Assembly (NCBI GenBank): GCA_027450205.1
Contig: DAIDJL010000004.1
Location: forward strand, 204,413 to 268,412
DNA length: 64,000 nucleotides
From: Candidatus Parcubacteria bacterium
Lineage (GTDB): Bacteria; Patescibacteriota; Minisyncoccia; UBA6257; 2-01-FULL-56-20
Direction of reading: 5' to 3'
This document shows positions 1 through 64,000 of the stretch, one piece after another (positions within the stretch are counted from its first letter, which is position 1; every line of letters begins with the position of its first letter). The notes beneath the pieces are model-generated. The model was not told the DNA's origin. It did no database searches and saw only the letters and a list, made by a program, of their open reading frames with translations. The position numbers and the translations under genes are program-made.

Positions 1-827
1 TTAAGGAAATATCCCGCAAGGTCAACCGCCACCTCGAGATAGCCGCCAGGATCGTTCCGCAGATCTAATACAATTCCTTGCGCATTATTATCCACTGCCT
101 TTTGCAGCGCGTTATAGAACAATCCATCGGCGTCCTGCGTGAACTCGTTCAGCTGAATGTATGCAATATCGCCTTTCATGGAAAACTCCACGGTCGGCAC
201 CTGGATATTTGCCCGGGTGATCGTGAAATCCTTCGGTTTGCTCCACCCCTGGCGGTAGATGCTCAGCGTAACGTTCGTCCCCACCGTACCGCGAATAAGG
301 TTGACCGCGTCATCCACGTTCATGCCGGCAGTCGAGCTGCCGTTGATGGCAACGATGACATCCTCCGGCTTCAACCCTGCTTTCGCCGCGGGAGTACCGG
401 TAAGCGGCGAGATGATCACGATCTCCGTGCTGGTGTTCTCGCCAAGCTCGGCGCCAATGCCGCCGAAGTTGCCGGTGATATCCTGTTGGAATTGATTGCT
501 GTCGGCGGGAGTGAAAAATTCCGTATACGGATCACCGAGCGATGCCACCATGCCGCTTATCGCGCCATACATCCGTTCCTGCGGCGTCGTGCTCGGGACC
601 CAAAGCGAATCATTGTTGATATCCTGCCAGGCCGCCCAAAACGTGCTGAAATCCGCCACGCTGGACGATGCGCCCGGCTGGATGTTCACCGCGTCGCTTA
701 TTACAATATTCTTTGGATAGCTCCTTCCCGCATTCCACCCTATCCAGACACCGCTTCCGATAAGGATCGCACCCAAAACTACGACCGCAATAATCTCCAA
801 GATACGCTTTTTTAACTCTTTGGTCAT
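1..827 (-). CDS. ctpA: Carboxyl-terminal processing protease (S41 family, PDZ domain), N-terminal ~275 aa. The gene continues beyond the window start.
   Basis: Minus-strand translation from the ATG at 827..825 gives MTKELKKRILEIIAVVVLG... with a PDZ motif (GIGAELG, ISPLTGTPAAKAGL) and an S41 motif (VLDLRNDPGG). The + strand ORF 78..815 is its shadow. Confidence 0.85.
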   Translation of the reverse strand, partial: MTKELKKRILEIIAVVVLGAILIGSGVWIGWNAGRSYPKNIVISDAVNIQPGASSSVADFSTFWAAWQDINNDSLWVPSTTPQERMYGAISGMVASLGDPYTEFFTPADSNQFQQDITGNFGGIGAELGENTSTEIVIISPLTGTPAAKAGLKPEDVIVAINGSSTAGMNVDDAVNLIRGTVGTNVTLSIYRQGWSKPKDFTITRANIQVPTVEFSMKGDIAYIQLNEFTQDADGLFYNALQKAVDNNAQGIVLDLRNDPGGYLEVAVDLAGYFL

Positions 828-911
828 AGGGTTCAGTTTATCACTGATGGCAAATTAAAAAAAGGTAAAGGGCGGCTTTCAAAAAGCGGCAAAAATAGGT
901 AAAATAGAGCC

Positions 912-1217
912 ATGGCACGGATGCAGGAGAAATATATGGATGAGCTCAAGCGCCGTGGTAAAGAATCGCATGTATATAAGAAATACCAGCTTATCGGCCT
1001 TGAGATCGCAAAATTATTGGGCGATGAAATGCATAAAGCGCTCTATATCAAGCTCGCAAAGGAAAATGACGCCGACACGCTCATGCGGCTTGCCAAAGAC
1101 ATCGCCGAACGGACGAATGTAAAAAATAAAGGGGCATATTTCATGGCAATGCTCAAGGAGCGAAACACAAAACCCGCCGCCACCCCCGCCAAGAAATCCA
1201 TATTAAGATCCAAATAA
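912..1217 (+). CDS. Small hypothetical protein (101 aa, Lys/Glu-rich, helical)
   Basis: The ORF has coding-like composition but no recognisable motif. Confidence 0.4.
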   Translation: MARMQEKYMDELKRRGKESHVYKKYQLIGLEIAKLLGDEMHKALYIKLAKENDADTLMRLAKDIAERTNVKNKGAYFMAMLKERNTKPAATPAKKSILRSK

Positions 1218-1218
1218 T

Positions 1219-1725
1219 ATGATATCCGAGATCGTCACCATCGCCCAAAAAAAAGATGAGAAGTTCTTGCGGAGGAAAACCGTTCCGTTCGATTTCAAAA
1301 AATTCACACGCAAGGAAGTGAACGACCTGATCGTGCGCATGCGCCGCGCGATGCATCTGGCGAACGGCATCGGATTGTCCGCGAATCAGATCGGGCTTAC
1401 ATTTTCGGTGTTCGTTGCGGAGATTCCCGATGCGCAAGGCGGCACGAAATTTTATGCGGTGTTCAATCCGAAGCTGGAGAAGGCCGGCAAAGAGACGATC
1501 ACATTCGAGGAAGGATGCCTGAGCGTTCCCGGTAAATGGGGCGAGGTCACGCGTGCGGAACAGATCGTCATTTCCGGCTATAACAAAATGGGCAAGCCGG
1601 TAAAAGTGAAAGCATGGGGACTGCTCTCGCGCATCTTCCAGCACGAGATGGACCACCTGAATGGAAAGCTTTTTATCGATCGCGCAAAGAAGGTCTATAC
1701 TTCGGAGCAAACGCAAGAAAAATGA
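1219..1725 (+). CDS. def: Peptide deformylase
   Basis: All three PDF motifs are present: GIGLSANQIG, EGCLSVPG and QHEMDHLNG. Confidence 0.95.
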   Translation: MISEIVTIAQKKDEKFLRRKTVPFDFKKFTRKEVNDLIVRMRRAMHLANGIGLSANQIGLTFSVFVAEIPDAQGGTKFYAVFNPKLEKAGKETITFEEGCLSVPGKWGEVTRAEQIVISGYNKMGKPVKVKAWGLLSRIFQHEMDHLNGKLFIDRAKKVYTSEQTQEK

Positions 1726-2609
1726 TCATGGCAGCCGCCGATAAAAAATTCGCTCCCCCGAAGTTCGTCTTCTTTGGAACGCCGCGGTTTGCGGAGCTCG
1801 TACTTAAGGGACTTGTCAGTGCCGGATTCGTTCCCGCCGCGCTCGTGTGCAATCCCGACCGTCCGCTCGGCCGGAAGCAGGTCGTCACTCCCCCGCCAAC
1901 GAAGCGCTTCATCATGGAGAACGGATTGCTCACGGCGATCCTCCAGCCGGAAAAATTGGATGATGGATTCATCGCGCAATTACGGGCGCTTCAACCTGAT
2001 TTTTTCGTGGTTGCTGCATTCGCAAAGATCATTCCTTCCGCCGTACTGGATCTCGCGCGTATGGGCGTGCTCGGAACCCATCCGTCGCTTCTTCCCGCAT
2101 ATCGCGGCGCATCCCCCATCCAATCGGCCATCCTTGCAGGCGACACAAAGACCGGAGCAACCATCTATTTGATGGATGCAAAAATGGACCATGGCCCGAT
2201 ATTCGCCCAGGCCGAAGTACCGCTTGATGCACTTACCACAGATTATGTATCGCTCGAGGAACAGCTGGCAAAACTTTCGGCGGAACTGCTTGTCCGCACG
2301 ATCCCGTCGTTGCTTAACGGCACCGTTGCGCCGCGATCGCAGGACGAATCAAGCGCCACGTTCACAAAAAAATTCGTCACCGATAACGGATTCATTGAAT
2401 ACTCCGAGCTTGATGCCGCGATCGCGGGAAACAGCGACAAAGCGGAACTTATCTTACGCACCATTCACGCGCTCACGCCGGAACCGGGTTGCTGGACGAT
2501 CAAAGATAGCAAACGCATAAAACTGCTCGAAGCGCGCATGGATGGATCCGCGTTAAAGCTTTTAACAATACAAGAGGAAGGCGGCCGACCTAAAAGTGCC
2601 GGGGTTTAA
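1722..2609 (+). CDS. fmt: Methionyl-tRNA formyltransferase
   Basis: The start ATG overlaps the def stop as ATGA. Motifs VFFGTPRFA and HPSLLPAYRGASPIQ are present. The gene is partnered with def in the classic way. Confidence 0.9.
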   Translation: MIMAAADKKFAPPKFVFFGTPRFAELVLKGLVSAGFVPAALVCNPDRPLGRKQVVTPPPTKRFIMENGLLTAILQPEKLDDGFIAQLRALQPDFFVVAAFAKIIPSAVLDLARMGVLGTHPSLLPAYRGASPIQSAILAGDTKTGATIYLMDAKMDHGPIFAQAEVPLDALTTDYVSLEEQLAKLSAELLVRTIPSLLNGTVAPRSQDESSATFTKKFVTDNGFIEYSELDAAIAGNSDKAELILRTIHALTPEPGCWTIKDSKRIKLLEARMDGSALKLLTIQEEGGRPKSAGV

Positions 2610-2610
2610 G

Positions 2611-3240
2611 CTATTTTATTTTTTTTGCTGCCTCGAACGTTGCATTCACCGCTGCCCAATCAACGACGTTCCACCAGGCATCAATATAATCTGGGCGCTT
2701 ATTTTGATACTTCAGATAGTAGGCGTGTTCCCAAACGTCAAGGCCAAGCACCGGCGTCTGTTGATTCATGAGCGGACTATCCTGATTCGGCGTTGAGGTG
2801 ATCATGAACTTTCCGTCCTTGTCAGCCACAAGCCACGCCCAGCCGGAACCAAACACGCCCGCCGCCGCCTTAGTGAATAATTCTTTGAATTGCCCAAAGT
2901 CGCTGAACGCGGTCTTGATCTCCGCCGCCACGCGGCCGGTAGGTTCATTGCTCGCATCGGCCTTCATTGGTCCCATGGTGGTCCAAAAGAACGAATGATT
3001 GCTGTGCCCGCCGCCATGATTACGCACCGCCGTGCGGATATCCTCCGGCACCGCGCCCAGATTGCCAAGCAGCTCTTCAAGCGGCTTATCCGCCAATTCG
3101 GGATGTTTTTCAAGCGCCTCATTAAGTTTGTTCACGTACGTCTGGTGATGCTTTGTATAATGGATCTCCATCGTCTTTGCGTCGATATATGGCTCAAGCG
3201 CGTCATAAGCATACGGAAGTTTTGGGAGTTCGTATTTCAT
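2611..3240 (-). CDS. sod: Fe/Mn superoxide dismutase
   Basis: Motifs HYTKHHQTY and DVWEHAYY are present, together with the metal-ligand His/Asp pattern. It is convergent with fmt, with a 1-nt gap. Confidence 0.95.
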
Positions 3241-3264
3241 GATGTTAGTTTAAATAATTATTTG

Positions 3265-3293
3265 TTGGCTTGCGACCGCACCTCCTTTATAAT
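3265..3293 (+). promoter_or_regulatory. Sigma70-like promoter for tRNA-Gln (TTGGCT, 17 nt spacer, TATAAT)
   Basis: The hexamers were read directly, about 40 nt upstream of the tRNA 5' end. Confidence 0.3.
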
Positions 3294-3330
3294 ACATTAT
3301 ACAGGTCGTTTCGTGCCAGAGTTCGCATAT

Positions 3331-3401
3331 TGGGAGATCGTCTAACGGTAGGACAGGGGCCTTTGAAGCCCTCAATCTAGGTTCGATTCCTAGTCTCCCA
3401 G
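3331..3401 (+). tRNA. tRNA-Gln (anticodon UUG)
   Basis: It folds as a cloverleaf. The acceptor is UGGGAGA/UCUCCCA, the T-arm is CTAGG-TTCGATT-CCTAG, and the anticodon loop cuUUGaa has U33 and A37. CCA is not encoded. Confidence 0.85.
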
Positions 3402-3486
3402 CAGTCTAGTACAAGGTGTTAAACGCCCAGGAAGGGTGGGTTTATTAAGGTTAATTTTTATTCCAAAAAAGATGTAAAATTAAGCC

Positions 3487-6400
3487 ATGGAAATTAAAAA
3501 TTTCAGCTTTTTAAAAGATGAGCCTATTACCCCGGGGACGGTTGGATATTTTGAGTTTTATCATAAATATTTTTCCCCGGCCCTAAAAGATATGATTCTC
3601 TCAGATTCATGTCCCCATACTATTGGACTTTTTAGTAAATGGGGCACTGGCAAAAGTTCGATCATTGATCAATTAAAAACTGATCTCCCTAAGAATATTG
3701 CAAAAGTTTTTATTTTTGACGCTTGGAAATATCAAGAAGATTCGCTGCGCCGAACCTTTCTTATTAAATTTGAAGAATTTCTAAAAAGAGAGGGGTACAC
3801 CATTCCACTGGACGCTCTTTCTGGTTTTTATAAGAATAGGAGCAGTTCTACTTCTAGAAGTGGAAATATAAATTCCGAAAATACTGTAAAGGGCTGGCGA
3901 AGAGTGGGTGCCTTTTTCAAATCATATTGGCAGGTTTTGGTTTTTTTGGTTTTGCCCTTAGTGATTTTAGGAACTTTTAACGTATTACTTGCCTATCACC
4001 CTAGCAATGATTTTTTAATTGGGGTTAAGAATTTTTGTGTTTATTTAACGACGCTGTCGTGGTTTGTTTTCTTTTTAAAGCCAGTAGCCGATAAATTTCT
4101 AGATAAAATTAGCGGGAACATTTTCGCTTCAACCAAACAATATACAGAAATTCGCACTCAGATCGAAGAAGAGGAAAGATTGAATTCTCCCGAACAATTT
4201 GAAGCTGTTTTTAATAAACTGATCAGCCATGTTGATGATAAATTAGTGATCGTATTTGATAATATTGATCGCGTTCACGGAGATGTCGCCCTAAAAACCC
4301 TCTCAACTATAAAAACCTTTTTGGATCCAGAAGAAAAATCTAAGGTTGTTTTTGTAGTTCCTTGCGACTCGGATGCAATAAACCAACAGATTAAGGCATT
4401 TTATAAAAATGAAATCGACGAAAATTTCGACGAGTCCGAATATCTCAAAAAGTTATTCAATGTGATTATATACACTCCAGAATTCATCGACGACGATATT
4501 TATCAATACGCAAATGACCTAATCGCGGAAACTGGAGATCTTAAAGATTTACTTTCAAATGAACAAATCTTTTTAGTTATAAAATCTGCATTTAAAAACA
4601 ATCCAAGAGAAATTAAGCAATTTATTAACAATCTCATTGCTGTAATACTAGTCGTTTCTAAAAGTGAAGTTTCAGAATTATTGTTAAATTCTGATGCAAT
4701 TGGTTTTTTAGCAAAAGTTACTGTTTTGAAACAAAAATTTCCTGAAGCTTACAAAAAATTAAAGGAGAATTGGAGCGATCCACAAGGCGTATTAAGCGAA
4801 CATTCGAGTTCTAATTTAAAAGATTTTTTAACTTTAACGAGTGTTGTTACAACTAATAACGCTGAACCATATATCTATTTTAAGGCTCCACAAATAGAAA
4901 GAGATCTCAATGATTCTGTTGGTATTCGAAAAACATTAATCGAAGGAAATGTCGAAGAATTTGAAAAACTTGCCGCAACCGAAACAAAGAAAGATAAATT
5001 AATTCGTTTTATTGGCAGACTTTTATCTAATTACAAGTCTCAGCCACTAATTTTATTTCAAATTTTTAAGACACAGTTACAAGGATTGGCGGATTTAAAT
5101 GAACAAAGTTCTGCTCCAGACTTTCTCAACAACTGCATAGATGCTATTGAAGCAATTTGGAATAATTACCTGAAATTACCTCCAGGTCTGATATTTGATC
5201 TTTTAATAAAGAGCAATGATCACAAAAGGCGAGAATCAATCTTTGATCGCTATGTTCTTGCCCTAGGTACGGAAGAAATAAAGATCGAAGAAAATAAAAT
5301 ATATCTTCATGATTTAATCAATGAATTAATTAGGAATGAAAGATACCTTACTGCTACTCACCAGCTAGCAATTATGGATGCGATAAGACAAAATCTGGTC
5401 GGGCGAGACGATATTTTACTTCAATTCACCACCCTAGACATTCAAACAAAATTTATAGCTCCTGAGAATCTTAGGAGGATAATTCAAGAAGCTCTAAATA
5501 ACAGAACATTGAAGCATTATTTGGCTATTTTAGATTTATATAAAGAATATATTGGTGTTAATAACTTAGGTCCAAATCTTATCAGTCGGATACCTCAGTT
5601 GATTTCTTTAGAAAATAGCGAAATGCCGAATGCATCACCACGAAAACTTGAGTTTCACGATGCCCTTCTACAAATATTTACCAATTTTGCCAGTTATATC
5701 AAAGATATTCCTCCGGCTCAACAACAAGAAATATTCAATGGTTTGAATACTACCTATCAACAAGTCGGACAAGATCAGTCGATCCTTGCCAAGATAACGA
5801 ATTCCCTTCGTTGGCTCTCGTTAAGGACTACTGACGCTAATACAAAAACCCAGGCAGATGCAAAGGTTAATGCCTTTATATCTCAAGTCGATGGAACCGG
5901 TATGAAGTTGACCTTGAAATACTGGAGTTCAAAATCAAAGATAGCTTTTATAAATAATTACTTTGATTCCATTAAAGCGAGGGCTAATGTAGACGATTCT
6001 GTTCTTATGGAGGTATACGAAGTGGCCGATGAAAGCCAAAAAATAACTTTGATTGATTACATTATAAAAAATCGAGGCGATTCCGGTCTCGGATTCCTAC
6101 AAAAAATTGGTAACTCCCTACCGGATCGAATTAAAATTATCAACCTACTTTTATCAAAAGCTGAGGTGTTAGCCATTCAAGATAGAAAAGGTATTTTTGA
6201 CTATCTGCGAAACAAAATAGATGGAAATGATGACGCGACAGTAAAGCAGACCGCCATTAAGGAGTTCTTAAATTTCCTAAAATCTAAGAATCAAGATTTG
6301 ATTCAATTTGGTACTAGCTTGCTTAACGAACCGTTTTTGAATGATTCCGATCATAGAGAAATCACTAAAGAAATGTTGGCGTTTTACAATAACCCCCCCG

Positions 6401-6762
6401 ACATTCTTCAAAAACACGATCTTAGTTTTATTGACTATTTAATTCGGATAGAAGCGAAACTCCAAAACCCTCTAAAGGAAACTCTTGTATATTTAATTTT
6501 TAAAAATATTAGTCCAGACAGACCTTTTGAAATTATCCCCGCATTAATAGAAGATATCTCCTTGCTCAAGCCTAATTCTGATAAATATGAAAAGGATTAT
6601 AGTGATTTAATTGGGCGTGTAAGCGCATGGACTCCTCCAGATCAAAAGCTCCTCATAGTTCAGCAATTAAACGAGGCCATGAAAGGCATTCCGGGTAAAA
6701 AAACTAAGGATTATATTGCGATCCTAGAAAAACTTGTAAGTGCTGAGAAAGAAGCTAACTAA
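3487..6762 (+). CDS. KAP-family P-loop NTPase (1091 aa) with a large C-terminal alpha-helical domain
   Basis: The Walker A is KAP-type, IGLFSKWGTGKSS. Two TM helices are inserted into the NTPase domain. The Walker B is LVIVFDNIDRV. The gene is very AT-rich. Confidence 0.8.
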   Translation: MEIKNFSFLKDEPITPGTVGYFEFYHKYFSPALKDMILSDSCPHTIGLFSKWGTGKSSIIDQLKTDLPKNIAKVFIFDAWKYQEDSLRRTFLIKFEEFLKREGYTIPLDALSGFYKNRSSSTSRSGNINSENTVKGWRRVGAFFKSYWQVLVFLVLPLVILGTFNVLLAYHPSNDFLIGVKNFCVYLTTLSWFVFFLKPVADKFLDKISGNIFASTKQYTEIRTQIEEEERLNSPEQFEAVFNKLISHVDDKLVIVFDNIDRVHGDVALKTLSTIKTFLDPEEKSKVVFVVPCDSDAINQQIKAFYKNEIDENFDESEYLKKLFNVIIYTPEFIDDDIYQYANDLIAETGDLKDLLSNEQIFLVIKSAFKNNPREIKQFINNLIAVILVVSKSEVSELLLNSDAIGFLAKVTVLKQKFPEAYKKLKENWSDPQGVLSEHSSSNLKDFLTLTSVVTTNNAEPYIYFKAPQIERDLNDSVGIRKTLIEGNVEEFEKLAATETKKDKLIRFIGRLLSNYKSQPLILFQIFKTQLQGLADLNEQSSAPDFLNNCIDAIEAIWNNYLKLPPGLIFDLLIKSNDHKRRESIFDRYVLALGTEEIKIEENKIYLHDLINELIRNERYLTATHQLAIMDAIRQNLVGRDDILLQFTTLDIQTKFIAPENLRRIIQEALNNRTLKHYLAILDLYKEYIGVNNLGPNLISRIPQLISLENSEMPNASPRKLEFHDALLQIFTNFASYIKDIPPAQQQEIFNGLNTTYQQVGQDQSILAKITNSLRWLSLRTTDANTKTQADAKVNAFISQVDGTGMKLTLKYWSSKSKIAFINNYFDSIKARANVDDSVLMEVYEVADESQKITLIDYIIKNRGDSGLGFLQKIGNSLPDRIKIINLLLSKAEVLAIQDRKGIFDYLRNKIDGNDDATVKQTAIKEFLNFLKSKNQDLIQFGTSLLNEPFLNDSDHREITKEMLAFYNNPPDILQKHDLSFIDYLIRIEAKLQNPLKETLVYLIFKNISPDRPFEIIPALIEDISLLKPNSDKYEKDYSDLIGRVSAWTPPDQKLLIVQQLNEAMKGIPGKKTKDYIAILEKLVSAEKEAN

Positions 6763-8089
6763 TTTCATCGAGCATAATAGTTTTTTCGATTAAAACTAAC
6801 TTTGATTTGATTGTATTTAATAGTTTCCTCTTTTCGGGTATCGATCCATCTTCAAGAATATATTTGCTGTAATTTCTAATATCGATATCTTTAGCTCTGC
6901 AATCTTCGATCGATCGACCAAGAATATTGAAGTGGAATTTTTTATGTCGCTCAATTTCCAATTCAAGGTTTTTTCTGATGCCAGATCGATCTAAATCAAT
7001 TTTATTGATTAATTGAACCAATTGGTTAATTAGAGAGCGTTCTTCAATATAGAATTCCTTACAATTAATGTCCTTGGCACGGGTACATCCATAGTAAATA
7101 TATTTTGAGACTTCTCCATTTTTAAGTTTTTTATATTTATCCTGCGCCGTAACCCCTGAGCCACATTTCCCACAAAACATTAATTTCGTAAAAGCGAATT
7201 CCTTGTTAACTCTCGGCGCCTTCCGCTGAAGATCTAGCTGCTCCTGCGCTTCGTCAAAAAGCTCTTTAGAGATGATCGGCTGATGTTTGCCCTGATACCA
7301 TCTTCCGCTTCCCCGTGGATATTCAAATGTGCCGTGATAGAAATGATTATTAAGCAACGTGTAGACATTGCTAATGGTAAATGACTTTCCGTTTCGTGAT
7401 ACAAAGCCCGTTTCTTTGAGCCAGCGATATATCTTCCGGCCACTCCAGCCACCGTGAGCTACTTTCGTAAATATCTCTTTCACGATAGGAGCGCGGATCG
7501 GATCGAGGAATATCTGTCCTTTCTGGTCGACGTTCTTTGAGTTGAAATATCCCGTGGGAGCAACCGACGGCCAGAGTCCCATCTCGCACTTTGTTTTGAG
7601 CCCTCGCTTCACATTGATGCTCTTGTTGTCATTCTCTAGCTTTGCTTGAGAACCGAGAATCATGAGCAGGAATTTCTCGTTTGGATTATTCGTAAATCGC
7701 TGGCTGTGGGTTTTGATTTCGATGAGCTTCTTTTGGTCGAGAAGATCAACGAGGGCGCCGAGGTCACCGGCGTTACGACTCAAACGATCGGGATGCCACA
7801 CAAGAATGGCGTCGAACTTCCCCTCCCGGATATCCGCGAGGAGCTTATTGAATACTGGGCGCTGCCCACAGTCTTTGGCCGAGTGGGATTCCTTATAAAT
7901 GTCGATTACGTTCAAATTGTCCCGTTGGGCCACAAGTAGCATCTCTTTGGTCTGGGAATCGATCGACAAGGCCTGTTTTTCCTCCGCCTCGCTCGATTTA
8001 CGGGCATACAGGCAGTATTGGAGGGGTTGTGCCGTAACTGGCTGTGGACCGCTTATTTGGGCTCCCTGCAGTGGTGTTGTATATTCCAT
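6755..8089 (-). CDS. Large serine recombinase (resolvase/integrase family)
   Basis: A YARKSS catalytic-Ser region, a DRLSRN motif, a recombinase domain and a C-terminal zinc ribbon (CGKCGSG...YYGC) are present. Its 3' end overlaps the KAP gene convergently by 8 nt. Confidence 0.9.
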   Translation of the reverse strand: MEYTTPLQGAQISGPQPVTAQPLQYCLYARKSSEAEEKQALSIDSQTKEMLLVAQRDNLNVIDIYKESHSAKDCGQRPVFNKLLADIREGKFDAILVWHPDRLSRNAGDLGALVDLLDQKKLIEIKTHSQRFTNNPNEKFLLMILGSQAKLENDNKSINVKRGLKTKCEMGLWPSVAPTGYFNSKNVDQKGQIFLDPIRAPIVKEIFTKVAHGGWSGRKIYRWLKETGFVSRNGKSFTISNVYTLLNNHFYHGTFEYPRGSGRWYQGKHQPIISKELFDEAQEQLDLQRKAPRVNKEFAFTKLMFCGKCGSGVTAQDKYKKLKNGEVSKYIYYGCTRAKDINCKEFYIEERSLINQLVQLINKIDLDRSGIRKNLELEIERHKKFHFNILGRSIEDCRAKDIDIRNYSKYILEDGSIPEKRKLLNTIKSKLVLIEKTIMLDEIS

Positions 8090-8154
8090 ACCAACAACAA
8101 AGCCCGAGGCAGGTTTATAAGTCCAGCGGGCGAAGTGGATAACTTACTAAGCGG

Positions 8155-8829
8155 CTAAAGTGGTTTGGTGAGGGGTAAACCTTCAGACATTATATAAGTT
8201 AAAAATTCTCTCCCGAGAGGGGTGATAGTCGCCATGCCGGTAGTCTGCCATTCTTCAACTGGGGGCAAAGCCACAAGACCAGCATTCTTAAGATAATTTA
8301 AGTAGTCGGCGAACGGATAATTCCTGATTGTTGGATATTGCACTGCGGCATTCATATAAAACTGAGTTGCGTTAACTATCCTCATGCCGGCGGGAGTAGC
8401 GTTAAGCAGAGACAATAAGCTAAGCTGGCTGCCAAAAATATTACTATAGATCCTTTCAAACAATGTCTTCTTCCCTTGCTGAAGTAGCGCACCTTGTAAT
8501 TGAGCTATGCTGGTGCGCAAGCTTTCAGTAGACGCCTCGCTGTTCCTTTGTTCTTCAATTGGAAATGTTTCCACGCCTGAAGATCCTATTGATTTTATTC
8601 TCCGAATAAAAAGATCAACTGCCTCTTTATGTCCAAGCAAAATCAATAGGAAAATAATTAAGATTACGGCGGGCCATGAACTGAGAATTAATTTAAGATA
8701 GGTATCTAATATTTTCGAAATTTCTAAAATTTGCTGATGATAAAGTTTTCCGAAGACCACCAAAATAAAGGCGAGCAGGCCGGGATACCAGCTCGCCTTC
8801 AAAAAGCTTTTAACACCAGATCGTACCAT
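8155..8829 (-). CDS. Hypothetical membrane protein (2 N-terminal TM helices plus a soluble C-terminal domain)
   Basis: The ORF lies 52 nt downstream of the XRE gene on the same strand. It is AT-rich. Confidence 0.5.
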   Translation of the reverse strand: MVRSGVKSFLKASWYPGLLAFILVVFGKLYHQQILEISKILDTYLKLILSSWPAVILIIFLLILLGHKEAVDLFIRRIKSIGSSGVETFPIEEQRNSEASTESLRTSIAQLQGALLQQGKKTLFERIYSNIFGSQLSLLSLLNATPAGMRIVNATQFYMNAAVQYPTIRNYPFADYLNYLKNAGLVALPPVEEWQTTGMATITPLGREFLTYIMSEGLPLTKPL

Positions 8830-8881
8830 GCTTAAAGCATAAACCTAAACCGCCGAATTGTTAAAGTCGATGGAGATACTT

Positions 8882-9103
8882 TTACTTCAAAAAATATGAA
8901 ATCGGCTTCCCGTAAAGCTGAGCAAAGCGCTTGAGCTCGATCACATCAACCCGTTGCTGGCCTGATTCAATGTTTGAAATATGAGACTGCGGCCTGCCAA
9001 TTTTCTTTGCAGCCTGCACCTGAGTAAGGCCGGCGTCGAGTCGGGCTTTGCGCAAACGCTCCACAAAATAGGCATATTCCTTAGTCTGGATTGACTTGGT
9101 CAT
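8882..9103 (-). CDS. XRE-family HTH transcriptional regulator (Cro/CI-like)
   Basis: The motif LTQVQAAKKIGRPQSHISNIESGQQ is a classic XRE helix-turn-helix. Confidence 0.85.
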   Translation of the reverse strand: MTKSIQTKEYAYFVERLRKARLDAGLTQVQAAKKIGRPQSHISNIESGQQRVDVIELKRFAQLYGKPISYFLK

Positions 9104-9114
9104 TACCTCAACGC

Positions 9115-9149
9115 TATATCCAGACTTTCAATATCCAAACTTTGGATAT
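9115..9149. promoter_or_regulatory. Operator-like site: a 9-1-9 perfect palindrome ATATCCAAAcTTTGGATAT plus an upstream half-site ATATCCAGACTTT
   Basis: The site lies 12-46 nt upstream of the XRE start codon, in a divergent intergenic region. Confidence 0.4.
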
Positions 9150-9237
9150 TATGCTAAGCTAGCGGAAAAGGGCCTTAAAACCGGAGTGGATAACTCTGAC
9201 TTGCAATTACCTGGACGTAAGCTCAAATGCAAAAGCT

Positions 9238-9510
9238 ATGAAAATAACCCTTAAGAAAGTTCTGTGGTTCGCCGCGTTCTGGGCTGTATTTCTGCTTGGT
9301 TGGTGGCGAGGCTGGCAACAGAGTCCTGATGCTACCCTGCTTCGGCAGGCATCGGGATTACAAGCGCAAATCGATAAATGCACGCTGGTAACTCAAAAAG
9401 CATGCTCGGATATAGAAGCCCAAGATAAAACACTGATTGAACTGGGCGCTCCGCCCTCACAGGTAACACTTCATTGTTCCTCAAGTTCACTATCTCAACC
9501 CCTCGAATGA
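9238..9510 (+). CDS. Small hypothetical membrane protein (90 aa, N-terminal TM)
   Basis: It has a hydrophobic N-terminus and is AT-rich. Confidence 0.35.
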   Translation: MKITLKKVLWFAAFWAVFLLGWWRGWQQSPDATLLRQASGLQAQIDKCTLVTQKACSDIEAQDKTLIELGAPPSQVTLHCSSSSLSQPLE

Positions 9511-9707
9511 TCATGAAAGCTATCACGAAAAAATGGATTGAACTTATAGTCGCAGCCACAATCCTCTATTGGATTGTTTCAGGGAGCGACGATCGCCAGC
9601 TTCTTATAGGATGTGCAATCGGGATTATTGTGCTTCTCTTTAAGGACACGATTCGAGATGAGTTCAAAAAAGCTCGCGAAGACGACAGACCAAATTATTC
9701 TCCCTGA
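9507..9707 (+). CDS. Small hypothetical membrane protein (~66 aa, 2 TM)
   Basis: There is an ATGA start/stop overlap with the previous ORF. The longer 9474 start overlaps that ORF. Confidence 0.35.
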   Translation: MIMKAITKKWIELIVAATILYWIVSGSDDRQLLIGCAIGIIVLLFKDTIRDEFKKAREDDRPNYSP

Positions 9708-11056
9708 AGAATGAACTTTACCGCTTCATCTGCCCGCTTTTCGAAATTTGGATCGACTTCCTCAAGAAGATCAAAATATCGGTATCCTAACTTTTCGGCA
9801 CGACTTCTGAGCAGCTTATTCAATGGAATTGTTTCGGTTGTTTCTCGTTCAACATCACGTCGCACGGCCTCTTCTCCACGAGTAAGGATATCGCGATAAA
9901 CATAGCTTTTTTCTTTTACCTTTTTCGCATAATCAATTCTTGCCTGGGCATGTGAAGGACTGCTGTAACCAATAAAAATTGGTCGGATCTCAAAATTTTT
10001 AAGCTCTAAATCGCTTATATTCTCTGGGGTTATGGCTACGCCCTCCAAAAGCAAATCTGGTCCCATACGATGATGGTCGTAATATTTAATCAATCCTAAG
10101 CTAGCCTTCCATGCAAAATAATCTTCGCCCTGATCCCCGGATTCAAATCGGACATCTTCACTCGTAGGAGTTGTTGCTAAGACTTTTATATTAGCCGTTG
10201 CAACTCCTGCCTTGCTCATGAAAAAAGTTTGATTAACGGTCCCGCGAACCCCATCAGTTTCAACGGATATTAATGAGAGGTCGTCCTTAGTTTCGTCTTT
10301 TATAACGATGGGCGCCAATAAATCCCCCTCAACTTTTCCCTGGGAGATCATATCAAAAGGTTTCAGATGCGCTTCAAAAACAATTTGTTTGAAAGTTTTT
10401 GGGTCTTCGCCAACAAGCACGCTACGCAAGCCGGCCAAAATCGCCTCACGAGTGAGCGGAATTAACTTATGATGTTCTTCGATCTTTTCTCGTATGTAAC
10501 TTTTTCCAGCTTTAGCGTAACCTCCAATTAAATAAAGACGCCTCTTTCTCTTTGGTATAGGTTGCCATTCATTTTTCTTGAGATCGCTTTTTGATATTTC
10601 AGAATTACTAATAGCGCCACAGTTGGGGCACACGGCAACAATTTTGCGGGGACCTCGCGGATCCCATCCTTCGACAAATTGAAGCCATAGTTTTGCGGAC
10701 GATGAAGCTCCCGATTTTTTACCAATTGCCTTCATCCGAAGTGCTTCCAAAACTTGAACCGTATATTCCTTATACCGCATGACGATCTGCCCGAGATATC
10801 TATTCCGGGCAGCTTCCCAATCAATTTTTCTGTTCCAATCCGTAAGGGTGCCAAGGTCTTTTATCCCGAATCGCTGGGCGAACTGTGTTTGAGTTTTTAT
10901 CCCTTCCAACTCTTTAAGTAAGGGGTCGTCATGTCCGTGCTGCTCAAGAATTTCTGCAGGAAGTCCCCGATACCCCGATGGAAGCATATTCCACAAGACG
11001 TAAAGCTCAAATTCTCGCTTTTTGTAAGGTGTGCGGTTTTTGGCATTTATTGGCAT
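9695..11056 (-). CDS. Hypothetical protein with an N-terminal HTH-like region, a CPNC zinc ribbon and a P-loop (GGYAKAGKS) kinase/NTPase-like domain
   Basis: The GxxxxGKS Walker A was read directly. There is an hhhhEG Walker-B-like LLLEGV. No confident family assignment is possible. Confidence 0.5.
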   Translation of the reverse strand: MPINAKNRTPYKKREFELYVLWNMLPSGYRGLPAEILEQHGHDDPLLKELEGIKTQTQFAQRFGIKDLGTLTDWNRKIDWEAARNRYLGQIVMRYKEYTVQVLEALRMKAIGKKSGASSSAKLWLQFVEGWDPRGPRKIVAVCPNCGAISNSEISKSDLKKNEWQPIPKRKRRLYLIGGYAKAGKSYIREKIEEHHKLIPLTREAILAGLRSVLVGEDPKTFKQIVFEAHLKPFDMISQGKVEGDLLAPIVIKDETKDDLSLISVETDGVRGTVNQTFFMSKAGVATANIKVLATTPTSEDVRFESGDQGEDYFAWKASLGLIKYYDHHRMGPDLLLEGVAITPENISDLELKNFEIRPIFIGYSSPSHAQARIDYAKKVKEKSYVYRDILTRGEEAVRRDVERETTETIPLNKLLRSRAEKLGYRYFDLLEEVDPNFEKRADEAVKFILQGE

Positions 11057-11130
11057 TTGTATTTATTGTACATCCTCCACCAAAGCATTTGCTAGCAGTA
11101 TTAGCGAAGCGTAGAATAGGCATACCTCTC

Positions 11131-11712
11131 ATGAAAAAGATCAATCTTAAATGGCAAAAAGAGGCACTTCTTAAAAGCGCGAAGGCTATCGCGACCTCCG
11201 CGGAAACTTATGTTATCTTTGCTCTCGTCCTTCTCCTCTGGCGATTTGCCGCAGGGATGAAATTCGAGCTGCATAATATTGATCCGTTTTCAACTCCCAC
11301 CTTTTTTGAGCGGTCGTTCTATAGCGCGATCACCTTTTTTACGACCGGGCGGATCTTATATAAGTTAGGCTTCTACAAATTACTTTGGGAACTCATTCAA
11401 GATTGGCGTGATTACGTTGCGATAAAAGGAATTATCTGGGTGATATTAATGGGCATATCATACGAATACATAGTTCCGTGGGCATTCGATATTTTGAACG
11501 GCATATCATCTTTGCTTTTCAACATAGCCAATTTCGCATTGTATATGACCCCACCGATTGGGATAGCGGCTATTTTGAGCGCCATCTATTTTATCTATAA
11601 GCCGGATCCGGTAGTGCTTGATGTTAGAATGGAGCCTGACCAGGAGGGGTTGCCAATACCCATCCCCCTACCCTCAGAAGTGCCCGTGAACACTGATATC
11701 TACAACGACTAG
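11131..11712 (+). CDS. Hypothetical integral membrane protein (4 predicted TM)
   Basis: Start chosen at MKKINLKW. The longer ORF from 10978 overlaps the upstream gene. Confidence 0.45.
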   Translation: MKKINLKWQKEALLKSAKAIATSAETYVIFALVLLLWRFAAGMKFELHNIDPFSTPTFFERSFYSAITFFTTGRILYKLGFYKLLWELIQDWRDYVAIKGIIWVILMGISYEYIVPWAFDILNGISSLLFNIANFALYMTPPIGIAAILSAIYFIYKPDPVVLDVRMEPDQEGLPIPIPLPSEVPVNTDIYND

Positions 11713-11790
11713 ACCAGAGTACGCAGCCGACAAACGCCAAGTTGTTTGGCGAGAAAATCTGTTTCGTTTTGTCACATACCCGAACCTTGA

Positions 11791-14295
11791 TCAGGGCAGC
11801 TGCGGGATCGGAAGGTTCAGCGACGGGCACATAATCATATTGATCAAGCGCTGGGTTGTCTTATAGACATAGCCCGTCGGGGCAACGGCGTTCACCAACC
11901 CATGCGGAACCCAGGGAGCAAGGACATCGCTGGAATATTTCAATTGGAACTGGCGCACGGCCGCTTCAGATACCGGACCATAATAGCCGCTGATCGGGAT
12001 ATTCAAGCCGAGCTCTTTGTTCAAGAACACCTGCAGCTTCATCACTTCCACGGGATCGTTCTGCCCGTTCGCGTACCGCGCCGGCGTGATGTATCCCGTC
12101 AGATAATATCCGCATGTCGTGCTGGCGCCGAGTACCTGGCCCTGCTCCGCCGGAGGTGCCGTTACCACGATCGGCGCGGGTGCGGTAGTGGAAGCTCCAA
12201 GCACCAATCCCTGGCCGATCGGCGCCAATCGCCCTCCGGCGGCGACCCCTACGGTCGCTCCGCCGCCTCCGCCGGTATTATTGTTGCCGTTGGTTCCATC
12301 ATTGCTTCCGCCGCTCCGCACGACGACCGTCACAGAAGAAGTGTTGTCCTCGGGGGTCGGATCCGTAAAGCTGCCGAGCGTGCTTGATACCGTCGCGGTG
12401 TTCACGATCGTATTTCCCGCCTCTCCCTGCCCCACTGTCATTGCGATGGTCATCGTCGCTGTTGCGTGGGGTTCCAGCGTTCCCACCTCCCAATTTACGC
12501 CGTTGCCGACAAGGGCAAGTGATCCCTGAGAAGATGTCGCATTCGCAAAGGTCAGCGCCGTCGGCCACGTATCATTCCCCGTCACGAACGCCGCCGGGGC
12601 ATCGCCGCTGTTTTCAACCATGATGGAATACACAATGCCCGTTCCGGGATCGGGATTCGCATTGTCCACCGCCTTGCTCACGGCAAGATCCGGCCCGATC
12701 GTACCACCCCCGCCGCTTATCACCGGAAGCGTGATGCTGGAACTATTATTGGAAAGATTCAGATCTTCGCTCCATTCATCGCCGGCAACGGAGGCCGTGT
12801 TCGTAATGGCAGATGCGTCGATTCCCGGGTCCACAAGAGCGGAAAGATCAAGCGTCGCGCCGGAACCGGCGGAGAGGGTTCCGATCAGCCACGCGCCCGT
12901 CGAGCTTTCATAGCTGCCGATCGATGTGGTCGCATTCATGAACATGAGCCCATCCGGCAGGAGGTCCTCCGCTGTAATACCGGTAGAAGTTGCCGGGCCG
13001 AGGTTCGCGACCGCGATCCGATATCGAACGATGCTCCCCGGAGCCGTCGATGTCGCCTCGGCGGTCTTTTCCACAGAGAGATCGGCCTGCGGTATGATCA
13101 TCGGCCCGCTGAACACCGCCACGATCGTGCTTCCGGTCGTCGCCGAATCAATGGAGAAGGAACAGGAAGTCGACGTCGCGCCGGCGCACGGGCCCGTACT
13201 CCATAGCGCGAACGTGGAACTCGCATCCGGCGTGGCGAAGAGAGTCACAGGCGTTCCGATAGCGAACACCTGCATACAAACGGACGAGGTCGCATCGGCG
13301 GAATCGCAATAGATCGTTCCCGAGGCATCCGTAATGACGCCGTCCCCGGTGCCGCCCGTGGCAACCGTAAGCGCATAGGTTTGGATCCCGAATGCGGCAC
13401 TCACTTCGGCATCCGCCGACATTGTGACCGTGCAGACGCTGGATGTCCCGGCCGACGCACATGCGCCGCCCCATCCTTCAAATGTCGATGTGGGAACGTC
13501 GGGGCTCGCCGTAAGCGTCACCGTAGCATCCTTCGGGAAGTTCGCCGTACAGACCGCGCCCGCCGTGCCGCACGAGATCCCTGCCGGATCGCTCGCTATC
13601 GTTCCGGTCCCTTCACCCGTGGTGGTGGCCGTCAGAGTGCGGGTGGGACCCGATATGAACCGGACGTCGATCGTGTGATCGTCTGTGATATCGGTAAAGG
13701 TATAAGAATCCGCGGTCGTGGTGGAAACGCCGTCAATAAGAAGGGCGCCTACCGTTCCCCCGCCCGACGGAACCATCGTAAAGGTCTGATCGCCGTGATA
13801 CCCGACGGTCATGGTGCCAGCCGGAGCGATCGTCCCGCCGTCCCCCGCCACGGCGACGATCCTTGGACGAACCGTCACGGTGGTCGTTGCCGCGGCATAC
13901 TGTTCGTTATCCTCGCTCACTTCGCCGTGATAGGCCATTGCCGTCACGATATATTCCCCCGGTCCGGCATACGTATGCGTCGCGGACCATGTCGCGGAAA
14001 ATGTTTTCGGAGAGGCACTGGATGAAACGATGACAAAGTCGCTCACGGGAACCGTACGCCCGCCGTCGCCCCAATCCGTCACGCCAACATGAACGGCACT
14101 CAGCGAACCTGTATATGGGTTCGCTCCCGCCGTTCCTTGAAGGGTCACCGTCCGTTCAGGCTCGTCCAAGACTGTTGAAGCGATGTCTATGGAGTAGTTC
14201 ACCGGGATCGCAAAAACCGAAAGCGCGGGTGCTACCGCACCCCCCACAGCAACGGCGCCGAATATGATCAAATTAAAAACAAGTTTTTTGTTCAT
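11791..14295 (-). CDS. Large secreted cell-surface protein. It has a signal peptide, a PKD-like domain, several InlB-type B-repeat domains (C..C..F.GW.G.C motifs), DUF11-like repeats and a C-terminal peptidoglycan-binding domain.
   Basis: The N-terminal signal is MNKKLVFNLIIFGAVAV. Repeated modules are Gly/Thr/Ala-rich. The C-terminus KLQVFLNKELGLNIPISGYYGPVSEAAVRQFQ resembles PG_binding_1. Confidence 0.7.
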   Translation of the reverse strand: MNKKLVFNLIIFGAVAVGGAVAPALSVFAIPVNYSIDIASTVLDEPERTVTLQGTAGANPYTGSLSAVHVGVTDWGDGGRTVPVSDFVIVSSSASPKTFSATWSATHTYAGPGEYIVTAMAYHGEVSEDNEQYAAATTTVTVRPRIVAVAGDGGTIAPAGTMTVGYHGDQTFTMVPSGGGTVGALLIDGVSTTTADSYTFTDITDDHTIDVRFISGPTRTLTATTTGEGTGTIASDPAGISCGTAGAVCTANFPKDATVTLTASPDVPTSTFEGWGGACASAGTSSVCTVTMSADAEVSAAFGIQTYALTVATGGTGDGVITDASGTIYCDSADATSSVCMQVFAIGTPVTLFATPDASSTFALWSTGPCAGATSTSCSFSIDSATTGSTIVAVFSGPMIIPQADLSVEKTAEATSTAPGSIVRYRIAVANLGPATSTGITAEDLLPDGLMFMNATTSIGSYESSTGAWLIGTLSAGSGATLDLSALVDPGIDASAITNTASVAGDEWSEDLNLSNNSSSITLPVISGGGGTIGPDLAVSKAVDNANPDPGTGIVYSIMVENSGDAPAAFVTGNDTWPTALTFANATSSQGSLALVGNGVNWEVGTLEPHATATMTIAMTVGQGEAGNTIVNTATVSSTLGSFTDPTPEDNTSSVTVVVRSGGSNDGTNGNNNTGGGGGATVGVAAGGRLAPIGQGLVLGASTTAPAPIVVTAPPAEQGQVLGASTTCGYYLTGYITPARYANGQNDPVEVMKLQVFLNKELGLNIPISGYYGPVSEAAVRQFQLKYSSDVLAPWVPHGLVNAVAPTGYVYKTTQRLINMIMCPSLNLPIPQLP

Positions 14296-14745
14296 GTTAT
14301 TTTTATCGGGCGAGGCATTGACTTACATTCATTGACCTTGTCCGACATGTACTACAACATCCCCTATGCCGTATTACAAGACGAATGAGCAACCTCAAAA
14401 CGCCCTCAGCAAAACGCAAGGATGCCTTACTCTTCTTTTTTGTTTTGTCCGCATGTCCAGCGAACAGCGAACATATACCACAACGGGCCGCGACCGGCCC
14501 ATGCGCAGTTTCTTTGCCTTGGTATCACACGAGAGCCCAAACTCTCTGCGCTCTCACCGACATCCCACGGGATGGCACGATCTTGAGCGTCTGCGATGGC
14601 CAGTTCGATCAAAGAACTCGGCACTGGGTTTTTGGTAGCGGCCCACTCACTATTACATCCGCTCTTGGGATTCCTAACCATCGCAGACGGTGGCCGCAAC
14701 ACATCCCGTCCGTATCGGAAAAATCCTGGATCGAGGTGTCTGGCA

Positions 14746-15855
14746 CTATCCCAAAAACCTCTTCACCCTCGCTGCCAATTCCTGTTGCACCCGCGCATTC
14801 ACTTTTTTACCCGCGAGCAATAAAAAATTATAGTCCGATGGATAACCGGCGAGCTCCATAAAACCGACGCCACTTACTTTCTTGCCGCCGACCGTGGCGG
14901 CAACGGCGATCGGGCCTTCCCAATAATTGATGGCGCCGAAGATCATTTCCTGATCGTGCATCCGCGCGTGCGTTGTAAGCGTGATACCTTTTTCCGGTAT
15001 GGAAATATTCCACGCGAGCGGATATTCGGCCTTCGTCGTTTTACTCTTCCAGATTTCCGATCCGGAAGAAAACGCCGCTTCAGAAACATGCGACGCCTTG
15101 CCGTGCGCATCCAAAATGTCCACGACACGATCCTTCCCCTTGCCGTCATCATATTCCACGCACATGATATCCATGCCATTTTCAAGCTGGATGGAAAACC
15201 ATGTCCACCTGTCTTTTGCGTAAGGCGTATCCGCCCATTGGTGATCCATCCATGAGCGGCCGGTCACGGAGACCCATCCGTCATCGGTACCCGCGCCTCT
15301 GCCCGCGCCGGCGCCAGGGACACGAATCATGCCCGTAGCTTTGAGGTCGGTCAGCGAATAGTAAAAACTTTCACGGCCACGCACGGAAATGAATCCGTTG
15401 CCGCCCTCAAGCATCACCGGGCGGCGCGATTCCAGCAGAAGATCGATCGTTTCGGTTTTGATATGGAATTTTCCCGGTGCGATCTCCGCCATCTCATGCG
15501 CCACGAACCCGCCAGCGACGGAGACCGGATCTATATAGTTTGCGTAAAAAAGCGGCCGTGTGAACGTATCGCGCGAAGCAAGCGAGATGTTCTGCACGTC
15601 CTTCCATGTTTTTCCCGCGCCAAGGTCCGCCAGCATGGAATGCGCAAAAAGTGCATAACGCCCCGCCTTGCCCGCACCGAAAATATTTTTAAAATATGGG
15701 ATCTTTACCTTATCCGCATCCGCGCGAAACAGGCAATCCATGAACGCATAATGATTGCCTCGCACATCCGTTAAAAAACCATTAAAGTACCACCATTCAA
15801 TGATGGTATCGTGCGGCAACGTATCTTGCGGAAACCGTATCGCGCGCGGTTTCAT
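14746..15855 (-). CDS. CrtC/AttH-like (hydroxyneurosporene-synthase-like lipocalin domain) protein
   Basis: An N-terminal EWWYFNG motif is typical of the CrtC/AttH family. Moderate confidence. Confidence 0.5.
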   Translation of the reverse strand: MKPRAIRFPQDTLPHDTIIEWWYFNGFLTDVRGNHYAFMDCLFRADADKVKIPYFKNIFGAGKAGRYALFAHSMLADLGAGKTWKDVQNISLASRDTFTRPLFYANYIDPVSVAGGFVAHEMAEIAPGKFHIKTETIDLLLESRRPVMLEGGNGFISVRGRESFYYSLTDLKATGMIRVPGAGAGRGAGTDDGWVSVTGRSWMDHQWADTPYAKDRWTWFSIQLENGMDIMCVEYDDGKGKDRVVDILDAHGKASHVSEAAFSSGSEIWKSKTTKAEYPLAWNISIPEKGITLTTHARMHDQEMIFGAINYWEGPIAVAATVGGKKVSGVGFMELAGYPSDYNFLLLAGKKVNARVQQELAARVKRFLG

Positions 15856-16517
15856 GAGAATGTCCTGCTCTCCCCCGCTCCGAGGGCCACGTATTCCACG
15901 CCATCGGCCTTAAGAAAATTCTGAAGCATCGCCACCACAAACCCGCCGAAGCCCGGCACGATCATTCCGTCGTGCACGCCGAACGCGACGCGTGGTTTTA
16001 CCGCCTTGGCAAAGTCTATCGCCTCGCTGATCTTCATCCACGGGCCGGCGACCGGAAGTGCAAGTACGTCGATCGGACGTTTTGGGTCATAGAATGCATC
16101 GCCGGGAAAATAGAACTTGCCCGCAACGAGATATCCGGTATTCTCGCACGCCCCCATGGTGCCGTATATGATCGCATGATCCTTACCGAAGCCTTCTATC
16201 AATATTCCGGCCGAACCGTTTCCCGCTCCCACCGTTGCGGACTGCATATCGCCTACCACCGTGCACGGAATGTTCTTTTCCGCCAAAAGCTTCGCAACCG
16301 CACCGTTGCTCACCACGGTCGCACCCGGATTATTGGCCAATACCGCCTGGACGGACTCGATGTGATAGTGGTCGGTGTGCTCGTGGGTGATAAGAATGAC
16401 GTTGATCCCTGTTACCGTCTTGACGGGCTCGATCGTGAACGACCCGGGATCGGTCAATATTTTCATTCCTTCATTTTCCAACACCAAACAACAGTGCCCA
16501 AGTTTTGTGATGATCAT
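15852..16517 (-). CDS. Metallo-beta-lactamase-fold hydrolase
   Basis: The HEHTDH (HxHxDH) motif and the downstream His/Asp ligand pattern are present. Confidence 0.8.
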   Translation of the reverse strand: MIITKLGHCCLVLENEGMKILTDPGSFTIEPVKTVTGINVILITHEHTDHYHIESVQAVLANNPGATVVSNGAVAKLLAEKNIPCTVVGDMQSATVGAGNGSAGILIEGFGKDHAIIYGTMGACENTGYLVAGKFYFPGDAFYDPKRPIDVLALPVAGPWMKISEAIDFAKAVKPRVAFGVHDGMIVPGFGGFVVAMLQNFLKADGVEYVALGAGESRTFS

Positions 16518-16557
16518 ATAACCATTATACCAAACAAAATCCCTGTCCCGCGATTTT

Positions 16558-17424
16558 CTATCGCGCCATTTTTATGTGCTCCCTCCCTCCGTGTTCATGC
16601 GTTGCCCGAATGCGCGGATGCGCCCAGTGCCCGACGGTTATCGCAGCACCATAAGTGACCGCGGCGAGCGCGGCGATATAAAAGCTGACCGGCCAGGAGG
16701 TTGCAAGTGCGAGAAACAGGCCTCCCCACGTGAAGGCGAGGCCGAGTGCGGCGGAAATGGCGATGGCGGTGAAGGGCTTGCGTGTAAGATGCTGCGCTGC
16801 CGCGGCGGGCGCCACGATAAGCGCAAACACAAGCAATACTCCCACCACTTGGATCGCTTCCGCAACAGTGATCGCAAGCAATAGTATGAAAATTATCGAG
16901 AGCGCCTTTATGGGCACGCCGCGCGCTTCTGCCACCTCCGGATCGATGGAACTGAAGAGCAAGGGGCGAAAGATCGCCGCAAGCACCACAAGCGTCCCGA
17001 TCCCAAATACGAGCGTGAGAACGATATCCGCATGCGTCACGCTCAAAATGGACCCGAACAACACGCTCACTGTTTCGCTCGCAGAATTGGTGTAAAGCCG
17101 CAAAAAGAGCACGCCAAGGCCGAGCGCAAAGGAAAGGATCATGCCGATCTCCACGTCGCGCCCGCGGATGCGCTTGCCGAGCGCCCCCATCCCAAGCGCC
17201 GCCGCCATGGTAAACCCCGCCATGCCGAGCAATCCGCTCACGCCCAGGAGCGCCGCGAGCGTTGCGCCCGCAAACCCAACGTGCGAAAGCGCGTGTGCGG
17301 CGAACGCCTGTGCGCGCAACACCGCAAAATATCCCACGATGGCCGCCACGACCGCGATCAACGTTCCCGCCATAAATGCGTTCACTACGAATGGCTGCTG
17401 CAATAATTGGATAAAAGTATTCAT
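16558..17424 (-). CDS. Metal (Mn/Zn/Fe) ABC transporter permease, TroD/ZnuB-like (ABC-3 family)
   Basis: It is a polytopic ABC-3 permease and a paralogue of the upstream permease. Confidence 0.85.
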   Translation of the reverse strand: MNTFIQLLQQPFVVNAFMAGTLIAVVAAIVGYFAVLRAQAFAAHALSHVGFAGATLAALLGVSGLLGMAGFTMAAALGMGALGKRIRGRDVEIGMILSFALGLGVLFLRLYTNSASETVSVLFGSILSVTHADIVLTLVFGIGTLVVLAAIFRPLLFSSIDPEVAEARGVPIKALSIIFILLLAITVAEAIQVVGVLLVFALIVAPAAAAQHLTRKPFTAIAISAALGLAFTWGGLFLALATSWPVSFYIAALAAVTYGAAITVGHWAHPRIRATHEHGGREHIKMAR

Positions 17425-17430
17425 ATCGGA

Positions 17431-18240
17431 TTACGCGCGGGCGGTGAGCAATCGTACCGGAAGATAAACACAGAACGATATCGTCGCAATATAGAACGTG
17501 ACCGGCCAGGTCCCCGTCGCCGCAAGGAATATTCCGAGCCATGTGTACGCGAGCGCAAGCGCGACCGATACCGCCACTGCATAGAGGGGGGCATTGACGA
17601 GGCGCGTTGCCGTGGCGGCGGGACCAACGAGCAGGGTGAATATCAAAAGCACGCCGACCACCTGTACCGACATGGAGACGGCGACGGCGACCAGTACGAG
17701 AAAAATGATGCCGAGGGCGCGTACGGGAACGCCGCGCGCTTCTGCCACCTCCGGATCGATGGAGCTGAAGAGCAAAGGGCGAAAGATCGCCGCGAGTACC
17801 ACAAGCGTCCCGATCCCAAACAGCACGGTGACCAAAACATCTATCCTGCTGATTCCCAAAATCGTCCCGAACAATATGCTGTATGCCTGTTCCGCATAGC
17901 CCCTATAGAGCGATATGAAAAGCGCGCCAAGGCCAAGCATCAACATCATGATGATGCCGATATTGATATCCTCCTCGCGCATGTCCTTGCCGAACACGCC
18001 GATCCCGATGCCTGAGGCAACGGTAAAAAGCAGTAATCCAACCATCGGGTCAACACCGACCAAGAGCGCGCCGGCGGCGCCGGCGAAGCCGATGTGCGAA
18101 AGTGCGTGGCCGGCGAACGTAAGCCCCCGCATCACCAAAAAATATCCGACAAAGCCGGCTACCACCGCCACGACCGAGCCGGCAAGAAATGCATTTTGAA
18201 TGAATGGGTATTGAAAGATCGAGTTCATGCCTTTACGCAA
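17431..18240 (-). CDS. Metal ABC transporter permease, TroC/ZnuB-like (ABC-3 family)
   Basis: It is an ABC-3 permease. It shares a ~92-nt near-identical stretch with the paralogue. Confidence 0.85.
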   Translation of the reverse strand: MRKGMNSIFQYPFIQNAFLAGSVVAVVAGFVGYFLVMRGLTFAGHALSHIGFAGAAGALLVGVDPMVGLLLFTVASGIGIGVFGKDMREEDINIGIIMMLMLGLGALFISLYRGYAEQAYSILFGTILGISRIDVLVTVLFGIGTLVVLAAIFRPLLFSSIDPEVAEARGVPVRALGIIFLVLVAVAVSMSVQVVGVLLIFTLLVGPAATATRLVNAPLYAVAVSVALALAYTWLGIFLAATGTWPVTFYIATISFCVYLPVRLLTARA

Positions 18241-18254
18241 TATCCCGCGCGCCT

Positions 18255-19025
18255 TTATATTTCCGCACCGGCCACGAATACATGGCCGCCGCTCCGCACC
18301 ACCTCCACCTTGGCACCATAAAGTTTGGAAAGCGTTGCGCTCGTCACGACCTCGTCCGGCGTGCCCATCGCACTATGCCCGCGCGCAAGATAGAGCACGC
18401 GATGCGCCGCCGGCAGGAGCGGGTTGATGTCGTGCGAGATCAGCATGATCGTGACGCAACGATGCTTTGCGATCTCCGTAAGCAGCGAAATGATCTCCTG
18501 TGCATGGCTGATATCAAGATTGGAAAGCGGCTCATCAAGCAGCAATATCTGCGGATCGGTGATGAGCGCCTGTGCAATGAGCAATCGCTGCTGTTCGCCC
18601 CCGGAAAGATGTCCCACCGGCACATTCGCGAACTGATACGCATCCACTTCCTTCAAGACCGCTTCGATCATTTTATCGCGTTTGCTGGTGCCGAAACCGA
18701 TCCCCCACTTATTCCCGTCCAATCCGAAGCCGACCACGTCGCGCGCGCGGAGTGCGAGCTCCGTTTCCAGCACGCGATGCTGCGGCGCGTAACCGATATT
18801 ACTGTCGCCCCGATGAGGGATGGCGCCAAGCACGCGAATATCTCCTTTTGTCGGCTTTAAAAGCCCAAGCAACAATTTGAAAAGCGTCGTCTTACCCGCG
18901 CCGTTCGGCCCGAGAATCGCTACGAATTCCCCCTTTTCCACCGAAAAACTAACATCATTGAATATCGCATGCCCACCCAACTCGACGGTCACACCGTCGA
19001 GGAAAATAACATTTTGGGGATCCAT
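18255..19025 (-). CDS. Metal ABC transporter ATP-binding protein (TroB/ZnuC-like)
   Basis: The Walker A is GPNGAGKTT, the signature is LSGGEQQR and the Walker B is LLLDEP. Confidence 0.9.
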   Translation of the reverse strand: MDPQNVIFLDGVTVELGGHAIFNDVSFSVEKGEFVAILGPNGAGKTTLFKLLLGLLKPTKGDIRVLGAIPHRGDSNIGYAPQHRVLETELALRARDVVGFGLDGNKWGIGFGTSKRDKMIEAVLKEVDAYQFANVPVGHLSGGEQQRLLIAQALITDPQILLLDEPLSNLDISHAQEIISLLTEIAKHRCVTIMLISHDINPLLPAAHRVLYLARGHSAMGTPDEVVTSATLSKLYGAKVEVVRSGGHVFVAGAEI

Positions 19026-19051
19026 GATCTTATTTTACACTACTTCGCGCA

Positions 19052-20053
19052 CTAATGGTGCCCCGCAAGCGCGGTTTCGAGCGCATTCAATTCGTCCATC
19101 ATCCATGACTGGTATGTATCGCCCGCGGGCATCGTCTCCGTCACCGGAACGACCGGTATGCCATTTGCTACCGCTGCGTCCTGCAGATTGGTCGTGATCG
19201 GCGTCACCGTCTGGCTGTTATAAATGAACACTTTCACCTGCTTGTTCGCGATCTGCTGATTGGCGATATTCACGTCCTGCGCCGACGGATCGTTTCCTTC
19301 CGCGATCGCACGCTCAAAGCTGAGCGGCGTAAGCACATTGAGCCCCATCGGTCCGGTCTGATAGAGATAGATCGTTTCCGTAAGCCCTACGGGAGTGCCG
19401 GCATACGCCGCCTTGATCCCGCCCATCTTCGCTATGATCGGCGCGAGCGAATCATTGAATATTGATAAATTATTTTGGAAAAGGGCGGCATCCGCCGGGT
19501 CGGCTTTGACGAGCGCATCGGTGATCGCGCGCGCGACCGCCATCATATTATTCACGCCGTACCACACGTGTGGATTGTTCGACAGGACATCCGGCGCGAT
19601 ATCTCCGGCAGTGATCACCGCGCGATCGACGCTCGGCGACGCGGCGATCAATTTATCCATCCATGTGTCATACTGCAATCCATTATCAAGCACGATATTG
19701 GCATCCGCGATCGCGATCCCGTCCTGCACGCTCGACTCATATTCGTGCGGATCCACGTCCGGATTGGAAATGATGTTCCTCACCGAAACCTTGTCCCCGC
19801 CCAGCTGCGCGGCGATATTGCCATAAAAATTTTCCGCGGCGACCACCTTAATGATGCCGCCGTCCGGCGTTCCTGCAGCGCCGTTCCCGCCCGGTTGTAC
19901 GGCAAATTTTTGATTGATAAAAACAAGCGTTCCTACAAGGAGAACAACCGCTATTACCGCAATGATCCCTGCCGTTCTCTTCATTACTCTCAGTATACGG
20001 TGATGTCCATAAATAGTGAAAGGGCCGCCGGAGAATTTCTCCAACGGCCCCAC
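19052..20053 (-). CDS. Metal ABC transporter substrate-binding protein (TroA/ZnuA family). The likely start is MKRTAG at 19981.
   Basis: It is an SBP cluster-9 type with DPHEYE and NPHVWYG motifs. It has an N-terminal membrane anchor or signal. Confidence 0.85.
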   Translation of the reverse strand: MGPLEKFSGGPFTIYGHHRILRVMKRTAGIIAVIAVVLLVGTLVFINQKFAVQPGGNGAAGTPDGGIIKVVAAENFYGNIAAQLGGDKVSVRNIISNPDVDPHEYESSVQDGIAIADANIVLDNGLQYDTWMDKLIAASPSVDRAVITAGDIAPDVLSNNPHVWYGVNNMMAVARAITDALVKADPADAALFQNNLSIFNDSLAPIIAKMGGIKAAYAGTPVGLTETIYLYQTGPMGLNVLTPLSFERAIAEGNDPSAQDVNIANQQIANKQVKVFIYNSQTVTPITTNLQDAAVANGIPVVPVTETMPAGDTYQSWMMDELNALETALAGHH

Positions 20054-20303
20054 TGTGGCAGCAGATCCTACCCCCTAAACCCTAAACCCTCCGGCCTCTT
20101 TTGTCTCTTGAGCTTGGGCGCTAAGCCTCAAGCTCTTTTTTTCATCCTCCTGCTTTATCCTCCTGTTGATGAGATATCGAATCCTCAAGCATACAATAAG
20201 CAGGATTAAGCACACCACAATTCCGACATACGATACAGACATGATTATTTTTCTCCTTACGGACAAATTTCTATTTAAAAATATAACATGGTTATATAGA
20301 TGC

Positions 20304-20323
20304 GTCAAATTATACAATTTGAC
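20304..20323. promoter_or_regulatory. Palindrome GTCAAATT-ATAC-AATTTGAC in an AT-rich region upstream of the metal-transporter operon. A second palindrome, ATATAAC-atg-GTTATAT, lies at 20281-20297.
   Basis: Read directly. This is a candidate metalloregulator operator. Confidence 0.25.
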
Positions 20324-20513
20324 CGATGTATAAAATAATGCTATATAATAGTTAAGAACTTTAACAATGTCTTCCTCCTGCGGCAAGCCCCGCCTGCCGC
20401 AGCGGCGACCCGCATGACCAACCCGCGAGGCCTTCCGCAGGAGGACGGCCGCACATAGTGTGGCGCAGCAAGTCGAGCTGTTCAACTAACACTCCTTCCC
20501 TGCGAGCACTATC

Positions 20514-20681
20514 ATGCGAAGAGCCATTGGCTTGGCGGCGCTGATTATAGTCCTGGGAATCTTCATGCCCAGCGTACTGAACGCGCTCGTCAGCTTCCTG
20601 CTGGTTCTTTTCGGAAAGGCCACCGCAATGCTCAACGCATTGCCGGCGAGCCCCGCAGACGTGCACCTTATGGTGCAATAG
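20514..20681 (+). CDS. Small hypothetical membrane protein (55 aa)
   Basis: It is a hydrophobic ORF (MRRAIGLAALIIVLGIFMPSVLNALVSFLLVLFG...) followed directly by a strong terminator. It is below the 60-aa ORF-track cutoff. Confidence 0.3.
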   Translation: MRRAIGLAALIIVLGIFMPSVLNALVSFLLVLFGKATAMLNALPASPADVHLMVQ

Positions 20682-20688
20682 CCGCAAC

Positions 20689-20717
20689 GGGCATCCATAC
20701 GGATGCCCGATTTTTTT
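20689..20717 (+). terminator. Rho-independent terminator (GGGCATCC-ATAC-GGATGCCC followed by a T7 run)
   Basis: There is a perfect 8-bp stem followed by a T-run. It also sits immediately 3' of the lexA stop on the other strand. Confidence 0.6.
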
Positions 20718-21384
20718 ATTTCTTTTTCGTATGCGGCGTTTTGATGACCCCGATCACCTTGCCGTTGATCGCGAACTCATCATTCTCATGGATATGGATC
20801 GCCGGAAAATCGTGCGTGGATTCGGACATGAGGAGGATCTGATTATTTTCCTTGTCCACGTAATATTTTTTGATATTAGCCATGCCTTCAATGACCGATA
20901 ACACGATATCGTCGTTCGCGGCCTCGCGGTCCTCGCTGTCGATTATGACATAATCGCCGTCCTCGATCTTTTTTCCGCCGACATACGCCATATTCATAGA
21001 CGGGCCATCTACCTTGAGCGCAAACAGTCTGTGCGACAAGCGCGGGCGTTCGAGCAGAGTACTTGAAACGCGAAGATAACCCTCAATGTTTGCATTGGCG
21101 AAAATCATGGCCGGACCGGCGTTCGCCGCACCTAAGATCGGGATGGAAAGGAGTTTTGCATTCTTTAATACTCCCTGCACCGCCATGCCTTGCTGCTTTG
21201 TGGTGGTTATTGTGTGTTCCACTTTGTTTATATTGATAAATCCCCGTTTCGCAAGCTGCTGCAGATGATGTTTTATCTTCTGCGGCGACGCCTCCCCCAC
21301 AAATCCCCCGATCTCCCGCAGGGTGTAATTACCCAGATTCTTCTTCTCCGCCAGCGCCAATAGTTTTTGTTGTATATTATGCAT
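20716..21384 (-). CDS. lexA: LexA repressor (S24 peptidase)
   Basis: It has an N-terminal HTH, an AANAGP cleavage region, a catalytic Ser in VDGPSM and a downstream Lys. Confidence 0.85.
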   Translation of the reverse strand: MHNIQQKLLALAEKKNLGNYTLREIGGFVGEASPQKIKHHLQQLAKRGFININKVEHTITTTKQQGMAVQGVLKNAKLLSIPILGAANAGPAMIFANANIEGYLRVSSTLLERPRLSHRLFALKVDGPSMNMAYVGGKKIEDGDYVIIDSEDREAANDDIVLSVIEGMANIKKYYVDKENNQILLMSESTHDFPAIHIHENDEFAINGKVIGVIKTPHTKKK

Positions 21385-21411
21385 AATTACAGTTTAATCC
21401 TTTAAATATTA

Positions 21412-21443
21412 CTGTCAAGCGTAACTGTGGACAACCTTGACAG
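21412..21443. promoter_or_regulatory. Inverted repeat CTGTCAAG-N16-CTTGACAG, 28-60 nt upstream of lexA (candidate SOS operator)
   Basis: Read directly. It lies in the divergent lexA/PAP2 intergenic region. Confidence 0.3.
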
Positions 21444-21478
21444 ACAATTAGGGGGGTATTCCCAAAATCACCCCAAAA

Positions 21479-22156
21479 GTGCTAAAATGGAGTGGAACTT
21501 TTATTCGCCAGCAATATATGCCTTATTTCAACTATAAAGGGTTCTTTACCCGCGAGCACGTCCGTTCCCTTATCAACGCCCTCATCCTCCTTGCGCTCGC
21601 GGTCATTTTTCAGTTTTATGCATCTGCATATGTGGAGCGAACGCCCGGCAATTCGGTCGCCGATCTTTTCCTTAGCATCCTGCCGGTCCTTAACCTGAAT
21701 TTCATTATTGTTGAAGGCGCCCTCGCCGCCATAGCCTTCAGCGTCATCCTCATCCTCGCAAAGCCGCGATATTTATTGTTTACGTTAAAGGCGGCGGCGA
21801 TATTCATCGCCACGCGAGCGGTGTTCATCGCGGTGACGCATATCGGCATCTATCCGGGTCAGGTAGGTCCCGATCCCACCGGGATCTTCGATGGCCTCTA
21901 CACCGGACTCGGACTCGAGGCAGGATTTTTCTTTTCCGGGCATACGGGGCTGACCTTCCTGATGGCGCTCATTTTTTGGGACGAAAAATTCTGGCGCTAC
22001 GCTTACCTTGTCATGTCTGCCATATTCGGCATCGCCGTGCTCTTTGCACATGTGCATTACACGATCGATGTCCTTGCGGCGCCGTATATGGCGTATGGGA
22101 TATTTAAAATGTCCCAATACTTCTTTACGGAAGATTATAAGCTGATAGAATCCTAG
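21479..22156 (+). CDS. PAP2-superfamily membrane phosphatase-like protein
   Basis: PAP2 motifs FSGHTG and HVHYTIDV are present in a polytopic membrane protein. Confidence 0.6.
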   Translation: MLKWSGTFIRQQYMPYFNYKGFFTREHVRSLINALILLALAVIFQFYASAYVERTPGNSVADLFLSILPVLNLNFIIVEGALAAIAFSVILILAKPRYLLFTLKAAAIFIATRAVFIAVTHIGIYPGQVGPDPTGIFDGLYTGLGLEAGFFFSGHTGLTFLMALIFWDEKFWRYAYLVMSAIFGIAVLFAHVHYTIDVLAAPYMAYGIFKMSQYFFTEDYKLIES

Positions 22157-22181
22157 CAGATTTTACGCGCGCGGCTTTTTC

Positions 22182-22478
22182 CTACCACATACCCGGTCCA
22201 TCGCCCTGAAGATACCATCTGCCGTTGATCTCCGCGATCGTTATCGTGGCACCCGAAAAAGTCTTACAGACGCCGGACGTGTCGGTCTTTGAGATCAGCT
22301 GCGTACACCCACGAAACGCGTAATAGTTATCAAATGTGCTGTGCGCTTTTTGTAAAACAAAATACTGATCGACCGTAAGCGCAGCGGCGGACACCACGAG
22401 CACGCCGACGATCCATAATGCTATTTTCTTGTTTTTAGGATTCATCATTATGCTTCGCACTTTTGTATGATGATACAA
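22182..22478 (-). CDS. Small hypothetical secreted/membrane-anchored protein
   Basis: The likely start is MMNPKNKKIALWIVGVLVV (TM or signal). Confidence 0.4.
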   Translation of the reverse strand: MYHHTKVRSIMMNPKNKKIALWIVGVLVVSAAALTVDQYFVLQKAHSTFDNYYAFRGCTQLISKTDTSGVCKTFSGATITIAEINGRWYLQGDGPGMW

Positions 22479-22481
22479 AAT

Positions 22482-23903
22482 TTATCGACGTGGATAACGG
22501 CTAGAACTTGAACCTGGCCGACGTGGGCCACCGTAGCCTCCTGGCTTGTGGAACGGCTTGCGGGCAGGGCCGCCACCAACCGATGATGGATGATGCCCGG
22601 AAGAGCTATATGAAGGCTTTGAAATCCCATAGGAGGGCCTGTTGAATGCCGGACGATGTGACGACCCGTATGAAGGCCGTGCGCCATCCGACGGTGCGCC
22701 TGCTCCGCCGCGCCGATAGGGCGTGAATTCTCGTGGAACATATTGTTCCGCGCGCGCCGGCGGCAACTCCGGAGTTTTGGAAAGCGGCAACTTTATGCGC
22801 ATCAGGCGCTCGATGCTATACACATCACCCCGTTGATCCGGCGTGGCAAACGAGATCGCATGGCCAGTGGCGCCGGCGCGGCCCGTGCGGCCTATGCGAT
22901 GCACATAATCTTCCGGATTGTCGGGAAGGTCGTAATTGATGACAAGCTCGATCCCCTTTACATCGATGCCACGCGCAGCGATATCCGTCGCAACGAGCAC
23001 GCGATATTTGCCGTTCTTGAATCCGTCCAGCGCTTCACGGCGCTGACTGAGCGAGCGATTGGCATGGAGTTCGGCTGCGGTGTGGCCGAGCGCGCGGATA
23101 GACGCGGCGATCTTCTTCGCACCGTGCTTGGTGCGCGAAAACACAAGCACCGATCCGCGATAATCGTATAGCAACTTTTCAAGTAGGCGCGACTTATCGT
23201 TCTTAGCAATAAAATACAATTCTTGCGCGATCTTTTCGATGGCGGTACCCGGCGGCGCGATCTCGATACGCAATGGTAATTTCATGTACGACTGCGCCAA
23301 GGAGAGAATGCTCTGCGGCATCGTTGCCGAAAAGAGCATCGTCTGCCGCTCCCGCGGGACGCCCACCATAATGCGCTTCAGCTGCGGCGCAAAACCCATA
23401 TCGAGCATGCGATCCGCCTCATCAAGCACCAGCATGTTGGTTTTATTCAAATTTAACGTCTTTTGCTGCATATGATCCATGATCCGTCCCGGCGTGCCGA
23501 TGATGATCTGCGGCAGCCGGTGGATCGCCTGCACCTGGCGATAATTGGACTCTCCGCCCACCAAAAGCGCCGTCCGGATGCCAAGCGGCCCGCCAACCTT
23601 CGCGATCGTCTCCTGGACCTGCAGGGCCAATTCCCGCGTAGGAAGGATAATGAGCCCATGCTTACCCGCAAGTGCGGCTTGTATCAAGGGGATGCCAAAA
23701 GCCAGCGTCTTTCCGGTGCCGGTCTGCGCAAGCCCCATCACATCTTTTCCCTCGATGCCCATTGGGATAGCCTTCGCCTGTATCGGCGTGGGGGTCTTGA
23801 ATCCAAGCTTATCCAGAATAGTTAAAATATTGGGCGCGATGCCCAATCCGTAGAACCCTTGACCTGAACTTGAAGATGTTTCCATGTGCGCTAACCATAA
23901 CAC
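22482..23903 (-). CDS. DEAD-box ATP-dependent RNA helicase with a Gly/Arg-rich C-terminal tail
   Basis: The Q motif (TPTPIQ), AQTGTGKT, PTRELA, DEAD (VLDEADRM), SAT and HRIGRTGRAG are all present. The probable start is METSSS at 23885. Confidence 0.9.
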   Translation of the reverse strand: MLWLAHMETSSSSGQGFYGLGIAPNILTILDKLGFKTPTPIQAKAIPMGIEGKDVMGLAQTGTGKTLAFGIPLIQAALAGKHGLIILPTRELALQVQETIAKVGGPLGIRTALLVGGESNYRQVQAIHRLPQIIIGTPGRIMDHMQQKTLNLNKTNMLVLDEADRMLDMGFAPQLKRIMVGVPRERQTMLFSATMPQSILSLAQSYMKLPLRIEIAPPGTAIEKIAQELYFIAKNDKSRLLEKLLYDYRGSVLVFSRTKHGAKKIAASIRALGHTAAELHANRSLSQRREALDGFKNGKYRVLVATDIAARGIDVKGIELVINYDLPDNPEDYVHRIGRTGRAGATGHAISFATPDQRGDVYSIERLMRIKLPLSKTPELPPARAEQYVPREFTPYRRGGAGAPSDGARPSYGSSHRPAFNRPSYGISKPSYSSSGHHPSSVGGGPARKPFHKPGGYGGPRRPGSSSSRYPRR

Positions 23904-24009
23904 AGAAGGCCGATAATAGCTATTATTTTAAGAGTGAGCGCGCTTGAGCCATTTCGCTTATTATTATAGGCGTGTTATAAAGACACTAGATTCATGTGGA
24001 GGAAAATCT

Positions 24010-24120
24010 ATGGAATGGGCGCCTGAAGTCATTGAATATTTTATCTCTCTTCGCCGTCAAATTGAACAAGGACGAACAAAAGAAGCCATGACCTCGCTTG
24101 ACCACCGACGAAACGATTAA
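24010..24120 (+). CDS. Small ORF (36 aa) with a GGAGG RBS and a downstream terminator
   Basis: GGAGG lies 7 nt upstream of the ATG. A terminator hairpin follows at 24147-24172. Confidence 0.25.
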   Translation: MEWAPEVIEYFISLRRQIEQGRTKEAMTSLDHRRND

Positions 24121-24146
24121 GGAAAACACAGAAAACGTATGCGGGA

Positions 24147-24172
24147 GGGGCATCGAAAATGCCCCTTTTTTA
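24147..24172 (+). terminator. Rho-independent terminator (GGGGCATCGAAAATGCCCC followed by a T-run)
   Basis: Read directly. Confidence 0.4.
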
Positions 24173-24186
24173 TTCCTGTTCGCGGG

Positions 24187-24303
24187 GTTGCTGTTATTCT
24201 GGGCTTTTGAAAGGCGTCTCGGAGCCGCGAAGGTGGCGAGAGCCGAGGCGGCCAGCCAGCAGGTTGGAACGCCGTACTTTCAAAAGCCCAGAATAACAGC
24301 AAC
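24187..24303. ncRNA. Unclassified structured element, copy 1. A conserved 63-nt core (24214-24276) is enclosed by a 27-bp perfect stem, extendable to ~30 bp.
   Basis: The stem GTTGCTGTTATTCTGGGCTTTTGAAAG/CTTTCAAAAGCCCAGAATAACAGCAAC encloses a core that is 53/63 identical to copy 2. Internal hairpins show compensatory changes. Confidence 0.45.
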
Positions 24304-24524
24304 CCCCCACTCGGGTCGAAAGCGAGGGAGGGTTTGCTCTATTTATGCATGATATATTTTATTCCTCTATTCATTCCGCCCTCTGGCGGCCCATATATTT
24401 CTGTGATTTTTTATTTTCCGCGACCTTTATCCCCCTTTTTTGCGCCGGCAATCTGTTTATGATGGCCGGTTCATGAGTTAATACATCATCTCATTTTCTT
24501 TATTTCACTTCCTTCCGTAAATGA

Positions 24525-25211
24525 TCACTGATAATCCACGATCTTCTCCACGCCGGATGCCTGGATGGTGGCGGTCGCAACGCCGCGGCCGAAAATAAGC
24601 ACGTAATCCCCGGGGCTAAGCCCTCCGATTTCCGGCGACGCCATCGGCACCAGGAGCACGGTCGAGGTCTGACCCCTCCCGTTCACTAAAATAAAACTGC
24701 TTGTGGCAAGCACCAGAACCTGCCCCCGATATACGCCGCTCATCGGCGCGGTATCGAACTCATAGACCCCCGTTACCACCGGGATATAACTTTTTGAAAC
24801 ATAATGGAATATCCCTCCCTGGAGAGAAGTTCCCGGAAGCAGGAAAATAGCGGTGATCGATACGACAACGACAAGGATCAGCAGGGTGTAGAGGAGCGGT
24901 TGATGATATACGATCGCGTAGCGCCGGAGCAGAACCCAAAGAATGAGCAAAAGCGCGATCGAAAGCGCCAATATGGTCCATGGTAACGATTCAAAGAATA
25001 TCTCCCATCCACCGGGACCAAAATTGGTCGCAAAAATACCTCCGTTCTCCTGGAGGGCGAAGATGATGAATGTGGTCAGAAAAAGGACGACGAAAAACAC
25101 CGCCACCGCGCCAATTATGGCAAGCGCCGAACGCACGATGAAATATGCCCGCGGGCGCATTTTTGCGCCTCCGCTCTTTATGGTATTGATAACTTTGTCG
25201 CCGCTTTCCAT
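24525..25211 (-). CDS. Putative anti-sigma factor (membrane protein) downstream of the ECF sigma. Start chosen at MESGDK, but it could be 25277.
   Basis: It overlaps the 3' end of the sigma gene and has several TM segments. Confidence 0.45.
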   Translation of the reverse strand: MESGDKVINTIKSGGAKMRPRAYFIVRSALAIIGAVAVFFVVLFLTTFIIFALQENGGIFATNFGPGGWEIFFESLPWTILALSIALLLILWVLLRRYAIVYHQPLLYTLLILVVVVSITAIFLLPGTSLQGGIFHYVSKSYIPVVTGVYEFDTAPMSGVYRGQVLVLATSSFILVNGRGQTSTVLLVPMASPEIGGLSPGDYVLIFGRGVATATIQASGVEKIVDYQ

Positions 25212-25224
25212 TTTTTTGCTGATA

Positions 25225-25803
25225 TTATTCTGTAACGATTTTTTTAAGCATAGCTCTGCCCCGCTGTAGCCGAACACCGACCGTGGATATCGGGATGTGT
25301 AAAATATCGGCTATCTCGCGATAGTCCATATCCTCAAAATAGTACAGCACGAGAGGTTCTTTGTATTTGGCGTTCAGCTTGCTGAGCGAGCCCTCGAGCA
25401 TTCGTTTTACCTCCGTATTGTTAACGCCGTCATCGGCGCTCTCTTTTGCGATAAGGTGGGGAATGAGCACATCAAAATCGAAGATGGAGACATTTTCCCG
25501 CTCCTTCTGCCGTCGCTTGATATTGTTCACGAACTCGTTATGCGCAATGCGGTAAATCCATGGCGAAAACCGCCGGGAGGCGTCAAAACTCCGGATGTTC
25601 ACGTAGGCCTTTATGAAAACCTCCTGCACGAGATCTTTGCCTTCGTCACCATCAAAGAAAAACCGTTTCGCGTAGCGGGTCATCTTCGGCTCATAACGTT
25701 CCACGAGCAACCGAAACGACTCAATGTCGCCTTTCTGCACTTGAACAGCGACCTCCTCGTCATTCCTCTCGCGTGTTTTTGTCGTCTCAGGCATCTCAGG
25801 CAT
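25225..25803 (-). CDS. ECF-type RNA polymerase sigma factor
   Basis: Sigma-70 region 2 (DLVQEVFIKAY) and region 4 (YREIADILHIPISTVGVRLQRGR) are present. Confidence 0.85.
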   Translation of the reverse strand: MPEMPETTKTRERNDEEVAVQVQKGDIESFRLLVERYEPKMTRYAKRFFFDGDEGKDLVQEVFIKAYVNIRSFDASRRFSPWIYRIAHNEFVNNIKRRQKERENVSIFDFDVLIPHLIAKESADDGVNNTEVKRMLEGSLSKLNAKYKEPLVLYYFEDMDYREIADILHIPISTVGVRLQRGRAMLKKIVTE

Positions 25804-25964
25804 GATGATAGTATAGACGGATGCCTACCCCCTTACTACAGGAGAATAGGCATTTTATTTCATTTTTCGCAGTCCTCCATTAGCCCATACAGGCTATATA
25901 CGCCTTGCACGACCATATTGTTGCGTAAAAACATTGTTAAATCTGCATTAAAACGTTAAACTAG

Positions 25965-26384
25965 ATGGATAATTCAATGAATAACGCTACCGAAGAGCAA
26001 AAGCGGAGCTTGCGGCGGCTGCGAACATCAATATTCATCATGTTCGCCATCTGCGCCATACTCGCCGCCTACGTCTACACGCAAAGCCTGCCGCCGCCGC
26101 CGGGAACGTATGACGCGCTTGCAAAGTGCATCGCCCACTCAAGTACTACATTTTACGGTGCATACTGGTGCCCGCACTGCGCGGCGCAAAAGACCAAGTT
26201 CGGCACCGGCGCAAAATACCTGCCCTACGTTGAATGCGCGATCCCCGGAAGTTCGTCGCAAACGCAAGTTTGCATCGATCACGGCATCATACAATATCCG
26301 ACATGGGTTTTCAGTGACGGCTCACGATTAGTAGGCGTACAAACACCGCAAACGCTCGCGCAAAAAACCGGATGCGCACTGTGA
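25965..26384 (+). CDS. Membrane-anchored thioredoxin-fold protein (DsbA/BdbD-like, WCPHC active site)
   Basis: It has an N-terminal TM, YWCPHCAAQK and a second Cys pair. Confidence 0.65.
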   Translation: MDNSMNNATEEQKRSLRRLRTSIFIMFAICAILAAYVYTQSLPPPPGTYDALAKCIAHSSTTFYGAYWCPHCAAQKTKFGTGAKYLPYVECAIPGSSSQTQVCIDHGIIQYPTWVFSDGSRLVGVQTPQTLAQKTGCAL

Positions 26385-26413
26385 TATAATCAACCTATCG
26401 TAGACCAACTTCC

Positions 26414-26983
26414 ATGACCCCCACAGTCACATTCGTCACCAATCTTCTTTCTCTCGGCACCATCGCCGGCGATCTTATTGTGTTGTTTTTGTTCGTGATA
26501 ATCCTTACGCCGCTCAGCGAACACGGCTGGGGCAAGAAGATTGACGAATTCGTAGGGAAGCGCGCGATGATACTTTCATTCCTTGTAGCGTTGGGCGGCG
26601 TCGCGGGGAGCCTGTTCTATTCTGAATATGCGCACTTCGCGCCATGCGAGCTTTGCTGGATCCAGCGCGGGCTGCTTTACACACAGGCGGTGATCCTCTT
26701 TCTCGCATTGTTCGCGCGCAGCGCGGAGCGGGTGCGCAAATTCCAAAATCTTACCCAGAAAGCGTGCCTTGCGCTCTCAGCCATCGGATTCCCCGTAGCC
26801 GCATATCATATGTACCTCCAATTCGGCGGCGGCGCCATCGTCCCCTGCTCGGCAATCGGACCCACCTGCTCCTACGTCTACTTCATCACATACGGCTACA
26901 TTACCATCCCCACGATGTCACTCACCGCGTTCGCACTGATCCTTTGCTTTATGCTTTTGCACCGACCGGCGGTGGAAAAATAG
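26414..26983 (+). CDS. Disulfide bond formation protein B (DsbB/BdbC family)
   Basis: There are 4 TM segments. The CELCWIQR motif is in loop 1 and the second Cys pair is in loop 2. Confidence 0.7.
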   Translation: MTPTVTFVTNLLSLGTIAGDLIVLFLFVIILTPLSEHGWGKKIDEFVGKRAMILSFLVALGGVAGSLFYSEYAHFAPCELCWIQRGLLYTQAVILFLALFARSAERVRKFQNLTQKACLALSAIGFPVAAYHMYLQFGGGAIVPCSAIGPTCSYVYFITYGYITIPTMSLTAFALILCFMLLHRPAVEK

Positions 26984-26985
26984 AT

Positions 26986-28107
26986 TTAGACAAATTCTAT
27001 CTCCACGATCTCCGACTTTGTGCCCAGCCGCAACGGCGGGCCCCAGGTGCCCGCGCCGCTGGAAGTGAATACCCGCATGGCGCCGAAGTGTTTTAAGCCG
27101 TAATCGAATCCTTTGTAGATCTGCCAGGTAAAGAACATAAGCGGAAATATCTGGCCATGATGCGTGTGGCCGGAGAGGTCGAGCGACACGCCCGCCGCTT
27201 CGGCGATATCGAGATCGGTCGGCTCGTGCTTAAGGAGAATGCTCGGCCGCGCGCGATCGACACCGATGCGCGCAAGCACGTTTTTGAAATCGTCGCGTTT
27301 GTGCGCCGACCGATAATCCACGCCAATGATATCAATGCCGCCAAGGTCGATCTTTTTGTCATCCAACACCATGATGCCCGCGCCGCGGACCGCGGCGATC
27401 GCCGGCAGGATATCGCGAAGATAATATTCATGGTTACCGGTGATAAAATACGTGCCGGCGGCGGGATGCAGGGCGTGGAGCGGCTGAATAAGATTTTCAA
27501 CGTCGCAGGCGACGCCATCATACAGGTCGCCGCCGATGAACACCGCGTATGGATCGAGCGCATTGATCTTCTTGACCACGCGCGCGAGAAACCCCTGCCG
27601 ATAGACATTCCCCAACTGAAAATCGCTCACGAACACAAGTTTTTTGCCTTTCCAAAAATCGGCGCGGAAACCGGGCAATGATGAAAATGGTATTTTGATG
27701 CTTGTGACCTCAGGATGCTGGCTTTTCCATGTTCCATAAAGATGAATAAGAAATATGGCGCCGAAACAGACACCGCCCACGAGTGCAGGCGGGACGTATA
27801 TGCCGCGGCCATACGCGATGTTCAAGACGAAATAGAATGCGACCGCGGCACCGAACAGGAAATGCACAAGCCCGAACCAATAGGCCGAGAATGCGTAATA
27901 TGCGTCGACGATCCTGCCTTTATAAAAATGGGAAACGACCGACGCCGACACGAATGTGAACGCGAGCACAATGAACACGATCTTCAGCCATAGGATCTCC
28001 ACGCCGCCAATGCCGAACGCCGCAGCAAGCGTGGCATACACCGCAAGATGCACGATAATGAGCAATGCTTGGAAAACGACGAGGCTGGCAATGATGGCAA
28101 TGGGCAT
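26986..28107 (-). CDS. Membrane-anchored calcineurin-like metallophosphoesterase
   Basis: Motifs GDLYD, GNHE and GHTH are present after an N-terminal TM region. Confidence 0.8.
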   Translation of the reverse strand: MPIAIIASLVVFQALLIIVHLAVYATLAAAFGIGGVEILWLKIVFIVLAFTFVSASVVSHFYKGRIVDAYYAFSAYWFGLVHFLFGAAVAFYFVLNIAYGRGIYVPPALVGGVCFGAIFLIHLYGTWKSQHPEVTSIKIPFSSLPGFRADFWKGKKLVFVSDFQLGNVYRQGFLARVVKKINALDPYAVFIGGDLYDGVACDVENLIQPLHALHPAAGTYFITGNHEYYLRDILPAIAAVRGAGIMVLDDKKIDLGGIDIIGVDYRSAHKRDDFKNVLARIGVDRARPSILLKHEPTDLDIAEAAGVSLDLSGHTHHGQIFPLMFFTWQIYKGFDYGLKHFGAMRVFTSSGAGTWGPPLRLGTKSEIVEIEFV

Positions 28108-28111
28108 AGGA

Positions 28112-29620
28112 TTATTCCGCGATCACGCGGTGTTCGGTGGTGGCCGCTTCGCGCGGCACGTTGATGAGAAGCGCGGTAAAGGATCCAAGCATCACGATGA
28201 TGGCCGCTACCTCGAAGACGGTGGCATATCCCGCCACCTGCGCCTTAAGGATGATGAGGCTTGAAAATTGCTGCATCAGCCGCACGCCGGAGCCGTTCAG
28301 AAAGCTTTGCCGGGCGATCGAGAGCACGTTCCCGTTGATGGAATTGTCGAGCAGTGTGCTGAAGATCGCCACGCCGAACGCGCCGGAAATGTTACGCACA
28401 AGCGCGAGCACCGCCGACGCTTCGCCGATCTCTTCATGCGGCACGACGACCGCCACCAGGTTGGTGCGCTGGGCCATGCCGAATCCGAGCGAGAACGCCA
28501 TGATGGACATCGGGATCATGATATCGAGCGCCGTTGAACGCGGATCGATGTACGAAAGCAGAAAGATCCCGGCGCCGCAAAAGAGGGTGCTGAAAAATAT
28601 CACATAACTTGGTTTCACTTTGCCGATCAGCCGTCCGCCGATCGGCGCGGCCACCATGAGCGAGATCGCAAGCGGGATAAAGAGGTATCCCGTCTGTGTA
28701 GCATCATATCCCAAGAACGTCTCGGCAAAGATCGGAATGAGGAAGATCGCGCCGATCAGCGCCATGAAAACGATGAAATTGTTGAGGAGGGTGTATACGA
28801 ATGTGGGTATCTTGAAGAATTTGAAGTCCACGATCGGCTCATCCTGCCGCACCTCGATCATATAGAAGAGAACGCTGAAAATGATCGTGCCGATATAGCA
28901 CGCGATGCTCGACGCGGACGTCCATCCCCATGTCTGCCCCTGGTCCAGTACGAGCGTAAGCGTAAAGAGTGCAGCACCGAGCGAGGATGCTCCCCACCAA
29001 TCGAACTTGGCGCTCCGCTTCTCCCCCACTGATTCGTCTATGAACGTAAGCGCGAGGAAAAGCCCGATAATGCCGAGCGGGATGTTGATGAAGAACACCG
29101 AGCGCCAGTTGAAATTATCAATGAGCGGGCCGCCAATGAGCGGGCCGAACACCGACGCGGCGGCGAACGCCGACGACCAGATGCCGAGCGCCTGCGCGCG
29201 TTCTTTCATGTCACGGAACGTGATCGCGATGATGGCCATTGCCGTCGGATAGTCCGCCGATACGGCGAATCCCTGGATGACGCGAAACACGATCATGGAC
29301 GGCAGATCCCACGCGATCATGCAGAGCGCCGACGCGACGATGAAGCCGATGAAGCCGATCAGATATATTTTTTTGCGTCCGGCCGTATCTCCCAGCTTTC
29401 CCCATACCGGCACGAACACCGCGTTCGCCAGAATATACGCCGTGGAGATCCACGCCGCATCCGTCACGCTGATACCGAAATCGCCGATGATCTTCGGCAA
29501 TGCAAGATTGACCACCGTCTGGTCAAGGCGGCCAAGGAACGTGCCGAAGATGACGGTGCCGAGCACCCACCACCGGAGATTGCTATTGTCTTTTTTTGTT
29601 TCTTCCGTTATTTCTGCCAC
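28112..29620 (-). CDS. MFS transporter, DHA2 (EmrB/QacA-like 14-TM drug:H+ antiporter)
   Basis: The MFS signature GRLGDTAGRKK is present and the protein is ~500 aa. Confidence 0.85.
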   Translation of the reverse strand: MAEITEETKKDNSNLRWWVLGTVIFGTFLGRLDQTVVNLALPKIIGDFGISVTDAAWISTAYILANAVFVPVWGKLGDTAGRKKIYLIGFIGFIVASALCMIAWDLPSMIVFRVIQGFAVSADYPTAMAIIAITFRDMKERAQALGIWSSAFAAASVFGPLIGGPLIDNFNWRSVFFINIPLGIIGLFLALTFIDESVGEKRSAKFDWWGASSLGAALFTLTLVLDQGQTWGWTSASSIACYIGTIIFSVLFYMIEVRQDEPIVDFKFFKIPTFVYTLLNNFIVFMALIGAIFLIPIFAETFLGYDATQTGYLFIPLAISLMVAAPIGGRLIGKVKPSYVIFFSTLFCGAGIFLLSYIDPRSTALDIMIPMSIMAFSLGFGMAQRTNLVAVVVPHEEIGEASAVLALVRNISGAFGVAIFSTLLDNSINGNVLSIARQSFLNGSGVRLMQQFSSLIILKAQVAGYATVFEVAAIIVMLGSFTALLINVPREAATTEHRVIAE

Positions 29621-29632
29621 GATCCATTTTTA

Positions 29633-30271
29633 TTATTGAGTATATACCCATATTCTCGCGGACATCCCGTTTTTTAATTGCGGATATTCCGCCGGGTCGA
29701 AGCGCACGTAGACGGAGAATTGGTTGGTCGGCCGCTGGTCGGAAATATTGAACACCATATCGCTCTGGTTGGACGTCGGCGCGATCTCATCCACAACGCC
29801 CTTGAACTGCTGGCCGCCGAATGCATCCACGGTGAACATCGCCGGATCTCCGACTTTAACATTGTTCAATCCCTTGTTCTCGTCCAGGCTGCCCACCACG
29901 CGGAGCTGGGTAGGATCGATCATCGTCGCCACCGTCCCTGCGCCGGTCATCGTGTTCATATATTGGCCGATGTTATCGTTCGTCGCGACGATCTCGCCGG
30001 CAGTCTGCGCTTCCACCACCTGGTTGCCCACAAGCGCGATCGGTTCGTTTGCCGTCACCATGTCGCCCGGGTTCACATACATCGCCTGGAGCACGCCCGA
30101 AGTCGTCGGCGAAAGATTGATGAGCGGCGCCTGGATCTGCGACAGGTCAATATAGACCGTCTTTGAATTGACGTACCAATACAACCCGCCGCCCGCGCCA
30201 CCGACGACAACGAGCGCGACGATCACCCACAGCATAAGATTTCCCCGATTTTCTTTTTTTTCTTCAGGCAT
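29633..30271 (-). CDS. HlyD-family secretion/efflux membrane fusion protein (short)
   Basis: It has an N-terminal TM and a beta-barrel/lipoyl-like region. Confidence 0.6.
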   Translation of the reverse strand: MPEEKKENRGNLMLWVIVALVVVGGAGGGLYWYVNSKTVYIDLSQIQAPLINLSPTTSGVLQAMYVNPGDMVTANEPIALVGNQVVEAQTAGEIVATNDNIGQYMNTMTGAGTVATMIDPTQLRVVGSLDENKGLNNVKVGDPAMFTVDAFGGQQFKGVVDEIAPTSNQSDMVFNISDQRPTNQFSVYVRFDPAEYPQLKNGMSARIWVYTQ

Positions 30272-30282
30272 GGTAATGGCAG

Positions 30283-31791
30283 TTAAAAACTGTTGATAGT
30301 GTCCCCGACGCTCAATCCCGACGTGATCTCCGTGGTGCTCGCGCCGACAAGCCCGATCTGCACCGGCTGGCGGTCCACTACACCGCCCTTTTGCATAAGC
30401 ACAAAATAGCTGCCTTTGTCGTTGATCACCAGATCACTCGGTACCGCAATGACGTCATCGTGCTCCGCCTCGATGATATGGACATTTCCCGTCATGCCGT
30501 CCTTGATCTGCGCGGTGGAACCCGTAAAGTGGAGCGTCACAAGGTATGCCGCGGCGCCGTTCACCTGCGTCTGCGCCGCGTCCACGGTCGTGACCGTCGC
30601 AGGAAATGCCGTTCCCGTACCAAATGCGTCGAGTGTTACGGTCGCCGGGTCGCCCGGCTTTACCTTTGCCACATCCTTTTCCGAAACATACGCCTCGATC
30701 TTAAGACCGCTGTTATTAACGAGCGTCGCGATCGGCACGCCGGGTGATACCACTTGTCCCACCTGCGCAGTCAGGTCCTGCACGGTCCCGGAAAACGGCG
30801 CCACGAGCGAGGCGTGATCGAGCGCCACCTGCGCGCTCGTCACCGCCGCCTGCGCCTGGGCTACCACCGCTTCCTGCGCCTGGATGGCCTGCGGCGTGGA
30901 TCCGGCCTGCGCAAGCGCAAGCGCATTCTGTGCCGCCGTGAGCGCCGATCGATCGCCGGAGATGGCGCTTACCGACGCCTGTATCTCGGTCCGCGCAGTC
31001 GCCACGTCCGCCTTGTACGCCGCGATCGTTGCCGCGGTCAGCTGACCGCCCGGCGTTGCTTCGTTCACGGTGAGCGAAATCTGGTCGATATACGATTCGA
31101 TCTGCTGCAGATTTGCGGATGCTGTATCCGCGAGCGTCGCCGGATCGAATCCGGTGCTTGTGGCCGAAAGCGCTCCATACCACTGCGCAAGCGCAGCGCC
31201 GATCTGCAGCCGCTCGCTCGCGATGTCATTGATAAGCTGGGAATCGCTGTTCGGCACGAGGAACGTCGGATTATTCGTTCGCGTATTCGCAAAAAGATTG
31301 TCGAGCTGGTTACGCACCGCGTCATCGGACGCGCTGTACGCGTTCTGTACGGCGATGCCGAGCGTCTGATCGGCGCTCGATACGGCGCTCTCGTCTATCG
31401 TCAACTGCTGCGGGCGAGTGCCGCTCTGCAGGAGCGCCAGCTGGGCCTGCGCACCGGCGAGCGCGGCGTTCGCCTGCTGCACCGACGCATTCAGCTGCGC
31501 CGAATCAAGATCGGCAAGCACCGTCCCGGCAGCGATCTGACTGCCTTCACTTACGTACACATGGGCGATCTGCCCGGATTCCTGGAATGACACTGCGGCG
31601 TTCGCCTCCGCAGCCACCGTACCTGCCTCATCCACCGACGCAATGACATTTCCTTTTGCTACCGCCACACTGCCGAACGCCGGCGGATTCGCCGTGCCGA
31701 TATACCAATAGGCGCCTCCGATCGCGGCAAGCGCCACGATGACACCGATCGCAATATAATATTTCGTAAAAAGATGTTTTATGCGCGCCAT
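30283..31791 (-). CDS. Efflux periplasmic adaptor (membrane fusion protein) with an extended coiled coil
   Basis: It has an N-terminal TM, a long Ala/Gln-rich coiled coil and C-terminal beta domains. Confidence 0.65.
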   Translation of the reverse strand: MARIKHLFTKYYIAIGVIVALAAIGGAYWYIGTANPPAFGSVAVAKGNVIASVDEAGTVAAEANAAVSFQESGQIAHVYVSEGSQIAAGTVLADLDSAQLNASVQQANAALAGAQAQLALLQSGTRPQQLTIDESAVSSADQTLGIAVQNAYSASDDAVRNQLDNLFANTRTNNPTFLVPNSDSQLINDIASERLQIGAALAQWYGALSATSTGFDPATLADTASANLQQIESYIDQISLTVNEATPGGQLTAATIAAYKADVATARTEIQASVSAISGDRSALTAAQNALALAQAGSTPQAIQAQEAVVAQAQAAVTSAQVALDHASLVAPFSGTVQDLTAQVGQVVSPGVPIATLVNNSGLKIEAYVSEKDVAKVKPGDPATVTLDAFGTGTAFPATVTTVDAAQTQVNGAAAYLVTLHFTGSTAQIKDGMTGNVHIIEAEHDDVIAVPSDLVINDKGSYFVLMQKGGVVDRQPVQIGLVGASTTEITSGLSVGDTINSF

Positions 31792-31802
31792 AACAATGAT
31801 GA

Positions 31803-32234
31803 TTATGAATTATTTTTGACGATCTTCTTAAGTACGCTGACAAAATGCGTGCGCTCCGCGGGGGTAAGGACGCCGAAGATCCGCTTCATCTCCTTTATTT
31901 TCTGCGTGATCCCGCGCTCGAGCAGCTGCTTTCCCCTTGGCGTGATCGCCACACGTACCGAGCGCCGGTCCTTCGGGTCAAGCACGCGGGCAAGCAGTTT
32001 TGCCTTTACGAGACCGTCGATCATGAGCGTGGCCGCAGGCGGCGTCACATGGAACGTCTTTGCGATCTCCCGCATATGCGGCCTGCCGTTATCCTTGACA
32101 TACTTGAGCGTCTCGAACTCCAGGAGCGTGCACTGCTGCTTGCTCACATTCCGGTGCATCCGGTCACGCATGATCCGCCCCATGATGAACATGTGCGATA
32201 CCAGCTCCTCCATTGTTGCCTGTTTTGATGCCAT
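31803..32234 (-). CDS. MarR-family transcriptional regulator
   Basis: It has a winged HTH with RRSVRVAITPRGKQL. It is the first gene of the efflux operon. Confidence 0.85.
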   Translation of the reverse strand: MASKQATMEELVSHMFIMGRIMRDRMHRNVSKQQCTLLEFETLKYVKDNGRPHMREIAKTFHVTPPAATLMIDGLVKAKLLARVLDPKDRRSVRVAITPRGKQLLERGITQKIKEMKRIFGVLTPAERTHFVSVLKKIVKNNS

Positions 32235-32370
32235 GCGCAGGTATACTATGACGTTATATTTGGAATATATAACTATTAGGTTACTTAACTATTTTAGCGC
32301 GAGAGGAGCCGGGCGTCAACTGGGGATAACGGCGAACCTACTCTCTGCGTGCGCCGGAACTGCAAGATTT

Positions 32371-34299
32371 TTAATTCCCTCCGAACTTTGCTTCCTTCAC
32401 CAGCCCCTCCACGAGCAGATCCACGTCAATGGATGCCACGCCTACCACCTTGTCCGCCCCGCCGTAGTAAACATACAGCTGGTGCCGCAGGATGACGGCA
32501 CCGCACGGAAAGACGACATTACTGACGATCCCCTGCCGCTCGTATGCAGGCGTGGGTTCGAGCAATGGGTCGTGCGTACGATATAAGATCTTTGATGGAT
32601 CCTTGAGGTCGAGCAGCGCCGCGCGGACGTTGTAATGGTTGGTGCGCTTGGAAATGCCGTGATACAAGAGAAGCCAGCCATACTTTGTTTCTATCGGCGG
32701 ACCGGAAATGCCGATACGTTTGGAATCCCACGCGGTGTCGCGCGGACGCATGAGCACTTCGCCCTTGAGAAATTTTCCGTCTTTGAACTCAAGGTCGTCC
32801 ACGCGATCGATCCAAATCTCCGAGCCGAGCCGATGCAGGAACACGTATTTTCCGCCGATCTTACGCGGAAATACCGCCGCATCCTTGTCGTCCATGTTCG
32901 GCGGCGAGATCAGGATCGGCGGCGCCCATTGCCATCGGTGCGCAAGAAAATCGTCCACCGCGATGGATGTGAATGCGACGCGCGGCGGATCTTTGCCGTC
33001 GTACGCGGTGTAGCACATATAGATACGGTCGCCGATGCGCGTAATGCGCGGATCCTCGCAGCCGGAGTTGCCGCCCGGCACTTTCTTTTGCTCAAAATCG
33101 GCACGCGGCGCATAGATCGGCTCCGACAGGCGTTCGCTCACGTCCACGCCATCCGGCGATGACGCATAACCGATCACCGACGTGTTATCCCCCGACATTG
33201 CGCGATACAAAATATGGACCTTGCCGCCCTCGTAAATTGCCGCGGGATTGAATGTCGCAAGTGATTCCCACGCATGTTCCGAGATCGGCGTAATGATCGG
33301 GTTGCCCTCAAAGCGCCGCAGTTGCCGGCGTGCGGTGAACACCAATTGCTCCAATAAATCTTTTTTCTTGAACGTCGCCACGCACGATGTCGTGTCCGCC
33401 GCGCCGTAATATACGTGCACGTCGGGACCTTTCATGAGCGCGCCGGACGGGAAAACGACATGCGGCACGCGACCGTAGAATTCGTATTCTTCCTGTGGCA
33501 CGATGAACGGCCGCTTCACTTCACCGACGATCTTTCTCGGATCCTTGAGATCAAGTAAAGCCGCCTGAATGCCAAAGATCGGCGGCGGCGTGAAATAGTT
33601 ATAAATATATGAATAGAAGATAAGCCAGCCGTCTTTGGTTTTGAGCGGTGCGGAGCCGACCTCCACCTGGTCCGATTGCTCGTTTTGCTCTATCGGCAAT
33701 TCATGTTCGGCAAAATGCGCATACCATTCGTCCCAATATTCCTTTGACCATATCTGCTCGATGCTGTCGAAAAGGGCGAGGCAGATCTTTGCCGGCGGCC
33801 GGTCGGTGTTCACCGTGAGGAGCGCGGCGATCTTGCCGCTCACCCGTTCCGGAAAAAGCGCCATTGCCTTCGCGTTGAACGGCGTCACAAGATGCCGCTC
33901 GTCGATCGTCTTAAAATCCCTGGTGATGGCGACCGCCACCTTGATGCCATCGGCGGAAAATTCCCGGACGGCGGTATAGAAAATATAGTAACGGCCTTCG
34001 AATTCCGTAACGCGCGGATCCTCGCAGCCGTAACGCTCCCACTCCTCCATCGGCGCCACGAGCTGCGTACGTGCGCCGCCAAAGCGAACCGCGTTCTTTC
34101 CCGCAATATGGCCAATGGAAGATATCTCCACATCCATGCCGTTCACGTGCGTCTTCGCGCCGGCGGCGCGGAACAGCAAATGGATCATACCACCCTTATC
34201 CTCCACGACCGACGGATTGAACGCCGCCTCCGCTTCCCATGCCGCCGCAGTGTCCGGAATAAGTATCGGATTTTCGGGCGATCGCTTAGCGCCGGCCAT
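32371..34299 (-). CDS. Tandem two-domain GH130-family glycoside hydrolase/phosphorylase-like protein
   Basis: Motifs FNPS/FNPAA, GCEDPR(V/I)T and FP(S/C)GA are repeated twice within the protein. Confidence 0.7.
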   Translation of the reverse strand: MAGAKRSPENPILIPDTAAAWEAEAAFNPSVVEDKGGMIHLLFRAAGAKTHVNGMDVEISSIGHIAGKNAVRFGGARTQLVAPMEEWERYGCEDPRVTEFEGRYYIFYTAVREFSADGIKVAVAITRDFKTIDERHLVTPFNAKAMALFPERVSGKIAALLTVNTDRPPAKICLALFDSIEQIWSKEYWDEWYAHFAEHELPIEQNEQSDQVEVGSAPLKTKDGWLIFYSYIYNYFTPPPIFGIQAALLDLKDPRKIVGEVKRPFIVPQEEYEFYGRVPHVVFPSGALMKGPDVHVYYGAADTTSCVATFKKKDLLEQLVFTARRQLRRFEGNPIITPISEHAWESLATFNPAAIYEGGKVHILYRAMSGDNTSVIGYASSPDGVDVSERLSEPIYAPRADFEQKKVPGGNSGCEDPRITRIGDRIYMCYTAYDGKDPPRVAFTSIAVDDFLAHRWQWAPPILISPPNMDDKDAAVFPRKIGGKYVFLHRLGSEIWIDRVDDLEFKDGKFLKGEVLMRPRDTAWDSKRIGISGPPIETKYGWLLLYHGISKRTNHYNVRAALLDLKDPSKILYRTHDPLLEPTPAYERQGIVSNVVFPCGAVILRHQLYVYYGGADKVVGVASIDVDLLVEGLVKEAKFGGN

Positions 34300-35530
34300 T
34301 GGTCTTTGTGGCGTTCGATTTATTTTCCGGCGTGAGCCGCGGTTTGCCGTACATCTTCAGTTCATTCAAAAAAGTATCGAGGTTCGCCATCGCGACGCAT
34401 ACCACCGAATCCGCGCCGCCATAATAAACATATAATTCGCCGTCATTCACGACCGCCCCGCAGGAATAAATAACGCCCGATTTAAATCCATGGTTCTCAT
34501 AATAAAAGTCCGGTTCGAGGATCGGCGTGCGGGAGCGATAGAGCACTTTTGTGGGATCCTTGAGATCAAGGATCATCGCGCCAAGCTTGTACCGGTTCGG
34601 GTCGCGAAGGTCCATCGCGTGGTAAAGCAGCAGCCAGCCGTCTTTTGTTTTGAGCGGCGGCGGTCCCGCGCCGCGGATCCAGCTATCCCACGCCCCGGTG
34701 TTCGAAATGCGGCTGTATTTGCTTTTAATGACCGCCTCTCCTTCGTCAAAATCATCAAGGTCATCAAAATAATCCACGAGTATGTTCGGCGAGATACTGT
34801 GCAGGATCGCGAACTTGCCGTTGATTTTTTCCGGAAATAATACCCAGTTCTTATGGATCTCCCCTTTCGGCGAGATCATCGCCGGCTTCTTCCATTTCCA
34901 ATTTTTGTTCAAAAAATCCTCAAGGCCGATCGAAGAAAGCGCGATGCGGATGGAACCCCATCCGTCGAATGCGGTATAGGTAAGATAGACAGTGCCTTCG
35001 ATGAGCGTGAGGCGCGGGTCCTCGCAGCCGCCGTTCCATCCGCCGCCGGAAAAATACGCGGGCTCAAGCGGTTTTTGTTCTTCTTTCGGCGTAGCGGCCT
35101 TTGTCGTGACCGGCACGTACGCCGGTTCGTTCAATCGTTCCACGAACGAAATGCCGTCATCGCTTGACGCGTATCCCAGTACCGAAACGTCGTCGCCGCC
35201 AATGGCACGATACAGCAAATGCACGCGATGGTCGGCATAGATCGCGCCGGGGTTGAACGTGGCTTTCATCTCCCAATAATTGCCTTCGCGCGGTTCAATG
35301 ATCGGATTGCTTTCGTGGCGCCCAAGCTGATGCGGGCGCGGGCGCGAAACCATTGGCCGCGCGGCACGCACAGCGCGCAACAGTTTTTTGCTGCGCTGTG
35401 CACGGGTCAACGCAGCTCTCTTTGATGGGATCCTTTTTACCGGCCGCTTCTTTGCCGTCGCTATTTTTTTGCGTGATCGTTCGTTCTTCTGAAGCCCTTG
35501 CTTTTTTTTGATCGGTTTTTTTAACGGCAT
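34286..35530 (-). CDS. GH130-family glycoside hydrolase/phosphorylase-like protein. The annotated N-terminus is a ~70-aa Lys/Arg-rich tail, and the true start may be internal at MVSRPRP.
   Basis: FNPGAIY, GCEDPRLT and YSCGAV are present. There is a 14-nt overlap with the upstream paralogue. Confidence 0.7.
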   Translation of the reverse strand: MPLKKPIKKKQGLQKNERSRKKIATAKKRPVKRIPSKRAALTRAQRSKKLLRAVRAARPMVSRPRPHQLGRHESNPIIEPREGNYWEMKATFNPGAIYADHRVHLLYRAIGGDDVSVLGYASSDDGISFVERLNEPAYVPVTTKAATPKEEQKPLEPAYFSGGGWNGGCEDPRLTLIEGTVYLTYTAFDGWGSIRIALSSIGLEDFLNKNWKWKKPAMISPKGEIHKNWVLFPEKINGKFAILHSISPNILVDYFDDLDDFDEGEAVIKSKYSRISNTGAWDSWIRGAGPPPLKTKDGWLLLYHAMDLRDPNRYKLGAMILDLKDPTKVLYRSRTPILEPDFYYENHGFKSGVIYSCGAVVNDGELYVYYGGADSVVCVAMANLDTFLNELKMYGKPRLTPENKSNATKTNGRR

Positions 35531-35677
35531 CGTAAAAAATACCCGCCGAGAAACGCCTTAAAGGACCGGCCAGCGGCTCACGGCAAACTATACCCACAGT
35601 ATATAACGTTTTCACATCTGCATCGGTCGCGGCTGTGGATAACCATAAAAACCTCCGCTCCGCGGAGATTTTTATGA

Positions 35678-36130
35678 TCACTGCCCCGCACCGGCAGGTG
35701 CAGAGGCGCTGCTGCCGTATCCCCCTCCCGCGCTACCCGTCCTGACCTGGATCATCTGCGCGGTCACGCTGCCATCCGAATTGGTGGTTCCGCCGACCAC
35801 CACATCCGTTCCCGCCTTAAGAATGCTCGGGGAGACCGTCGTCGGTTCCGTCACCGGCGTGGAACTGGAGTAGAACACCACTTCCGAATTTCCATTCGCA
35901 AGCTGGAGGGTGATGCTCGTAGGGTCCACCGCTGTGATCTGTCCGGCTACCAGGCCGCCTCCGGACGTTCCACCTGCCAGCCTCCTGGGAGAGGAACCGA
36001 ACGCGCTGCCGGTGCCGGCATACGCCGACCTTGCATTGCTCACCGCGCCCGCCTTGCCCCAATAATATCCTCCGCCCAGTGCGCCGATCGCAATGATCGC
36101 CCAAATGATATGTATCGTATATTTTTTCAT
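35678..36130 (-). CDS. Hypothetical membrane-anchored Gly/Ser/Thr-rich protein
   Basis: It has an N-terminal TM. It is a paralogue in architecture of the 40022..40519 product. Confidence 0.4.
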   Translation of the reverse strand: MKKYTIHIIWAIIAIGALGGGYYWGKAGAVSNARSAYAGTGSAFGSSPRRLAGGTSGGGLVAGQITAVDPTSITLQLANGNSEVVFYSSSTPVTEPTTVSPSILKAGTDVVVGGTTNSDGSVTAQMIQVRTGSAGGGYGSSASAPAGAGQ

Positions 36131-36163
36131 AATGGTCTTTTTTAATGTTCTTTCAACGACCTT

Positions 36164-37411
36164 TTATTCGTACCGTAACGCCTCGATCGGGTTGAGGCCG
36201 GCAGCCCGCCGTGCCGGATAATATCCGAAGATGATCCCGATCGCCGCCGACACAAAGAACGCGAGGAGGATGTACGGAATGGAAACACTGGTGGCAATAC
36301 CGGTAACGAGGGATATGATGGCTGCGGCGAGCCACCCCAATACGATGCCGATCAATCCGCCGGTGAACGTGAGCATCACCGACTCCGCAAGGAACTGAAG
36401 CGTGATGTCCTGCTTTTTGGCGCCGATCGCCTTGCGCAAGCCGATCTCCCGCGTTCGCTCGGTGACGGTCGTGAGCATCATGTTCATGATGCCGATGCCG
36501 CCGACAAGAAGCGATATGGCGGCGATCGCGGCAAGGAGCGTGGTGAATGTGCCTGTCACGCTTGACGCGGTCGAGACGATGCTTGCCTGATTGAGCACGT
36601 TGAAGTCTGCCTGCGTTGGATCCGTAATATTATGGCGCTGCAACAATAATGCAGTGATATCGTTCTGCACCTGCGTCATCGCATCCTGCGTCGCTGCCTC
36701 AACGTCAACCTCCGTTAAATATGCGCTGCTTCCCAGGAGATAATGCTGTGCCGTAGAGAGAGGCACGTAGATCATGTCGTCCTGATTACTGAATCCGCTG
36801 CCGCCCTTTGCGACCGTGACGCCGATGACCGTGAATTCCGTCCCTTTGATCTGAATGGTCTTCCCGATCGCCATATCGGGCGTCGCGCTCGCGGTTGCGC
36901 TTGGCGCAAAAAGCGTCTGAAGCACCGTCGGGCCGATCACCGCCACACGGTTCGAAACGGCGTTGTCGGTATCGCTGAAGAAATTTCCCGTATCGATCGA
37001 AACGTTGCGGACCTGCTCATAGGCTGCCGTCGTTCCCAGCACGCTCGTATTGGTATTGTTCGCGCCATAGATCACCTGATATCGCCCGCTCACCTCCGGC
37101 GCCACCGCCGCCACGTTGCTTACCGATGATGCGATCGCGGCGGCGTCATCCGGCGTGAGCGTTTGCGAACTGCCGCCGGCGGAACGCACCGTTGTCCCGA
37201 ATCCTCTTGCCGCTCCCGGCAAGACCATCACGAGATTTGCACCAAGCGAATCGATGTTCGCCTGAATGGATGCCTGCGACCCCTGTCCGACGGCGACCAG
37301 CGCGATCACGGATGCGATGCCGATCACGATGCCGAGCATCGTCAAGCCGGACCGCACCTTGTTTACGGTCACCGCACTGTAGGTTTCTTCCAAAAGATCA
37401 CGTGTGGTCAT
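36164..37411 (-). CDS. ABC transporter permease (FtsX/MacB family)
   Basis: It has an N-terminal TM, a large periplasmic domain and 3 C-terminal TM segments (the FtsX fold). Confidence 0.85.
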   Translation of the reverse strand: MTTRDLLEETYSAVTVNKVRSGLTMLGIVIGIASVIALVAVGQGSQASIQANIDSLGANLVMVLPGAARGFGTTVRSAGGSSQTLTPDDAAAIASSVSNVAAVAPEVSGRYQVIYGANNTNTSVLGTTAAYEQVRNVSIDTGNFFSDTDNAVSNRVAVIGPTVLQTLFAPSATASATPDMAIGKTIQIKGTEFTVIGVTVAKGGSGFSNQDDMIYVPLSTAQHYLLGSSAYLTEVDVEAATQDAMTQVQNDITALLLQRHNITDPTQADFNVLNQASIVSTASSVTGTFTTLLAAIAAISLLVGGIGIMNMMLTTVTERTREIGLRKAIGAKKQDITLQFLAESVMLTFTGGLIGIVLGWLAAAIISLVTGIATSVSIPYILLAFFVSAAIGIIFGYYPARRAAGLNPIEALRYE

Positions 37412-38141
37412 GGGGAATGTCCTTTTCGTTCCTCGCCAGCAATTTCTTATGATTCCTCTCGTCAGTCACGATATTGCCGTCGAGAATATGGATGATGCGG
37501 TCCGCGTGCCGGGCGACATACGGTTCGTGCGTAATAAGCACGATCGTCTTTCCCTGCCCCATGTTGAGCGACTGGAAAGTGTGCAGCACGATCTCGCCGG
37601 TCTTTGAATCCAGATTGCCCGTCGGCTCGTCCGCAAGGATGAGCGCGTGATTGTTCACGAGCGACCGCGCGATCGCGACGCGCTGCATCATACCTCCCGA
37701 GATCTGGTTGGAATGATACGACCAGAACGCTTCAGGGAACGCCGCGTCGGTGAGCGCCTTCGCCGCGATCCTCTCGCGATCCTCCTTCGGCACATTCGCA
37801 TACACGAGCGGGAGGGAAACGTTACGCAATACGCTTGCGCGCGGAAGTAAATTGAATGCCTGAAAGACGAACCCGATCTTCTCGCGGCGGATGTCCGCAA
37901 GCTCTTCGTCGGATAACCGGGAGACATCCTTGCCGTCCAAAAAATATTCGCCGCCTGTTGGCGTATCGAGTGCGCCCAAAATATGCATAAGCGTGGATTT
38001 TCCGGAGCCGGACGGACCCATGATCGCCACAAACTCCCCTTCCTTAATGGAAAAGGTAATACCTTTAAGAACGGTCACTTCCGTATCTCCCGATCCATAC
38101 GCTTTTTTAATGTCCCTGCATACGATAATATCTTTTTCCAT
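37398..38141 (-). CDS. ABC transporter ATP-binding protein (MacB/LolD-like)
   Basis: GPSGSGKST, LSGGMMQRVAIAR and ILADEPTGNLD are present. Confidence 0.9.
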   Translation of the reverse strand: MEKDIIVCRDIKKAYGSGDTEVTVLKGITFSIKEGEFVAIMGPSGSGKSTLMHILGALDTPTGGEYFLDGKDVSRLSDEELADIRREKIGFVFQAFNLLPRASVLRNVSLPLVYANVPKEDRERIAAKALTDAAFPEAFWSYHSNQISGGMMQRVAIARSLVNNHALILADEPTGNLDSKTGEIVLHTFQSLNMGQGKTIVLITHEPYVARHADRIIHILDGNIVTDERNHKKLLARNEKDIPHDHT

Positions 38142-38164
38142 TCGTTGATCGTTATCCCCGTCGT

Positions 38165-40009
38165 TTATCCTCCAATACCGGCACGGACCGCGCCGCCGGT
38201 AAATCTCGCCCCTCCCCCGCCCGCGCCGCCGAGAAGCTGGAATGCATTGCCGCCCGAACCCGCCGTGATTTTTGCGCCGGATGTCGACTTGAGCGTCTGC
38301 ACGACGATCTGATCGCCCGCATTCACGCCGGACGCGATCTCGGTCATCGTATCGTTCGATAAGCCGGTGACGACCGGCACCTGTTTGACCGCCGGAAGAA
38401 TAATGCCGCCGCTCGCGCTGAACGCCAGATCGGCGGCAGAGAGCGGCGCGGCCGGTTCAAGGATATACGATGAACCGCCCAATGCGACGATCGCGGCATT
38501 CGGCACTGCGATGACGTTCTGGTCCACCCGCGTCACGATGTTCGCCGTCACGCTCATGCCCGGCTTTACCTGCATGGTGCTCGACGTATCCGCGGGCTGG
38601 GAAAATCCGATCTGCACATTATAGCTCACCACGCCCTGACTGACCGTTCCCACGGGATCGATCTCCACGACCGTCCCGGCAAGCGAAAGCCCGCTGATCG
38701 CATCAAAGGTAAGCGTCGCCTTGTCGCCGAGCGCAACCTTTGCCGCGTCAACTTCGTTCAACGTCACTTCCGCAACCTGGCCGTCGCCTACGATCGTCAC
38801 CGCGTCCGCCGCCGCCGTCTCGCCGACGACCGCATTGATCGCCGAGATCGTTCCCGCGATCGGCGCCCGCACTGACGTGTAATCAAGGTTCTCCTGCGCG
38901 GTGGTCAGGTTAGCCTGCGCCGTCTGGATACTGATCTGCTGGCCAAGCAGCGTCGTCTGCGTCGGGCCGGCGAGCGTCTCGGCGAGCGTCTCGCTCGCCT
39001 GGGCCAACGAGTTCTGGGCATTCACAATATTGTTCCGATCGGTCGCGATCCCCGTTATAGTGCTTTGTACGCCGGACACCATAGTGTTCATGGTTGTCGT
39101 GTAGTTGGAGAAATTCGTCTGGAGCGTCGCCGTGATCGGGGGGAGCGGCTTTGTGCTGCTGCCATTCGACGGATACGTATTGATCACGTAGTTAAGAAAA
39201 TCTTTTCCCGCCTTGACCGCATCACTGATCGTCTGTGCCGTGTTCAGCGTTTCGGAGAACAGGGAATCCATGGATGACCGGCTGGAGTTCGCACCCGCCG
39301 CGTGATAGTCGGTAAGATTCTGCTGATATGCAGCAACCGCGGCGGTGTACGCCGATTGTAAGGTGTTTTTATACGGAATGACCCCTGCCTGAAGATAATC
39401 CGGCATCAGGCTCACAAATGCGTCGGGATCCGCCTGTGTCTTACTGATATCGTTGCCGACGACAAAATCCTGCAAGCCGGTCATCACCGTTTGCAAATTC
39501 ACGAACGTCGGGCCCAGACCGTTGAATCCATTAAGGTAATCTGTTGCAAGCGTCGCAGATGCATCCGCCACTGATTGCTGATCCGCGGTCACCGCGCTCC
39601 GCTGTTGCAACAGCGTCGTCGTTGCGACCTGGTTGGTCTCCTGCGCGTTCAACTGGGCCTGTTCGAGTGAAAGCTGCGCCTGCGCGAGTGCGCGTTGTTC
39701 GTTCGTGGGGTCAAGCTGGACAAGCAGTTGGCCGACGGACACATGCTGACCCACCGCTACCGGAATGGATGTAACCGTTTCCGATACCTTTGGCGTCACA
39801 TTGACGGTGGTCCCCGCCTGTACCTGGCCCGTGCCGGACACGGATGCAACGACGGTACCTTGCGTCGCATTTTCCACGACATATTTGGTGACGGCGGTAG
39901 CAGTATTTGCCGCGCCATACCAATAATAGCCGCCGGCCGCGAGCGCGATCACGACGACTATGGAAATTATTTTGTGCCCCCGGATATATGTCCTTATTTT
40001 TGCGAACAT
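38165..40009 (-). CDS. HlyD-family periplasmic adaptor (membrane fusion protein, 614 aa)
   Basis: It has an N-terminal TM, a long coiled coil and beta-barrel domains. Confidence 0.7.
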   Translation of the reverse strand: MFAKIRTYIRGHKIISIVVVIALAAGGYYWYGAANTATAVTKYVVENATQGTVVASVSGTGQVQAGTTVNVTPKVSETVTSIPVAVGQHVSVGQLLVQLDPTNEQRALAQAQLSLEQAQLNAQETNQVATTTLLQQRSAVTADQQSVADASATLATDYLNGFNGLGPTFVNLQTVMTGLQDFVVGNDISKTQADPDAFVSLMPDYLQAGVIPYKNTLQSAYTAAVAAYQQNLTDYHAAGANSSRSSMDSLFSETLNTAQTISDAVKAGKDFLNYVINTYPSNGSSTKPLPPITATLQTNFSNYTTTMNTMVSGVQSTITGIATDRNNIVNAQNSLAQASETLAETLAGPTQTTLLGQQISIQTAQANLTTAQENLDYTSVRAPIAGTISAINAVVGETAAADAVTIVGDGQVAEVTLNEVDAAKVALGDKATLTFDAISGLSLAGTVVEIDPVGTVSQGVVSYNVQIGFSQPADTSSTMQVKPGMSVTANIVTRVDQNVIAVPNAAIVALGGSSYILEPAAPLSAADLAFSASGGIILPAVKQVPVVTGLSNDTMTEIASGVNAGDQIVVQTLKSTSGAKITAGSGGNAFQLLGGAGGGGARFTGGAVRAGIGG

Positions 40010-40021
40010 GATAAAAATATT

Positions 40022-40519
40022 CTATTGCGGAAATAACGGCGGCATGCGCGGAGGCAACAGCAATGATGACGATGATGCGTCGAATACGCGGATGAAGCGG
40101 GCGAATATCTGCCCCTGGTCGTTCGGTTCGCCGATCACCGCAATCTGGTCGCCGGCGGCGATGTCTCCGATGGTGATCGTTGCATTGTCCTTGCGGATCA
40201 CCGTCCCCGAAGAAACGGCCACCGACTGCTCATTGTTCCTTATGTCCATGATCGATATGGTGGAACTGCCGACATCAATGACCGTTCCCGCTGCTCCGTT
40301 GATCACGATCGCCGCCGAAGATCCTTCCATCATCCCCATCGGGCCGCCCACGGTGACGCCGTAAAAATTCCGATAATAATTCCGGTCAAAGCCGACGGCG
40401 AATCCCGCGCGGCGGATCCCGACGGCGATGCCCAGCCCGAATGCCAAAAAGAGGACGATCAACCCTCCCAATACCCAAAGCACCGTCCTCACTTTTTTTG
40501 ACCCTAAAAAATTGCTCAT
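40022..40519 (-). CDS. Hypothetical membrane-anchored protein
   Basis: It has an N-terminal TM and lies between the anti-sigma gene and the efflux adaptor. Confidence 0.4.
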   Translation of the reverse strand: MSNFLGSKKVRTVLWVLGGLIVLFLAFGLGIAVGIRRAGFAVGFDRNYYRNFYGVTVGGPMGMMEGSSAAIVINGAAGTVIDVGSSTISIMDIRNNEQSVAVSSGTVIRKDNATITIGDIAAGDQIAVIGEPNDQGQIFARFIRVFDASSSSLLLPPRMPPLFPQ

Positions 40520-40968
40520 GGGGTTGTGCGGAAAAATTTACCGGCGCGACCGGCGCGAAAGAGCGACGCTTCATCGATAAGCGCCGCCATTGACCATGTG
40601 GCAAACAACACTCCGCTCAAAAGCAGCGCCGCGGTGAACACCGGGAACGATTCCGCTATAGAGAGCGCGAAGTCCGGAAAGTTTGCGGTGATCGCGGAGA
40701 AATCCGAGAACGCGAGCGAAAATATCTGAAAGAACCCCGACTGCGAAAGATTTGCCATCAGGTCAAAGTAGCCCGCCACGGAAATACCCGTCGATATGCC
40801 GAAAACGCACGCCGAAAGGGCGATCTTGATACCAAGGATGCGCCGCTCGCGACGGGCTATGCGGGCAAGTATCTTTTCCGTGAGGTCCGCCGGCGGTTCC
40901 GGGGTCCGAAGGCTGGAGAAAAGCTTTTCGAGATCGTGGTCCATGGGAATGGTTATTACCCCATTCAT
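40516..40968 (-). CDS. Putative anti-sigma factor (membrane)
   Basis: It is immediately downstream of the ECF sigma, overlaps it by 4 nt and has TM helices. Confidence 0.4.
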   Translation of the reverse strand: MNGVITIPMDHDLEKLFSSLRTPEPPADLTEKILARIARRERRILGIKIALSACVFGISTGISVAGYFDLMANLSQSGFFQIFSLAFSDFSAITANFPDFALSIAESFPVFTAALLLSGVLFATWSMAALIDEASLFRAGRAGKFFRTTP

Positions 40969-40985
40969 ACGAACCGCGGGCTATT

Positions 40986-41654
40986 TTAGGTGCGGGCAAG
41001 CAGCAGCCTCCGAAGCTGGATAAGCGCCCGGCGATGCTTGCTTTTAATGGTATCGATTGGCTCCTGGAGCATTTCCGCAACCTCCCGAAACTTCATATGC
41101 TCCGCATAACGAAGCATGAGCACGTTCCGGTAGGAGGGGCTGAGCTTCTGGAGTGCGTCTTCCAGTTCTGCACCGTCCTGTTTTTTCAAAAACACGGCGT
41201 CCGGAAGTTCCGGACCCTCCACATACGGGGCGAGGAACGTATCAAGGTCCGCCCCCTCCCCTTCTTCGATTTTAGAGAACAATACCGCTTTCTTTTTCTT
41301 TACTGCGTCGAGCGCGGTATTTTTGGCGATTGTAAGCAGCCATGTTTTAAAATTCTTCTGCGCATCGAATTTTTTAATATTCTTCCATACCTTAATGAAT
41401 ACGTCCTGAACGATGTCGTTCGCCGCGTCGGCATTGCCGGCATAACGATAGACGAACTTATAGACCATCGGCATATGCCGGTCCACGAGCGCGGCGAACG
41501 AGTCGCCGTCGCCGCTCATAAAATCGGCGACGAGTCTGGCATCTTCATGCGCGGCGTGCTCAGCGCGTACTTCGGCGATGCTCTTTTCCGAATGCCCGCT
41601 CGGAATATGCGGCCGGGCATCGAGAAATATATTATTTAAAGGCATATCGATCAT
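40986..41654 (-). CDS. ECF-type RNA polymerase sigma factor
   Basis: Region 2 (DIVQDVFIKVW) and region 4 (YREVAEML...TIKSKHRRALIQLRR) are present. Confidence 0.85.
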   Translation of the reverse strand: MIDMPLNNIFLDARPHIPSGHSEKSIAEVRAEHAAHEDARLVADFMSGDGDSFAALVDRHMPMVYKFVYRYAGNADAANDIVQDVFIKVWKNIKKFDAQKNFKTWLLTIAKNTALDAVKKKKAVLFSKIEEGEGADLDTFLAPYVEGPELPDAVFLKKQDGAELEDALQKLSPSYRNVLMLRYAEHMKFREVAEMLQEPIDTIKSKHRRALIQLRRLLLART

Positions 41655-41683
41655 GGACAGGGATGGTTATTATTCATCTTCTA

Positions 41684-42136
41684 TCATTTATTTCCGCGGC
41701 CGTAAAGCCCGACAAGCTCGGCAGCGGCGATCGTATGTTCGTCTATTTCTTTTTGAAGCGCCGCCGCAGGCGCGCCTTCGGGAAGGTCGAGGATCGCGTC
41801 AAGCGCATAGAGGTGAAAATGGTAATGGTGCGGTTCGCCGGGCGGCGGGCAAGGGCCGGCATACCCCATCCTATCCCCTCCGTTCTTACCCTCCACGCTT
41901 CCCGGCGGAATGCTCTCTTCTTTTATAAGCAACGTCTTCGGATCGATATTCCACACCGTCCAGTGCGTAAAACCGCCCGGCATTGGCGCATCCGGATCGT
42001 GCACAACAAGCGCCAAGCTCCTGGCCTCCGGCGGCGCATTTTGCACCAAAAGCTCGGGGTTGATATCTCCCCCGTCGCACGTGAATTTCTTCGGGATCAT
42101 ACCCCCGTCGTCAAATGAAGAACTGGCGATGATCAT
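41684..42136 (-). CDS. YbhB/YbcL-family PEBP (Raf kinase inhibitor-like) protein
   Basis: FTCDG and HHYHFHLYALD motifs are present. Confidence 0.8.
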   Translation of the reverse strand: MIIASSSFDDGGMIPKKFTCDGGDINPELLVQNAPPEARSLALVVHDPDAPMPGGFTHWTVWNIDPKTLLIKEESIPPGSVEGKNGGDRMGYAGPCPPPGEPHHYHFHLYALDAILDLPEGAPAAALQKEIDEHTIAAAELVGLYGRGNK

Positions 42137-42176
42137 GCTTAGTCAGTAATACGATGCCGTACGCAAAAAGATTTCA

Positions 42177-42551
42177 TTACCCGGTTTTGCTTGTTATTTC
42201 CGCTGCATCGTCCAAGAGAAACTCCCCATACTCCTTTTGGAAAAATGCGGCATCGCGCGCTCTCGTAACGCCGGGATACCGCCAGGCACTGATCACCTTC
42301 CGCGCTCCCGCGGCGTCCTGTACCATCACCCAGATTTCCTGCGTCCACGATTCTTTTTTTCCATTCAGCCGCATTGAAACCGGCTGCATCATCGCCACCG
42401 TCTTTGGCGCGACGCCTTCCTCCACGCGCTTTGGTGAATGGAGTACGTGCCGCACGCGCGCCGGCGACAATCGGTAATGGTTCATCTTTGCCCGGGCATG
42501 GAGCGTCCATTGCAACGATACGGGTCTTTTGACGGATGGCATCCGTTCCAT
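42177..42551 (-). CDS. Hypothetical protein, possibly a DUF4258-like (RelE/BrnT-fold toxin-like) domain
   Basis: TLHARAKMNHYRLSPARVRHVL and a C-terminal VISAWRY give a weak family resemblance. No partner gene was seen. Confidence 0.3.
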   Translation of the reverse strand: MERMPSVKRPVSLQWTLHARAKMNHYRLSPARVRHVLHSPKRVEEGVAPKTVAMMQPVSMRLNGKKESWTQEIWVMVQDAAGARKVISAWRYPGVTRARDAAFFQKEYGEFLLDDAAEITSKTG

Positions 42552-42585
42552 TATACCGCGCCGGCGGTTAAAAACAGATTAAATG

Positions 42586-42622
42586 AAAAAGGCGCCAGGC
42601 ATCCAAAAGGATGCCTGGCGCC
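42586..42622 (-). terminator. Rho-independent terminator (14-bp stem GGCGCCAGGCATCC/GGATGCCTGGCGCC, loop AAAA, then a T-run on the minus strand)
   Basis: Read directly. It follows the stop of 42638..42877. Confidence 0.6.
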
Positions 42623-42637
42623 AAATAGGCCTGTTCA

Positions 42638-42877
42638 TCAAAAGATCTGCGAGGAATGGACCCGGCAGGACGCAGTACGTCGTGAAAGTTTTCGATAGAT
42701 AGCGAGGGTGATGGATCCGAAAGATGCGGCAAATAGCGCTGCAAGAATGGCCACGGTGATATCTCCTCCCGGAAGTTTCAGGGAACGCAGACATACGTCG
42801 GCGACCGCCCACGTCAGAAATAGTGCAGCAATAAAAAAATCGCCGCGGAGGGATTGTACAACACTCTTCTTCTTCAA
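42638..42877 (-). CDS. Small hypothetical membrane protein (79 aa)
   Basis: It has two hydrophobic segments. Confidence 0.3.
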   Translation of the reverse strand: MKKKSVVQSLRGDFFIAALFLTWAVADVCLRSLKLPGGDITVAILAALFAASFGSITLAIYRKLSRRTASCRVHSSQIF

Positions 42878-42937
42878 GAACGTTACTCCTTGATGGTTTG
42901 AATTATGTTCTGCCTGTTACTACACACCACACGGCGG

Positions 42938-43909
42938 TTATCTTCCAATCAATTTCTTGAACTCTTCCACCATCGGCACCTGCTCCGGTTCCACGCCATA
43001 CATTTTTGCACTGTAATAAGCGGTCCAATCCGCAAGGTTGAGCGCGTTAAAGATCTTATTCAGCTCCGTTTTACCCTGCAGCAAAATGATCTCTGTTTTG
43101 AACCCGCGGTCACGATAGAGCTTTTCCAAAACGTTCATCCGCTTGATGATGCGGCGGTCATCGCCCGCATCTTTCAAAAAAATGAAGTGAAAATTACGTG
43201 AAAGCGGAATGGTCTTCGTCTTTACGTCAAAGCCCGTCATCTCGTTATGGTTCAATTCGGGAACCACGTTATAGAACGCGGGTACCTTGCTCGTCTCGTT
43301 GAATTTTATCTTCCAATTCTGCGCAAGCGCCATATTTCGCGTTGACGCGTAGATGATCGGCACCACGCCGTGGATGCGCCGCGCGAGATCTTTGCCACGA
43401 AGCTCTTCCCGTGACGGGTGCAGCTGGGTAGCAAGCAGCTTCGATTCCGCGAGCAGATTCTTCTCGCCCATCAGCGCGAGCATCGCCTTCAAACTGAGCC
43501 CCGTCGCCATGCGCGGCTGAAGGTGCAGGTCCGGCATCTTCACGTACGGAATTTTCGCCTTATCGGCGAGCGAGATCAGCTTTCCTTTCGCAGCGATGAC
43601 GGCAAAGTGCATCTTCCTGGCCTTTGCTGCCGCGAACGCGTCAACCACTTCTTCAGTACTGCCCGAGTACGAGCTTAAAATGATCAAGCGGTCTTTAAGC
43701 TCTTTTTCCGCGAGCGGCGGAAGGCCGTAGCTGGACCACACGATGATGTCGATCTCCGGGTGCCACGCCCGGATCAAACTGGCCGCCAGATGCGATCCGC
43801 CCATCCCTATAACCACAAATTTGCCAAACTTCTTCAGTTTGGCGGCGTTTTCGATGACTGGCTCAAAATCGAACTGTTTACCGTAATGCTTTATATCGTC
43901 GGGGATCAT
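42938..43909 (-). CDS. Bifunctional phosphoglucose/phosphomannose isomerase (SIS domain, archaeal-type PGI/PMI)
   Basis: GMGGSHLAASL and SYSGSTEE SIS motifs are present. Confidence 0.8.
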   Translation of the reverse strand: MIPDDIKHYGKQFDFEPVIENAAKLKKFGKFVVIGMGGSHLAASLIRAWHPEIDIIVWSSYGLPPLAEKELKDRLIILSSYSGSTEEVVDAFAAAKARKMHFAVIAAKGKLISLADKAKIPYVKMPDLHLQPRMATGLSLKAMLALMGEKNLLAESKLLATQLHPSREELRGKDLARRIHGVVPIIYASTRNMALAQNWKIKFNETSKVPAFYNVVPELNHNEMTGFDVKTKTIPLSRNFHFIFLKDAGDDRRIIKRMNVLEKLYRDRGFKTEIILLQGKTELNKIFNALNLADWTAYYSAKMYGVEPEQVPMVEEFKKLIGR

Positions 43910-43969
43910 AACCTCTATTATACGCTATTTGGAGGATTTTTGTTGCCTTTAGATCTTATGGAGGCGTTT

Positions 43970-46483
43970 CTATTTCCCCTTCCCCTGATCTATCGCATGC
44001 CCTCCGAAGCGGTTTCGCAGCGCAGACAGCACCTTCCCGATGTAGCTTGGCGACTTCTTGGACCTCACGCGGAACTTGAACGAGTCTTCGATAACGGGCA
44101 CGGGCACTTTCATTTTCTTGCCGGTTTTGACCGTCCACTCCCCTTCGCCAGTGTACGCGACGGAACCGGAGACGGTTTTTAGATCCTGCCCGTACATTTT
44201 ATACGCTTCGCCAAGCCACCCAACAAGTTTTGACTCAATCACGCTACCACGATTGTAGACCTCCGCCACCTGCTCGAGATCCAACTTGAACGGCGACTTT
44301 TTCATAATAGCGAATCCTTCCGCGAGCGACTGCATCATGCCGTACTCAATGCCGTTGTGCACCATCTTTACGAAATGGCCGGCGCCAGCGGAACCGAAGT
44401 ACGAATAACCGCCCGGCACGGAGAGATCGCGGAAGAGCGGTTCCAGGCGTTCGAAGATCTGTTTTTCCCCGCCGATCATGAGCGATCCGCCATTGCGCGC
44501 GCCCGACGGCCCGCCCGAAAATCCCACGTCCATAAAGTGAATGCCGCGCTTTTTGAGCAGCTTGGCGCGGCGCACCGTATCCTCGTAGAACGCGTTCGCC
44601 GCATCGATCACAATGTCGCCTTTCTTTAAATATTGCGCCAAACCGTCCTTCCCAAAGAGCAGATCGTCGTTTCCCTTGCCAGCCGTGATCATCAGCCAGA
44701 TGATGCGCGGCGCCTTGAGCTGTGCCACAAGGTCGGCATGCGAGAACACGCCCTCAATGCCTTCTTTCTGGATCATCTCCACCGGCCCGGGCGAGCGGTT
44801 GGACGCAATAATGCGCCAGCCCTTCTCGTGCAGCTGCCGTGCGACATTCGCCCCCATCTTCCCCAAACCAAAAATGCCGATCTCCTTTCGAACCAGACCC
44901 CGGCCGGAATTTTTCGCTGCAGCAGAATTGGAGGTATCTTTCGGCGGATCAAGCAATGTCGTTGCCTCGACGACCACCGTTTCCGAATCCGGCGCATAGC
45001 GACGAAGCGGTACGAGTCCTTTCGCCCATCCTTTTACGATCGGATCTACAAAGCGCCACATCGCCGCAATCTCACGACTTGAAACAAACAGCGTCTGGTC
45101 GCCATTGATGCAATCAAGCAAAAGTTTTTCGTATTCTTCCGTGTATTGCGATTTACGCTCGCCCTGCCGCAGGTCGATCGTAAACACGCGTTCTTCAAGC
45201 TCCATCGCAAGCCCCGGCTTCTTTGCCCAAAACCGGATCACGATCCCTTCGTGCGGATCCTGCCGGAACGTGATGGAGTTCCTAAAATGCTCCACTGACG
45301 CGCCTGGGAGCTTTCCTCTTCCGTCCGCGACATAAAGCGCGCAGAGACATGGCTGCTCATGCCTGAAGACCACCTCGATCTCGGTGATCTCGCCATCCCT
45401 CTTGGGTCCAACCACGCGCTTGCCCGCTTCTATGAATATCGGCACACCTTTCCAACGCGAATGCGTAAGTTCAAGCCCAACCTTAAAATATGTCTCCACA
45501 CTAGACCTCGGATCCACACCCTTGATGGCCCGATAGCCGTCATACTGTGCGCGGAACGTCTTTTGCGCCACCTCGGACGGCGTGAACGGCTTGATTGTTT
45601 CCAGGATCGCCGCGCGAGCATCGCGGATCGCGTCGGCACCCATGTTGCGCGGCTCGTCCATTGTAACGAGCGCGATCATCTCCAATAGGTGGTTCTGCCC
45701 GACATCGCGCAAAGCTCCCACGCTTTCATAGAACGGGCCGCGATCTTCGGCACCGACATTCTCCAGCTCGCGCACATTGATCTTTTCTATCAGATTACGG
45801 CCCCAATTATCTTCAAAAAGATTATTGAAGAAACGGAACGTTAAAATGTTCTGCAATGTCTCTTTTGCCAAATAATGGTCGATACGATAGACCTGTTCTT
45901 CTTTGAACAACCGCGCAATGCGCTCGTCGAGCGCCTTCGCACCCTTTTCATCGCTGCCGAACGGCTTTTCGACCACTACGCGCGTCCAGCCGCCTGCCGC
46001 GGGATCGCAGAGTTCCGTCAATCGCGCCTTATGGATGTTTGTGAATATTGTCTCGTAAAACTGCGGCGGAACGGAAAGATAGAACAGCTTATTGGAGCAC
46101 TGGCCGTGCTCATCGTCGATCCTTCTGAGCGCGTCGCCAAGCGCCACATAGTCCGCGTATGCATCAAACGTAATTTTATGATATATCACCGTCTTGAGAA
46201 ACGATGCCACGGAGGCGGGCGATGCGTGCTTTACCCTAACTTCCAAAATGGCCTGAATGTGGCGCTTGAGGTCGTCATCCGTCCAGTCGCGCCGCGAAAC
46301 ACCGACAAGGCGGAAATGTGCCGGCAATAGCCCCCGCTCATGCAGATTGAAGAGCGCTGGCGCTATTTTTTTTGCCATAAGGTCGCCGGTGACGCCCAGC
46401 ACGACGAACGTGGTGGGTTGCTGTGATTTTTGAGTGGTCATGATGGTTTGTTTATTATACACCGCCGGAGCGGAAAATATCAT
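43970..46483 (-). CDS. zwf: Fusion protein with N-terminal glucose-6-phosphate 1-dehydrogenase and a C-terminal 6-phosphogluconate dehydrogenase-like (NAD(P)-binding, short form) domain
   Basis: The N-terminus carries LGVTGDLMAKK and RIDHYLAKE, which are G6PD motifs. The C-terminus carries IGIFGLGKMGANVARQL, a 6PGDH/HIBADH Rossmann motif. The total is 837 aa. Confidence 0.8.
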   Translation of the reverse strand: MIFSAPAVYNKQTIMTTQKSQQPTTFVVLGVTGDLMAKKIAPALFNLHERGLLPAHFRLVGVSRRDWTDDDLKRHIQAILEVRVKHASPASVASFLKTVIYHKITFDAYADYVALGDALRRIDDEHGQCSNKLFYLSVPPQFYETIFTNIHKARLTELCDPAAGGWTRVVVEKPFGSDEKGAKALDERIARLFKEEQVYRIDHYLAKETLQNILTFRFFNNLFEDNWGRNLIEKINVRELENVGAEDRGPFYESVGALRDVGQNHLLEMIALVTMDEPRNMGADAIRDARAAILETIKPFTPSEVAQKTFRAQYDGYRAIKGVDPRSSVETYFKVGLELTHSRWKGVPIFIEAGKRVVGPKRDGEITEIEVVFRHEQPCLCALYVADGRGKLPGASVEHFRNSITFRQDPHEGIVIRFWAKKPGLAMELEERVFTIDLRQGERKSQYTEEYEKLLLDCINGDQTLFVSSREIAAMWRFVDPIVKGWAKGLVPLRRYAPDSETVVVEATTLLDPPKDTSNSAAAKNSGRGLVRKEIGIFGLGKMGANVARQLHEKGWRIIASNRSPGPVEMIQKEGIEGVFSHADLVAQLKAPRIIWLMITAGKGNDDLLFGKDGLAQYLKKGDIVIDAANAFYEDTVRRAKLLKKRGIHFMDVGFSGGPSGARNGGSLMIGGEKQIFERLEPLFRDLSVPGGYSYFGSAGAGHFVKMVHNGIEYGMMQSLAEGFAIMKKSPFKLDLEQVAEVYNRGSVIESKLVGWLGEAYKMYGQDLKTVSGSVAYTGEGEWTVKTGKKMKVPVPVIEDSFKFRVRSKKSPSYIGKVLSALRNRFGGHAIDQGKGK

Positions 46484-46486
46484 TCC

Positions 46487-47167
46487 TCATTCCCCTATCT
46501 TGTACCCGTACCCATGAACGGTCTTTATGAGCTTCTGCCTATGACCCTCGTCTATCTTGGCACGAAGGAACCGCACATGGACGTCCACCGTGTTGGTGAA
46601 CGGGTCGGCATTGATATCCCACACGTGTTCCAGGATCATTCCGCGCGTGAGCGTGGTACCGGCATTGCGCATGAGATATTCAAGCAGGGTGAACTCCTTT
46701 CGGTTCAGTTTGATCTCCCTCCCTGCGCGGGTGACCGTATGCGCAAGCGTGTCCATCTCCAGGTCCGCGATCACGAGCTTCGGCCCGGTCAATGTCTTTT
46801 CGCGGCGCAGAAGCGCGCGCATGCGCGCGACCAGTTCCGCCACAAAGAACGGCTTGGTGAGATAATCATCCGCACCGGTATTAAGCGCGGCGATCTTGGT
46901 GGGCGCATCGTTGATGACGGAGAGCATGATGATCGGATATGTCCGGCCTTTCGCGCGTATCTCCGCGCAGATATCGATGCCGCTCTCCCCGTGCCCGAGG
47001 TTAATGTCTATGATCGCAAGATCGTACGCATTGACCTTTCCCCACATGAGCCCTTTCGCGCCCGTCTCCGCCCAATCGACCGCAAAATGCTCCGCCCTAA
47101 GCCCGTTTATGATGAACTGCGCTATCTCCCGCTCATCCTCGACCAATAATATTTTCATATCACCCAC
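46487..47167 (-). CDS. OmpR-family two-component response regulator
   Basis: It has a receiver domain (VEDE, D in AIIDINL, K in TKP) and a winged-helix domain. Confidence 0.9.
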   Translation of the reverse strand: MGDMKILLVEDEREIAQFIINGLRAEHFAVDWAETGAKGLMWGKVNAYDLAIIDINLGHGESGIDICAEIRAKGRTYPIIMLSVINDAPTKIAALNTGADDYLTKPFFVAELVARMRALLRREKTLTGPKLVIADLEMDTLAHTVTRAGREIKLNRKEFTLLEYLMRNAGTTLTRGMILEHVWDINADPFTNTVDVHVRFLRAKIDEGHRQKLIKTVHGYGYKIGE

Positions 47168-47334
47168 AATACACCTACTACATTAAAAATATATTAAATT
47201 TTTTATCAAGAAAAATTCAGGAAAAACACAGAAAAATGTGCGATCCCGCCGAAATGAAATTTTGACAAAGCTTTTGGAGTATGATAGATTGTCAACGGGT
47301 TCGTTCATTGTCATCTTAAAAAAGGGAGGTCGCA

Positions 47335-47826
47335 TTGAGAGTTCTGATTTTCACCGCAGCCGTTGTATCATTGTTCACGACAAGCTTTAGGTTTTCCTCA
47401 AGCGTGGACAGCGCTACGCCGGATACAAGTCCAAAACCCGCGGCAACCGCCGCAAAGCCCGTATTTCGCCCGGTCTATGCCATCCTGACAGCATATGTTC
47501 CCGACCCCGGCTCGCTTACATCGACCGGTAAGGATGCGAATGCCGGCCCCGGCCTCGCAGCCGACCCCGGCATGTTCCCCCCGGGGACGAAGATCCTTAT
47601 TCCCGGTAAAGGAACTTTCGCCGTGGATGACACTGGCGGGCACATGATCGCAGACGCCAAGCGCGGTATCCGCCACATCGACCTGCGGATCGTTCCCCGC
47701 TACCGCCGCGGCATCGATCCCGATGTTGCGTATCGGCACGCCGTAGATCATGCGAATGAAATCGGTATTCATTGGGTAAACGTATACATCGTTTCCCCAC
47801 CTCCAACCAGCAGCCGCAACGGCTGA
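47335..47826 (+). CDS. Secreted 3D-domain protein (MltA-like lytic transglycosylase fold)
   Basis: It has a signal peptide and 3D-domain motifs TSTGK...AADP...DDTGG...IDL. Confidence 0.6.
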   Translation: MRVLIFTAAVVSLFTTSFRFSSSVDSATPDTSPKPAATAAKPVFRPVYAILTAYVPDPGSLTSTGKDANAGPGLAADPGMFPPGTKILIPGKGTFAVDDTGGHMIADAKRGIRHIDLRIVPRYRRGIDPDVAYRHAVDHANEIGIHWVNVYIVSPPPTSSRNG

Positions 47827-47889
47827 ACAAAATCAAAAGGCGCCCAACCAGGCGCCTTCAATTTTTATATACCCGCCATGCGAAAGCAG

Positions 47890-48369
47890 CTACTGCCCCG
47901 CCGGCGTGGAAGTTGATACCGACAGAAGCGTAACGGTAAAGTGCAGCGTTGCGTTCGGCGGGATCACCGTCCCCGCGCCCTGCGAACCATAACCAAGCGC
48001 CGGCGGAATCGTAAGCTCGCGGGTGCCGCCCACCTTCATGCCAAGAACGCCTTCGTCCCACCCCTTAATAACCTGACCCGCGCCAAGAAGAAAACCGAAT
48101 GGCGTCCGTCCCGGCTTTAACGAACTGTCGAATACCGTGCCGTTGTCCAGTGTGCCGGTATAGTTGACTGTCACATAATCGCCGACCGCCGCCGCCGTAC
48201 CTGTTCCCACTACATCGTCTTTAATAACCAATCCGTCCATATTATTTTGATTAGTTTGTGTTGGTTGTGTTGCCGACCGCTGTGTCACGCTATCCGCATA
48301 CCATGCCCCCACCCCGATGATCGCAGCCGCCACTACTACGTATACTGCAAGGAGAATGCCTTTTTTCAT
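47890..48369 (-). CDS. FKBP-type peptidyl-prolyl cis-trans isomerase (membrane-anchored)
   Basis: YTGTLDNGTVFDSS and GWDEGVLGMKVGGTRELTIPP are present. Confidence 0.85.
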   Translation of the reverse strand: MKKGILLAVYVVVAAAIIGVGAWYADSVTQRSATQPTQTNQNNMDGLVIKDDVVGTGTAAAVGDYVTVNYTGTLDNGTVFDSSLKPGRTPFGFLLGAGQVIKGWDEGVLGMKVGGTRELTIPPALGYGSQGAGTVIPPNATLHFTVTLLSVSTSTPAGQ

Positions 48370-48375
48370 GATAAT

Positions 48376-48720
48376 TTAAGAAATTTTTGCGCCCGGAGGA
48401 ACGTCGCTTGCCGGCAAAAGGAGTACCGGAACACCGTCCCCGCCATGCGCGGCGAGAAGCATTCCGTTGGACTCCATTCCCATCATCACCCGCGGATCAA
48501 GATTGGCGATGATCACCACGCTCTTTCCGATGATATCCTCCGGTGCATACGCCCTTGCGATCCCCGAAAGGATCTGCCGCAGTGCCGCCTCGCCGATATC
48601 GACCTGAAGCTTCAGCAGCTTTTCTGAACCCTCCACGCGTTCCGCGGAAACTATTTTTCCGACCCGCAGGTCGGACTGTTGGAATTCGTCGATGGTCATC
48701 GTCGGATTATATTCTAGCAC
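48376..48720 (-). CDS. tRNA-binding protein (CsaA/Trbp111-type OB-fold EMAP domain)
   Basis: DLRVGKIVSAERVEGSEKLLKLQVDIG is present. Confidence 0.8.
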   Translation of the reverse strand: MLEYNPTMTIDEFQQSDLRVGKIVSAERVEGSEKLLKLQVDIGEAALRQILSGIARAYAPEDIIGKSVVIIANLDPRVMMGMESNGMLLAAHGGDGVPVLLLPASDVPPGAKIS

Positions 48721-48735
48721 AAAAAAATAAAATCA

Positions 48736-51396
48736 TCATCCTATCACCTCGTGCTTCGCGCCGCCTTGCGCCATGTTCTTCCGGTGCTCTTCGGTGTCCA
48801 ATAAACCGCAATGTTTCCACTTTTTCTTGCTGCCGCACGGACACGGGTCGTTACGACCGATCTTTGCGCCGGGACCCGTCTCGCTCGCGGGAGCGGCAGC
48901 GGAAATATTCAGGTTGAAGTTCGCGCCGGCGGCGGCACTACCCGACGCCGCACCGCCGGCGGTTTGCGCTGCCAGTTTGAACATATTATTGAATATCCAT
49001 CCATTGAAATTCCCCCAGAAATCCTTGAACAACCTGCTTGCTTCGTGGCGATATTCCACGAGCGGATCACGCTGGGCATATGCGCGCAAACCCACGGATT
49101 CCTGCAGCGCATCAAGATCTTCAAGATTGGTCATCCATAACATATCCAGAATGCCGATGATCTGGTGCTTGGCGAGCGGATGATCGGCAACGGCGGCGCT
49201 CTTCTCTTTTATCGCAACGATAAAATCTTCGCCGGTCCGGAGCACGTCGGCATCCGCAACGATCCCCGCATCCTTGAACGCCTTGCGGGCCTCCTGTTCG
49301 GCAGCCTCCCGGTCGTTCTGCGAATCCTGGCCGAATCCCGGCGCAATGGCAGCGTTGAAATGCGCCGCTGCCGCGTCGGCGATGACATCTGCGAGCGCCA
49401 CTTTGTCCGTCATCTCCAAAAGTTCATTGCGGCGTTTGTAGATCGCGCCACGCTGCTTGTTCAATACGTCATCATACTCAAGGAGGTGCTTGCGCATATC
49501 GAAGTTAGCGCCTTCTACTTTTTCCTGCGCCTGTTCGACTGCTTTCGTGACCATGCCGAACTCGATCGGCTCGTTTTCCGGAAGATCGAACCGCTCCATG
49601 ATTCCCTTAATGCGATCGCCGCCGAAAATGCGCAGGAGGTCATCGTCGAGCGAAAGGAAGAATTGCGACGAACCGGGATCCCCCTGGCGTCCCGCGCGGC
49701 CGCGGAGCTGATTGTCAATGCGCCGCGCCTCGTGGCGGTCGGTGCCGATCACGTGAAGGCCGCCGAGGGCGCGGACCTTTTCCGCCTCCGCGGGATCCGG
49801 CGGATTGCCGCCGAGCAGGATATCCACGCCGCGCCCGGCGACGTTCGTCGCCACCGTAACGGCACCGGAATGCCCCGCCTGCGCGATGATCGCGCCTTCG
49901 CGCTCGTTGTTCTTCGCGTTCAGCACTTCGTGCCGGATCCCCGCCTGCGAGAGCGCCGCGGAGATGATCTCATTTTTTGCGATAGAGGTCGTACCAAGCA
50001 GCACCGGCTGGCCTTTCTTTTGCCGTTCTTTTACATCCGCCGCGATCGCGTTCAGTTTTGCGGTAAAGTTTTTATAGATGAGATCATTCAGATCTTTGCG
50101 CGCAAGCCCGCGGTTCGGCGGGATACTTTCTACCTCCAGGTTATACACCTTATAGAATTCCTCCGCCGAGGTCTGTGCCGTTCCCGTCATGCCGGAGATC
50201 TTCCTGTACATGCGGAAATAATTCTGCGTGGAGATCTTTGCGTACGTGCGCGACTCCTGCTGGACCACAACGCCCTCCTTGGCCTCGATCGCCTGGTGCA
50301 GCCCCGCCTGATAGCGCCGCCCGACAAGCAGCCGACCCGTGAACTCGTCGACTATGTATACCTGTCCGTCCTTTACGACATAATCCTTGTCGCGCTGAAA
50401 GAGCGCTTTTGCCTTGACGCTCTCTTCCATGTAATGCACCAGGCGGATATTTTCCGGCGCGTAGATATTCTGTACGCCGATCAGTTTTTCCACCTTCTCC
50501 ACGCCTGCGTCATGAATCGTGATGGTCTTCTTTTTTTCGTCAACCTCGTAATCCACATCCTTTTCCAGATTGCCCGCGATGCGTGCAAAAGCCTTATAAA
50601 ATTCGCTTGATTGGGCATCCGGCGCGGCAATGATAAGCGGCGTCCGGGCCTCATCTATCAATATGCTGTCCACCTCGTCAATGATGGCAAAATTATGCCC
50701 GCGCTGGACGCGGTCCTCGGGGCGGTAGACAAGATTGTCGCGAAGGTAGTCGAACCCGAATTCATGGTTCGTCCCGTAGGTGATATCCGCACGATACGCC
50801 TCCTGCCGGGAAACGGGACGAAGGAATTCCTGTTGAACCAAAAAGCTTCCGGTCGTCTCCACTTTTTTCTCTTCGGCCTCCTCCTCCGCTTTTGGGATCT
50901 CCCATTCGGGATCGTAAAGGAATGCCGCGCCGGGAACGATGGATCCGACGGTAAGTCCGAGTAGGCGGTAGATCTTCCCCATCCACACCGCGTCGCGGCG
51001 CGAAAGATATTCGTTGACGGTGATCACGTGCACGCCCGCGCCGGTAAGCGCGTTCAGATATGCCGGCGCGACGCCCGCGAGCGTCTTTCCTTCTCCGGTC
51101 ATCATCTCCGCGACCGCACCGCGGTGCAGGACGAGTCCGCCGAGCAACTGAACATCGAATGGGCGCTGTCCGAGCACGCGCCGCGCCGTCTCGCGCACGA
51201 GCGCAAACGCCTCGACGGCGACGCTATCCAACGATTCACCCGCCTTCACCCGCTCCTTCAACACCAGGCTTTTCGCGGTCAGATCGGCGTCGGAAAGTCC
51301 CTGGAGCATAGGTTCCAAAGCGTTGATCTCCCTTACATTTGCCTCAAGCGACGCAAGCGAGCGCCCTTGAAACATCTTTTTCAGTCCTTCAAGCAT
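48736..51396 (-). CDS. secA: Preprotein translocase ATPase SecA
   Basis: The DEAD-like motor (MTGEGKTL), the preprotein cross-linking domain and the C-terminal zinc finger CPCGSKKKWKHCG are present. Confidence 0.95.
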   Translation of the reverse strand: MLEGLKKMFQGRSLASLEANVREINALEPMLQGLSDADLTAKSLVLKERVKAGESLDSVAVEAFALVRETARRVLGQRPFDVQLLGGLVLHRGAVAEMMTGEGKTLAGVAPAYLNALTGAGVHVITVNEYLSRRDAVWMGKIYRLLGLTVGSIVPGAAFLYDPEWEIPKAEEEAEEKKVETTGSFLVQQEFLRPVSRQEAYRADITYGTNHEFGFDYLRDNLVYRPEDRVQRGHNFAIIDEVDSILIDEARTPLIIAAPDAQSSEFYKAFARIAGNLEKDVDYEVDEKKKTITIHDAGVEKVEKLIGVQNIYAPENIRLVHYMEESVKAKALFQRDKDYVVKDGQVYIVDEFTGRLLVGRRYQAGLHQAIEAKEGVVVQQESRTYAKISTQNYFRMYRKISGMTGTAQTSAEEFYKVYNLEVESIPPNRGLARKDLNDLIYKNFTAKLNAIAADVKERQKKGQPVLLGTTSIAKNEIISAALSQAGIRHEVLNAKNNEREGAIIAQAGHSGAVTVATNVAGRGVDILLGGNPPDPAEAEKVRALGGLHVIGTDRHEARRIDNQLRGRAGRQGDPGSSQFFLSLDDDLLRIFGGDRIKGIMERFDLPENEPIEFGMVTKAVEQAQEKVEGANFDMRKHLLEYDDVLNKQRGAIYKRRNELLEMTDKVALADVIADAAAAHFNAAIAPGFGQDSQNDREAAEQEARKAFKDAGIVADADVLRTGEDFIVAIKEKSAAVADHPLAKHQIIGILDMLWMTNLEDLDALQESVGLRAYAQRDPLVEYRHEASRLFKDFWGNFNGWIFNNMFKLAAQTAGGAASGSAAAGANFNLNISAAAPASETGPGAKIGRNDPCPCGSKKKWKHCGLLDTEEHRKNMAQGGAKHEVIG

Positions 51397-51440
51397 CTCA
51401 CCGATTATAGGCGATTGTGCGCATTTTTGCGAATTGCGCG
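51397..51440 (-). promoter_or_regulatory. Candidate secA promoter (TTCGCA, 18 nt spacer, TATAAT) with the -10 box only 7 nt from the ATG, implying a leaderless or near-leaderless mRNA
   Basis: Read on the minus strand as ...TTCGCAaaaatgcgcacaatcgccTATAATcggtgagATG. Confidence 0.35.
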
Positions 51441-51461
51441 ATGTGCGATATTAAAAATTTG

Positions 51462-51493
51462 GTCAAAAAAATACCCCGGCACCTGCCGGGGTA
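51462..51493 (-). terminator. Rho-independent terminator (ACCCCGGC-ACCT-GCCGGGGT followed by T7 on the minus strand)
   Basis: Read directly. It lies downstream of the small Lys-rich ORF. Confidence 0.5.
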
Positions 51494-51506
51494 TTTTCAG
51501 AAAAGA

Positions 51507-51581
51507 CTATGCGCGCTTCTTTGCGGTCTTCTTCTTCGCGCTCTTCTTTGCTACTTTCTTTGCTTTCTTTTTTGCTGCCAT
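51507..51581 (-). CDS. Tiny Lys-rich ORF (24 aa, MAAKKKAKKVAKKSAKKKTAKKRA) with its own terminator
   Basis: The ORF plus terminator sit between hpf and secA. There is no clear SD. Confidence 0.25.
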   Translation of the reverse strand: MAAKKKAKKVAKKSAKKKTAKKRA

Positions 51582-51721
51582 TGTAGTAATTGTTTTTAGT
51601 TTATCGGGTTGCGACCACTCCGATAATTTTTTCCCCGTAGGAAAAAATTTACTATAGATTTAGTATAGCAAAGTGATTTTTCGATTTTTATGATTTCTGT
51701 GGATAACTTTTTTTATTCTCT

Positions 51722-51751
51722 TGCATAAAAAACCCGCGCGGAAACGCGCGG
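51722..51751 (-). terminator. Rho-independent terminator for hpf (CCCGCGCG-GAAA-CGCGCGGG followed by a T-run on the minus strand)
   Basis: Read directly. Confidence 0.5.
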
Positions 51752-51760
51752 GGAATAAAA

Positions 51761-52096
51761 TTATTTTTCGCGCTCCTGCGGCCGCGCATTCTTTGTTTTG
51801 TATTTTTGTATCTCCATGTGCAATATGTTACGCGCTTCGTCGATCGCCCTGCGGATATCCGCTGCCGTCGCCTCTCCGCGCAATACCTTCCCCGGCAATG
51901 AAAGATCGGCGCATGCCATGAATACTTCTTCCCCTTTCCGGTGGTGTTGGCTCGTGCGGGAAACCTCCAAGTGCAACTCAACCGATCCATCCCGGTCGAA
52001 CGGCTCAATGAACTTTGCAAGGGGCATAAGCTTTTCCTCTATATATACCTCCAACGGCTCCGTCACTTCCAGCGTTTTTTTGGTGATTATTTTCAT
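51761..52096 (-). CDS. hpf: Ribosome hibernation promoting factor (HPF/RaiA family)
   Basis: MKIITKKTLEVTEPLEVYIEEKL...SVELHLEVS is present and it is adjacent to secA. The longer ORF from 52213 is unlikely. Confidence 0.8.
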   Translation of the reverse strand: MKIITKKTLEVTEPLEVYIEEKLMPLAKFIEPFDRDGSVELHLEVSRTSQHHRKGEEVFMACADLSLPGKVLRGEATAADIRRAIDEARNILHMEIQKYKTKNARPQEREK

Positions 52097-52103
52097 ATGA
52101 TTA

Positions 52104-53138
52104 TTATAACAATTGGACCTCTTCTTCGAGTGGAATGCGGAACTTCCGGCGTACCTCGGACTTTGCCAGGGTAATGAGACGGGCGACATCCACGGATCCG
52201 GCGTCAAGCACATTCACGATAAAGTTGGGGTGCTTTGGCGAGATCATCGCGCCGCCCGCGCTCACACCACGCAAACCGGATTCAGAGATCAGCTTCCCCG
52301 CCGAGATGACCGGGAACGGATCTGTCTTTACCGAGAACTGCGAACCTTTGAGTGCGAGCCCGAGGTCGCGGAGCGCTTTCTCATACCTGACACTCCCCTT
52401 CCTGCACACCGCGTGAAGCGGAACATTTTTGAATATGCTTCCGATGTTCGGATGCTCAAGCGGATGGTGCGCTTTGCGATATCGGATCCTCTCCTGTATT
52501 ACTTTTGTGATCTCTTTTTTATTTCCCTTCGCAAGCGCGAACGTCACCGATAGGACTATCTCCGCGCCGTTCTTCTTTTTAAAAATGCTATGGCGATAGG
52601 CAAATGCGCACTGCTTTGCCGTTCGCGTGACGACCTTCATTTTTTTGACGTCAAAGCTCCGCACCGATGCGACGGTATCCTTTACCTCCCCGCCAAAGCA
52701 ACCGGCGTTGCCGCGGATCGCGCCGCCGACGGTGCCCGGCAAGCCGCCGGCCCACTCAAGCCCGGCGAGCGACCGTGCCGCCGTACGCTTCAAAAGATCG
52801 GCCATCAACACTCCTGCACCGACCATGACGGTGCTCCCCTTCACGGTAATATCTTGGATAGCCGGACGGAGAACCAATCCGTCAAAACCATTGTCACCGA
52901 TCAAAAGGTTCGTTCCGCCGCCAAGAATAAATACTGGCAGCCGCCGTTTCTTTGCCTCTTTGACCGCCCATTGCACGTCTTTTTCGCTCTTGGCTTCAAA
53001 AAAAAAGCGGGCAGGCCCGCCGATCTTGTAATGACTGAACTTTGACAACGAAATATCCTCCTTAAATTTTGGCATATAGTAAAAAATATGTTTATCCGCG
53101 TGGCTCTGCTCCAGGCAAACAAAAACCGCTCCGCCCAA
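52104..53138 (-). CDS. murB: UDP-N-acetylenolpyruvoylglucosamine reductase
   Basis: An FAD-binding GGGTNLL and the MurB C-terminal domain are present. Confidence 0.9.
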   Translation of the reverse strand: MGGAVFVCLEQSHADKHIFYYMPKFKEDISLSKFSHYKIGGPARFFFEAKSEKDVQWAVKEAKKRRLPVFILGGGTNLLIGDNGFDGLVLRPAIQDITVKGSTVMVGAGVLMADLLKRTAARSLAGLEWAGGLPGTVGGAIRGNAGCFGGEVKDTVASVRSFDVKKMKVVTRTAKQCAFAYRHSIFKKKNGAEIVLSVTFALAKGNKKEITKVIQERIRYRKAHHPLEHPNIGSIFKNVPLHAVCRKGSVRYEKALRDLGLALKGSQFSVKTDPFPVISAGKLISESGLRGVSAGGAMISPKHPNFIVNVLDAGSVDVARLITLAKSEVRRKFRIPLEEEVQLL

Positions 53139-53349
53139 GACTCAAACAATGAGATCCGCTTAATGTGCTGGGCGGAGCGGCTGTGGTGACCTCCGGTTCT
53201 GTTTGTATTGAACGAGTGCTCAATCAGCCACTCCACGATAAGTATAGCAAGTATTGAAATTGAAGCAAAATAAGAATTCTCTTTATTCATAAGACCGCTC
53301 AATTTTTAGACGAGGAAAGGAATATCGACGAAACATAATTGAGCGGTCT

Positions 53350-53382
53350 AAAAAAACTAAAACCGCTCTTTCGAGCGGTTTT
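53350..53382 (-). terminator. Rho-independent terminator for gtrA-like gene (AAAACCGCTC-TTTC-GAGCGGTTTT followed by a T-run on the minus strand)
   Basis: Read directly. Confidence 0.45.
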
Positions 53383-53516
53383 AGCCAAACAGAATCGTGT
53401 GGGTTATGCCTCAATCGATATCGTCGCTGAGGTATACTCGCACCCATTCGAGAGCATTGTAGCATAACAACCGAAAAAACGCAACCGCCATCCGCAGGAT
53501 TGCCGTTCCTTTGGCG

Positions 53517-54140
53517 TTACACCACAACCGGCGCCTTCTTCTTGAACACGAAATATTTGTATCCGAGGAAGTTCCAGATGAACGTCACAAGGATGCCCGC
53601 GAGCGGGGCGACAATATCCACCCAGATCTTCGTCTCCGGCCCGATCGCCTTCACGAGCGTCGCGACGGCAACATTCGCCGCCCATCCGATGATGGCAATC
53701 GTGTAAAATCCCGTCACCTCGCCCACATTCACTTTATCCTTCGATCCGAACGTCCAATTCCGATTCCAGAAAAAGCTGTTCGTCGTGGCAAATAGGAACG
53801 AGATCGCCTTGAACACTGCAAAGAGCGCGGTCGAAATGACAGGACCGCCGAAAAAGAATGTTTCCAGATTAAAGACGCCGACATCAATGAAGCTGTTCAG
53901 CGTTCCCACCGCGGCGAATTGGCCGAACTGATAGAACGCTTTCCATACCTTTGCGATCATCGCACAAAGCCACAGCGCGAACGGCGCAAAAAGCGTGAAG
54001 AACATGAAGACACCGGCGCGCATCACGAGCGTGAGATGGACGCTCGTGATCGTGTTCGCGAGGATCGGCTGAATAAGCAGGCCGACGGCCGCACCAATGA
54101 CCAGGCTTGCAGTAAGATCTTTTTTTGTCATGGATGGCAA
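53517..54140 (-). CDS. GtrA-family polysaccharide-biosynthesis membrane protein
   Basis: It has 4 TM segments and the GtrA-like motif FGQFAAVGTLNSFIDVGVFNL. Confidence 0.65.
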   Translation of the reverse strand: MPSMTKKDLTASLVIGAAVGLLIQPILANTITSVHLTLVMRAGVFMFFTLFAPFALWLCAMIAKVWKAFYQFGQFAAVGTLNSFIDVGVFNLETFFFGGPVISTALFAVFKAISFLFATTNSFFWNRNWTFGSKDKVNVGEVTGFYTIAIIGWAANVAVATLVKAIGPETKIWVDIVAPLAGILVTFIWNFLGYKYFVFKKKAPVVV

Positions 54141-54147
54141 GAAATAC

Positions 54148-54906
54148 CTAGCGCAACGCGTACGTGATCGTCACGCTATCCGTCACGTCCTGCGTGCCAG
54201 GCTGGATATTCGGCGTGGAAACCGCTTGCGGTATCGCGAGCCCCGCGCCCGACGACATCGCATACATCGGCAGCGGCTGGGGTATATAGGTATTCTCCGA
54301 AAGCGTGACCACCTTGCCAAGCGACGCCCCTGCCTCGGATGCCATCTCCTGCGCTTTGACCTGCGCCTTGCTCATTGCATCCGCACGCGCAAGCGCGACG
54401 AAGTCATCGGGATTGTTAAACGTGAAGTTCACGCCCCCGATCTGATTCACGCCAAGCGGCGCGAGACCGCCAAGCACCGTCGCGACCTTCGAAAGATCGT
54501 GGATCTTGAGCGTTACCGTCTGTGTCAGCGTATAGCCGCTGATAAAGTTTCGCAGCGTATTTTTGTCATAGTTGTACGTCGGCTGAAGGTTGTACCCCGT
54601 CGTCGCAATGTCGCTCGTCGCGATATTCTGCGATGACACGAACTCCAATACCGCATTCATCTTATCCGTATTATTGGATGCGAGCGTCTGCGGATTCTGT
54701 CCCTGCGAGACCACCGAGAACGTTACTTCTGCCAGATCGGGCGTCGCTGTCGTTTTCCCTTCGGCCATTACCGTGATCGTTCTTGCGGGCGGTATCGACG
54801 ATGCCCATTGCACAAGTGCCGGCAATCCGACCCCCAATACCCCAATAATAAGCGCTGCAATAAGCGCATCCAAAAGTACCCAAAACCAAACCTTTGATTC
54901 ATTCAT
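54148..54906 (-). CDS. SIMPL/DUF541-domain protein (YggE-like, membrane-anchored)
   Basis: It has an N-terminal TM and a SIMPL-like beta-rich domain. Confidence 0.55.
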   Translation of the reverse strand: MNESKVWFWVLLDALIAALIIGVLGVGLPALVQWASSIPPARTITVMAEGKTTATPDLAEVTFSVVSQGQNPQTLASNNTDKMNAVLEFVSSQNIATSDIATTGYNLQPTYNYDKNTLRNFISGYTLTQTVTLKIHDLSKVATVLGGLAPLGVNQIGGVNFTFNNPDDFVALARADAMSKAQVKAQEMASEAGASLGKVVTLSENTYIPQPLPMYAMSSGAGLAIPQAVSTPNIQPGTQDVTDSVTITYALR

Positions 54907-54920
54907 TTTTATTTTTATGG

Positions 54921-55679
54921 TTATACCGAGTTTATTATTTTCCCGAACTCTTCGGCCTTTAAACTGGCACCTCCCACAAGCGCCCCATCTACCTCCTTCA
55001 ATTGTACATAATCGGCGGCGTTCTTGCTATTTACCGAACCGCCATAGAGAAATCGCACCGATATGCGCCGTGTTTTCTTTAAGGATGATTTAATGAATAC
55101 CGCCATATCACGCGTGTCTTCCGGCCTGTCATTTTTGCCCGTGCCGATCGCCCAGATCGGCTCGTAGGCGACAAAAAGCTGGCCGGTTTTAAGTGGAATA
55201 TTTTTAAGATCCTTAAGAAGCTGCTGCCCGACGAATTTTTTTGCGACTGCCGCGCCCTTCTCGCGCACCGAAAGTGATTCGCCGACGCACAGAATTATTT
55301 TTAGCCCGTCGCGCGCCGCGAGCGCGATCTTTTTATTGATGGTCCCATCGGTTTCCTTCTCGAACCGGCGCCGTTCCGAGTGTCCGACGATCGCATACTT
55401 CACGCCAAGCGAACGGAGCATCGCGGGACCAACCTCGCTTGTATATGCACCTTGCTCTTCCCAAAATACGTCCTGGCCGCCGACCGCGAGCCCTTTACGC
55501 CTGTCCGGCGTCAGACGCTTGAACTCCCGCGCGATCTCTTCCAGGTAGATGAACGGCGGACAGATCACCACCTCCGCGCCGTCCGGCCGCTCTTTCTTTG
55601 CCACCGCTTTAAAAAGTGCAAGCGCCTCCGCTTCCGTCTTTGGATGCTCTTTCCAATTGGCCGCGATCAATTTGCCCAT
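54921..55679 (-). CDS. tpiA: Triosephosphate isomerase
   Basis: AYEPIWAIGTGK, VGHSERR and YGGSV are present. Confidence 0.95.
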   Translation of the reverse strand: MGKLIAANWKEHPKTEAEALALFKAVAKKERPDGAEVVICPPFIYLEEIAREFKRLTPDRRKGLAVGGQDVFWEEQGAYTSEVGPAMLRSLGVKYAIVGHSERRRFEKETDGTINKKIALAARDGLKIILCVGESLSVREKGAAVAKKFVGQQLLKDLKNIPLKTGQLFVAYEPIWAIGTGKNDRPEDTRDMAVFIKSSLKKTRRISVRFLYGGSVNSKNAADYVQLKEVDGALVGGASLKAEEFGKIINSV

Positions 55680-55939
55680 ATGGCAATTCTAGCATAGAAT
55701 CTATCCGGTTCTTGATATCCCGGAAAGGAGCCTGTGAAATGACGCTTCAATGAAGACGCGGATATATTTGAGAGCAGGACGTCAGTGGAAGTGTTTCGGC
55801 TTGATCCGAACACTGAAAAAAAACATCGCCAAGCGCCTCGGATTGAAGATAGAAGACGTGATCGAACGCCGTGACCAACCTAACTGACCACGGCGCGTTT
55901 TTATCAGTACTCCACGGTGGACGGGTTTAGAACCATGAT

Positions 55940-56206
55940 ATGCTTATAAATATGATATACATCCAACTAATCGGGTATGTCGCCGGGGCACTCAATACCT
56001 TCTGCTTTCTCCCGCAAGTAATAAAAATATGGCACACGAAACAAACGCGAGATCTCTCATTGCCAATGTATATCGCGAATACAACGGGAACTATTCTGTG
56101 GTGTCTCTATGGTGTCTTGGTTGCCCAGCCACCTATTTGGATCGCTAATGGAGTCGCACTATTTTTAATAGGATCGATTCTTATTTTAAAGATCAAGCAC
56201 GGTTAA
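55940..56206 (+). CDS. SemiSWEET (PQ-loop/MtN3 family) sugar transporter, 3 TM
   Basis: The PQ motif FLPQVIKIW is present. The protein is ~85 aa. Confidence 0.8.
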   Translation: MLINMIYIQLIGYVAGALNTFCFLPQVIKIWHTKQTRDLSLPMYIANTTGTILWCLYGVLVAQPPIWIANGVALFLIGSILILKIKHG

Positions 56207-56228
56207 ATCCGGCAACACTCGACCCTGG

Positions 56229-56483
56229 TTAAGGATTCGCGTTTTCTTGGACGCCACCCTGAACTGGTTTGCTTATCAGCTCACTAGCCGCTTCAAAATG
56301 GTCCGGCATAACCCACAGATCGGTCGGTCCATTAATTTGTCCGAGGGCTCCCATCAAGCCGTCGCCGACTTCGTTAAATTGGAGAAAACATTTAATGCCG
56401 TTTGCATTAAGCAATCCTTCCATCGCCTCTGCTTCTTCTCTTGAGGGATATGTCGCAACGTATTTCAAATCATTGGTCGGCAT
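56229..56483 (-). CDS. Small DUF2007-like hypothetical protein
   Basis: There is a weak family resemblance only. Confidence 0.35.
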   Translation of the reverse strand: MPTNDLKYVATYPSREEAEAMEGLLNANGIKCFLQFNEVGDGLMGALGQINGPTDLWVMPDHFEAASELISKPVQGGVQENANP

Positions 56484-56540
56484 GTTCCAAGTATAGCAAA
56501 CTTCGTTGGTACTCCACGCTGGACGCGTTTAGAACTGCAT

Positions 56541-57005
56541 TTATGTCTTCAATGCCTCCAAGGCCTTCTTGGCATGAAATCTAACCCCTTCCGTAAGACC
56601 AAAGGTTGGATCATCTAACTCGTCTTTAGTGAACCATCGGATATCTTCGCTAATCTCTGTTTCTCCCTGATGAATGTCGGTGGTTGCCGTCGTGGCGAAG
56701 TAAATGAACGAAACATGTTCATGGGTATCATTGACCCAATGACGGTTTATGAATCGTGGCGGAAGAAGTTCTTTCCCCTTCTTAAAATCGCCGACCTCAA
56801 CAACATTTCCCGCGAGCGTAATATCCAGCCCGACTTCTTCCTTTGCTTCACGAATAGCGGCTTCCGTCGGATCCTCGCCAGGTTCGATATGGCCGCCAAC
56901 GCTCAACCAAATTTTATATTTATCGTGTTTGCGAAGCAGAACCTTATTTTCGTGGACGATAAAAACATCTGATACAAAATCTAATTTTTCATTAATGTGA
57001 GGCAT
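56541..57005 (-). CDS. NUDIX hydrolase
   Basis: The Nudix box GGHIEPGEDPTEAAIREAKEEVGL is present. Confidence 0.85.
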   Translation of the reverse strand: MPHINEKLDFVSDVFIVHENKVLLRKHDKYKIWLSVGGHIEPGEDPTEAAIREAKEEVGLDITLAGNVVEVGDFKKGKELLPPRFINRHWVNDTHEHVSFIYFATTATTDIHQGETEISEDIRWFTKDELDDPTFGLTEGVRFHAKKALEALKT

Positions 57006-57207
57006 GCCCTAACTATAGCAAATTTCGCGGTACACCTGGGCGGACGCCTTTCAAACGTTTGCGCGGGAGAGGGCGCTCCCGGATCCGGTGGCAGCAAAGG
57101 GACGGATCGGGCGATTATTGGCACTTAGAGGCAAATCGAGAACAAATATAAGTAGTTAAGTGCTTCTTCCCTTGAGTCGGTCTATTTTTAAGCGTATCAT
57201 TTATACT

Positions 57208-58008
57208 ATGGCCGAAGACCAATATCTTGATATCCTCGTTTCGTTTGAGCCGATTTTTAAGCAGGCCGCCGAGCTCGCGTGCGATTTGAGGAATAAAGTC
57301 TCGTCCTACAACAAATCAGAGACGGGCGTCGGGGCTCTCGACATCGTCACCGAGGCCGACCTGCAGGTCCAGGAATTCATCCTTTCAAAGCTGGCCGACA
57401 CTTCCCTCGCCGAGTGCGAGCTGATCGCCGAAGAAGCCACGCCGTCCGTTTCCCGATTCAAAGGGACGAACGGATTGGTGCTCACGATCGACCCAATCGA
57501 CGGCACGGCGATCTACGTGGATGGAGGAAACTATTTTTCGCTGATCATCGGTATGCACAATAAGAAGGACCTGCTCTATACCTATTACCGCTATCCCCTG
57601 CTTGGATGGACCAAGCGGATAGTGAAGGATTGTGCGGAAGACATCGGCGATGTGCCCGAGATGAAGACCAAGCCGGGCATCGACCCGATGCGCGTGATTG
57701 CGTATCTATCCCACGTAAAACCGGACGCGCTGCCGCCAGAGATCGAACAAAAGCTTGCGGCGGGAGGATTTTCCGTACATGGCTATAAGGACATTTTTGA
57801 CGAAGGCACCATGACCGCGCTGCTCTATGGCGGAAAGATCGCCGGCATGTGCATGCAAAACCCGGTCGCATATGATTGTTTGGGGTGCCTCCATTATGCG
57901 CAAGCAGCGGGCGGCTTTGAAATCTATTCGACTGTGAATCTTTCGGAGCCGACCAAGGGGCCGTTCGGGATATATTATCCCGGATTGTATGTCGTATGGA
58001 AAAAGTGA
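57208..58008 (+). CDS. Inositol monophosphatase-family (IMPase/FBPase/CysQ-like) phosphatase
   Basis: DIVTEADLQVQEFI and LTIDPIDGT motifs are present. Start taken at MAEDQY. Confidence 0.8.
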   Translation: MAEDQYLDILVSFEPIFKQAAELACDLRNKVSSYNKSETGVGALDIVTEADLQVQEFILSKLADTSLAECELIAEEATPSVSRFKGTNGLVLTIDPIDGTAIYVDGGNYFSLIIGMHNKKDLLYTYYRYPLLGWTKRIVKDCAEDIGDVPEMKTKPGIDPMRVIAYLSHVKPDALPPEIEQKLAAGGFSVHGYKDIFDEGTMTALLYGGKIAGMCMQNPVAYDCLGCLHYAQAAGGFEIYSTVNLSEPTKGPFGIYYPGLYVVWKK

Positions 58009-58042
58009 GGGTTACGGCGTTCAAATCCCTACAATAATAAAC

Positions 58043-58155
58043 AAATATTTATCTTTCCTCTCGTAAAGGTGCCTCGGAGGTACGAAGGTGCCGAGAGCCA
58101 AGGCGGCCAGCCAGTAGGCTGGAACGCCGTCCTTTACGAGAGGAAAGATAAATAT
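58043..58155. ncRNA. Unclassified structured element, copy 2. A conserved 63-nt core (58068-58131) is enclosed by a 25-bp perfect stem, extendable with one bulge.
   Basis: The stem AATATTTATCTTTCCTCTCGTAAAG/CTTTACGAGAGGAAAGATAAATATT differs from copy 1, while the core is 84% identical. A/T-rich tracts flank it on both sides. Confidence 0.45.
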
Positions 58156-58184
58156 TGTTTTTCTTAAATGTTATTCCTAAATCC

Positions 58185-59861
58185 CTAATAAGCATTACTA
58201 CACGCATAGGTTCCATCAGGGTTATTGTATCCTAGATAATAACTCCCTGGACCAACATCGTTTTGACATATTTGGCTTATATCTACACACGTACCATTAC
58301 TATACGCATAGCCAGAATCACACGCACAAGAATTTGTGCCAGCATTATAGTTCGCGCCATATCCCTCTGTATCCGTGCAGTAGGTATAACCCGAGACGCA
58401 TTGGCCGCCATACATGATATATCCAGTGTCGCACACACAATTATATTGACCACTACTACTATAAGTACCGTCCCACGTTTCATTTGGATAAGCCTGGGCA
58501 CATACCTGATAACCAGTTTCGGGAGGCAGCTCAACGCACGCGGTATCGTCTGAATTCCAGGTGTATCCACTCTGACATCCGCAAACGATCCCACCCTGAC
58601 TATTGTTGTTCGTATAGTCGCTGTTTACCCCATATTGATTTTGGCAAATTTGATCATTGGTCAATGTGACGCGTTGACGCGCGAGACTCACTGATTGAAT
58701 ATAGCCAGTCCCAGCAGTAAGACCTGAGACACCGAGCGTTGGTATACCCAAATCACAACTGCTCTTATCTAAGATAGCAAGTCCTCCAGAATTGCCGTGA
58801 TCAATGGCTCCATCAAACTTATAAATCGGCCCTGGGGTTTGGCCAGATATTGTTCCCTGTGTTACCGTCTCTGATACATTCAGATAATTGCCGGACGCTG
58901 GATAGCCAAAGATAGTTACGCTGTCACCGTTATCCACATTAGAACACCCTGAACCAATTCCCGTAAGAGATGTGTCATTGATTACCGGAATTGAAGCCAA
59001 TGGCGCTGATGATGAAACTGATCCATCAAGAGTAAAATCCGCCACATCTTCAGATGTGTTGGGGTCGTAATTATAGCTATGAAAGCTAAGTTGATAACCC
59101 CCAGAATCAGCGTTTATTGAAAAATCTGGCGCAGGCCCAGGATAATAAGCAAGACATGTCGGTGATCCTCCCCCCGTGTTTTCTCCATTATAAACATGAT
59201 AATTTGTTTCGATATAATTGGTCCCGCCATAGTCAACTGAAACACCAGAGCCGTAATCAAAACTACCTCCGGAATAATTTGGCGGAAAACAAGCCACAAG
59301 AACGACGGCTGGTTCTATTTGACTGATAAAAGATGTCGTAATGTTCGAATTTGTATTACCTAATACACTTTGTGACCCCTGGTTTATGGGTTGCGCACTT
59401 TGTTGTGATATACCGTTCGGCAAATTTCTGCTTTCATTTGAAGTTGTAGTTGCCGCAGCCGAAACAGCATTAACTGTGTCACTTGAAGTAGTACTAGATC
59501 CTTGAGAAGAATTCAGGCCAGACGAAATTATACCCCAAAGAATGGCAACCGCTATTATCAACCCTATGACTGTGGTGAAAACGGCTGCGGGAGAGAATGA
59601 TTCTTTGTCTGTATCAATAACGCTGGCTGTGCCATCAAGCGTAGATGTTTTATTGTTTGAAACATCCGATTCTTTTTCAGAAGGAGTCGATTGGGTAGAA
59701 TTTAATTTTTCATTATTATTCCCAACCTCTTTTTTATCCTCAACACGAGAGATTGAGCCCACATCTTTTTTATACCCACCTTCAACATCTCGCGGCTTGC
59801 CGCAAGTCTCACAAAATTTTGCATCAGGCTTAAATTTTGCACCACAATGCTTGCAGAACAT
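58185..59861 (-). CDS. Membrane-anchored trypsin-like serine protease with an N-terminal CxxC...CxxC zinc ribbon and C-terminal Cys-rich (C.C..GY) repeats
   Basis: The zinc ribbon is FCKHCGAKF...CETCG. There is one TM segment. The S1-like domain carries HVYNG and DHGNSGG. The repeats are CGCQSGY, CVCDTGY and CACDSGY. The gene is AT-rich. Confidence 0.55.
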   Translation of the reverse strand: MFCKHCGAKFKPDAKFCETCGKPRDVEGGYKKDVGSISRVEDKKEVGNNNEKLNSTQSTPSEKESDVSNNKTSTLDGTASVIDTDKESFSPAAVFTTVIGLIIAVAILWGIISSGLNSSQGSSTTSSDTVNAVSAAATTTSNESRNLPNGISQQSAQPINQGSQSVLGNTNSNITTSFISQIEPAVVLVACFPPNYSGGSFDYGSGVSVDYGGTNYIETNYHVYNGENTGGGSPTCLAYYPGPAPDFSINADSGGYQLSFHSYNYDPNTSEDVADFTLDGSVSSSAPLASIPVINDTSLTGIGSGCSNVDNGDSVTIFGYPASGNYLNVSETVTQGTISGQTPGPIYKFDGAIDHGNSGGLAILDKSSCDLGIPTLGVSGLTAGTGYIQSVSLARQRVTLTNDQICQNQYGVNSDYTNNNSQGGIVCGCQSGYTWNSDDTACVELPPETGYQVCAQAYPNETWDGTYSSSGQYNCVCDTGYIMYGGQCVSGYTYCTDTEGYGANYNAGTNSCACDSGYAYSNGTCVDISQICQNDVGPGSYYLGYNNPDGTYACSNAY

Positions 59862-59921
59862 CTTGAGGAAATTGTAATTTACTCTTAACTCTTATTCATA
59901 TCTAGTATTCATTTGATTGAA

Positions 59922-61019
59922 TTAATATCCCATCGCTTCTGCTTGTATATCCTCGCCTTCTTTTTGTGCCGATGCGGCGCAATCCATTGTATTCTGCTCG
60001 GCTTGAATACCTTGCTCGCCCTCTCCGAGTGAAAGTGTTACCGATGAACATTGCTCGTTTTGTGTTTGTTCAGATTCAATTTGAGCTTCTATGCTAGAAG
60101 CGATCCGAATAGCATTGTCGATTTTTTGCTGATTTTGAGCGTCTTGCAAAGTAAGCTGCGCGGCACTCAATTGCGAACTATAGGCCAGGTTAAGATTATT
60201 TTGTTCGCCCTGCTCCTCCTCAAGTGGTATCCCCCTTCCCTGCATATCGGCCAAGTCTTGAGCATATTGTTTTTGAAGGTTTTCAAGATTTTGTGCTGAA
60301 GTATTAACTGCAGTAATATCGAAATTCAGATAGCTTGTGTTTGGCTGAAAAGTCACCGGCTGCGGCGTATAGGTTTGCTGTGGCATAGGAGTATTGTAAT
60401 TTACAGTTGGCTGCGAATATGTCTCAGGCGCGGAGATAGCTAAAGCATTTCGCAGCGTGAACGAACCGCCGTCGGGATTGGTGACGGTGACACCATATGT
60501 CCCCGCTGGGAGCGATCCAGTATAGTTTACCGAAATGGAATTTGGCGAAACATCGTTAGGGTTTAATTTTACGAGACCTCCAATCATCAAAACCGCGCCA
60601 CTTTGAAAACCACTACCTTCAATTGTAAGAGTAAGAGAATTTCCCTGGATTATAATAGCTGGATTGATATAACTAATGGATGGGGATGAAATGGTAGGAC
60701 TCGTGGTTGCAACCGGTACCTCTGGAGGGACACTAACGACGGCTTGTTTTTGTGAAACTATTATTGCTTGTGGCTGCTTTGATGGCGCAGCCACTGAATT
60801 AATGGGTGGAGCTACGGATATTTTTTCGATGGGCCGGGTTGTAGCTATTGTTCCCGACGACGATGTTGAACTTGTCGTTTGAACTGCGATTTGAGAATTC
60901 GAGGTAGCGGGAATTATTGGAATAGTTTGGGGCGTTGCAGAAACGAGTCCAAAAAGAGCGGCTAGGCCTACAAATGAAACGATTGTTTTATGGAGAAGCG
61001 AACCGAAGAAGTTAAACAT
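59922..61019 (-). CDS. Secreted IPT/TIG-domain protein with a Gln/Glu-rich coiled-coil C-terminus
   Basis: It has a signal peptide and an IPT/TIG-like segment PSISYINPAIIIQGNSLTLTIEGSGF...VTVTNPDGG. The gene is AT-rich. Confidence 0.5.
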   Translation of the reverse strand: MFNFFGSLLHKTIVSFVGLAALFGLVSATPQTIPIIPATSNSQIAVQTTSSTSSSGTIATTRPIEKISVAPPINSVAAPSKQPQAIIVSQKQAVVSVPPEVPVATTSPTISSPSISYINPAIIIQGNSLTLTIEGSGFQSGAVLMIGGLVKLNPNDVSPNSISVNYTGSLPAGTYGVTVTNPDGGSFTLRNALAISAPETYSQPTVNYNTPMPQQTYTPQPVTFQPNTSYLNFDITAVNTSAQNLENLQKQYAQDLADMQGRGIPLEEEQGEQNNLNLAYSSQLSAAQLTLQDAQNQQKIDNAIRIASSIEAQIESEQTQNEQCSSVTLSLGEGEQGIQAEQNTMDCAASAQKEGEDIQAEAMGY

Positions 61020-61335
61020 TTTTTATTCTTCATTTTCCCGGCTGGGGAGCAAAAAACTCCCAGCCAGTAATGGCCCGAAGGCCACCCTATATCCCTTTCG
61101 AGATATGGCCCATCAAATGCGCTCTGACTAGGGGCTTTTTACCTTTGACGGAACTTTGACCAGGCCGCCGATTATTCGACGGTTTAGGCGACTTATTAAA
61201 TTGTGCTTTTATTTTGCCACTTATCCCTAAAAAAGGGAAGTTTCGCTGATTGAAGAAGTATCGATTTTTAAACCGGCAGAAAATCCAGCAATGGCAAGCT
61301 CTTTCGAGCCTTCTGGCAAAGAAAAATTAACTTCG

Positions 61336-61410
61336 TACCACCATCGGGATTTGAACCCGAGTTCCCGCCGTGAGAGGGCGATGTCCTAGACCAGGCTAGA
61401 CGATGATGGC
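61336..61410 (-). tRNA. tRNA-Glu (anticodon CUC)
   Basis: The reverse complement folds as a cloverleaf. The acceptor is GCCAUCA/UGGUGGU with 2 G-U pairs. The T-arm is TCGGG-TTCAAAT-CCCGA. The anticodon loop is CUCUCAC with U33 and A37. Confidence 0.75.
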
Positions 61411-61478
61411 ATATCGTAACGAAAAAAAGTATAAGGAAAAATGAGGGATAAAACAAGCGTGGCGGATGGCGCGGCAAT

Positions 61479-62783
61479 CTAGCTCAACGGCACCACCGTC
61501 GGAATCGGAACTTCCTTGATTTCCTCCACTATCTTATCCAATTCCATGGAGTGGGAACCCTTCACTAAAACCAAGTCCCCTTTTTTAATGAAATCCTTCA
61601 CCGGCTTTCGCGCCTCGTCGGCGGTGTCAAAAGAAAAGATCGCGGTGCGCTTCATGCCCGCGGCGCGCGCGGCTTCGGCGATGAACTTCGCGCGCGGACC
61701 CACGGTAAAGAGCACATCCGCCGATTTCGCCGCAATGCGCCCTATGCCCTCGTGCGCCTCCAGGGTATATTTGCCGATCTCAAGCATGTCGCCCAATACT
61801 GCCACTTTTCGCTTTGCGGGGATCGCAGCCAGCGTTTCAAGCGCCGAACGCATCGCGATCACGCTTGCGTTATACGAATCATCAATAAGGGAAGTGTACT
61901 TAATGCCGGGCAGGAGTTGCATGCGCGATTCCGGCGGTGCGTAGTGCGTGAGCGCTTCCGAAATGGTCACCAAATTCATGCCGAAAACCAGCCCAATTGC
62001 CGCCGCCGCGCCGGCGGCATAGGCGTGAGCGCGGCCAAAAACATTACTGATCCGCACCGGCACCACGCCGCTGCCATGCTCAAGTTTGAACGAGATGCCG
62101 GAAGGCTGCCCGTCCTTTACTTTATTCTCAAAACGCGAGATGCGGACTTCGGCTCCCTTATCAAAACCGAACGTCATCACCCGCGCCCGCGTGCGCGACT
62201 GCAGGTTCACGACCATCGGATCATCGCCGTTCAATATCGCGAAGCCGCCCGAAGGGAGGTATTCTATCAGCCTGCCTTTTTCTCGCGCAACCTCGTCCGG
62301 TCCGCCGTAAAATTCCACATGTACGGGAATATCGCCGATCGCCGTGATGACGCTGATGTTCGGCCGCGCGATATTTAACAGGTTTTTAATATCGCCCGGG
62401 CGGTCGGCACCGTATTCCAATATCAAGATCTCCGGATATTCGGTGACCGATGCGAAAGCGAGCCGCCATGCGGAGCTCGCGATCACCCTGATCCAAAACC
62501 CCATCTTTCGGAACCGCGCCGTGCCGCGCGGCGTCGCGTGGCTCACCAAAGCAAGGTCTTCGGCACTCCAGTCGCCAAGGATCGTAAGCGGCAAGCCGAG
62601 GTCGCTGTTCAGATTGCCGAATGAAACCCGCACGCGCCGGTCGCGCTCGAGCACTGCCTTGATCGCAAGTTTCGTGGATGTCTTTCCCGCACTCCCCGTC
62701 ACGCCGATCACCGCCGGCCGGTAGCGCCAGATCGTCCATCGCGCAAGCCGCCGTAAGATTTTCCGGAGAATGGTTACGGACAT
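61479..62783 (-). CDS. murF: UDP-N-acetylmuramoyl-tripeptide--D-alanyl-D-alanine ligase
   Basis: The Mur ligase P-loop GVTGSAGKTSTK, DDSYNAS and KGSHSM are present. Confidence 0.9.
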   Translation of the reverse strand: MSVTILRKILRRLARWTIWRYRPAVIGVTGSAGKTSTKLAIKAVLERDRRVRVSFGNLNSDLGLPLTILGDWSAEDLALVSHATPRGTARFRKMGFWIRVIASSAWRLAFASVTEYPEILILEYGADRPGDIKNLLNIARPNISVITAIGDIPVHVEFYGGPDEVAREKGRLIEYLPSGGFAILNGDDPMVVNLQSRTRARVMTFGFDKGAEVRISRFENKVKDGQPSGISFKLEHGSGVVPVRISNVFGRAHAYAAGAAAAIGLVFGMNLVTISEALTHYAPPESRMQLLPGIKYTSLIDDSYNASVIAMRSALETLAAIPAKRKVAVLGDMLEIGKYTLEAHEGIGRIAAKSADVLFTVGPRAKFIAEAARAAGMKRTAIFSFDTADEARKPVKDFIKKGDLVLVKGSHSMELDKIVEEIKEVPIPTVVPLS

Positions 62784-64000
62784 ATCAGGTTTTTACAATG
62801 AGGGATGACATCCGCCGTCGTCCGGTTCGGCGGGATGTTGTAATAGTTGACGATCCACTGTGCAAGCTGATTCCACGCCGGCACCACCGTCTCGGCGGCG
62901 AGCGACGTGACGGGAATCGTATTGAGGCGGATGAAAGCGATAAATTTCGGATCCGACGTCGGACCCCAGCCGATATACGAATCGGTAAGCTTGTTCAGAT
63001 AGCCGCCGCCTTTCGGATTCGGGATGAACGCGCTGCCCGTCTTGCCGGCCATGGAATATCCGTTGATCTCCGCAACCTGCGCAAGGTCGACGGCGTCCAC
63101 TGCCATCTGTGACACCTGCGCAGCCGTCGACGCGCTGATCACACGCCGGATCACCTGCGGTTGCAGCGACGCATTCAGATACGGCCGCATGAGCAATCCC
63201 CCGTTTGCGATCGCGCTTACGGCATCCACAAGCTCGATCGGCGTCATCGCGATCCCCTGCCCGTACGCCGCCGTATCCCAATCCACCTGCGGCGCATTCG
63301 GCGTAAGCTGACTCAGATCGCCCGTTACTTCGCCCGGCAGGTCGATGCCGGTCTTTTGATCAAGGCCGAATTTCTTCGCATAGCTCAAAAAAACGGGATT
63401 ACCAGTGGTGTTTTCCGCCCAGATCGCGCCGGTATTGATCGAATGCTCGATCACCTGCGTCATCGTGGTGCCCGGACCATACGGGCCTTCTGTCGTCAGG
63501 TTGTAATTCGTAATATGCGCCCCGTCCACGTTTACATACCCATGGTCGAAGTAGGTGGTATCCGGCGTGATACGCCCGGAATCAATGCCTGCCGCCATGG
63601 TAAGAAGCTTCATAATGGATCCCGGTTCATATACTCCCTGCACATCGGTGTTCATGAAGTCCGAGATCGGGAATTTGCCGTAATTATTCGGGTCGAAATT
63701 TGGGTCGCCGCCCATTGCGAGGATCTTTCCCGTCTTCGGATCCATCACCATCACATCGCCGCCGGTCGCTCCGGTGGATTGCACCAGATTATCCAATATC
63801 TTCTCCGCCTCGATCTGGATGTTCGGATCGATCGTGGTCGTAAGGTCCGTTCCCACGCCTCCTGCCGAATTGCTGCCGTTGAGCGTATTGTTGTAATACG
63901 ACTCCAACCCGTACTTTCCGCTCTCGCCGGTATTTGACGCATTCGGCCCCACATATCCCAGCACCTGCGATGCGACCGTGGAAAGCGGATAATATCGCTC
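62774..64000 (-). CDS. Penicillin-binding protein transpeptidase domain (PBP2/FtsI-like). Only the C-terminal part is in the window, and the gene continues past the window end.
   Basis: SIMK (SxxK), SIN (SxN) and KTGS (KTG) motifs are present. The reading frame is open to position 64000. Confidence 0.85.
   Translation of the reverse strand, partial: ERYYPLSTVASQVLGYVGPNASNTGESGKYGLESYYNNTLNGSNSAGGVGTDLTTTIDPNIQIEAEKILDNLVQSTGATGGDVMVMDPKTGKILAMGGDPNFDPNNYGKFPISDFMNTDVQGVYEPGSIMKLLTMAAGIDSGRITPDTTYFDHGYVNVDGAHITNYNLTTEGPYGPGTTMTQVIEHSINTGAIWAENTTGNPVFLSYAKKFGLDQKTGIDLPGEVTGDLSQLTPNAPQVDWDTAAYGQGIAMTPIELVDAVSAIANGGLLMRPYLNASLQPQVIRRVISASTAAQVSQMAVDAVDLAQVAEINGYSMAGKTGSAFIPNPKGGGYLNKLTDSYIGWGPTSDPKFIAFIRLNTIPVTSLAAETVVPAWNQLAQWIVNYYNIPPNRTTADVIPHCKNLICP

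Follow-up and report, generated by a model that had tools for sequence, protein, structure and literature searches.

What has been inserted behind the tRNA-Gln gene of this Patescibacteria genome, and what might its most conspicuous gene do? The window, by which we mean the whole 64,000-nucleotide stretch analysed, comes from an uncultured CPR bacterium, the host of the KAP gene discussed here. After tRNA-Gln it carries an AT-rich gene for a KAP-family NTPase and, convergent with it, a gene for a large serine recombinase (LSR), their 3' ends sharing 8 nt. The initial annotation read this pair as an AT-rich islet at 3331–8154, a minimal integrated element with KAP as its only cargo and thereby a new system type. 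The gene identities and the integration of foreign DNA at tRNA-Gln stood; the two-gene extent and the novelty did not. On the whole we think it likely, with real reservations, that the region is a reduced, mosaic phage-like element with KAP as defence-type cargo. The left part of the locus reads as follows.

3331–3402, plus strand: tRNA-Gln(ttg), left landmark of the insert (ARAGORN)
3403–3486: 84-nt spacer from the tRNA to the KAP ATG (sequence read)
3487–6762, plus strand: KAP-family P-loop NTPase gene, 1091 aa, accessory cargo and putative anti-phage defence protein (Pfam, PADLOC, homologs, composition)
3640–3660, plus strand: Walker A, WGTGKSS, aa 52–58 (motif read, family alignment)
3892–4128, plus strand: two-helix hydrophobic hairpin in the NTPase domain, aa 136–214 (AlphaFold2 model, hydropathy)
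4246–4272, plus strand: Walker B, VIVFDNIDR, aa 254–262 (motif read, family alignment)
4897–6759, plus strand: C-terminal all-alpha HEAT/ARM-like solenoid, aa 471–1091 (AlphaFold2 model, Foldseek)

The 1091-aa protein is a KAP NTPase, as had been proposed: the Pfam KAP_NTPase profile matches it at E=1.6e-25, scoring 90.5 bits where the cutoff is 20. Both Walker motifs lie where they had been read and are invariant in a 42-sequence alignment of the family, the invariant residues being G53, G55 and K56 in Walker A and D258, N259, D261 and R262 in Walker B. In the AlphaFold2 model (pLDDT 84.4), two long helices (aa 136–170 and 175–214) lie between the motifs. The two transmembrane helices claimed for the NTPase domain are thus borne out in position and only partly in character, since TM1 is strongly hydrophobic and TM2 weaker (KD 1.47). 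Across the family, two hydrophobic peaks occur at equal positions, both above 1.5 in 33 of 42 sequences, despite a hairpin sequence conservation of only 0.33. We regard the modelled hairpin as a putative membrane anchor that may also be the effector; no enzymatic effector domain is recognisable in the protein. The weak hydrophobicity of TM2 in the window copy speaks against the membrane reading.

The C-terminus is all-alpha, as had been described, and shorter than the roughly 800 aa of helical repeats first given: about 700 aa follow the Pfam KAP domain, of which the solenoid proper takes up about 620. It is modelled at pLDDT >90, and the Foldseek matches that mark it as HEAT/ARM-like (karyopherins, PP2A-A, CAND1 and CAP-G) come at E ~1e-5 with TM-scores of 0.1–0.3. 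The solenoid is less conserved across the family than the NTPase (0.39–0.43 vs 0.58–0.65) and is hardly ever seen except fused to KAP at an unchanged position (57 representative clusters out of 1.84 billion). It is a putative sensor or scaffold. More than 120 full-length homologs exist, mostly from Patescibacteria where named, and the window protein belongs to this small, mainly Patescibacteria family of fixed architecture. PADLOC matches the protein to QatA (4.5e-16), PDC-S20 (6.3e-15) and PifA (2.9e-5), all of them covering the generic KAP core only.

The second gene is what it was first taken for, a large serine recombinase with a zinc ribbon and a DRLSR motif.

6755–8089, minus strand: large serine recombinase/integrase, 444 aa (Pfam, phrog_95, IMG/VR relatives)
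~7016–7192, minus strand: zinc ribbon of the LSR (Pfam Zn_ribbon_recom)
~7232–7498, minus strand: Recombinase domain of the LSR (Pfam)
~7577–8011, minus strand: Resolvase domain of the LSR (Pfam)

DRLSR occupies aa 101–105 and CGKC lies at aa 306. The protein matches the phrog_95 integrases at 7e-75 and has 25 relatives in IMG/VR, 46–62% identical and located on viral contigs. Like the phrog_95-type large serine integrases that temperate phages and islands carry, it has three domains, contains the catalytic-serine and DRLSR motifs, and sits terminally in an integrated element, beside the target gene. Unlike them, it falls under every NCBIfam equivalog cutoff, the nearest named models being CcrB (140 vs 900 bits) and XisF (89 vs 375 bits). 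The LSR is probably the integrase of a phage-like element. Related LSRs adjoin tRNA-Gln genes in loci L001, L071 and L153, and a different LSR element follows tRNA-Gln in the host relative L009; the 3' flank of tRNA-Gln is a recurrent integration hotspot.

How far does the foreign DNA extend? Composition and synteny both place its right side well beyond the LSR gene.

7150–7250: compositional break within the LSR gene near codon 300, at the start of the Zn ribbon (100-nt GC windows, GC3)
8155–8829, minus strand: orphan ORF inside the insert, 224 aa, N-terminal hydrophobic segments, GC 0.41
9695–11056, minus strand: ORF, 453 aa, N-terminal HTH domain and P-loop (homology to HTH genes of related elements)
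10978–11712, plus strand: orphan hydrophobic ORF, 244 aa, the last of intermediate GC (composition)
11791–14295, minus strand: DUF11/PG-binding surface protein gene, 834 aa, GC 0.60 (Pfam, composition)
14746–15855, minus strand: CrtC/lipocalin-like gene, outer bound of the insertion (collinear with L011)

The region after tRNA-Gln is foreign in composition. The KAP gene is as AT-rich as had been noted (GC 0.34, GC3 0.30 vs 0.56–0.68 in host genes), although the left-flank host genes stand at 52–54% GC and not at the 55–62% first estimated for the flanks; loci bearing KAP homologs have 33–39% GC. The AT-rich block (30–37% GC) runs from 3403 to ~7200 and stops within the LSR gene, where GC steps from 0.34 to 0.51 in 100-nt windows. 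GC3 is 0.30 in LSR codons 300–444 and 0.5–0.7 in codons 30–300, and no comparable step was found in control LSRs. To the right of 8154, GC stays at 40–47% up to ~11.7 kb, and 8154 is therefore not a boundary of the composition or of the element. Four further ORFs of low or intermediate GC fill this stretch. The 224-aa ORF has no match in Pfam, PHROG, PADLOC or NCBIfam. The N-terminal 130 aa of the 453-aa ORF form an HTH domain homologous to the small, TerS-like HTH gene that related elements carry, with 41% identity over 128 aa (E 1e-23 to 2e-27) to a 127-aa gene of L004 that matches HTH_28, and 35% identity in L151. The remainder contains the P-loop GGYAKAGKS, has no family match assigned, and resembles the L072 terminase at the level of Walker A only (E 0.004–0.02). 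By composition, the right end of the element is likely at ~11.7 kb.

Synteny supports the integration. The order def-fmt-sodA-tRNA-Gln is kept in L009–L012, the four nearest host relatives, and the window KAP gene is absent after tRNA-Gln in all four, so none carries it at this site with host-like composition. L011 retains both flanks, with ~550 bp where the window has ~11.3 kb. The CrtC/lipocalin-like gene is 76% identical to L011 13023–14117, and collinearity goes on through znuABC and lexA. The DUF11 gene falls within the 11.3-kb interval missing in L011; because its composition is host-like, it probably lies outside the element. Neither an att core nor tRNA-derived direct repeats were found at the window locus to define attL and attR. 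The spacer between tRNA and ATG, 84 nt long with KAP starting 85 nt after the tRNA as annotated, is the presumed site of the left junction and of the KAP promoter; a promoter and terminator scan of this region gave nothing above chance.

The LSR relatives reveal the kind of element to which the window belongs. The 25 viral-contig relatives adjoin tRNA genes and have in common a backbone of a ParB_N-DNA methyltransferase, a small HTH gene, a terminase-like gene, a variable slot, the LSR and the tRNA, a module also present in L001, L004 and L072. Besides the LSR, the window retains only the HTH-domain homolog of this backbone. We call the element phage-like on the basis of these LSR and backbone relatives and of IMG/VR's own classification. 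Slots flanking the LSR elsewhere hold another KAP (L150), RelA/SpoT, HsdM, or APH and ABC-F. The element type is common in Patescibacteria, and in the window's reduced copy KAP takes up an accessory slot. No KAP relatives occur in the phage GenBank set, nor, by a close-relative search, on viral contigs.

KAP and LSR genes are linked beyond the window. Of the 9 family loci that could be evaluated, 8 have an LSR within 10 kb of KAP; for control loci of Patescibacteria, anchored on fmt, the figure is 1 of 61 (Fisher p=8e-9; 1.6e-6 when counted conservatively, in a small context sample of phylogenetically non-independent loci). The LSRs beside KAP homologs are 53–58% identical to the window LSR. 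In L072, the LSR is 53% identical and the KAP only 32%, a mismatch which indicates that the modules shuffle, as expected of cargo.

Could KAP and LSR nevertheless form a self-contained two-gene element (3403–8154) at the tRNA-Gln 3' end? We consider this very unlikely. The AT-rich block halts inside the LSR gene, whose N-terminal two thirds have ~50% GC and GC3 ~0.6; the intermediate composition continues over four more ORFs, one with an island-type HTH domain; and L011 is missing 11.3 kb rather than 4.8 kb. Moreover, related elements measure 8–15 kb or more around their conserved backbone, and in all other loci the gene end facing the tRNA is the LSR 3' end instead of KAP, or KAP is located beyond the LSR. 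These points outweigh the adjacency of the two genes with their 8-nt overlap, the confinement of the strongest AT-rich signal to this stretch, and the proximity of KAP and LSR in relatives such as L004, where they are divergent neighbours.

Other alternatives concern the function of KAP. The KAP-solenoid protein might be a non-autonomous accessory or guard of restriction-modification (R-M) systems. It might hold R-M complexes at the membrane or regulate them there, or else respond to R-M inhibition by a PrrC-like logic, and the window copy would have lost its partner. R-M genes do precede KAP on the same strand in at least seven of about 13 family loci (L001, L070, L072, L073, L081, L083 and L088), and in six of the seven the gap or overlap with the preceding ORF is 1–12 nt. 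The systems are of Type I in L072, L070 and, via a DUF5655 gene, L088; Type III-like in L001 and L073; Type II in L081, with a small 143-aa ORF between; and Type IIG/helicase in L083, across a 125-nt gap. At least four unrelated R-M types argue against a specific physical partnership, KAP has no adjacent R-M genes in the window, L004, L071 or L074, and the published EF_KAP acts alone (PMC13552941); an obligate R-M role is unlikely, if less so than the two-gene element. Least probable of all is that KAP serves the life cycle of the mobile element instead of protecting the host, for example by handling DNA at the membrane, by acting in partition, or by interfering with or exploiting a helper phage. 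KAP is missing in 24 of 25 viral loci with the backbone, which makes it accessory rather than core; distant members (25–28% identity) accompany R-M genes without any LSR; and in L072 the phylogeny of KAP is uncoupled from that of the LSR.

We therefore return to the mosaic phage-like element with defence-type cargo. The 444-aa LSR would integrate the element, accessory genes would occupy slots on both sides of it, and the one that separates the 3' end of the LSR gene from the tRNA junction would have been filled by a recently acquired KAP gene that keeps a low-GC, donor-like composition. KAP probably serves in anti-phage defence. Such a role is made plausible by the PADLOC matches, the R-M and Abi neighbourhoods (L074 has HEPN-AbiU2 directly 3' of KAP, and L001 contains Abi_alpha) and the published KAP defences. 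The protein may act against phages or other mobile elements as a stand-alone, membrane-anchored NTPase with a family-specific HEAT-like solenoid. The solenoid would bind a phage- or infection-derived protein cue; the binding or hydrolysis of NTP, probably with oligomerisation, would in response switch the AAA+/STAND-like NTPase; and the output, a change in permeability or ion flux through the hairpin and/or NTP consumption, would stop phage replication. The absence of an R-M partner speaks against the defence reading for the window, where the copy could be inert if the family needs R-M.

How does this protein compare with known systems? Among the defence HMMs, QatA of QatABCD matches the KAP core best (NCBIfam NF041923, 1.1e-19), but the score of 70.6 compares with an equivalog cutoff of 600 bits, QatA models are ~600–650 aa without a solenoid, and PADLOC found no QatB-, QatC- or QatD-like neighbours. 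PDC-S20, the KAP-type candidate model listed by PADLOC, aligns with positions 146–445 of 464 to KAP aa 215–517; a profile of this length covers the NTPase only. It is an unvalidated candidate and was not mentioned in the literature searched. RdrA of RADAR and the STAND/Avs/NLR NTPases lack the inserted membrane hairpin, and the window protein has neither an RdrB deaminase partner nor an N-terminal effector domain.

Membrane-level outcomes are known from two relevant systems. PifA of the F plasmid, as summarised in PMC13001434, excludes T7, and in doing so the membrane is depolarised and nucleotides leak; like the window protein it is a KAP-family NTPase on a mobile element, and it acts alone. 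Its match is weak and local (20.9 bits, Walker A region only), its C-terminal region differs, and it is reportedly without TM helices (PMC13001434). Tmn is a P-loop NTPase of the YobI family; it senses RIIB of T2, and the outcome is plasmolysis (PMC13001434). It resembles the window protein in the two TM helices inside the P-loop domain. It also defends on its own, senses a phage protein and ends in a membrane or ion effect, as proposed for the window protein, but it is not a KAP protein and has no large accessory domain.

The closest parallel in architecture is the EF_KAP group of the RADS study. Single-gene KAP NTPases beside serine recombinases are anti-phage defences validated in 2025-26 (PMC13552941; bioRxiv 10.1101/2025.10.07.681051): EF_KAP and three others, with TM helices and unknown C-terminal regions, lowered plaquing by up to 6 logs, and defence required both Walker B and the C-terminal region (PMC13552941). 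Like the window KAP, they combine a KAP NTPase, TM helices and a C-terminal region without known domain in one polypeptide, are linked to serine recombinases on mobile DNA, and, in EF_KAP, have one TM helix position within the NTPase domain (PMC13552941). The likeness is one of description and architecture, and a plasmid tblastn search at 1e-5 gave no Enterococcus match. The C-terminal region of EF_KAP has 322 aa against ~620–700 aa of HEAT-like solenoid, its group has small resolvase/invertase-type recombinases where the window has a large serine integrase from a phage-like element, and its hosts are Bacillota or gut taxa rather than Patescibacteria. The window locus is thus a real and tidy example, in Patescibacteria (CPR), of a kind of system already described in 2025-26.

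The AT-rich gene beside tRNA-Gln(ttg) in the window encodes a KAP-family NTPase, hereafter KAP, and converges on the gene for a large serine recombinase (LSR):

3331-3402: tRNA-Gln(ttg), called by ARAGORN
3487-6762, forward strand: KAP, a 1091-aa ORF with an ATG start, assigned by Pfam KAP_NTPase
6755-8089, reverse strand: LSR, 444 aa, assigned by Pfam, convergent to KAP and overlapping it by 8 nt

The Pfam KAP_NTPase profile (PF07693) matches aa 30-383 of the 1091-aa protein with 90.5 bits (E=1.6e-25) against a curated cutoff of 20 bits, and the assignment to the KAP NTPases in the initial annotation stands after this HMM search. The Walker A (WGTGKSS, aa 52-58) and Walker B (VIVFDNIDR, aa 254-262) motifs were found as quoted there, and both are invariant in an alignment of 42 homologs. 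An AlphaFold2 model built from a 42-sequence alignment has a mean pLDDT of 84.4, with values above 90 across most of the C-terminal half. In this model, two long helices (aa 136-170 and 175-214) split the P-loop core between Walker A and Walker B, which agrees, as a prediction, with the two transmembrane helices that had been placed within the NTPase domain. Such an insertion of transmembrane helices into the NTPase domain is the feature named in the title of the 2004 paper that defined the KAP family. Sequence conservation of the helical hairpin is low (0.33), yet two hydrophobic peaks are conserved in position in 33 of the 42 family sequences. The hairpin is a predicted membrane segment, with a second helix (TM2) of weaker hydropathy in the window protein.

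From about aa 470 on, the model is an all-alpha solenoid. The C-terminal region is therefore helical, as had been proposed, but it spans ~620-700 aa rather than ~800. Foldseek matched the solenoid to HEAT/ARM proteins (karyopherin-beta, CRM1, PP2A-A, CAND1 and CAP-G) at E~1e-5 with low TM-scores; on the predicted structure, these matches identify a fold class and no specific homolog. The region has no Pfam domain and a HEAT-like fold of the generic kind only. Neither Pfam nor Foldseek detected an enzymatic effector domain in KAP, and a PDB sequence search gave no significant match. The solenoid is less conserved (0.39-0.43) than the NTPase domain (0.58-0.65).

KAP has a GC content of 34% and a GC3 of 0.30, compared with GC3 values of 0.56-0.68 for three host genes (fmt, sodA and DUF11). 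The compositional break described initially is real at KAP, but the AT-rich block, which begins at 3403, stops inside the LSR gene at ~7200, and GC remains at 40-47% to the right of 8154 up to ~11.7 kb. To compare the locus with host relatives, species-representative genomes were scanned with the flanking fmt protein. Four Paceibacterota relatives (L009-L012; fmt 68-69% identity), related at the genus or family level only, keep the def-fmt-sodA-tRNA-Gln(ttg) synteny, and the window's KAP gene was not found after the tRNA in any of them. The tRNA of L011 is followed by ~550 bp and then by a homolog of the window gene 14746-15855 (CrtC/lipocalin-like), beyond which znuABC and lexA are collinear with the window. 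This short gap and collinear flank indicate that the window holds ~11.3 kb of extra DNA relative to L011, comprising KAP, the LSR, four orphan ORFs and a DUF11 surface-protein gene of host composition. The region combines the marks of a tRNA-associated island (its composition is atypical, it encodes an integrase, it adjoins a tRNA and syntenic relatives lack it), and the foreign origin first proposed for it is upheld by the missing KAP gene in L009-L012 and by the low GC3 of KAP. The DUF11-repeat surface protein (834 aa; 11791-14295, reverse strand) has a C-terminal peptidoglycan-binding domain; its gene is host-like in GC (0.60) yet lies within the interval missing from L011.

The tRNA-Gln site is an integration hotspot, because a different LSR element occupies it in L009. 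At 11700-16291, directly after the same tRNA, this relative encodes a 599-aa LSR (33% identical), an HTH_17 (excisionase-like) protein and an 826-aa Toprim-domain protein. The L009 LSR ORF (11700-13499) lies antisense over the entire tRNA gene, and in L071, one of the KAP-homolog loci, the LSR gene (93-1694) overlaps the 3' end of the tRNA-Gln (34-105) by 13 nt. By composition, the window element probably ends near 11.7 kb. The intergenic DNA of the window does not align with the empty site of L011, no attL/attR direct repeats derived from the tRNA were found in 3200-15000, and a displaced host-type tRNA-Gln copy was not found. Large serine recombinases have a very short crossover core, and informative att repeats are not expected of them. 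A promoter and terminator scan returned counts not above shuffled expectation.

The window tRNA-Gln (3331-3402) is strongly unlike that of L010-L012, which are the nearest host relatives; its acceptor stem is the one found in the L071 tRNA-Gln(ctg), and the D and T arms of the two are nearly identical. L001 carries an exact 20-nt copy of the tRNA 5' end (3413-3432) 131 nt upstream of its tRNA (3564-3635). A D-arm common to the window, L001 and L009 and not to L010-L012 had suggested that the island itself supplies the tRNA-Gln. This reading is weakened because L032, L059, L062 and L107 have a D-arm of that type and no recombinase. Beside tRNA-Glu(ctc) (61335-61410, reverse strand), at ~58000-61400 of the window, lies a second and milder patch of low GC (0.40-0.47). 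It encodes a 558-aa zinc-ribbon protein and a 365-aa TIG-domain protein, and a search of the patch detected no recombinase.

The recombinase call was also correct. Resolvase (PF00239, 1.1e-25), Recombinase (PF07508, 6e-20) and Zn_ribbon_recom (PF13408, 1.1e-6) domains lie in a single 444-aa chain, in keeping with large serine recombinases (about 450-700 aa), and the expected DRLSR motif is at aa 101-105, with CGKC at aa 306. PHROGs classifies the protein as an integrase (phrog_95, 7e-75). The gene is internally uneven: GC3 is host-like (0.5-0.7) in codons 30-300 and KAP-like (0.30) in codons 300-444, with the step at ~7150-7250, near codon 300, where the zinc-ribbon domain starts; GC3 is ~0.6 over the N-terminal two thirds taken together. 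Three control LSRs lack such a step, and the pattern suggests a recombination joint within the LSR gene. We set aside a chimeric origin of the LSR from two lineages, which would account for the GC3 step; identity gives it no support because relatives rank alike for the N- and C-terminal parts.

KAP belongs to a family of fixed architecture. Homolog searches recovered >120 full-length relatives (~1080-1100 aa, 24-59% identity), and nearly all of those with names belong to Patescibacteria (Parcubacteria, Paceibacterota, Niyogibacteria and Saccharimonadales); the exceptions are two MAGs, one Bacteroidetes and one archaeal. A HMMER scan with the solenoid only, exhaustive over 1.84 billion representatives, returned just 57 clusters, nearly all of them 1050-1110-aa proteins matched at the same position; the solenoid is therefore private to this KAP family, whose architecture is fixed. 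KAP matched none of 50,697 phage records. In viral contigs, close-relative patterns gave no KAP match, and one viral locus (L150) holds a distant KAP gene. A plasmid search gave distant KAP-core matches only, chiefly in haloarchaea and Ensifer.

Linkage between KAP genes and large serine recombinases extends well beyond the window. A Pfam-confirmed LSR of 441-533 aa lies <10 kb from the KAP homolog in L001, L004, L007, L070, L071, L072 and L074, and none was found within 10 kb of KAP in L073. With the window included, 8 of 9 evaluable KAP loci have an LSR within 10 kb, compared with 1 of 61 Patescibacteria control loci anchored on fmt (985 kb), a difference with a Fisher p of 8e-9 (1.6e-6 with a conservative count) that comes from few and phylogenetically non-independent loci. 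The LSRs of L001, L004, L007 and L072 are 53-58% identical to that of the window. The islands adjoin various tRNAs: Gln(ttg) in L001, Gln(ctg) in L071, Glu in L074, Trp in L007 and Ser in L004.

What kind of element carries this recombinase? A viral-contig search with the LSR yielded 25 IMG/VR loci (L150-L174) at 46-62% identity. Most share a collinear backbone in which a ParB_N-DNA methyltransferase, an HTH protein (~125 aa) and a terminase-like protein (~450 aa) are followed by 1-4 kb of variable slot and then by the LSR. On contigs that reach that far, an opposite-strand tRNA follows 0.1-4.6 kb past the LSR: Gln(ctg) in L153 and Ser in L151, L152, L155 and L169. The same backbone module is present in three KAP loci, L001 (14358-17435), L004 (14497-18183) and L072 (14022-17075). 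The L072 gene at the terminase-like position matches Terminase_3 and Terminase_6N and has no detectable sequence similarity to the L001-type protein. The L072 element appears to be only ~14.5 kb long, without obvious structural genes. With the shared backbone, this hints that CPR bacteria harbor a family of satellite-like elements that bear a terminase.

The accessory genes in the slots flanking the LSR vary from locus to locus, as do genes next to KAP in the islands:

L150, LSR-flanking slot: 899-aa KAP NTPase
L151, 11271-11885: RelA/SpoT-domain protein, 204 aa, toxSAS-like
L152 and L169: unknown genes convergent with the LSR
L154, 7985-9475: HsdM
L166, 2516-4989: APH phosphotransferase and ABC-F ATPase
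L007, 13297-14058: DUF5677 protein, directly after KAP
L073, 13429-14835: SPFH/Band 7 protein, after KAP

Copper-resistance clusters, with a CsoR-type repressor, an HMA/P-type ATPase, a cupredoxin and a multicopper oxidase, also occur in these LSR/KAP islands (L001 17515-22056 and L004 2612-8510). In L072, the LSR is 53% and the KAP protein 32% identical to the window counterpart; the divergence of the two is uncoupled, which shows shuffling of the modules, as expected of cargo.

The initial annotation had proposed a minimal two-gene element, KAP plus LSR, spanning 3331-8154. This has to be abandoned: low GC continues to ~11.7 kb, the window has ~11.3 kb of extra DNA relative to L011, and the interval contains a backbone-type HTH ORF. 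Over its N-terminal 130 aa, this ORF (9695-11056, reverse strand, 453 aa) matches the backbone HTH gene at 41% identity, and its remaining ~320 aa carry a P-loop, GGYAKAGKS. The ORF has no family match in Pfam, PHROGs, PADLOC or NCBIfam; considered as a possible terminase remnant, it resembles the L072 TerL at the level of Walker A only (E 0.004-0.02), and it has no resemblance to the 454-aa protein of L001. The window contains the LSR and the HTH domain, and homologs of the ParB-methyltransferase and the terminase-like protein are absent, which is consistent with a reduced remnant. On this sequence evidence, we conclude that the window probably holds a reduced, mosaic member of the element family, in which KAP fills the slot that separates the LSR from the tRNA junction.

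The neighborhoods of KAP homologs point in a further direction. In many family loci, KAP lies on the same strand behind restriction-modification (R-M) genes, mostly with a gap or overlap of 1-12 nt to the preceding ORF:

L072: HsdM/S/R upstream, 4-nt overlap
L070: N6_Mtase and Methylase_S upstream of KAP
L088: HsdR and HsdM-S, then a 257-aa ORF, a DUF5655/NucS_C gene and KAP
L001 and L073: N6_N4 methyltransferase and ResIII upstream of KAP
L081: DpnII and methyltransferase, then a 143-aa ORF overlapping the KAP start
L083: Eco57I/MmeI-type methyltransferase and SNF2/ResIII helicase, 125-nt gap to KAP
L080: ResIII gene near KAP, with an opposite-strand ORF between
L074: HEPN-AbiU2 directly after KAP
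L001: Abi_alpha also present

This R-M linkage is the strongest new contextual signal for the role of KAP. Taken with the Abi genes, the mobile-element location, a distribution that is patchy and of donor-like composition, and the NTPase-plus-repeat architecture, it makes the case that KAP is a putative anti-phage defence protein, for which the published defence NTPases compared below are a precedent. By analogy with these, the solenoid would sense a phage or an infection cue, the NTPase might then switch or oligomerise, and the output would be delivered at the membrane via the hairpin, via NTP consumption, or both. The main rival reading is that the family serves as an accessory to, or guard of, R-M systems. 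The varied R-M types and the KAP copies with no R-M partner argue against it, and the tight, operon-like coupling speaks for it. A broader version of the defence reading, which we offer as improbable, would make the ~1090-aa KAP-hairpin-solenoid family a Patescibacteria-specific second line of immunity coupled to R-M. KAP would be co-transcribed behind any R-M type, its solenoid would detect anti-restriction or infection cues and trigger membrane arrest, and the family would have spread across CPR lineages of very different GC in accessory slots of satellite-like, terminase-bearing, tRNA-targeting large-serine-integrase elements.

Immunity in Patescibacteria/CPR is poorly charted, and the window locus is a clean, recently transferred case of a KAP-type putative defence gene that exposes a fixed-architecture family, its placement behind R-M operons and phage-like carrier elements with accessory slots. 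The literature searched contained nothing linking KAP NTPases with Patescibacteria, and nothing linking serine recombinases with Patescibacteria and defence. Three things appear undescribed: this CPR family, whose solenoid is private to it, the family's recurrent place behind R-M operons, and its carriage in accessory slots of terminase-bearing large-serine-integrase elements. The advance is incremental, because the general pairing of a KAP defence gene with a neighboring serine recombinase on mobile DNA has already been published; the 2025-26 RADS work (PMC13552941) and PDC-S20, a KAP-type candidate in PADLOC, pre-empted the earlier suggestion of a new system type.

How does KAP compare with known defence NTPases? 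PADLOC matches to QatA (4.5e-16), PDC-S20 (6.3e-15) and PifA (2.9e-5) involve the KAP core only. The NCBIfam QatA model (NF041923) scores 70.6 bits against an equivalog cutoff of 600, and the PifA match (20.9 bits, E=2.9e-5) covers only aa 44-104 rather than the full length; KAP is therefore neither QatA nor PifA. QatABCD combines an equivalog-level QatA with QatB, QatC (QueC-like) and QatD, whereas the neighbors of KAP in the window gave zero matches to PADLOC models, these partners included. PDC-S20, a model without a score threshold, matches with 53.6 bits in two stretches, the best at profile positions 146-445 of 464, and KAP is more than twice as long as the model. PifA is described as a KAP member that mediates T7 exclusion with membrane depolarisation, and Tmn, a YobI NTPase with a hairpin, senses T2 RIIB, with plasmolysis as the result (PMC13001434).

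A close parallel is the RADS class. Andersen et al. (PMC13552941) showed that KAP NTPases encoded as single genes next to small serine recombinases cut plaquing by up to six logs. These proteins have TM helices and a C-terminal region whose function is unknown, and the effect requires Walker B and the C-terminal region. If the family described here is protective, this newly validated class would extend to CPR bacteria, with KAP as a tractable one-chain case of repeat sensor, NTPase and membrane output. The two differ in the recombinase, since the RADS bait was a small EF_B0058-type recombinase and that of the window is a large serine recombinase. They are alike in that one chain joins a KAP NTPase, TM helices and a C-terminal region in which no known domain is recognised, and in their genetic linkage to a serine recombinase (PMC13552941).

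Follow-up and report, generated by a model that had tools for sequence, protein, structure and literature searches.

P4-like and PICI-type elements carry integrase-proximal defence hotspots. The closest described systems are tRNA-associated islands with a site-specific integrase (Islander class); the Islander paper ascribes the catalysis of tRNA and tmRNA islands to tyrosine integrases (PMC4383910). The tycheposons of Prochlorococcus are cargo-carrying integrative elements located beside specific tRNAs in streamlined genomes. Three features define them: a tyrosine recombinase specific to the lineage, replication hallmark genes in common and partial-tRNA repeats. Some are PICI-like in having terS, and a large serine recombinase serves in 27 of the 937 elements (bioRxiv 10.1101/2020.12.28.424599). 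Genomic islands have also been reported in metagenome-assembled genomes (MAGs) of Patescibacteria (mSystems 2025, PMC12455944). The main text of that paper contains neither "integrase" nor "serine recombinase" nor "tRNA", and therefore the layout of serine recombinase, cargo slot and tRNA-Gln presented here is not described there.

We analysed a window of 64 kb (the whole stretch of DNA) and propose that positions 8155-11790 are the integrase-distal, variable arm of a single ~8.4-kb island (roughly 3403-11790), set beside tRNA-Gln(UUG) by a large serine recombinase (LSR) in a high-GC chromosome. We give this reading a probability of about 0.7. The host chromosome is probably from Patescibacteria/CPR. 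The tRNA-Gln with anticodon UUG (3331..3402, plus strand; ARAGORN, Rfam tRNA 63 bits) lies directly at the low-GC edge of the island. On its island side there is a KAP-family P-loop NTPase of 1091 aa (3487..6762, plus strand; GC 0.34; Pfam KAP_NTPase 1.6e-25), with partial matches to QatA and PDC-S20 far below threshold, and then the island's integrase, an apparently intact LSR of 444 aa (6755..8089, minus strand). The recombinase appears central, as the initial annotation had it, because the KAP NTPase occupies the slot between LSR and tRNA as cargo, outside 8155-11790.

The compositional anomaly previously described for 8155-11790 is real: GC across 8.25-11.75 kb is 0.39-0.47 –2-kb windows over most of the remaining window range from 0.49 to 0.60– and its genes have a GC3 of 0.38-0.55 vs. 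0.61-0.76 in host genes (n=7). The return to host composition at ~11.79 kb was also confirmed. GC climbs from ~0.44 to ~0.60 in the distal boundary zone (11713..11790), a 78-bp spacer between convergent genes that contains the hairpin CGCCAAgttgtTTGGCG; it is 0.58-0.62 immediately past 11.75 kb, and a high-GC DUF11 gene starts at 11791. No direct repeat of at least 10 nt was found between this spacer and the tRNA-side junction, and a search by repeats revealed neither att sites nor a precise distal endpoint. The missing repeat is compatible with a serine recombinase.

In common with tRNA-associated islands, the element is small, foreign in composition and tRNA-adjacent, and has an integrase, and a variable cargo position beside it, which defence-type genes fill in the relatives. 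It differs from them in the integrase (a large serine recombinase, not a tyrosine one), in lacking a displaced tRNA fragment or direct repeat at the far end, and in its hosts, probably Patescibacteria. With tycheposons, compared by description, it shares the tRNA-side cargo element, and its sister elements have TerS/TerL; their tyrosine recombinase, replication hallmark genes and partial-tRNA repeats were not seen here.

At the family level, the LSR is a three-domain protein (Pfam Resolvase 1.1e-25, Recombinase 6e-20, Zn_ribbon_recom 1.1e-6; PHROG phrog_95 integrase 7e-75), and a metagenome scan retrieved 541 relatives with identities up to 83%. Among the loci with at least 300 bp of flank downstream of the LSR (n=66), 36 had a downstream tRNA, which was convergent in 35 and a tRNA-Gln in 24. 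The LSR-to-tRNA distance was bimodal, either 70-296 bp (n=15) or 1.1-6.3 kb (n=20). The examined loci of this family have a fixed layout: a variable arm, the LSR gene, an optional cargo slot of 1-6 kb placed tail-to-tail with the LSR stop codon, and a convergent tRNA, usually tRNA-Gln. Slot cargo in the relatives comprised HamA, SduA_C (Shedu), GmrSD_N, HEPN_RiboL-PSP, ResIII/DEAD, UvrD, MTES_1575, HNH, other nucleases, methylases and KAP, and sister elements carried type I restriction-modification genes (HsdM/R/S). A defence-island character, as proposed earlier, is therefore supported for the LSR family, through its slot cargo, but there is no recognised defence gene inside 8155-11790. Metagenomes of the Hainich aquifer, a groundwater habitat similar to that of the Patescibacteria MAG islands (PMC12455944), are the source of several of the loci.

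A possible but unlikely alternative is that two acquisitions abut, with 8155-11790 as an older, partly ameliorated islet or remnant and the LSR and KAP genes as a separate element inserted later between it and tRNA-Gln, so that the arm would not be co-mobile. The two halves of the island have unequal GC (0.34 in the KAP block and 0.43 in the arm), and GC3 drops within the LSR gene, from 0.61 in its 5' portion to 0.38 in its 3' portion, a step far beyond what is normal for the family. Moreover, arms are unrelated even beside LSRs that are 71-83% identical: among 80 metagenome loci, the arm's c0 domain (see below) was present in 1 and its XRE regulator in 1. Since the arm is not conserved beside close LSRs, it could be a separate acquisition, and tycheposon islands show tRNA-proximal accretion of leftover DNA (bioRxiv 10.1101/2020.12.28.424599). 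However, the nearest relatives are the same for both halves of the LSR, N- and C-terminal, and therefore no recombinant origin is visible. In 7 of 8 relatives with a flank GC of at least 0.46, slot GC was lower than that of the host flank, and in those same 7 so was the GC of the 4-kb region upstream of the LSR. In four other loci (L027, L022, L030 and L103), the c0 domain was also located 2-6 kb from an LSR closely related to ours. L027, another MAG with 55-59% GC and an LSR 58% identical to ours, presents a TM protein divergent from c0, the LSR, one cargo gene (UvrD-type helicase) and tRNA-Gln(UUG); this order matches the window's island at the same tRNA, and the whole set lies inside a block of 41-51% GC. 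The nearby tRNA-Gln, the intact LSR and these four loci uphold the initial claim of foreign DNA on a mobile element, and we favour the single island.

Within the arm, the gene of a 224-aa membrane protein (8155..8829, minus strand; from its ORF, translation and hydropathy) lies 52 bp downstream of that of a 73-aa XRE-family HTH regulator on the same strand (8882..9103, minus strand; Pfam HTH_3 2.4e-13), the arrangement already noted. The regulator matched PHROG transcriptional repressor and regulator families at around 1e-10, and in a single case (L046) a homologue with 52% identity sits beside a related LSR. For the 224-aa protein, hydropathy and homologues indicate a strong TM segment (47-65), a weak one (9-27), a linker and a conserved C-terminal domain of ~100 aa. 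The two TM helices first predicted are seen, one of them weakly. The C-terminal domain is not wholly unrecognisable: the homologues (n=9) share FERxYxxIFGSQ...YLNYLK...GREFL, and 2 of the 9 have a precomputed match to PF14947 (winged-helix HTH_45), which suggests that the domain is probably a winged helix. These homologues occur in varied contexts, mostly non-mobile, ordinary chromosomal neighbourhoods.

Upstream of the XRE gene, a 134-bp divergent intergenic region contains a putative operator (9116..9149), formed by a perfect 19-bp palindrome, ATATCCAAACTTTGGATAT, at 9131-9149 and a degenerate overlapping copy at 9116-9134. The pattern had 2 matches vs. 0.06 expected, and at least 2 in 0 of 100 shuffles, an abundance far above chance. 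The palindrome lies between two divergent operons, one with the XRE and 224-aa genes and the other with two overlapping small membrane ORFs. The first of this divergent pair encodes 90 aa with a weak-to-moderate N-terminal hydrophobic segment (9238..9510, plus strand), and the second encodes 66 aa with one weak-to-moderate TM segment by hydropathy (9507..9707, plus strand). Their start-stop overlap is an ATGA, read directly from the sequence, in line with the earlier description of two tiny membrane proteins. Homologues were not found for either, and therefore both ORFs and their expression are putative. The XRE protein would bind the palindrome, autoregulate and hold the small membrane proteins repressed. 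In sequence, the 73-aa HTH_3 protein, the perfect 9-1-9 palindrome and the 134-bp divergent region are shared with XRE/Cro-CI repressor systems.

The 453-aa protein (9695..11056, minus strand) is a fusion of two modules. The N-terminal module, c0 (residues 1-135; 10652..11056, minus strand), belongs to a Patescibacteria HTH family with the motif QTxFAxxFGIKDLGTLTDWN, and the C-terminal one (residues 165-453; 9695..10564, minus strand) is a P-loop kinase-fold module into which ~80 disordered residues are inserted (about 227-305 in the numbering of the full protein). This fusion is unique, since only its own copy was found in databases. An exhaustive HMMER search retrieved many stand-alone c0 homologues of 130-200 aa, and because they align from residue 1, translation truly begins with M1 at 11056; the 430-aa public copy starts at M24. 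All the genome loci with c0 (n=29) are MAGs, 26 titled as Patescibacteria-group and 3 only as "bacterium". Residues 11-87 of c0 are helical in a single-sequence AlphaFold model (pLDDT 58-79). The domain would anchor the kinase module on DNA, most likely that of the element itself.

The P-loop GGYAKAGKS (178-186) and the Walker-B-like LLLEGV (335-340) were correctly spotted in the initial annotation, and both coincide with conserved family motifs: the family Walker A is GGxxRxGK[ST], and E338/G339 are kept in 32-33 of 33 homologues. Conversely, there is no CPNC zinc ribbon, because the protein has no cysteines besides C143 and C146 and therefore lacks a second ligand pair. A generic NMP/gluconate-kinase fold is well supported for the module. 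Two residues that are nearly invariant in its family are replaced in it (Asp to E204 and Arg to L207), and none of the Pfam kinase families scored above threshold. A zeta toxin, a polynucleotide kinase and a primase had been suggested as candidates, and the module is not specifically any of them; Zeta_toxin scored 18.4 bits, below its cutoff of 22.3, and did so in a homologue only. Compared with P-loop NMP and small-molecule kinases –BH3686 (2bdt), Atu3015 (1zp6), gluconate kinase, CMP/adenylate kinases and chloramphenicol phosphotransferase– the module presents just 10-15% identity and the extra ~80-aa insertion, and unlike them it is fused to an HTH.

The last island gene, divergent from the 453-aa gene, encodes a 194-aa multi-TM ORFan (11128..11712, plus strand), which matched only itself among 5.8 billion proteins. 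The four TM helices first assigned to it become 3-4 hydrophobic segments. At the same position relative to the c0 gene, L027 encodes a 134-aa protein with two TM segments that is unrelated to it.

Overall, the 224-, 90-, 66-, 453- and 194-aa proteins themselves had no match to Pfam, PHROG, PADLOC or NCBIfam models, so that the absence of a namable family, as first reported, applies to all but the XRE regulator (HTH_3). With these models, 8155-11790 matched no known defence, packaging, capsid, primase or replication family. What the arm does for the element is a guess, since nearly all its genes are orphans; it may be cargo with regulatory and accessory functions, phage exclusion possibly among them, and would not be a packaging or replication module.

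It is also possible, but unlikely, that the arm constitutes an abortive-infection or toxin-antitoxin cassette complete in itself. In it, the XRE protein would hold back toxic effectors until infection frees them, these being the small membrane proteins, the kinase or both. The regulator and putative operator do adjoin the two tiny membrane ORFs, defence cargo is abundant in the island family, and one kinase homologue (P0014) is located beside HEPN_AbiV, HNH and C5 methylase genes. However, the arm proteins matched no PADLOC or Pfam defence model save the generic XRE-type HTH, the Zeta_toxin score was below cutoff, the small ORFs are predictions lacking homologues, and the remaining stand-alone kinase homologues, like those of the 224-aa protein, are mostly in ordinary chromosomal, housekeeping contexts.

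A PICI-like phage satellite, as initially proposed, is highly improbable. In that case, the HTH of the 453-aa protein would be a small terminase redirecting helper-phage packaging, with XRE as master repressor. The ~8.4-kb size suits a satellite, and many sister elements carry a ParB-methylase, a TerS-like HTH (Pfam HTH_Tnp_1_2) and TerL (Terminase_6C) directly upstream of the LSR, the position that the c0 cassette takes after methylases in L103, L022 and L030. One c0 homologue (P0097) even gave weak PHROG TerS matches (E about 1e-3). Nevertheless, hhalign gave c0 a probability of only 2.3% against the sister-element TerS, contrary to the small-terminase resemblance first suggested, and the ~495-aa partner of c0 0.2% against TerL; this partner lacks a Walker A, which in the sister-element TerL is VAFRGSGKST. 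Besides, the island has no primase/rep, capsid, portal or TerL gene, and IMG/VR contigs contained c0 once and the kinase never. As no known packaging or replication family is present, c0 is not detectably TerS-homologous and the kinase fold is generic, the satellite reading is not supported here.

Finally, ancestral housekeeping DNA of odd composition is effectively refuted: housekeeping genes do surround some of the 224-aa and kinase-module homologues, but the arm has foreign GC3, consists of ORFans or nearly so and directly adjoins an integrase at a tRNA, and a distant relative (L052) with tRNA-Gln and fmt kept proximally has an LSR island there with an unrelated arm.

Regarding the regulators of the island family, the window's XRE lacks the peptidase partner (S24 or M78) of XRE/Cro-CI systems, and L022 carries an XRE together with a Peptidase_M78. 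Three further loci (L054, L074 and L096) have ~210-aa genes sharing 36-46% identity with the LexA-like gene of the window.

The block at 8155-11790 presents the low GC content and the genes described in the initial annotation. GC is 0.39-0.47 across 8.25-11.75 kb, high GC returns at ~11.79 kb (0.58-0.62 is reached within a few hundred bases), and most of the remaining 64 kb shows 0.49-0.60 in 2-kb windows. GC3 is 0.38-0.55 in the block genes vs. 0.61-0.76 in seven host genes. All the proposed ORFs were found in place: a 224-aa protein (8155-8829, minus strand), a 73-aa XRE protein (8882-9103, minus), 90-aa and 66-aa ORFs (9238-9510 and 9507-9707, both plus) with a genuine ATGA stop/start overlap, a 453-aa protein (9695-11056, minus), and a 194-aa multi-TM protein (11128-11712, plus). 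The XRE assignment holds: the 73-aa protein is an HTH_3 member in Pfam (2.4e-13, 50.3 bits vs. a cutoff of 23). The others belong to no family that can be named, as had been noted, and the 224-, 90-, 66-, 453-, and 194-aa proteins had no match in Pfam, PHROGs, PADLOC, or NCBIfam. Family and homologue searches retrieved no homologues for the 194-aa protein or the 90-aa and 66-aa ORFs, a word-indexed search with the 194-aa protein returned its own copy only, and an Rfam scan of the island detected no RNA element besides the tRNA. Taken by itself, the block is a variable arm in which orphan genes abound.

We consider it the variable arm of a single element carried by the large serine recombinase (LSR) of the island, with a probability of about 0.7. 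The LSR (444 aa, 6755-8089, minus strand) is intact, with Resolvase (1.1e-25), Recombinase (6e-20), and Zn_ribbon_recom (1.1e-6) domains in Pfam, a match to the phrog_95 integrase (7e-75), and a length to compare with the 427-450 aa of most relatives. A metagenome scan retrieved 541 relatives, and the layout, compared in 80 of their loci (56-83% identity), proved remarkably uniform. A tRNA gene was located downstream of the LSR in 36 of the 66 loci having at least 300 bp of downstream sequence, and it was convergent with the LSR in 35 of the 36. Most were tRNA-Gln (24/36; 14 CUG and 10 UUG), and the others were Tyr, Arg, Asn, Leu, Ser, Glu, and Trp. In the window, the opposite low-GC edge coincides exactly with tRNA-Gln(UUG) (3331-3402).

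The distance from the LSR stop codon to the tRNA was bimodal, with 15 loci at 70-296 bp and 20 loci at 1.1-6.3 kb. The long-gap loci carried one or few genes in this cargo slot, mainly on the strand opposite to the LSR, and the first slot gene lay no more than about 25 bp from the LSR stop codon, or overlapped it (compared in L038, L044, L052, and L027). In the window, the slot is occupied by a KAP-family NTPase (1091 aa, 3487-6762, GC 0.34), whose gene overlaps the stop end of the LSR by 8 bp. Thus, the recombinase does lie in the middle of the anomaly, as first described, because in its family the tRNA is separated from the integrase gene by a slot for cargo. Slot GC was below host-flank GC in seven of the eight relatives with a flank of at least 0.46, and in the same seven the 4 kb upstream of the LSR was likewise below it.

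A Pfam survey of 43 slot proteins retrieved HamA, SduA_C, GmrSD_N, AAA_13, HEPN_RiboL-PSP, helicases (ResIII/DEAD and UvrD), nucleases (MTES_1575 and HNH), DNA methylases, RmuC, DUF4238, and, in the window, KAP_NTPase. Since most of these families were seen in one or two members only, the slot behaves as a swap-in hotspot, largely of defence type. The window KAP protein itself presented partial QatA/PDC-S20 matches (NCBIfam QatA, 70.6 bits vs. a cutoff of 600). The defence-type slot gene changes from locus to locus with few exceptions, as seen in L027, L038, L044, L045, L047, L052, L054, L062, L066, L082, L089, L093, L094, and L107, among others.

The best evidence that arm and recombinase form one element comes from the N-terminal module of the 453-aa protein (residues 1-135), an HTH family that we call c0. 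In four loci (L027, L022, L030, and L103), a stand-alone c0 gene lies 2-6 kb from a close LSR relative. The nearest parallel is L027, a metagenome-assembled genome (MAG) locus of 55-59% GC where GC falls to 41-51% in a block next to tRNA-Gln(UUG). Its order is a two-TM protein, c0 (divergent from it), an Mrr-type nuclease, the LSR (58% identical), a UvrD-type helicase as slot gene, and the tRNA, which is the window order on the minus strand. The window island also combines foreign composition, in GC and GC3, with a reproducible locus on the side of a tRNA, as integrative elements do. At L052, a distant relative (fmt 45% identical) that keeps tRNA-Gln and fmt proximally, the LSR island carries an entirely different arm, so the block is not ancestral.

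Two further features of the L027 comparison were observed. A gene with DUF11 repeats borders the block (11791-14295, minus), and its L027 counterpart (5125-7368, minus) has Laminin_G_3/Big_5/fn3 domains; the proteins are otherwise unrelated. On the chromosomal side of the L027 tRNA-Gln (13985-14058), a 150-aa GIY-YIG/T5orf172 ORF (14044-14496, minus, from the first start codon) overlaps the tRNA by ~15 bp.

It is unlikely that the arm was acquired separately and only abuts an element made of the LSR and the KAP gene, but three observations do tell against a single unit. The arms are otherwise unrelated, even beside LSRs that are 71-83% identical, and among the 80 metagenome loci c0 was found in one and XRE in one. 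GC is unequal between the halves of the island (0.34 vs. 0.43), and GC3 steps inside the LSR gene from 0.61 (5' 600 nt) to 0.38 (3' 735 nt), far outside the between-half difference of the LSR family (mean 0.034, sd 0.055). A recombinant origin of the LSR gene was considered for this step and is not supported, since both halves share the same nearest relatives.

The 2-bp crossover of serine recombinases is not expected to leave end repeats. We found no att repeats or displaced tRNA fragment at the ends, either in the window or in relatives, which fits serine recombination and means that the distal endpoint is placed by composition alone. The alignment of the window and L027 junctions displayed no clear conserved half-site, and exact copies of the 453-aa, 224-aa, and SodA proteins were not found on other contigs.

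The 453-aa protein of the block is a fusion of two modules. A word-indexed search gave a single match, its own copy, annotated from M24 with 430 aa, and an exhaustive HMMER search gave 275 hits in two non-overlapping sets. The c0 relatives stand alone, have about 130-200 aa, begin with MPxNAKK..YKExEF..Y.LWKS.P and contain QTEFAKKFGIKDLGTLTDWN. Because the c0 homology begins at residue 1, the true start is likely the upstream ATG at 11056 (a 10987-11056 extension) and not M24. Relatives of the second module (residues 165-453) are also stand-alone, with 213-292 aa, and the two modules were joined in no other protein among about 15 billion. The CPNC motif of the linker between them had been read as a zinc ribbon, a reading that fails: C143 and C146 are the sole cysteines in 453 residues and four ligands need two knuckles, so it is unable to bind zinc in the usual way. 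The motif is also missing from both homologue families.

The second module has a kinase fold. Its family shares the motifs GGxxRxGK[ST], a near-invariant TD, ED..AW, D[VIL][LIV]xEGVAITP, FxGY, and GYxYFD. AlphaFold2 on the module alignment reached a pLDDT of 75.5, with the core above 90 and an ~80-residue disordered insertion peculiar to the window protein, and Foldseek with this model retrieved CMP, AMP, and UMP kinases. For the full 453-aa protein, AlphaFold run on the single sequence gave a model too poor to use (pLDDT 36.5). A search of the model against a viral structure library gave nothing specific, and the module had no match in the viral-contig scan. The alternatives proposed for the P-loop in the initial annotation (zeta toxin, polynucleotide kinase, primase, or replication initiator) were not borne out, as the structure comparison showed no specific resemblance to any of them; nor does it qualify as a zeta-toxin/PezT kinase, which takes a match to the Zeta_toxin family at the curated threshold and a cognate epsilon/PezA-type antitoxin gene. 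The window copy retains the Walker A lysine and E338-G339. E204 corresponds to Asp in 28 of 30 homologues and L207 to Arg in 25 of 30, and these substitutions make its kinase activity uncertain. The stand-alone homologues occur in mixed settings: one has HEPN_AbiV, HNH, and a C5 methylase as neighbours, whereas two are surrounded by housekeeping genes.

At the family level, no Pfam or PHROG model matches c0. Its genome loci all come from MAGs (29/29), 26 of them titled as Patescibacteria-group and three just as 'bacterium'. The groups named are Saccharibacteria, Paceibacteria/Paceibacterota, Wolfebacteria, Nomurabacteria, and 'Patescibacteria group', and in IMG/VR the family was found on one contig only. 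Two settings were recognized. In the first, c0 follows a ParB-methylase and a second methylase and precedes a 68-aa and a ~495-aa protein. In the second, it closes a series of small ORFs with raised GC near tRNA-Gln or tRNA-Leu.

The first cassette, with a c0 of ~128 aa, occurs in L007, L017, L019, L022-L026, L030, L032, L035, L036, and L103, and it often precedes a reverse transcriptase, a ResIII helicase, or a type III restriction-modification system. Its ~495-aa protein has the consensus MKxLTxxLRKGNLTPRER... and belongs to no recognisable family. It was tried as a TerL and rejected (hhalign 0.2%, Walker A lacking, and nothing matched in Pfam, PHROG, or PDB). In the second setting, c0 has 185 aa and is located at about 8.0-8.55 kb of L009-L016, L020, L021, L028, and L034. 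The run covers 6 kb of same-strand small ORFs with GC 10-20 points above the downstream DNA, and in several loci tRNA-Gln or tRNA-Leu follows 0.06-7 kb further on. Rfam detected no rRNA in these GC-rich runs, which ruled out rRNA operons; they may be another type of integrated element.

Many sister elements carry, after the methylase, a TerS-like HTH (HTH_Tnp_1_2) and a TerL (Terminase_6C; Walker A VAFRGSGKST, Walker B LIICDDIEDL). In these, a ParB_N-N6_N4 methylase, the TerS-like HTH (~150 aa), and TerL (~480 aa) sit directly upstream of the LSR and tRNA, as in L061 (4.3-9.9 kb), L074, L079, L082/L085, L095, L107, L108, and L111. There are no structural genes in between, and the order is odd for a prophage. 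They could be satellites or packaging-competent islands in CPR bacteria.

Identifying c0 with TerS looked attractive because the TerS-like HTH and TerL fill the same post-methylase position in the sister elements. The N-terminal HTH of the 453-aa protein had been described as reminiscent of small-terminase or DNA-binding proteins: the DNA-binding type stands, and the small terminase does not. Hhalign against the TerS of the sister elements gave 2.3%, the window protein had no Pfam or PHROG TerS match, and the island contains no TerL. Thus, c0 is a predicted DNA-binding-type HTH domain associated with LSR mobile elements, and it could act as a functional analogue of TerS or as a recombination directionality factor for the LSR family. 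We hold it quite doubtful, as a joint proposal, that c0 is an undescribed DNA-recognition protein of Patescibacteria mobile elements and the LSR family an unrecognised lineage of tRNA-targeting islands. If true, the window island would have the sole known version of c0 that tethers a nucleotide-kinase-type enzyme to element DNA, and some of the members that have TerS and TerL but no visible virion genes could prove to be the first CPR-phage satellites.

Regarding the remaining arm genes, the XRE and 224-aa genes share a strand with 52 bp between them, and the 90/66-aa pair diverges from them across a 134-bp spacer. This spacer contains a perfect 19-bp palindrome, ATATCCAAACTTTGGATAT (9131-9149), and an overlapping degenerate copy; 0.06 palindrome matches are expected by chance. 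The two TM helices ascribed to the 224-aa protein are one strong and one weak segment. Its C-terminal domain, described as of no recognisable family, is conserved in nine homologues, of which two carry a winged-helix HTH_45 flag, and the neighbourhoods of its homologues bear no relation to one another.

We infer that the XRE protein would bind the palindrome, regulate its own gene, and hold the divergent small membrane genes off in a Cro/CI-like switch, and that c0 would tether the kinase to DNA. The arm would then be regulatory and accessory cargo, and it may add to phage exclusion, as the slot cargo of the family apparently does. That the arm is instead a toxic or abortive-infection module under XRE control is improbable; the layout is the sole positive evidence for it, and among the defence systems of PADLOC-DB 2.0 the XRE protein was the only match within the block, through generic HTH models. 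The PICI-like phage satellite suggested in the initial annotation is very unlikely for the window element: an LSR integrase, an XRE repressor, and a size of ~8.4 kb are what a PICI would present and are not specific to satellites, but the arm offers no support for packaging or replication. The island has no PHROG or Pfam match to a packaging-redirection gene (TerS or capsid remodelling), none of its proteins contains a primase, helicase, or rep domain, and the P-loop module is of kinase rather than helicase or primase fold.

The window element is, in kind, an integrase-borne genomic island at a tRNA, a familiar class. What is unusual is a serine recombinase lineage tied to tRNA loci, with no displaced tRNA fragment and a defence hotspot beside the integrase. 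A further unusual point is that the hosts of the LSR islands are probably Patescibacteria. Patescibacteria genomes are tiny, and how these bacteria gain and shed genes is little known; the window provides a concrete serine-recombinase example. Its LSR family uses tRNA landing sites, a role normally credited to tyrosine integrases, and keeps a swap-in slot for anti-phage genes.

The statement on tRNA and tmRNA islands in PMC4383910 is that they are catalysed by tyrosine integrases, and the Islander tRNA islands described there differ in this from the window island, which has a serine recombinase. Tycheposons are defined by a tyrosine recombinase specific to their lineage, by common replication hallmark genes, and by partial-tRNA repeats, and LSRs occur in only 27 of 937 elements (bioRxiv 10.1101/2020.12.28.424599). 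The window island has none of these hallmarks: its enzyme is a serine recombinase, and it contains no replication genes and no tRNA-fragment repeat. A recent survey of Patescibacteria islands reported type I restriction-modification islands, and its main text uses none of the words integrase, serine recombinase, and tRNA (PMC12455944). What is notable here is mostly the pattern across the family and the HTH-kinase fusion, rather than a demonstrated function of the block. The block adds a set of orphan genes, most notably this fusion, and taken alone it would count as an island's ordinary variable arm. Should the family be confirmed, the recombinases and their target sites could be used as markers to map horizontal transfer and defence turnover in uncultured Patescibacteria, and both might find use as integration tools.

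Elsewhere in the window, a 222-aa LexA-like repressor (20716-21384, minus; PDB LexA 3.7e-8) is encoded where GC drops slightly. Relatives of ~210-220 aa, 36-46% identical, are located in the LSR arms of L054, L074, and L096, and because of these three arms some sister elements may be SOS-responsive. Finally, a second low-GC stretch covers 58000-61410 (0.43 at 58-60 kb) by tRNA-Glu(CUC) (61335-61410, minus). It includes a 365-aa ORF with no PDB relative and, adjoining it, a 558-aa ORF (58185-59861) that partly resembles a protein of 456 aa from the arm of the LSR element L096, and it may be another island.

Follow-up and report, generated by a model that had tools for sequence, protein, structure and literature searches.

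REP sequences and REPINs are short non-coding hairpin repeats dispersed through intergenic DNA, mostly at gene 3' ends, in which compensatory changes keep the stem paired; they show an orientation bias, and no target-site duplication is known for them. The element described here, first seen as two copies in a 64-kb stretch of DNA (the window, taken at its full length), shares these features, and both are believed to work as folded single-stranded DNA and to be recruited as 3' hairpins of mRNAs. REP sequences and REPINs are, however, mobilized by RAYT (IS200-like HUH) transposases, whereas no RAYT gene was found in the flanks of our copies, covered to at most 15 kb. They are also built with a GTAG head and as an inverted doublet of 20-40 nt units; the element has neither (no GTAG head occurs in our alignments A2 and A3), and its conserved part is a branched 63-nt apex on a variable stem. 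To our knowledge the inverted duplication of flanking sequence, which we describe below, is not a REPIN feature. Bacterial MITEs (among them the Correia elements CREE/NEMIS of Neisseria, RUP and BOX) resemble the element in their length of ~100-150 bp, complementary ends, non-autonomy and high copy number, and in being co-transcribed with their neighbors and folding into long hairpins that are open to RNase III cleavage and can terminate transcription. They differ in having a target-site duplication (TA for Correia) and terminal inverted repeats that are alike throughout a family, while the outer ends of the element vary, its innermost ~11 nt are widely shared and no duplication is seen; MITE interiors also lack the structure-preserving covariation found in the element.

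Other systems share single aspects of this architecture. Template switching creates and maintains perfect hairpins (PMC8794818), and its reported marks (perfect stems, multi-base compensated differences between orthologues and sharp-ended inverted copies of adjacent sequence) all recur here; that work concerns a mutational process rather than a repeat family, and leaves a conserved core and its spread unexplained (Mönttinen and Löytynoja, 2022; PMC8794818). Integron attC sites are mobile units in which structure is conserved above sequence and function lies in the folded single strand, as it would in the element, but there the hairpin base is conserved (R and L boxes) and the apex varies, which is the opposite layout, and our copies have no integrase context. 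The IS200/IS605-derived palindromic elements (PATE) insert on the 3' side of a fixed 4-5 nt target, make no target-site duplication and have a different subterminal hairpin at each end; the missing duplication may fit this pattern, whereas our copies have one symmetric hairpin. Bidirectional intrinsic terminators also lie directly after stop codons or tRNA 3' ends, form a stable hairpin on both strands and have the A-rich 5' flank and T-rich 3' flank seen in part of the element copies; the ordinary terminators of the window have stems of ~14 bp against 27-33 bp here, and the conserved 63-nt apex sets the element apart.

The two copies in the window

Both loci are members of an undescribed family of ~120-base hairpin repeats; searching the literature by topic and by core sequence found no published description of the element. 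The original prediction of two loci that share a conserved core within a long hairpin is confirmed, with 63 nt between the arms in copy 1, 61 nt in copy 2 and a perfect stem of 26-30 bp (Table 1). The high identity of the two cores also stands, although a recount on the alignment gives 54/63 identical positions in place of 53/63. The outer stems are indeed copy-specific; ~5-6 bp of the inner arm are common to both copies, and the closing aaagg/ccttt is the inner, family-conserved portion of P1. The first hairpin of the core pairs as proposed but is redrawn with five base pairs that close a GAAG loop (GCCGC/GUGGC versus GGUAC/GUGCC), and what had been taken for three covarying pairs is one double compensatory change with two wobble-mediated single changes.

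Table 1. Positions of the element copies and their structural parts in the window.
Feature	Position	Strand	Description
Copy 1 P1 5' arm	24184..24213	+	30 nt, 100% complementary to 3' arm (30 bp); innermost ~11 nt CTTTTGAAAG, then G at 24214, family-conserved
Copy 1 core	24214..24276	+	three-way junction; covariance model 98.4 bits, E=5e-23
Copy 1 P2	24215-24245	+	GGA/GA internal loop 24221-24223 / 24238-24239
Copy 1 P2 hairpin	24224-24237	+	GCCGC-GAAG-GUGGC
Copy 1 J2/3	24246	+	A
Copy 1 P3	24247-24273	+	AGCA loop 24258-24261
Copy 1 J3/1	24274-24276	+	GUA
Copy 1 P1 3' arm	24277..24306	+	pairs with 5' arm
Copy 2 P1 5' arm	58039..58069	+	31 nt, 94% complementary to 3' arm; perfect over 58044-58069 (26 bp, with 58131-58156)
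Copy 2 core	58070..58130	+	covariance model 98.7 bits, E=4.5e-23
Copy 2 P2	58070-58100	+	hairpin GGUAC-GAAG-GUGCC
Copy 2 P3	58102-58128	+	AGUA loop
Copy 2 P1 3' arm	58131..58161	+	followed by T-rich run GTTTTTCTT

A 22-nt pattern from the core is present at two places in the window, where shuffling predicts 0.00, and the two copies, with fold energies of -75.8 kcal/mol (copy 1, z -10.7) and -67.0 kcal/mol (copy 2, z -9.6), are its only inverted repeats of at least 25 bp. Neither a further copy of the element nor a pre-existing long empty hairpin was found within these 64 kb; the longest other stems are 14 bp, and the other terminators in the window have stems of ~14 bp (42591-42622, 51468-51497). 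Both copies had been placed between convergent genes. This holds for copy 2, which lies between an inositol monophosphatase gene (+) and a 558-aa gene (-), but not for copy 1, whose neighbors to the left and right are both on the minus strand (the DEAD-box-like ORF 22482-23903 and an ORF of 250 aa at 24525-25277). To the left of copy 1 the plus strand carries only a terminator-like hairpin (24147-24172) and a putative 58-aa ORF; the left arm of this copy is T-rich and its right arm A-rich. The outer ~19 nt of its 5' arm are common to orthologous loci only, and in four of these orthologues (L031, L117, L121 and L124) the base and tip of the stem are the same while the middle is different and fully compensated.

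The core had been left without a match to a riboswitch or ribozyme class, and scans with Rfam 15 gave no relevant match that would reassign it. At the gathering thresholds the window contains two tRNAs and a LOOT RNA, all elsewhere; with E up to 10, positions 24150-24340 return only generic long-hairpin matches (mir-2788 and VA RNA, each at 28 bits against a threshold of 62), and with E up to 1, positions 56900-58250 return nothing. The stretches in common with SRP domain IV (AGCCAAGGC) and with 5S rRNA (GCGAGAG...GCCAG) are not collinear with the fold and have no covariance-model match. Other motifs were considered and set aside: the GA/AG geometry of a kink-turn fits neither register, the CUGAUGA and GAAA core of a hammerhead is absent and the junction strands are nearly empty, an HDV-like fold would need a nested P1/P2 order that is not there, and group II domain V gives no match and has the wrong bulge. 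A retron or DGR is disfavored by the ~149 dispersed copies and by the lack of a reverse-transcriptase context.

A repeat family with a covarying, branched core

In the Patescibacteria (CPR), genomes measure only ~0.7-1 Mb and contain hardly any non-coding DNA. The element occurs in peat and soil members of this phylum (Paceibacteria-type CPR) and is probably specific to that group. Scanning by pattern gave 11 loci in genomes and 118 in metagenomes, and the covariance-model search that had been proposed for finding more copies, run with model R1 and nhmmer, brought the family to ~149 copies in Patescibacteria genomes and peat metagenomes. Copies can be dense, with four in 12.6 kb (L128) and three in 11 kb (L097); despite the compact genomes, some lineages carry the ~120-bp element as often as once in 3-5 kb. 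Near-identical cores occur at many unrelated loci, among them a Saccharibacteria-labelled genome (L011) as well as Paceibacterota genomes. Matches in the genomes L002, L003 and L005 and in the metagenomes L016 and L030 were rejected as chance, as was L130, whose IMG/VR match had raised a viral origin; this is G+C-rich coding DNA without a covariance-model match.

The unit consists of a three-way-junction core of 59-65 nt together with accompanying inner arms of ~11-25 bp. A long P1 closes the junction, P2 has a GGA/GA internal loop and a hairpin capped by GAAG, P3 ends in an AGYA loop, and the junction strands are nearly empty (0, 1 and 3 nt). The conserved inner part of P1 spans about one helical turn. 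Stems in the family are 27-33 bp and near-perfect, with 44/83 of the long stems perfectly Watson-Crick. The claim of a structured core with covariation is borne out across the ~149 copies: among 98 copies aligned to the covariance model, with which the MAFFT alignment A2 agrees, 95.1% of cells pair, 30/32 pairs change on both sides, and the covariation score is 0.576 against 0.181 in shuffles (0/500) and 0.07-0.11 with slid partners. The loop nucleotides are nearly invariant, and the helices covary even among orthologous copies at the fusA site. As a counter-point to mobility, such invariant loops and covariation also fit a host function exercised in place under purifying selection.

Gain and loss of the hairpin and the origin of its arms

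Gains and losses of the unit involve the entire hairpin. In comparisons of orthologous flanks the element was absent from 20/90, and the cleanest case is an insertion of ~107 nt with 24-bp arms in the 23S-5S spacer of L004/L037 that is absent from L122. Compared base by base between L004 and L122, this insertion (CGATCTG...CAGATCTC) has no target-site duplication and no direct repeat. Further filled and empty alleles pair L020 with L084, L034 with L056, L056 with L052, L107 with L036 and L062/L097 with L125; in the other aligned pairs no duplication was seen at the level of the alignment, and no common target motif was apparent by eye at the junctions. The element is also absent after fusA in L136 and L137, and four close relatives carrying the inositol monophosphatase gene have no copy in 26 kb; a synteny-based empty site for copy 2 was not obtained, as gene order around that gene is not conserved. 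Some 'empty' alleles differ by extra filler, and deletion instead of insertion is therefore possible there.

The original prediction had included a small element that inserts into the loops of pre-existing terminator hairpins. Gain and loss bear out its first part. The second mostly fails: most empty alleles have no matching hairpin, and arms of 14-35 bp come with the core or from inverted flank. Only L014 versus L053, where outer terminator arms are common to both, and L135 versus L137, where a plain terminator with similar arm sequence follows fusA, resemble entry into an existing terminator loop, and both are ambiguous. In relatives the flanks of the core always form a hairpin.

Comparison of the arms shows what is carried with the core. 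Between non-orthologous copies the common arm sequence ends at a sharp boundary, with shared lengths that are most commonly 2, 5 or 11 nt, reach 18-19 nt at four loci and extend to 25 nt between L063 and L094; no unrelated loci alike over 16/21 outer arm positions were found. Beyond the boundary the stem is locus-specific, and the arm is often an inverted copy of the adjoining flank: at genes this takes in the final codons with the stop, at tRNAs the 3' end with its trailer. The far arm of L107 repeats 17 nt in inverted form, made up of the final 10 nt of the tRNA and of the trailer, and that of L062/L097 repeats the last 12-14 nt of the gene; the empty alleles of these loci do not have the inverted flank copies. 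Some arms extend into coding sequence and provide the stop codon, and at L135 arms of ~73 nt reach 43 nt into fusA. Inverted similarity past the near-perfect stem is significant in 18/83 copies, where 1% is expected, and arm identity stays above controls out to ~60 nt. The two window copies, which come from one source genome, have no sequence-specific terminal repeat in common, a further counter-point to a mobile repeat.

Orientation, strand signature and competing explanations

The position of the element relative to its neighbors is biased. ORFs of at least 100 aa on the minus strand end at the 3' arm in 33 cases, and plus-strand ORFs end at the 5' arm in 14; among tRNAs abutting P1 downstream (23-30 nt), 9/10 are on the minus strand, and the element is antisense to nine tRNAs of seven anticodon types, as it is after fusA. 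Within rRNA operons it is in sense in the 23S-5S spacer of L004 and L122 and antisense in L056 and L045. A replication-strand cause of this orientation is weak (43 versus 25 loci, p=0.04) and is contradicted by adjacent copies in opposite orientation and by the occurrence of both orientations in rRNA spacers. Some copies at gene 3' ends hold stop codons inside their arms. The distal 3' arm is T-rich (0.32-0.38 versus 0.17-0.21 for A) and the distal 5' arm A-rich, and because at least six T in 12 nt at the stem edge occur in only ~15% of copies, a classical intrinsic-terminator role is unlikely to be general. G·U makes up ~1.6% of cells, close to the frequency of A·C (A2 alignment, 21 versus 15; P1, 40 versus 21), suggesting that both strands are constrained. 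On the plus strand 79% of the unpaired positions are purines, and the non-canonical pairs include 58 of G·A or A·G but three of U·C, a pattern typical of folded RNA from that strand. For the functional RNA first proposed, structure and covariation stand while the function remains putative, given the parity of G·U and A·C and the varying orientation to transcription.

We favor, and would give an even chance to, the explanation that both loci are copies of a dispersed, non-autonomous mobile palindromic repeat that is selected as a folded single strand and whose stems are extended by template switching. Selection would act on pairing in all four helices and on loop sequence in a nearly strand-symmetric way, and such symmetry makes folded single-stranded DNA needed for copying the most likely selected form; a transcript of one strand is less likely. 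The folded strand may be recognized by a putative structure-specific enzyme, or may itself promote strand switching. During replication, intra-strand template switching at the hairpin would copy one arm or flank onto the other, and in this way both generate the extra stem and keep it perfect. Where copies adjoin the 3' ends of genes or tRNAs or lie in the 23S-5S spacer they must be co-transcribed, and once inserted they may serve as very stable 3' hairpins, whether as bidirectional terminator, insulator or RNase III processing stems. Running counter to a mobile repeat are the RNA-like pattern of the plus strand and the flanks: among 1013 ORFs clustered from up to 15 kb around the copies there are housekeeping families only, with no recurrent transposase or other non-housekeeping protein.

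A serious rival, if on the unlikely side, is a multi-copy host non-coding RNA with a mature unit of ~85-90 nt (the core and ~11 bp of inner P1), in which the outer stem is a sequence-independent RNase III processing stem and copies are co-transcribed and then excised. The strong covariation, the invariant loop sequences, the purine-rich unpaired nucleotides and G·A pairs of one strand and the single helical turn of conserved inner P1 all suit such an RNA. So do the sense copies in the 23S-5S spacer of L004 and L122, which are certainly transcribed, and the fusA-site copy, which is kept with compensated changes in 16/16 sampled pattern-bearing fusA loci and in L135. Yet in the majority of clear cases (fusA, the nine tRNAs, 33 versus 14 ORFs) the core runs antisense to the gene it abuts, as it does in the rRNA operons of L056 and L045, and copy 1 follows a plus-strand terminator so closely that no promoter would fit between them. 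The rarity of G·U, which is not favored over A·C, the frequent turnover of presence and absence and the four close relatives without a copy in 26 kb also speak against it. We think it unlikely, more so than the host RNA, that the core is an active module driving its own copy-and-paste as DNA or RNA, or that RNase III releases the plus-strand core as an RNA of a new class. Were the active module real, it would force a polymerase strand switch or recruit a putative structure-specific enzyme, its long hairpin would be manufactured from an inverted copy of the 3' end of the host gene, and transposition would leave an inverted, not a direct, target duplication; a mobile element would then be building terminators or processing stems and rewriting gene ends.

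Quite improbable, in our assessment, is an ordinary, non-mobile intrinsic terminator working in both directions, whose unusually elaborate apical domain would be inherited vertically and whose presence and absence would reflect loss only. Positions at gene and tRNA 3' ends, stop codons within the arms, the A-rich 5' and T-rich 3' arms, the plain terminator with similar arms after fusA in L137 and the outer arms common to L014 and L053 agree with it. It is at odds with the scarcity of strong T-runs, the opposite polarity of copy 1, the near-identical cores at many unrelated loci in differently labelled genomes, the inner arms that unrelated loci have in common up to sharp boundaries, and the clean 107-nt insertion inside an rRNA spacer. 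More improbable still is a new small self-cleaving ribozyme or other catalytic RNA within a long P1. The three-way junction is compact, its purine-rich internal loops are invariant, and it has many copies and an association with mobile DNA, as small ribozymes often do; but no Rfam ribozyme matches with E up to 10, the junction strands of 0, 1 and 3 nt are almost empty and without a hammerhead core motif, and near strand-symmetric constraint is not what a single active RNA strand predicts.

The family unites an unusual trio of properties, an RNA-grade covarying branched core, insertion/loss polymorphism (without target-site duplication in the pair examined closely) and stems derived from inverted gene or tRNA ends. 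With it, the origin and persistence of long perfect hairpins, which is the template-switching question, can be studied in a natural system, as can the birth of terminators and processing stems; it also suggests that an uncultured phylum has a new mechanism or enzyme for structure-dependent mobility. For annotation of CPR genomes the covariance model would be an improvement: it would help to flag assembly chimeras, which may form at repeats, and would account for spurious small ORFs and 'tRNA-like' fragments beside the element. ARAGORN and Rfam give no tRNA in the sequence upstream of copy 2, L027, L100, L118 and L129. Judged by its letters, the T-arm-like stretch opposite an abutting minus-strand tRNA reads as a decayed inverted copy of the tRNA 3' end.

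A structured core in two window copies and their homologues

Both copies of the hairpin element lie where the original prediction placed them, with perfect stems of 30 and 26 bp around 63 and 61 nt. The high identity claimed for their cores stands, although our own count on the alignment gives 54 of 63 identical positions rather than 53. They are isolated in the window: the 22-nt core pattern occurs twice against 0.00 expected, no other inverted repeat reaches 25 bp, and a covariance model run with filters off returns only copy 1 (98.4 bits) and copy 2 (98.7 bits), the next best match scoring 12.8 bits. The full elements have folding energies of -75.8 kcal/mol (copy 1) and -67.0 kcal/mol (copy 2), with z-scores of -10.7 and -9.6. 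The earlier reading had assigned no known RNA class; likewise, an Rfam 15 scan of the whole window at gathering thresholds gives nothing at either copy and matches two tRNAs and one LOOT RNA elsewhere. With the cut-off relaxed to E of 10, the region of copy 1 matches nothing but generic long hairpins, all far short of threshold; the region of copy 2, at E up to 1, has no match, and literature searches by topic and by core sequence found no description of the element. The window lies in a Patescibacteria genome, and the inositol monophosphatase encoded there has 76% identity to one labelled Candidatus Taylorbacteria.

Features of the window and of two matched loci (L004, L135)
Feature	Position (strand)	Description
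Region of lower G+C	1-12000	G+C 0.41-0.43 vs 0.51-0.57 in remainder; may be an island or of different origin
ORF, unverified	23944-24120 (+)	58 aa
Terminator-like hairpin	24147-24172 (+)	GGGGCAT-CGAAA-ATGCCCC then T6; follows the 58-aa ORF, ends 12 nt before copy 1
Copy 1 arms	24184-24213 / 24277-24306	30 nt each, 100% complementary; 63 nt enclosed
Block right of copy 1	24307-24360 (+)	~50 nt, CCACTCGGGTCGAAAGCGAGGGAGGGTTTGCTCTATTTATGCATGAT
Ordinary terminator-like hairpins	42591-42622; 51468-51497	14-bp stems
T-arm-like stretch	58013-58033 (+)	GGTTACGGCGTTCAAATCCCTAC; just left of copy 2, immediately past inositol monophosphatase stop
Copy 2 arms	58039-58069 / 58131-58161	31 nt each, 94% complementary, perfect part 26 bp; 61 nt enclosed
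LOOT RNA	61069-61190 (-)	Full-length RF03000 match, 53.2 bits vs gathering score 46.4; 146 nt downstream of tRNA, same strand
tRNA	61336-61410 (-)
23S-5S spacer hairpin	L004 775-800	TTTCTGAT-CTACA-ATCAGAAA
Interrupted 23S rRNA match	L004 350-405
Called 'gene'	L135 4726-4908 (-)	60 aa, ending ...NNVAQQIKWWKKR*

The core folds as a three-way junction on the long stem P1. P2 begins directly after P1, and its register is fixed because both its first pair (C-G 45, U-A 33, A-U 13) and the CUC/GAG segment, otherwise invariant, covary, the latter in divergent copies. P2 contains an internal loop of GGA opposite GA and continues into P2a, a 5-bp hairpin with a GAAG cap; a single A (J2/3) leads to P3, which has 4 bp, a G/AA or A bulge and a further 6-7 bp with an AGYA cap, and J3/1 consists of GU and one further nucleotide. 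With 44 copies aligned by MAFFT, the hand-drawn structure has 94.2% paired cells and a covariation score of 0.60, against 0.18 for shuffles (0/500) and 0.08-0.13 for slid partners. Across 98 model-aligned copies, 95.1% of cells are paired and 30 of 32 pairs have changed on both sides, which bears out the structured, covarying core that had been claimed. A P3 subfamily (L001, L006, L009, L015, L086, L120 and L126, handles for matched loci in genomes and metagenomes) has an extra hairpin of 22-25 nt in the 3' strand of P3. The insertion, GCGACUCUUAGGAGUCCCGYGGGAG, substitutes for the 3' side of the upper P3 helix and leaves the 5' side unaltered (CCAGCCAG or CCGGUCAG).

These copies form a family with a conserved fold. 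Scanning one genome per species for an exact pattern gave eight true homologues, all in Patescibacteria genomes (labelled Paceibacterota, Minisyncoccia, one Saccharibacteria-labelled bin and two unclassified of ~0.7-0.9 Mb); three further genome matches and the sole viral-contig match are chance matches. With a second, different pattern, drawn from the core's 5' half, 118 metagenome loci came up, the majority in peat and bog samples. The proposed search by covariance model, built from 44 diverse copies, raised the total in the collected loci to ~149, many of them with neither search pattern, at densities of up to four copies in 12.6 kb (L128) and three in 11 kb (L097). Since all homologues were reached via two exact patterns, the diversity and taxonomic range are underestimated. 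Metagenome assemblies can contain chimeras at repeats; the L047 copy, in which the 5' arm of the L104 copy is joined to the 3' arm of the L090 copy, is either such a chimera or a product of inter-copy recombination through the conserved core.

A composite stem with inverted copies of its flanks

An ungapped stem of at least 20 bp is present in 83 of 108 unique pattern-bearing copies, with a median length of 30 bp (interquartile range 27-33, maximum 55); 44 of the 83 are perfect, and stem pairs overall are 96% Watson-Crick and 1.6% G·U. The stem is composite. Identity between the arms of non-orthologous loci ends at sharp boundaries, and no outer arms common to unrelated loci were found, so that one portion of the stem comes with the element and the rest is specific to the locus. 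A shared inner arm of 18-19 nt, CCTTTCAAAAGCATGTGCC, recurs at four different loci, and the longest common to non-orthologous loci is 25 nt (L063 and L094). The stem had been described as copy-specific; this holds for its outer part, but the innermost ~11 bp of P1 (YTTTGARRGG / CCYYTCAAAR) are conserved across the family.

The flanks, moreover, have been duplicated in inverse orientation. Where the element follows fusA, the arm across the core from the gene is a decaying inverted copy of the fusA end, as is also visible in L008; L135 has arms of ~73 nt in total, 43 nt of them within the fusA coding sequence, with a sharp outer end and a 10-nt mismatch patch. The 60-aa 'gene' called in L135 is a decayed inverted copy of the fusA end from the palindrome and most likely a spurious ORF. 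In two comparisons of loci with and without the element (filled and empty), the inverted copies are missing from the empty allele: L107, compared with L036, has 17 nt beyond the far arm that copy the last 10 nt of a tRNA and its trailer, as well as 8 nt of the other flank duplicated into the arms, and in L062 and L097, compared with L125, the last 12-14 nt of a gene, stop included, are copied. Significant collinear inverted similarity extends beyond the near-perfect stem in 18 of 83 copies (1% expected), and mean arm identity exceeds the control to ~60 nt.

At L118, L027, L100 and L129 a minus-strand tRNA abuts one arm and T-arm-like sequence lies upstream of the copy; it looks like a decayed inverted copy of that tRNA, and neither ARAGORN nor Rfam finds a tRNA there. 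The T-arm-like stretch beside copy 2, likewise rejected as a tRNA by both, resembles, inverted, the T-arm of the window tRNA 3.2 kb away; the similar pseudo T-arm of L129 is an inverted copy of the tRNA-Glu abutting its other arm. Because the real tRNA sits this far off, its distance from copy 2 may have been widened by insertion of two secreted-protein genes and the LOOT RNA.

Gain, loss and placement

The element has been gained and lost: it is missing in 20 of 90 orthologous flank comparisons by BLAST, covering ~10 loci. The cleanest case is a ~107-nt unit with 24-bp arms in the 23S-5S spacer of L004 and L037, which is missing from L122 (flanks ~97% identical), with no target-site duplication in this comparison. 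A small spacer hairpin adjoins the insertion site of this polymorphic copy; in L122 (reverse complement) it reads TTCTTTAT-CTACA-ATAAAGAA, its pairing kept by compensated changes. After fusA, the gene for EF-G, the element is found in every sampled locus carrying the search pattern and in L135 (EF-G 89% identical to that of L036), and is missing in L136 (EF-G 84% identical) and L137 (79%). Four relatives of the window (inositol monophosphatase 74-80% identical) have no copy in 26 kb. The original prediction offered, as one of two readings, an element inserting into the loops of pre-existing terminator hairpins, of which an empty version might be met at orthologous loci. Two comparisons would fit occupation of an existing loop, namely L014 and L053, which have outer arms in common (AAATAAAAACACCC/GGGTGTTTTTATT) and different apices, and L135 and L137, with similar fusA terminator arms; both are ambiguous because the L053 apex could be a remnant of the element. 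In further filled/empty pairs, arms of 24-35 bp come with the core.

The copies occupy gene ends and spacers that are transcribed. In 33 cases the end of a minus-strand ORF of 100 aa or more falls within or at the 3' arm, in 14 the end of a plus-strand ORF falls at the 5' arm, and nine of ten tRNAs abutting P1 downstream (23-30 nt; seven anticodon types) are on the minus strand; the core is thus usually, not always, antisense to the gene it follows. The genes that recur nearby all have housekeeping roles: fusA (16 loci), secY, adk, ssb, dnaB and rpsM. Of the cores in the rRNA spacer, those of L004 and L122 have the sense orientation and that of L056 the antisense; in L045 the core lies downstream of 5S, antisense. 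Matches to 23S rRNA in L004, L045 and L056 begin or break off inside the model, at positions ~2498-2652, next to sequence that does not align, which points to insertions or introns in these 23S genes. Neighbouring copies in opposite orientation occur in L004, L067, L107 and L128. Orientation correlates weakly with GC skew (43 vs 25 loci), and both window copies are on the strand with G < C. At loci orthologous to copy 1 a T-run is likewise found at the position of the preceding terminator. The block to the right of copy 1 is almost invariant in the orthologues L031, L117, L121 and L124, the left flanks of which are not alignable; it has no match in Rfam and may represent a promoter, leader or further small RNA.

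Nature of the element

We consider the chances about even that the element is a non-autonomous mobile hairpin repeat. Intra-strand template switching at the hairpin as it is replicated would create the outer stem and keep it free of mismatches; this process has been documented both to generate perfect hairpins and to preserve them (PMC8794818). Conservation of the core would reflect a need for a folded single strand in copying, via an enzyme or by promoting strand switching, and resident copies would serve as stable 3' hairpins, acting as terminator, insulator or RNase III sites. In its workings the element most resembles REP/REPIN repeats and hairpin MITEs (Correia elements, for example), yet belongs to neither: it lacks a GTAG-headed REP unit and family-wide terminal repeats and shows no target-site duplication. 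Its layout, a conserved branched apex on a variable stem, is the inverse of that of both and of attC sites. A covarying three-way-junction core is not known to us from any bacterial repeat described so far, nor is inverted duplication of the target flank, and there is a minority chance that the element is something more unusual than a variant of known repeats.

The main rival, which we think rather unlikely, holds that the copies are a family of host non-coding RNAs whose stem serves for processing. Unpaired positions on the + strand are 79% purines, and 58 non-canonical pairs are G·A or A·G against three U·C, which favours that strand as the folded RNA. Against an RNA of one strand stands the low frequency of G·U, at ~1.6% of cells and barely above A·C (21 vs 15 in the core alignment, 40 vs 21 in P1), whereas structured RNA families usually carry several-fold more. 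For this reason the constraint looks nearly strand-symmetric, as would fit either folding at the DNA level, in one strand or as a cruciform, or a requirement that the transcripts of both strands fold. A new ribozyme and an elaborate non-mobile terminator are minor alternatives to a mobile repeat; the distal 5' arm is A-rich and the distal 3' arm T-rich, and a strong T-run is present in only ~15% of copies.
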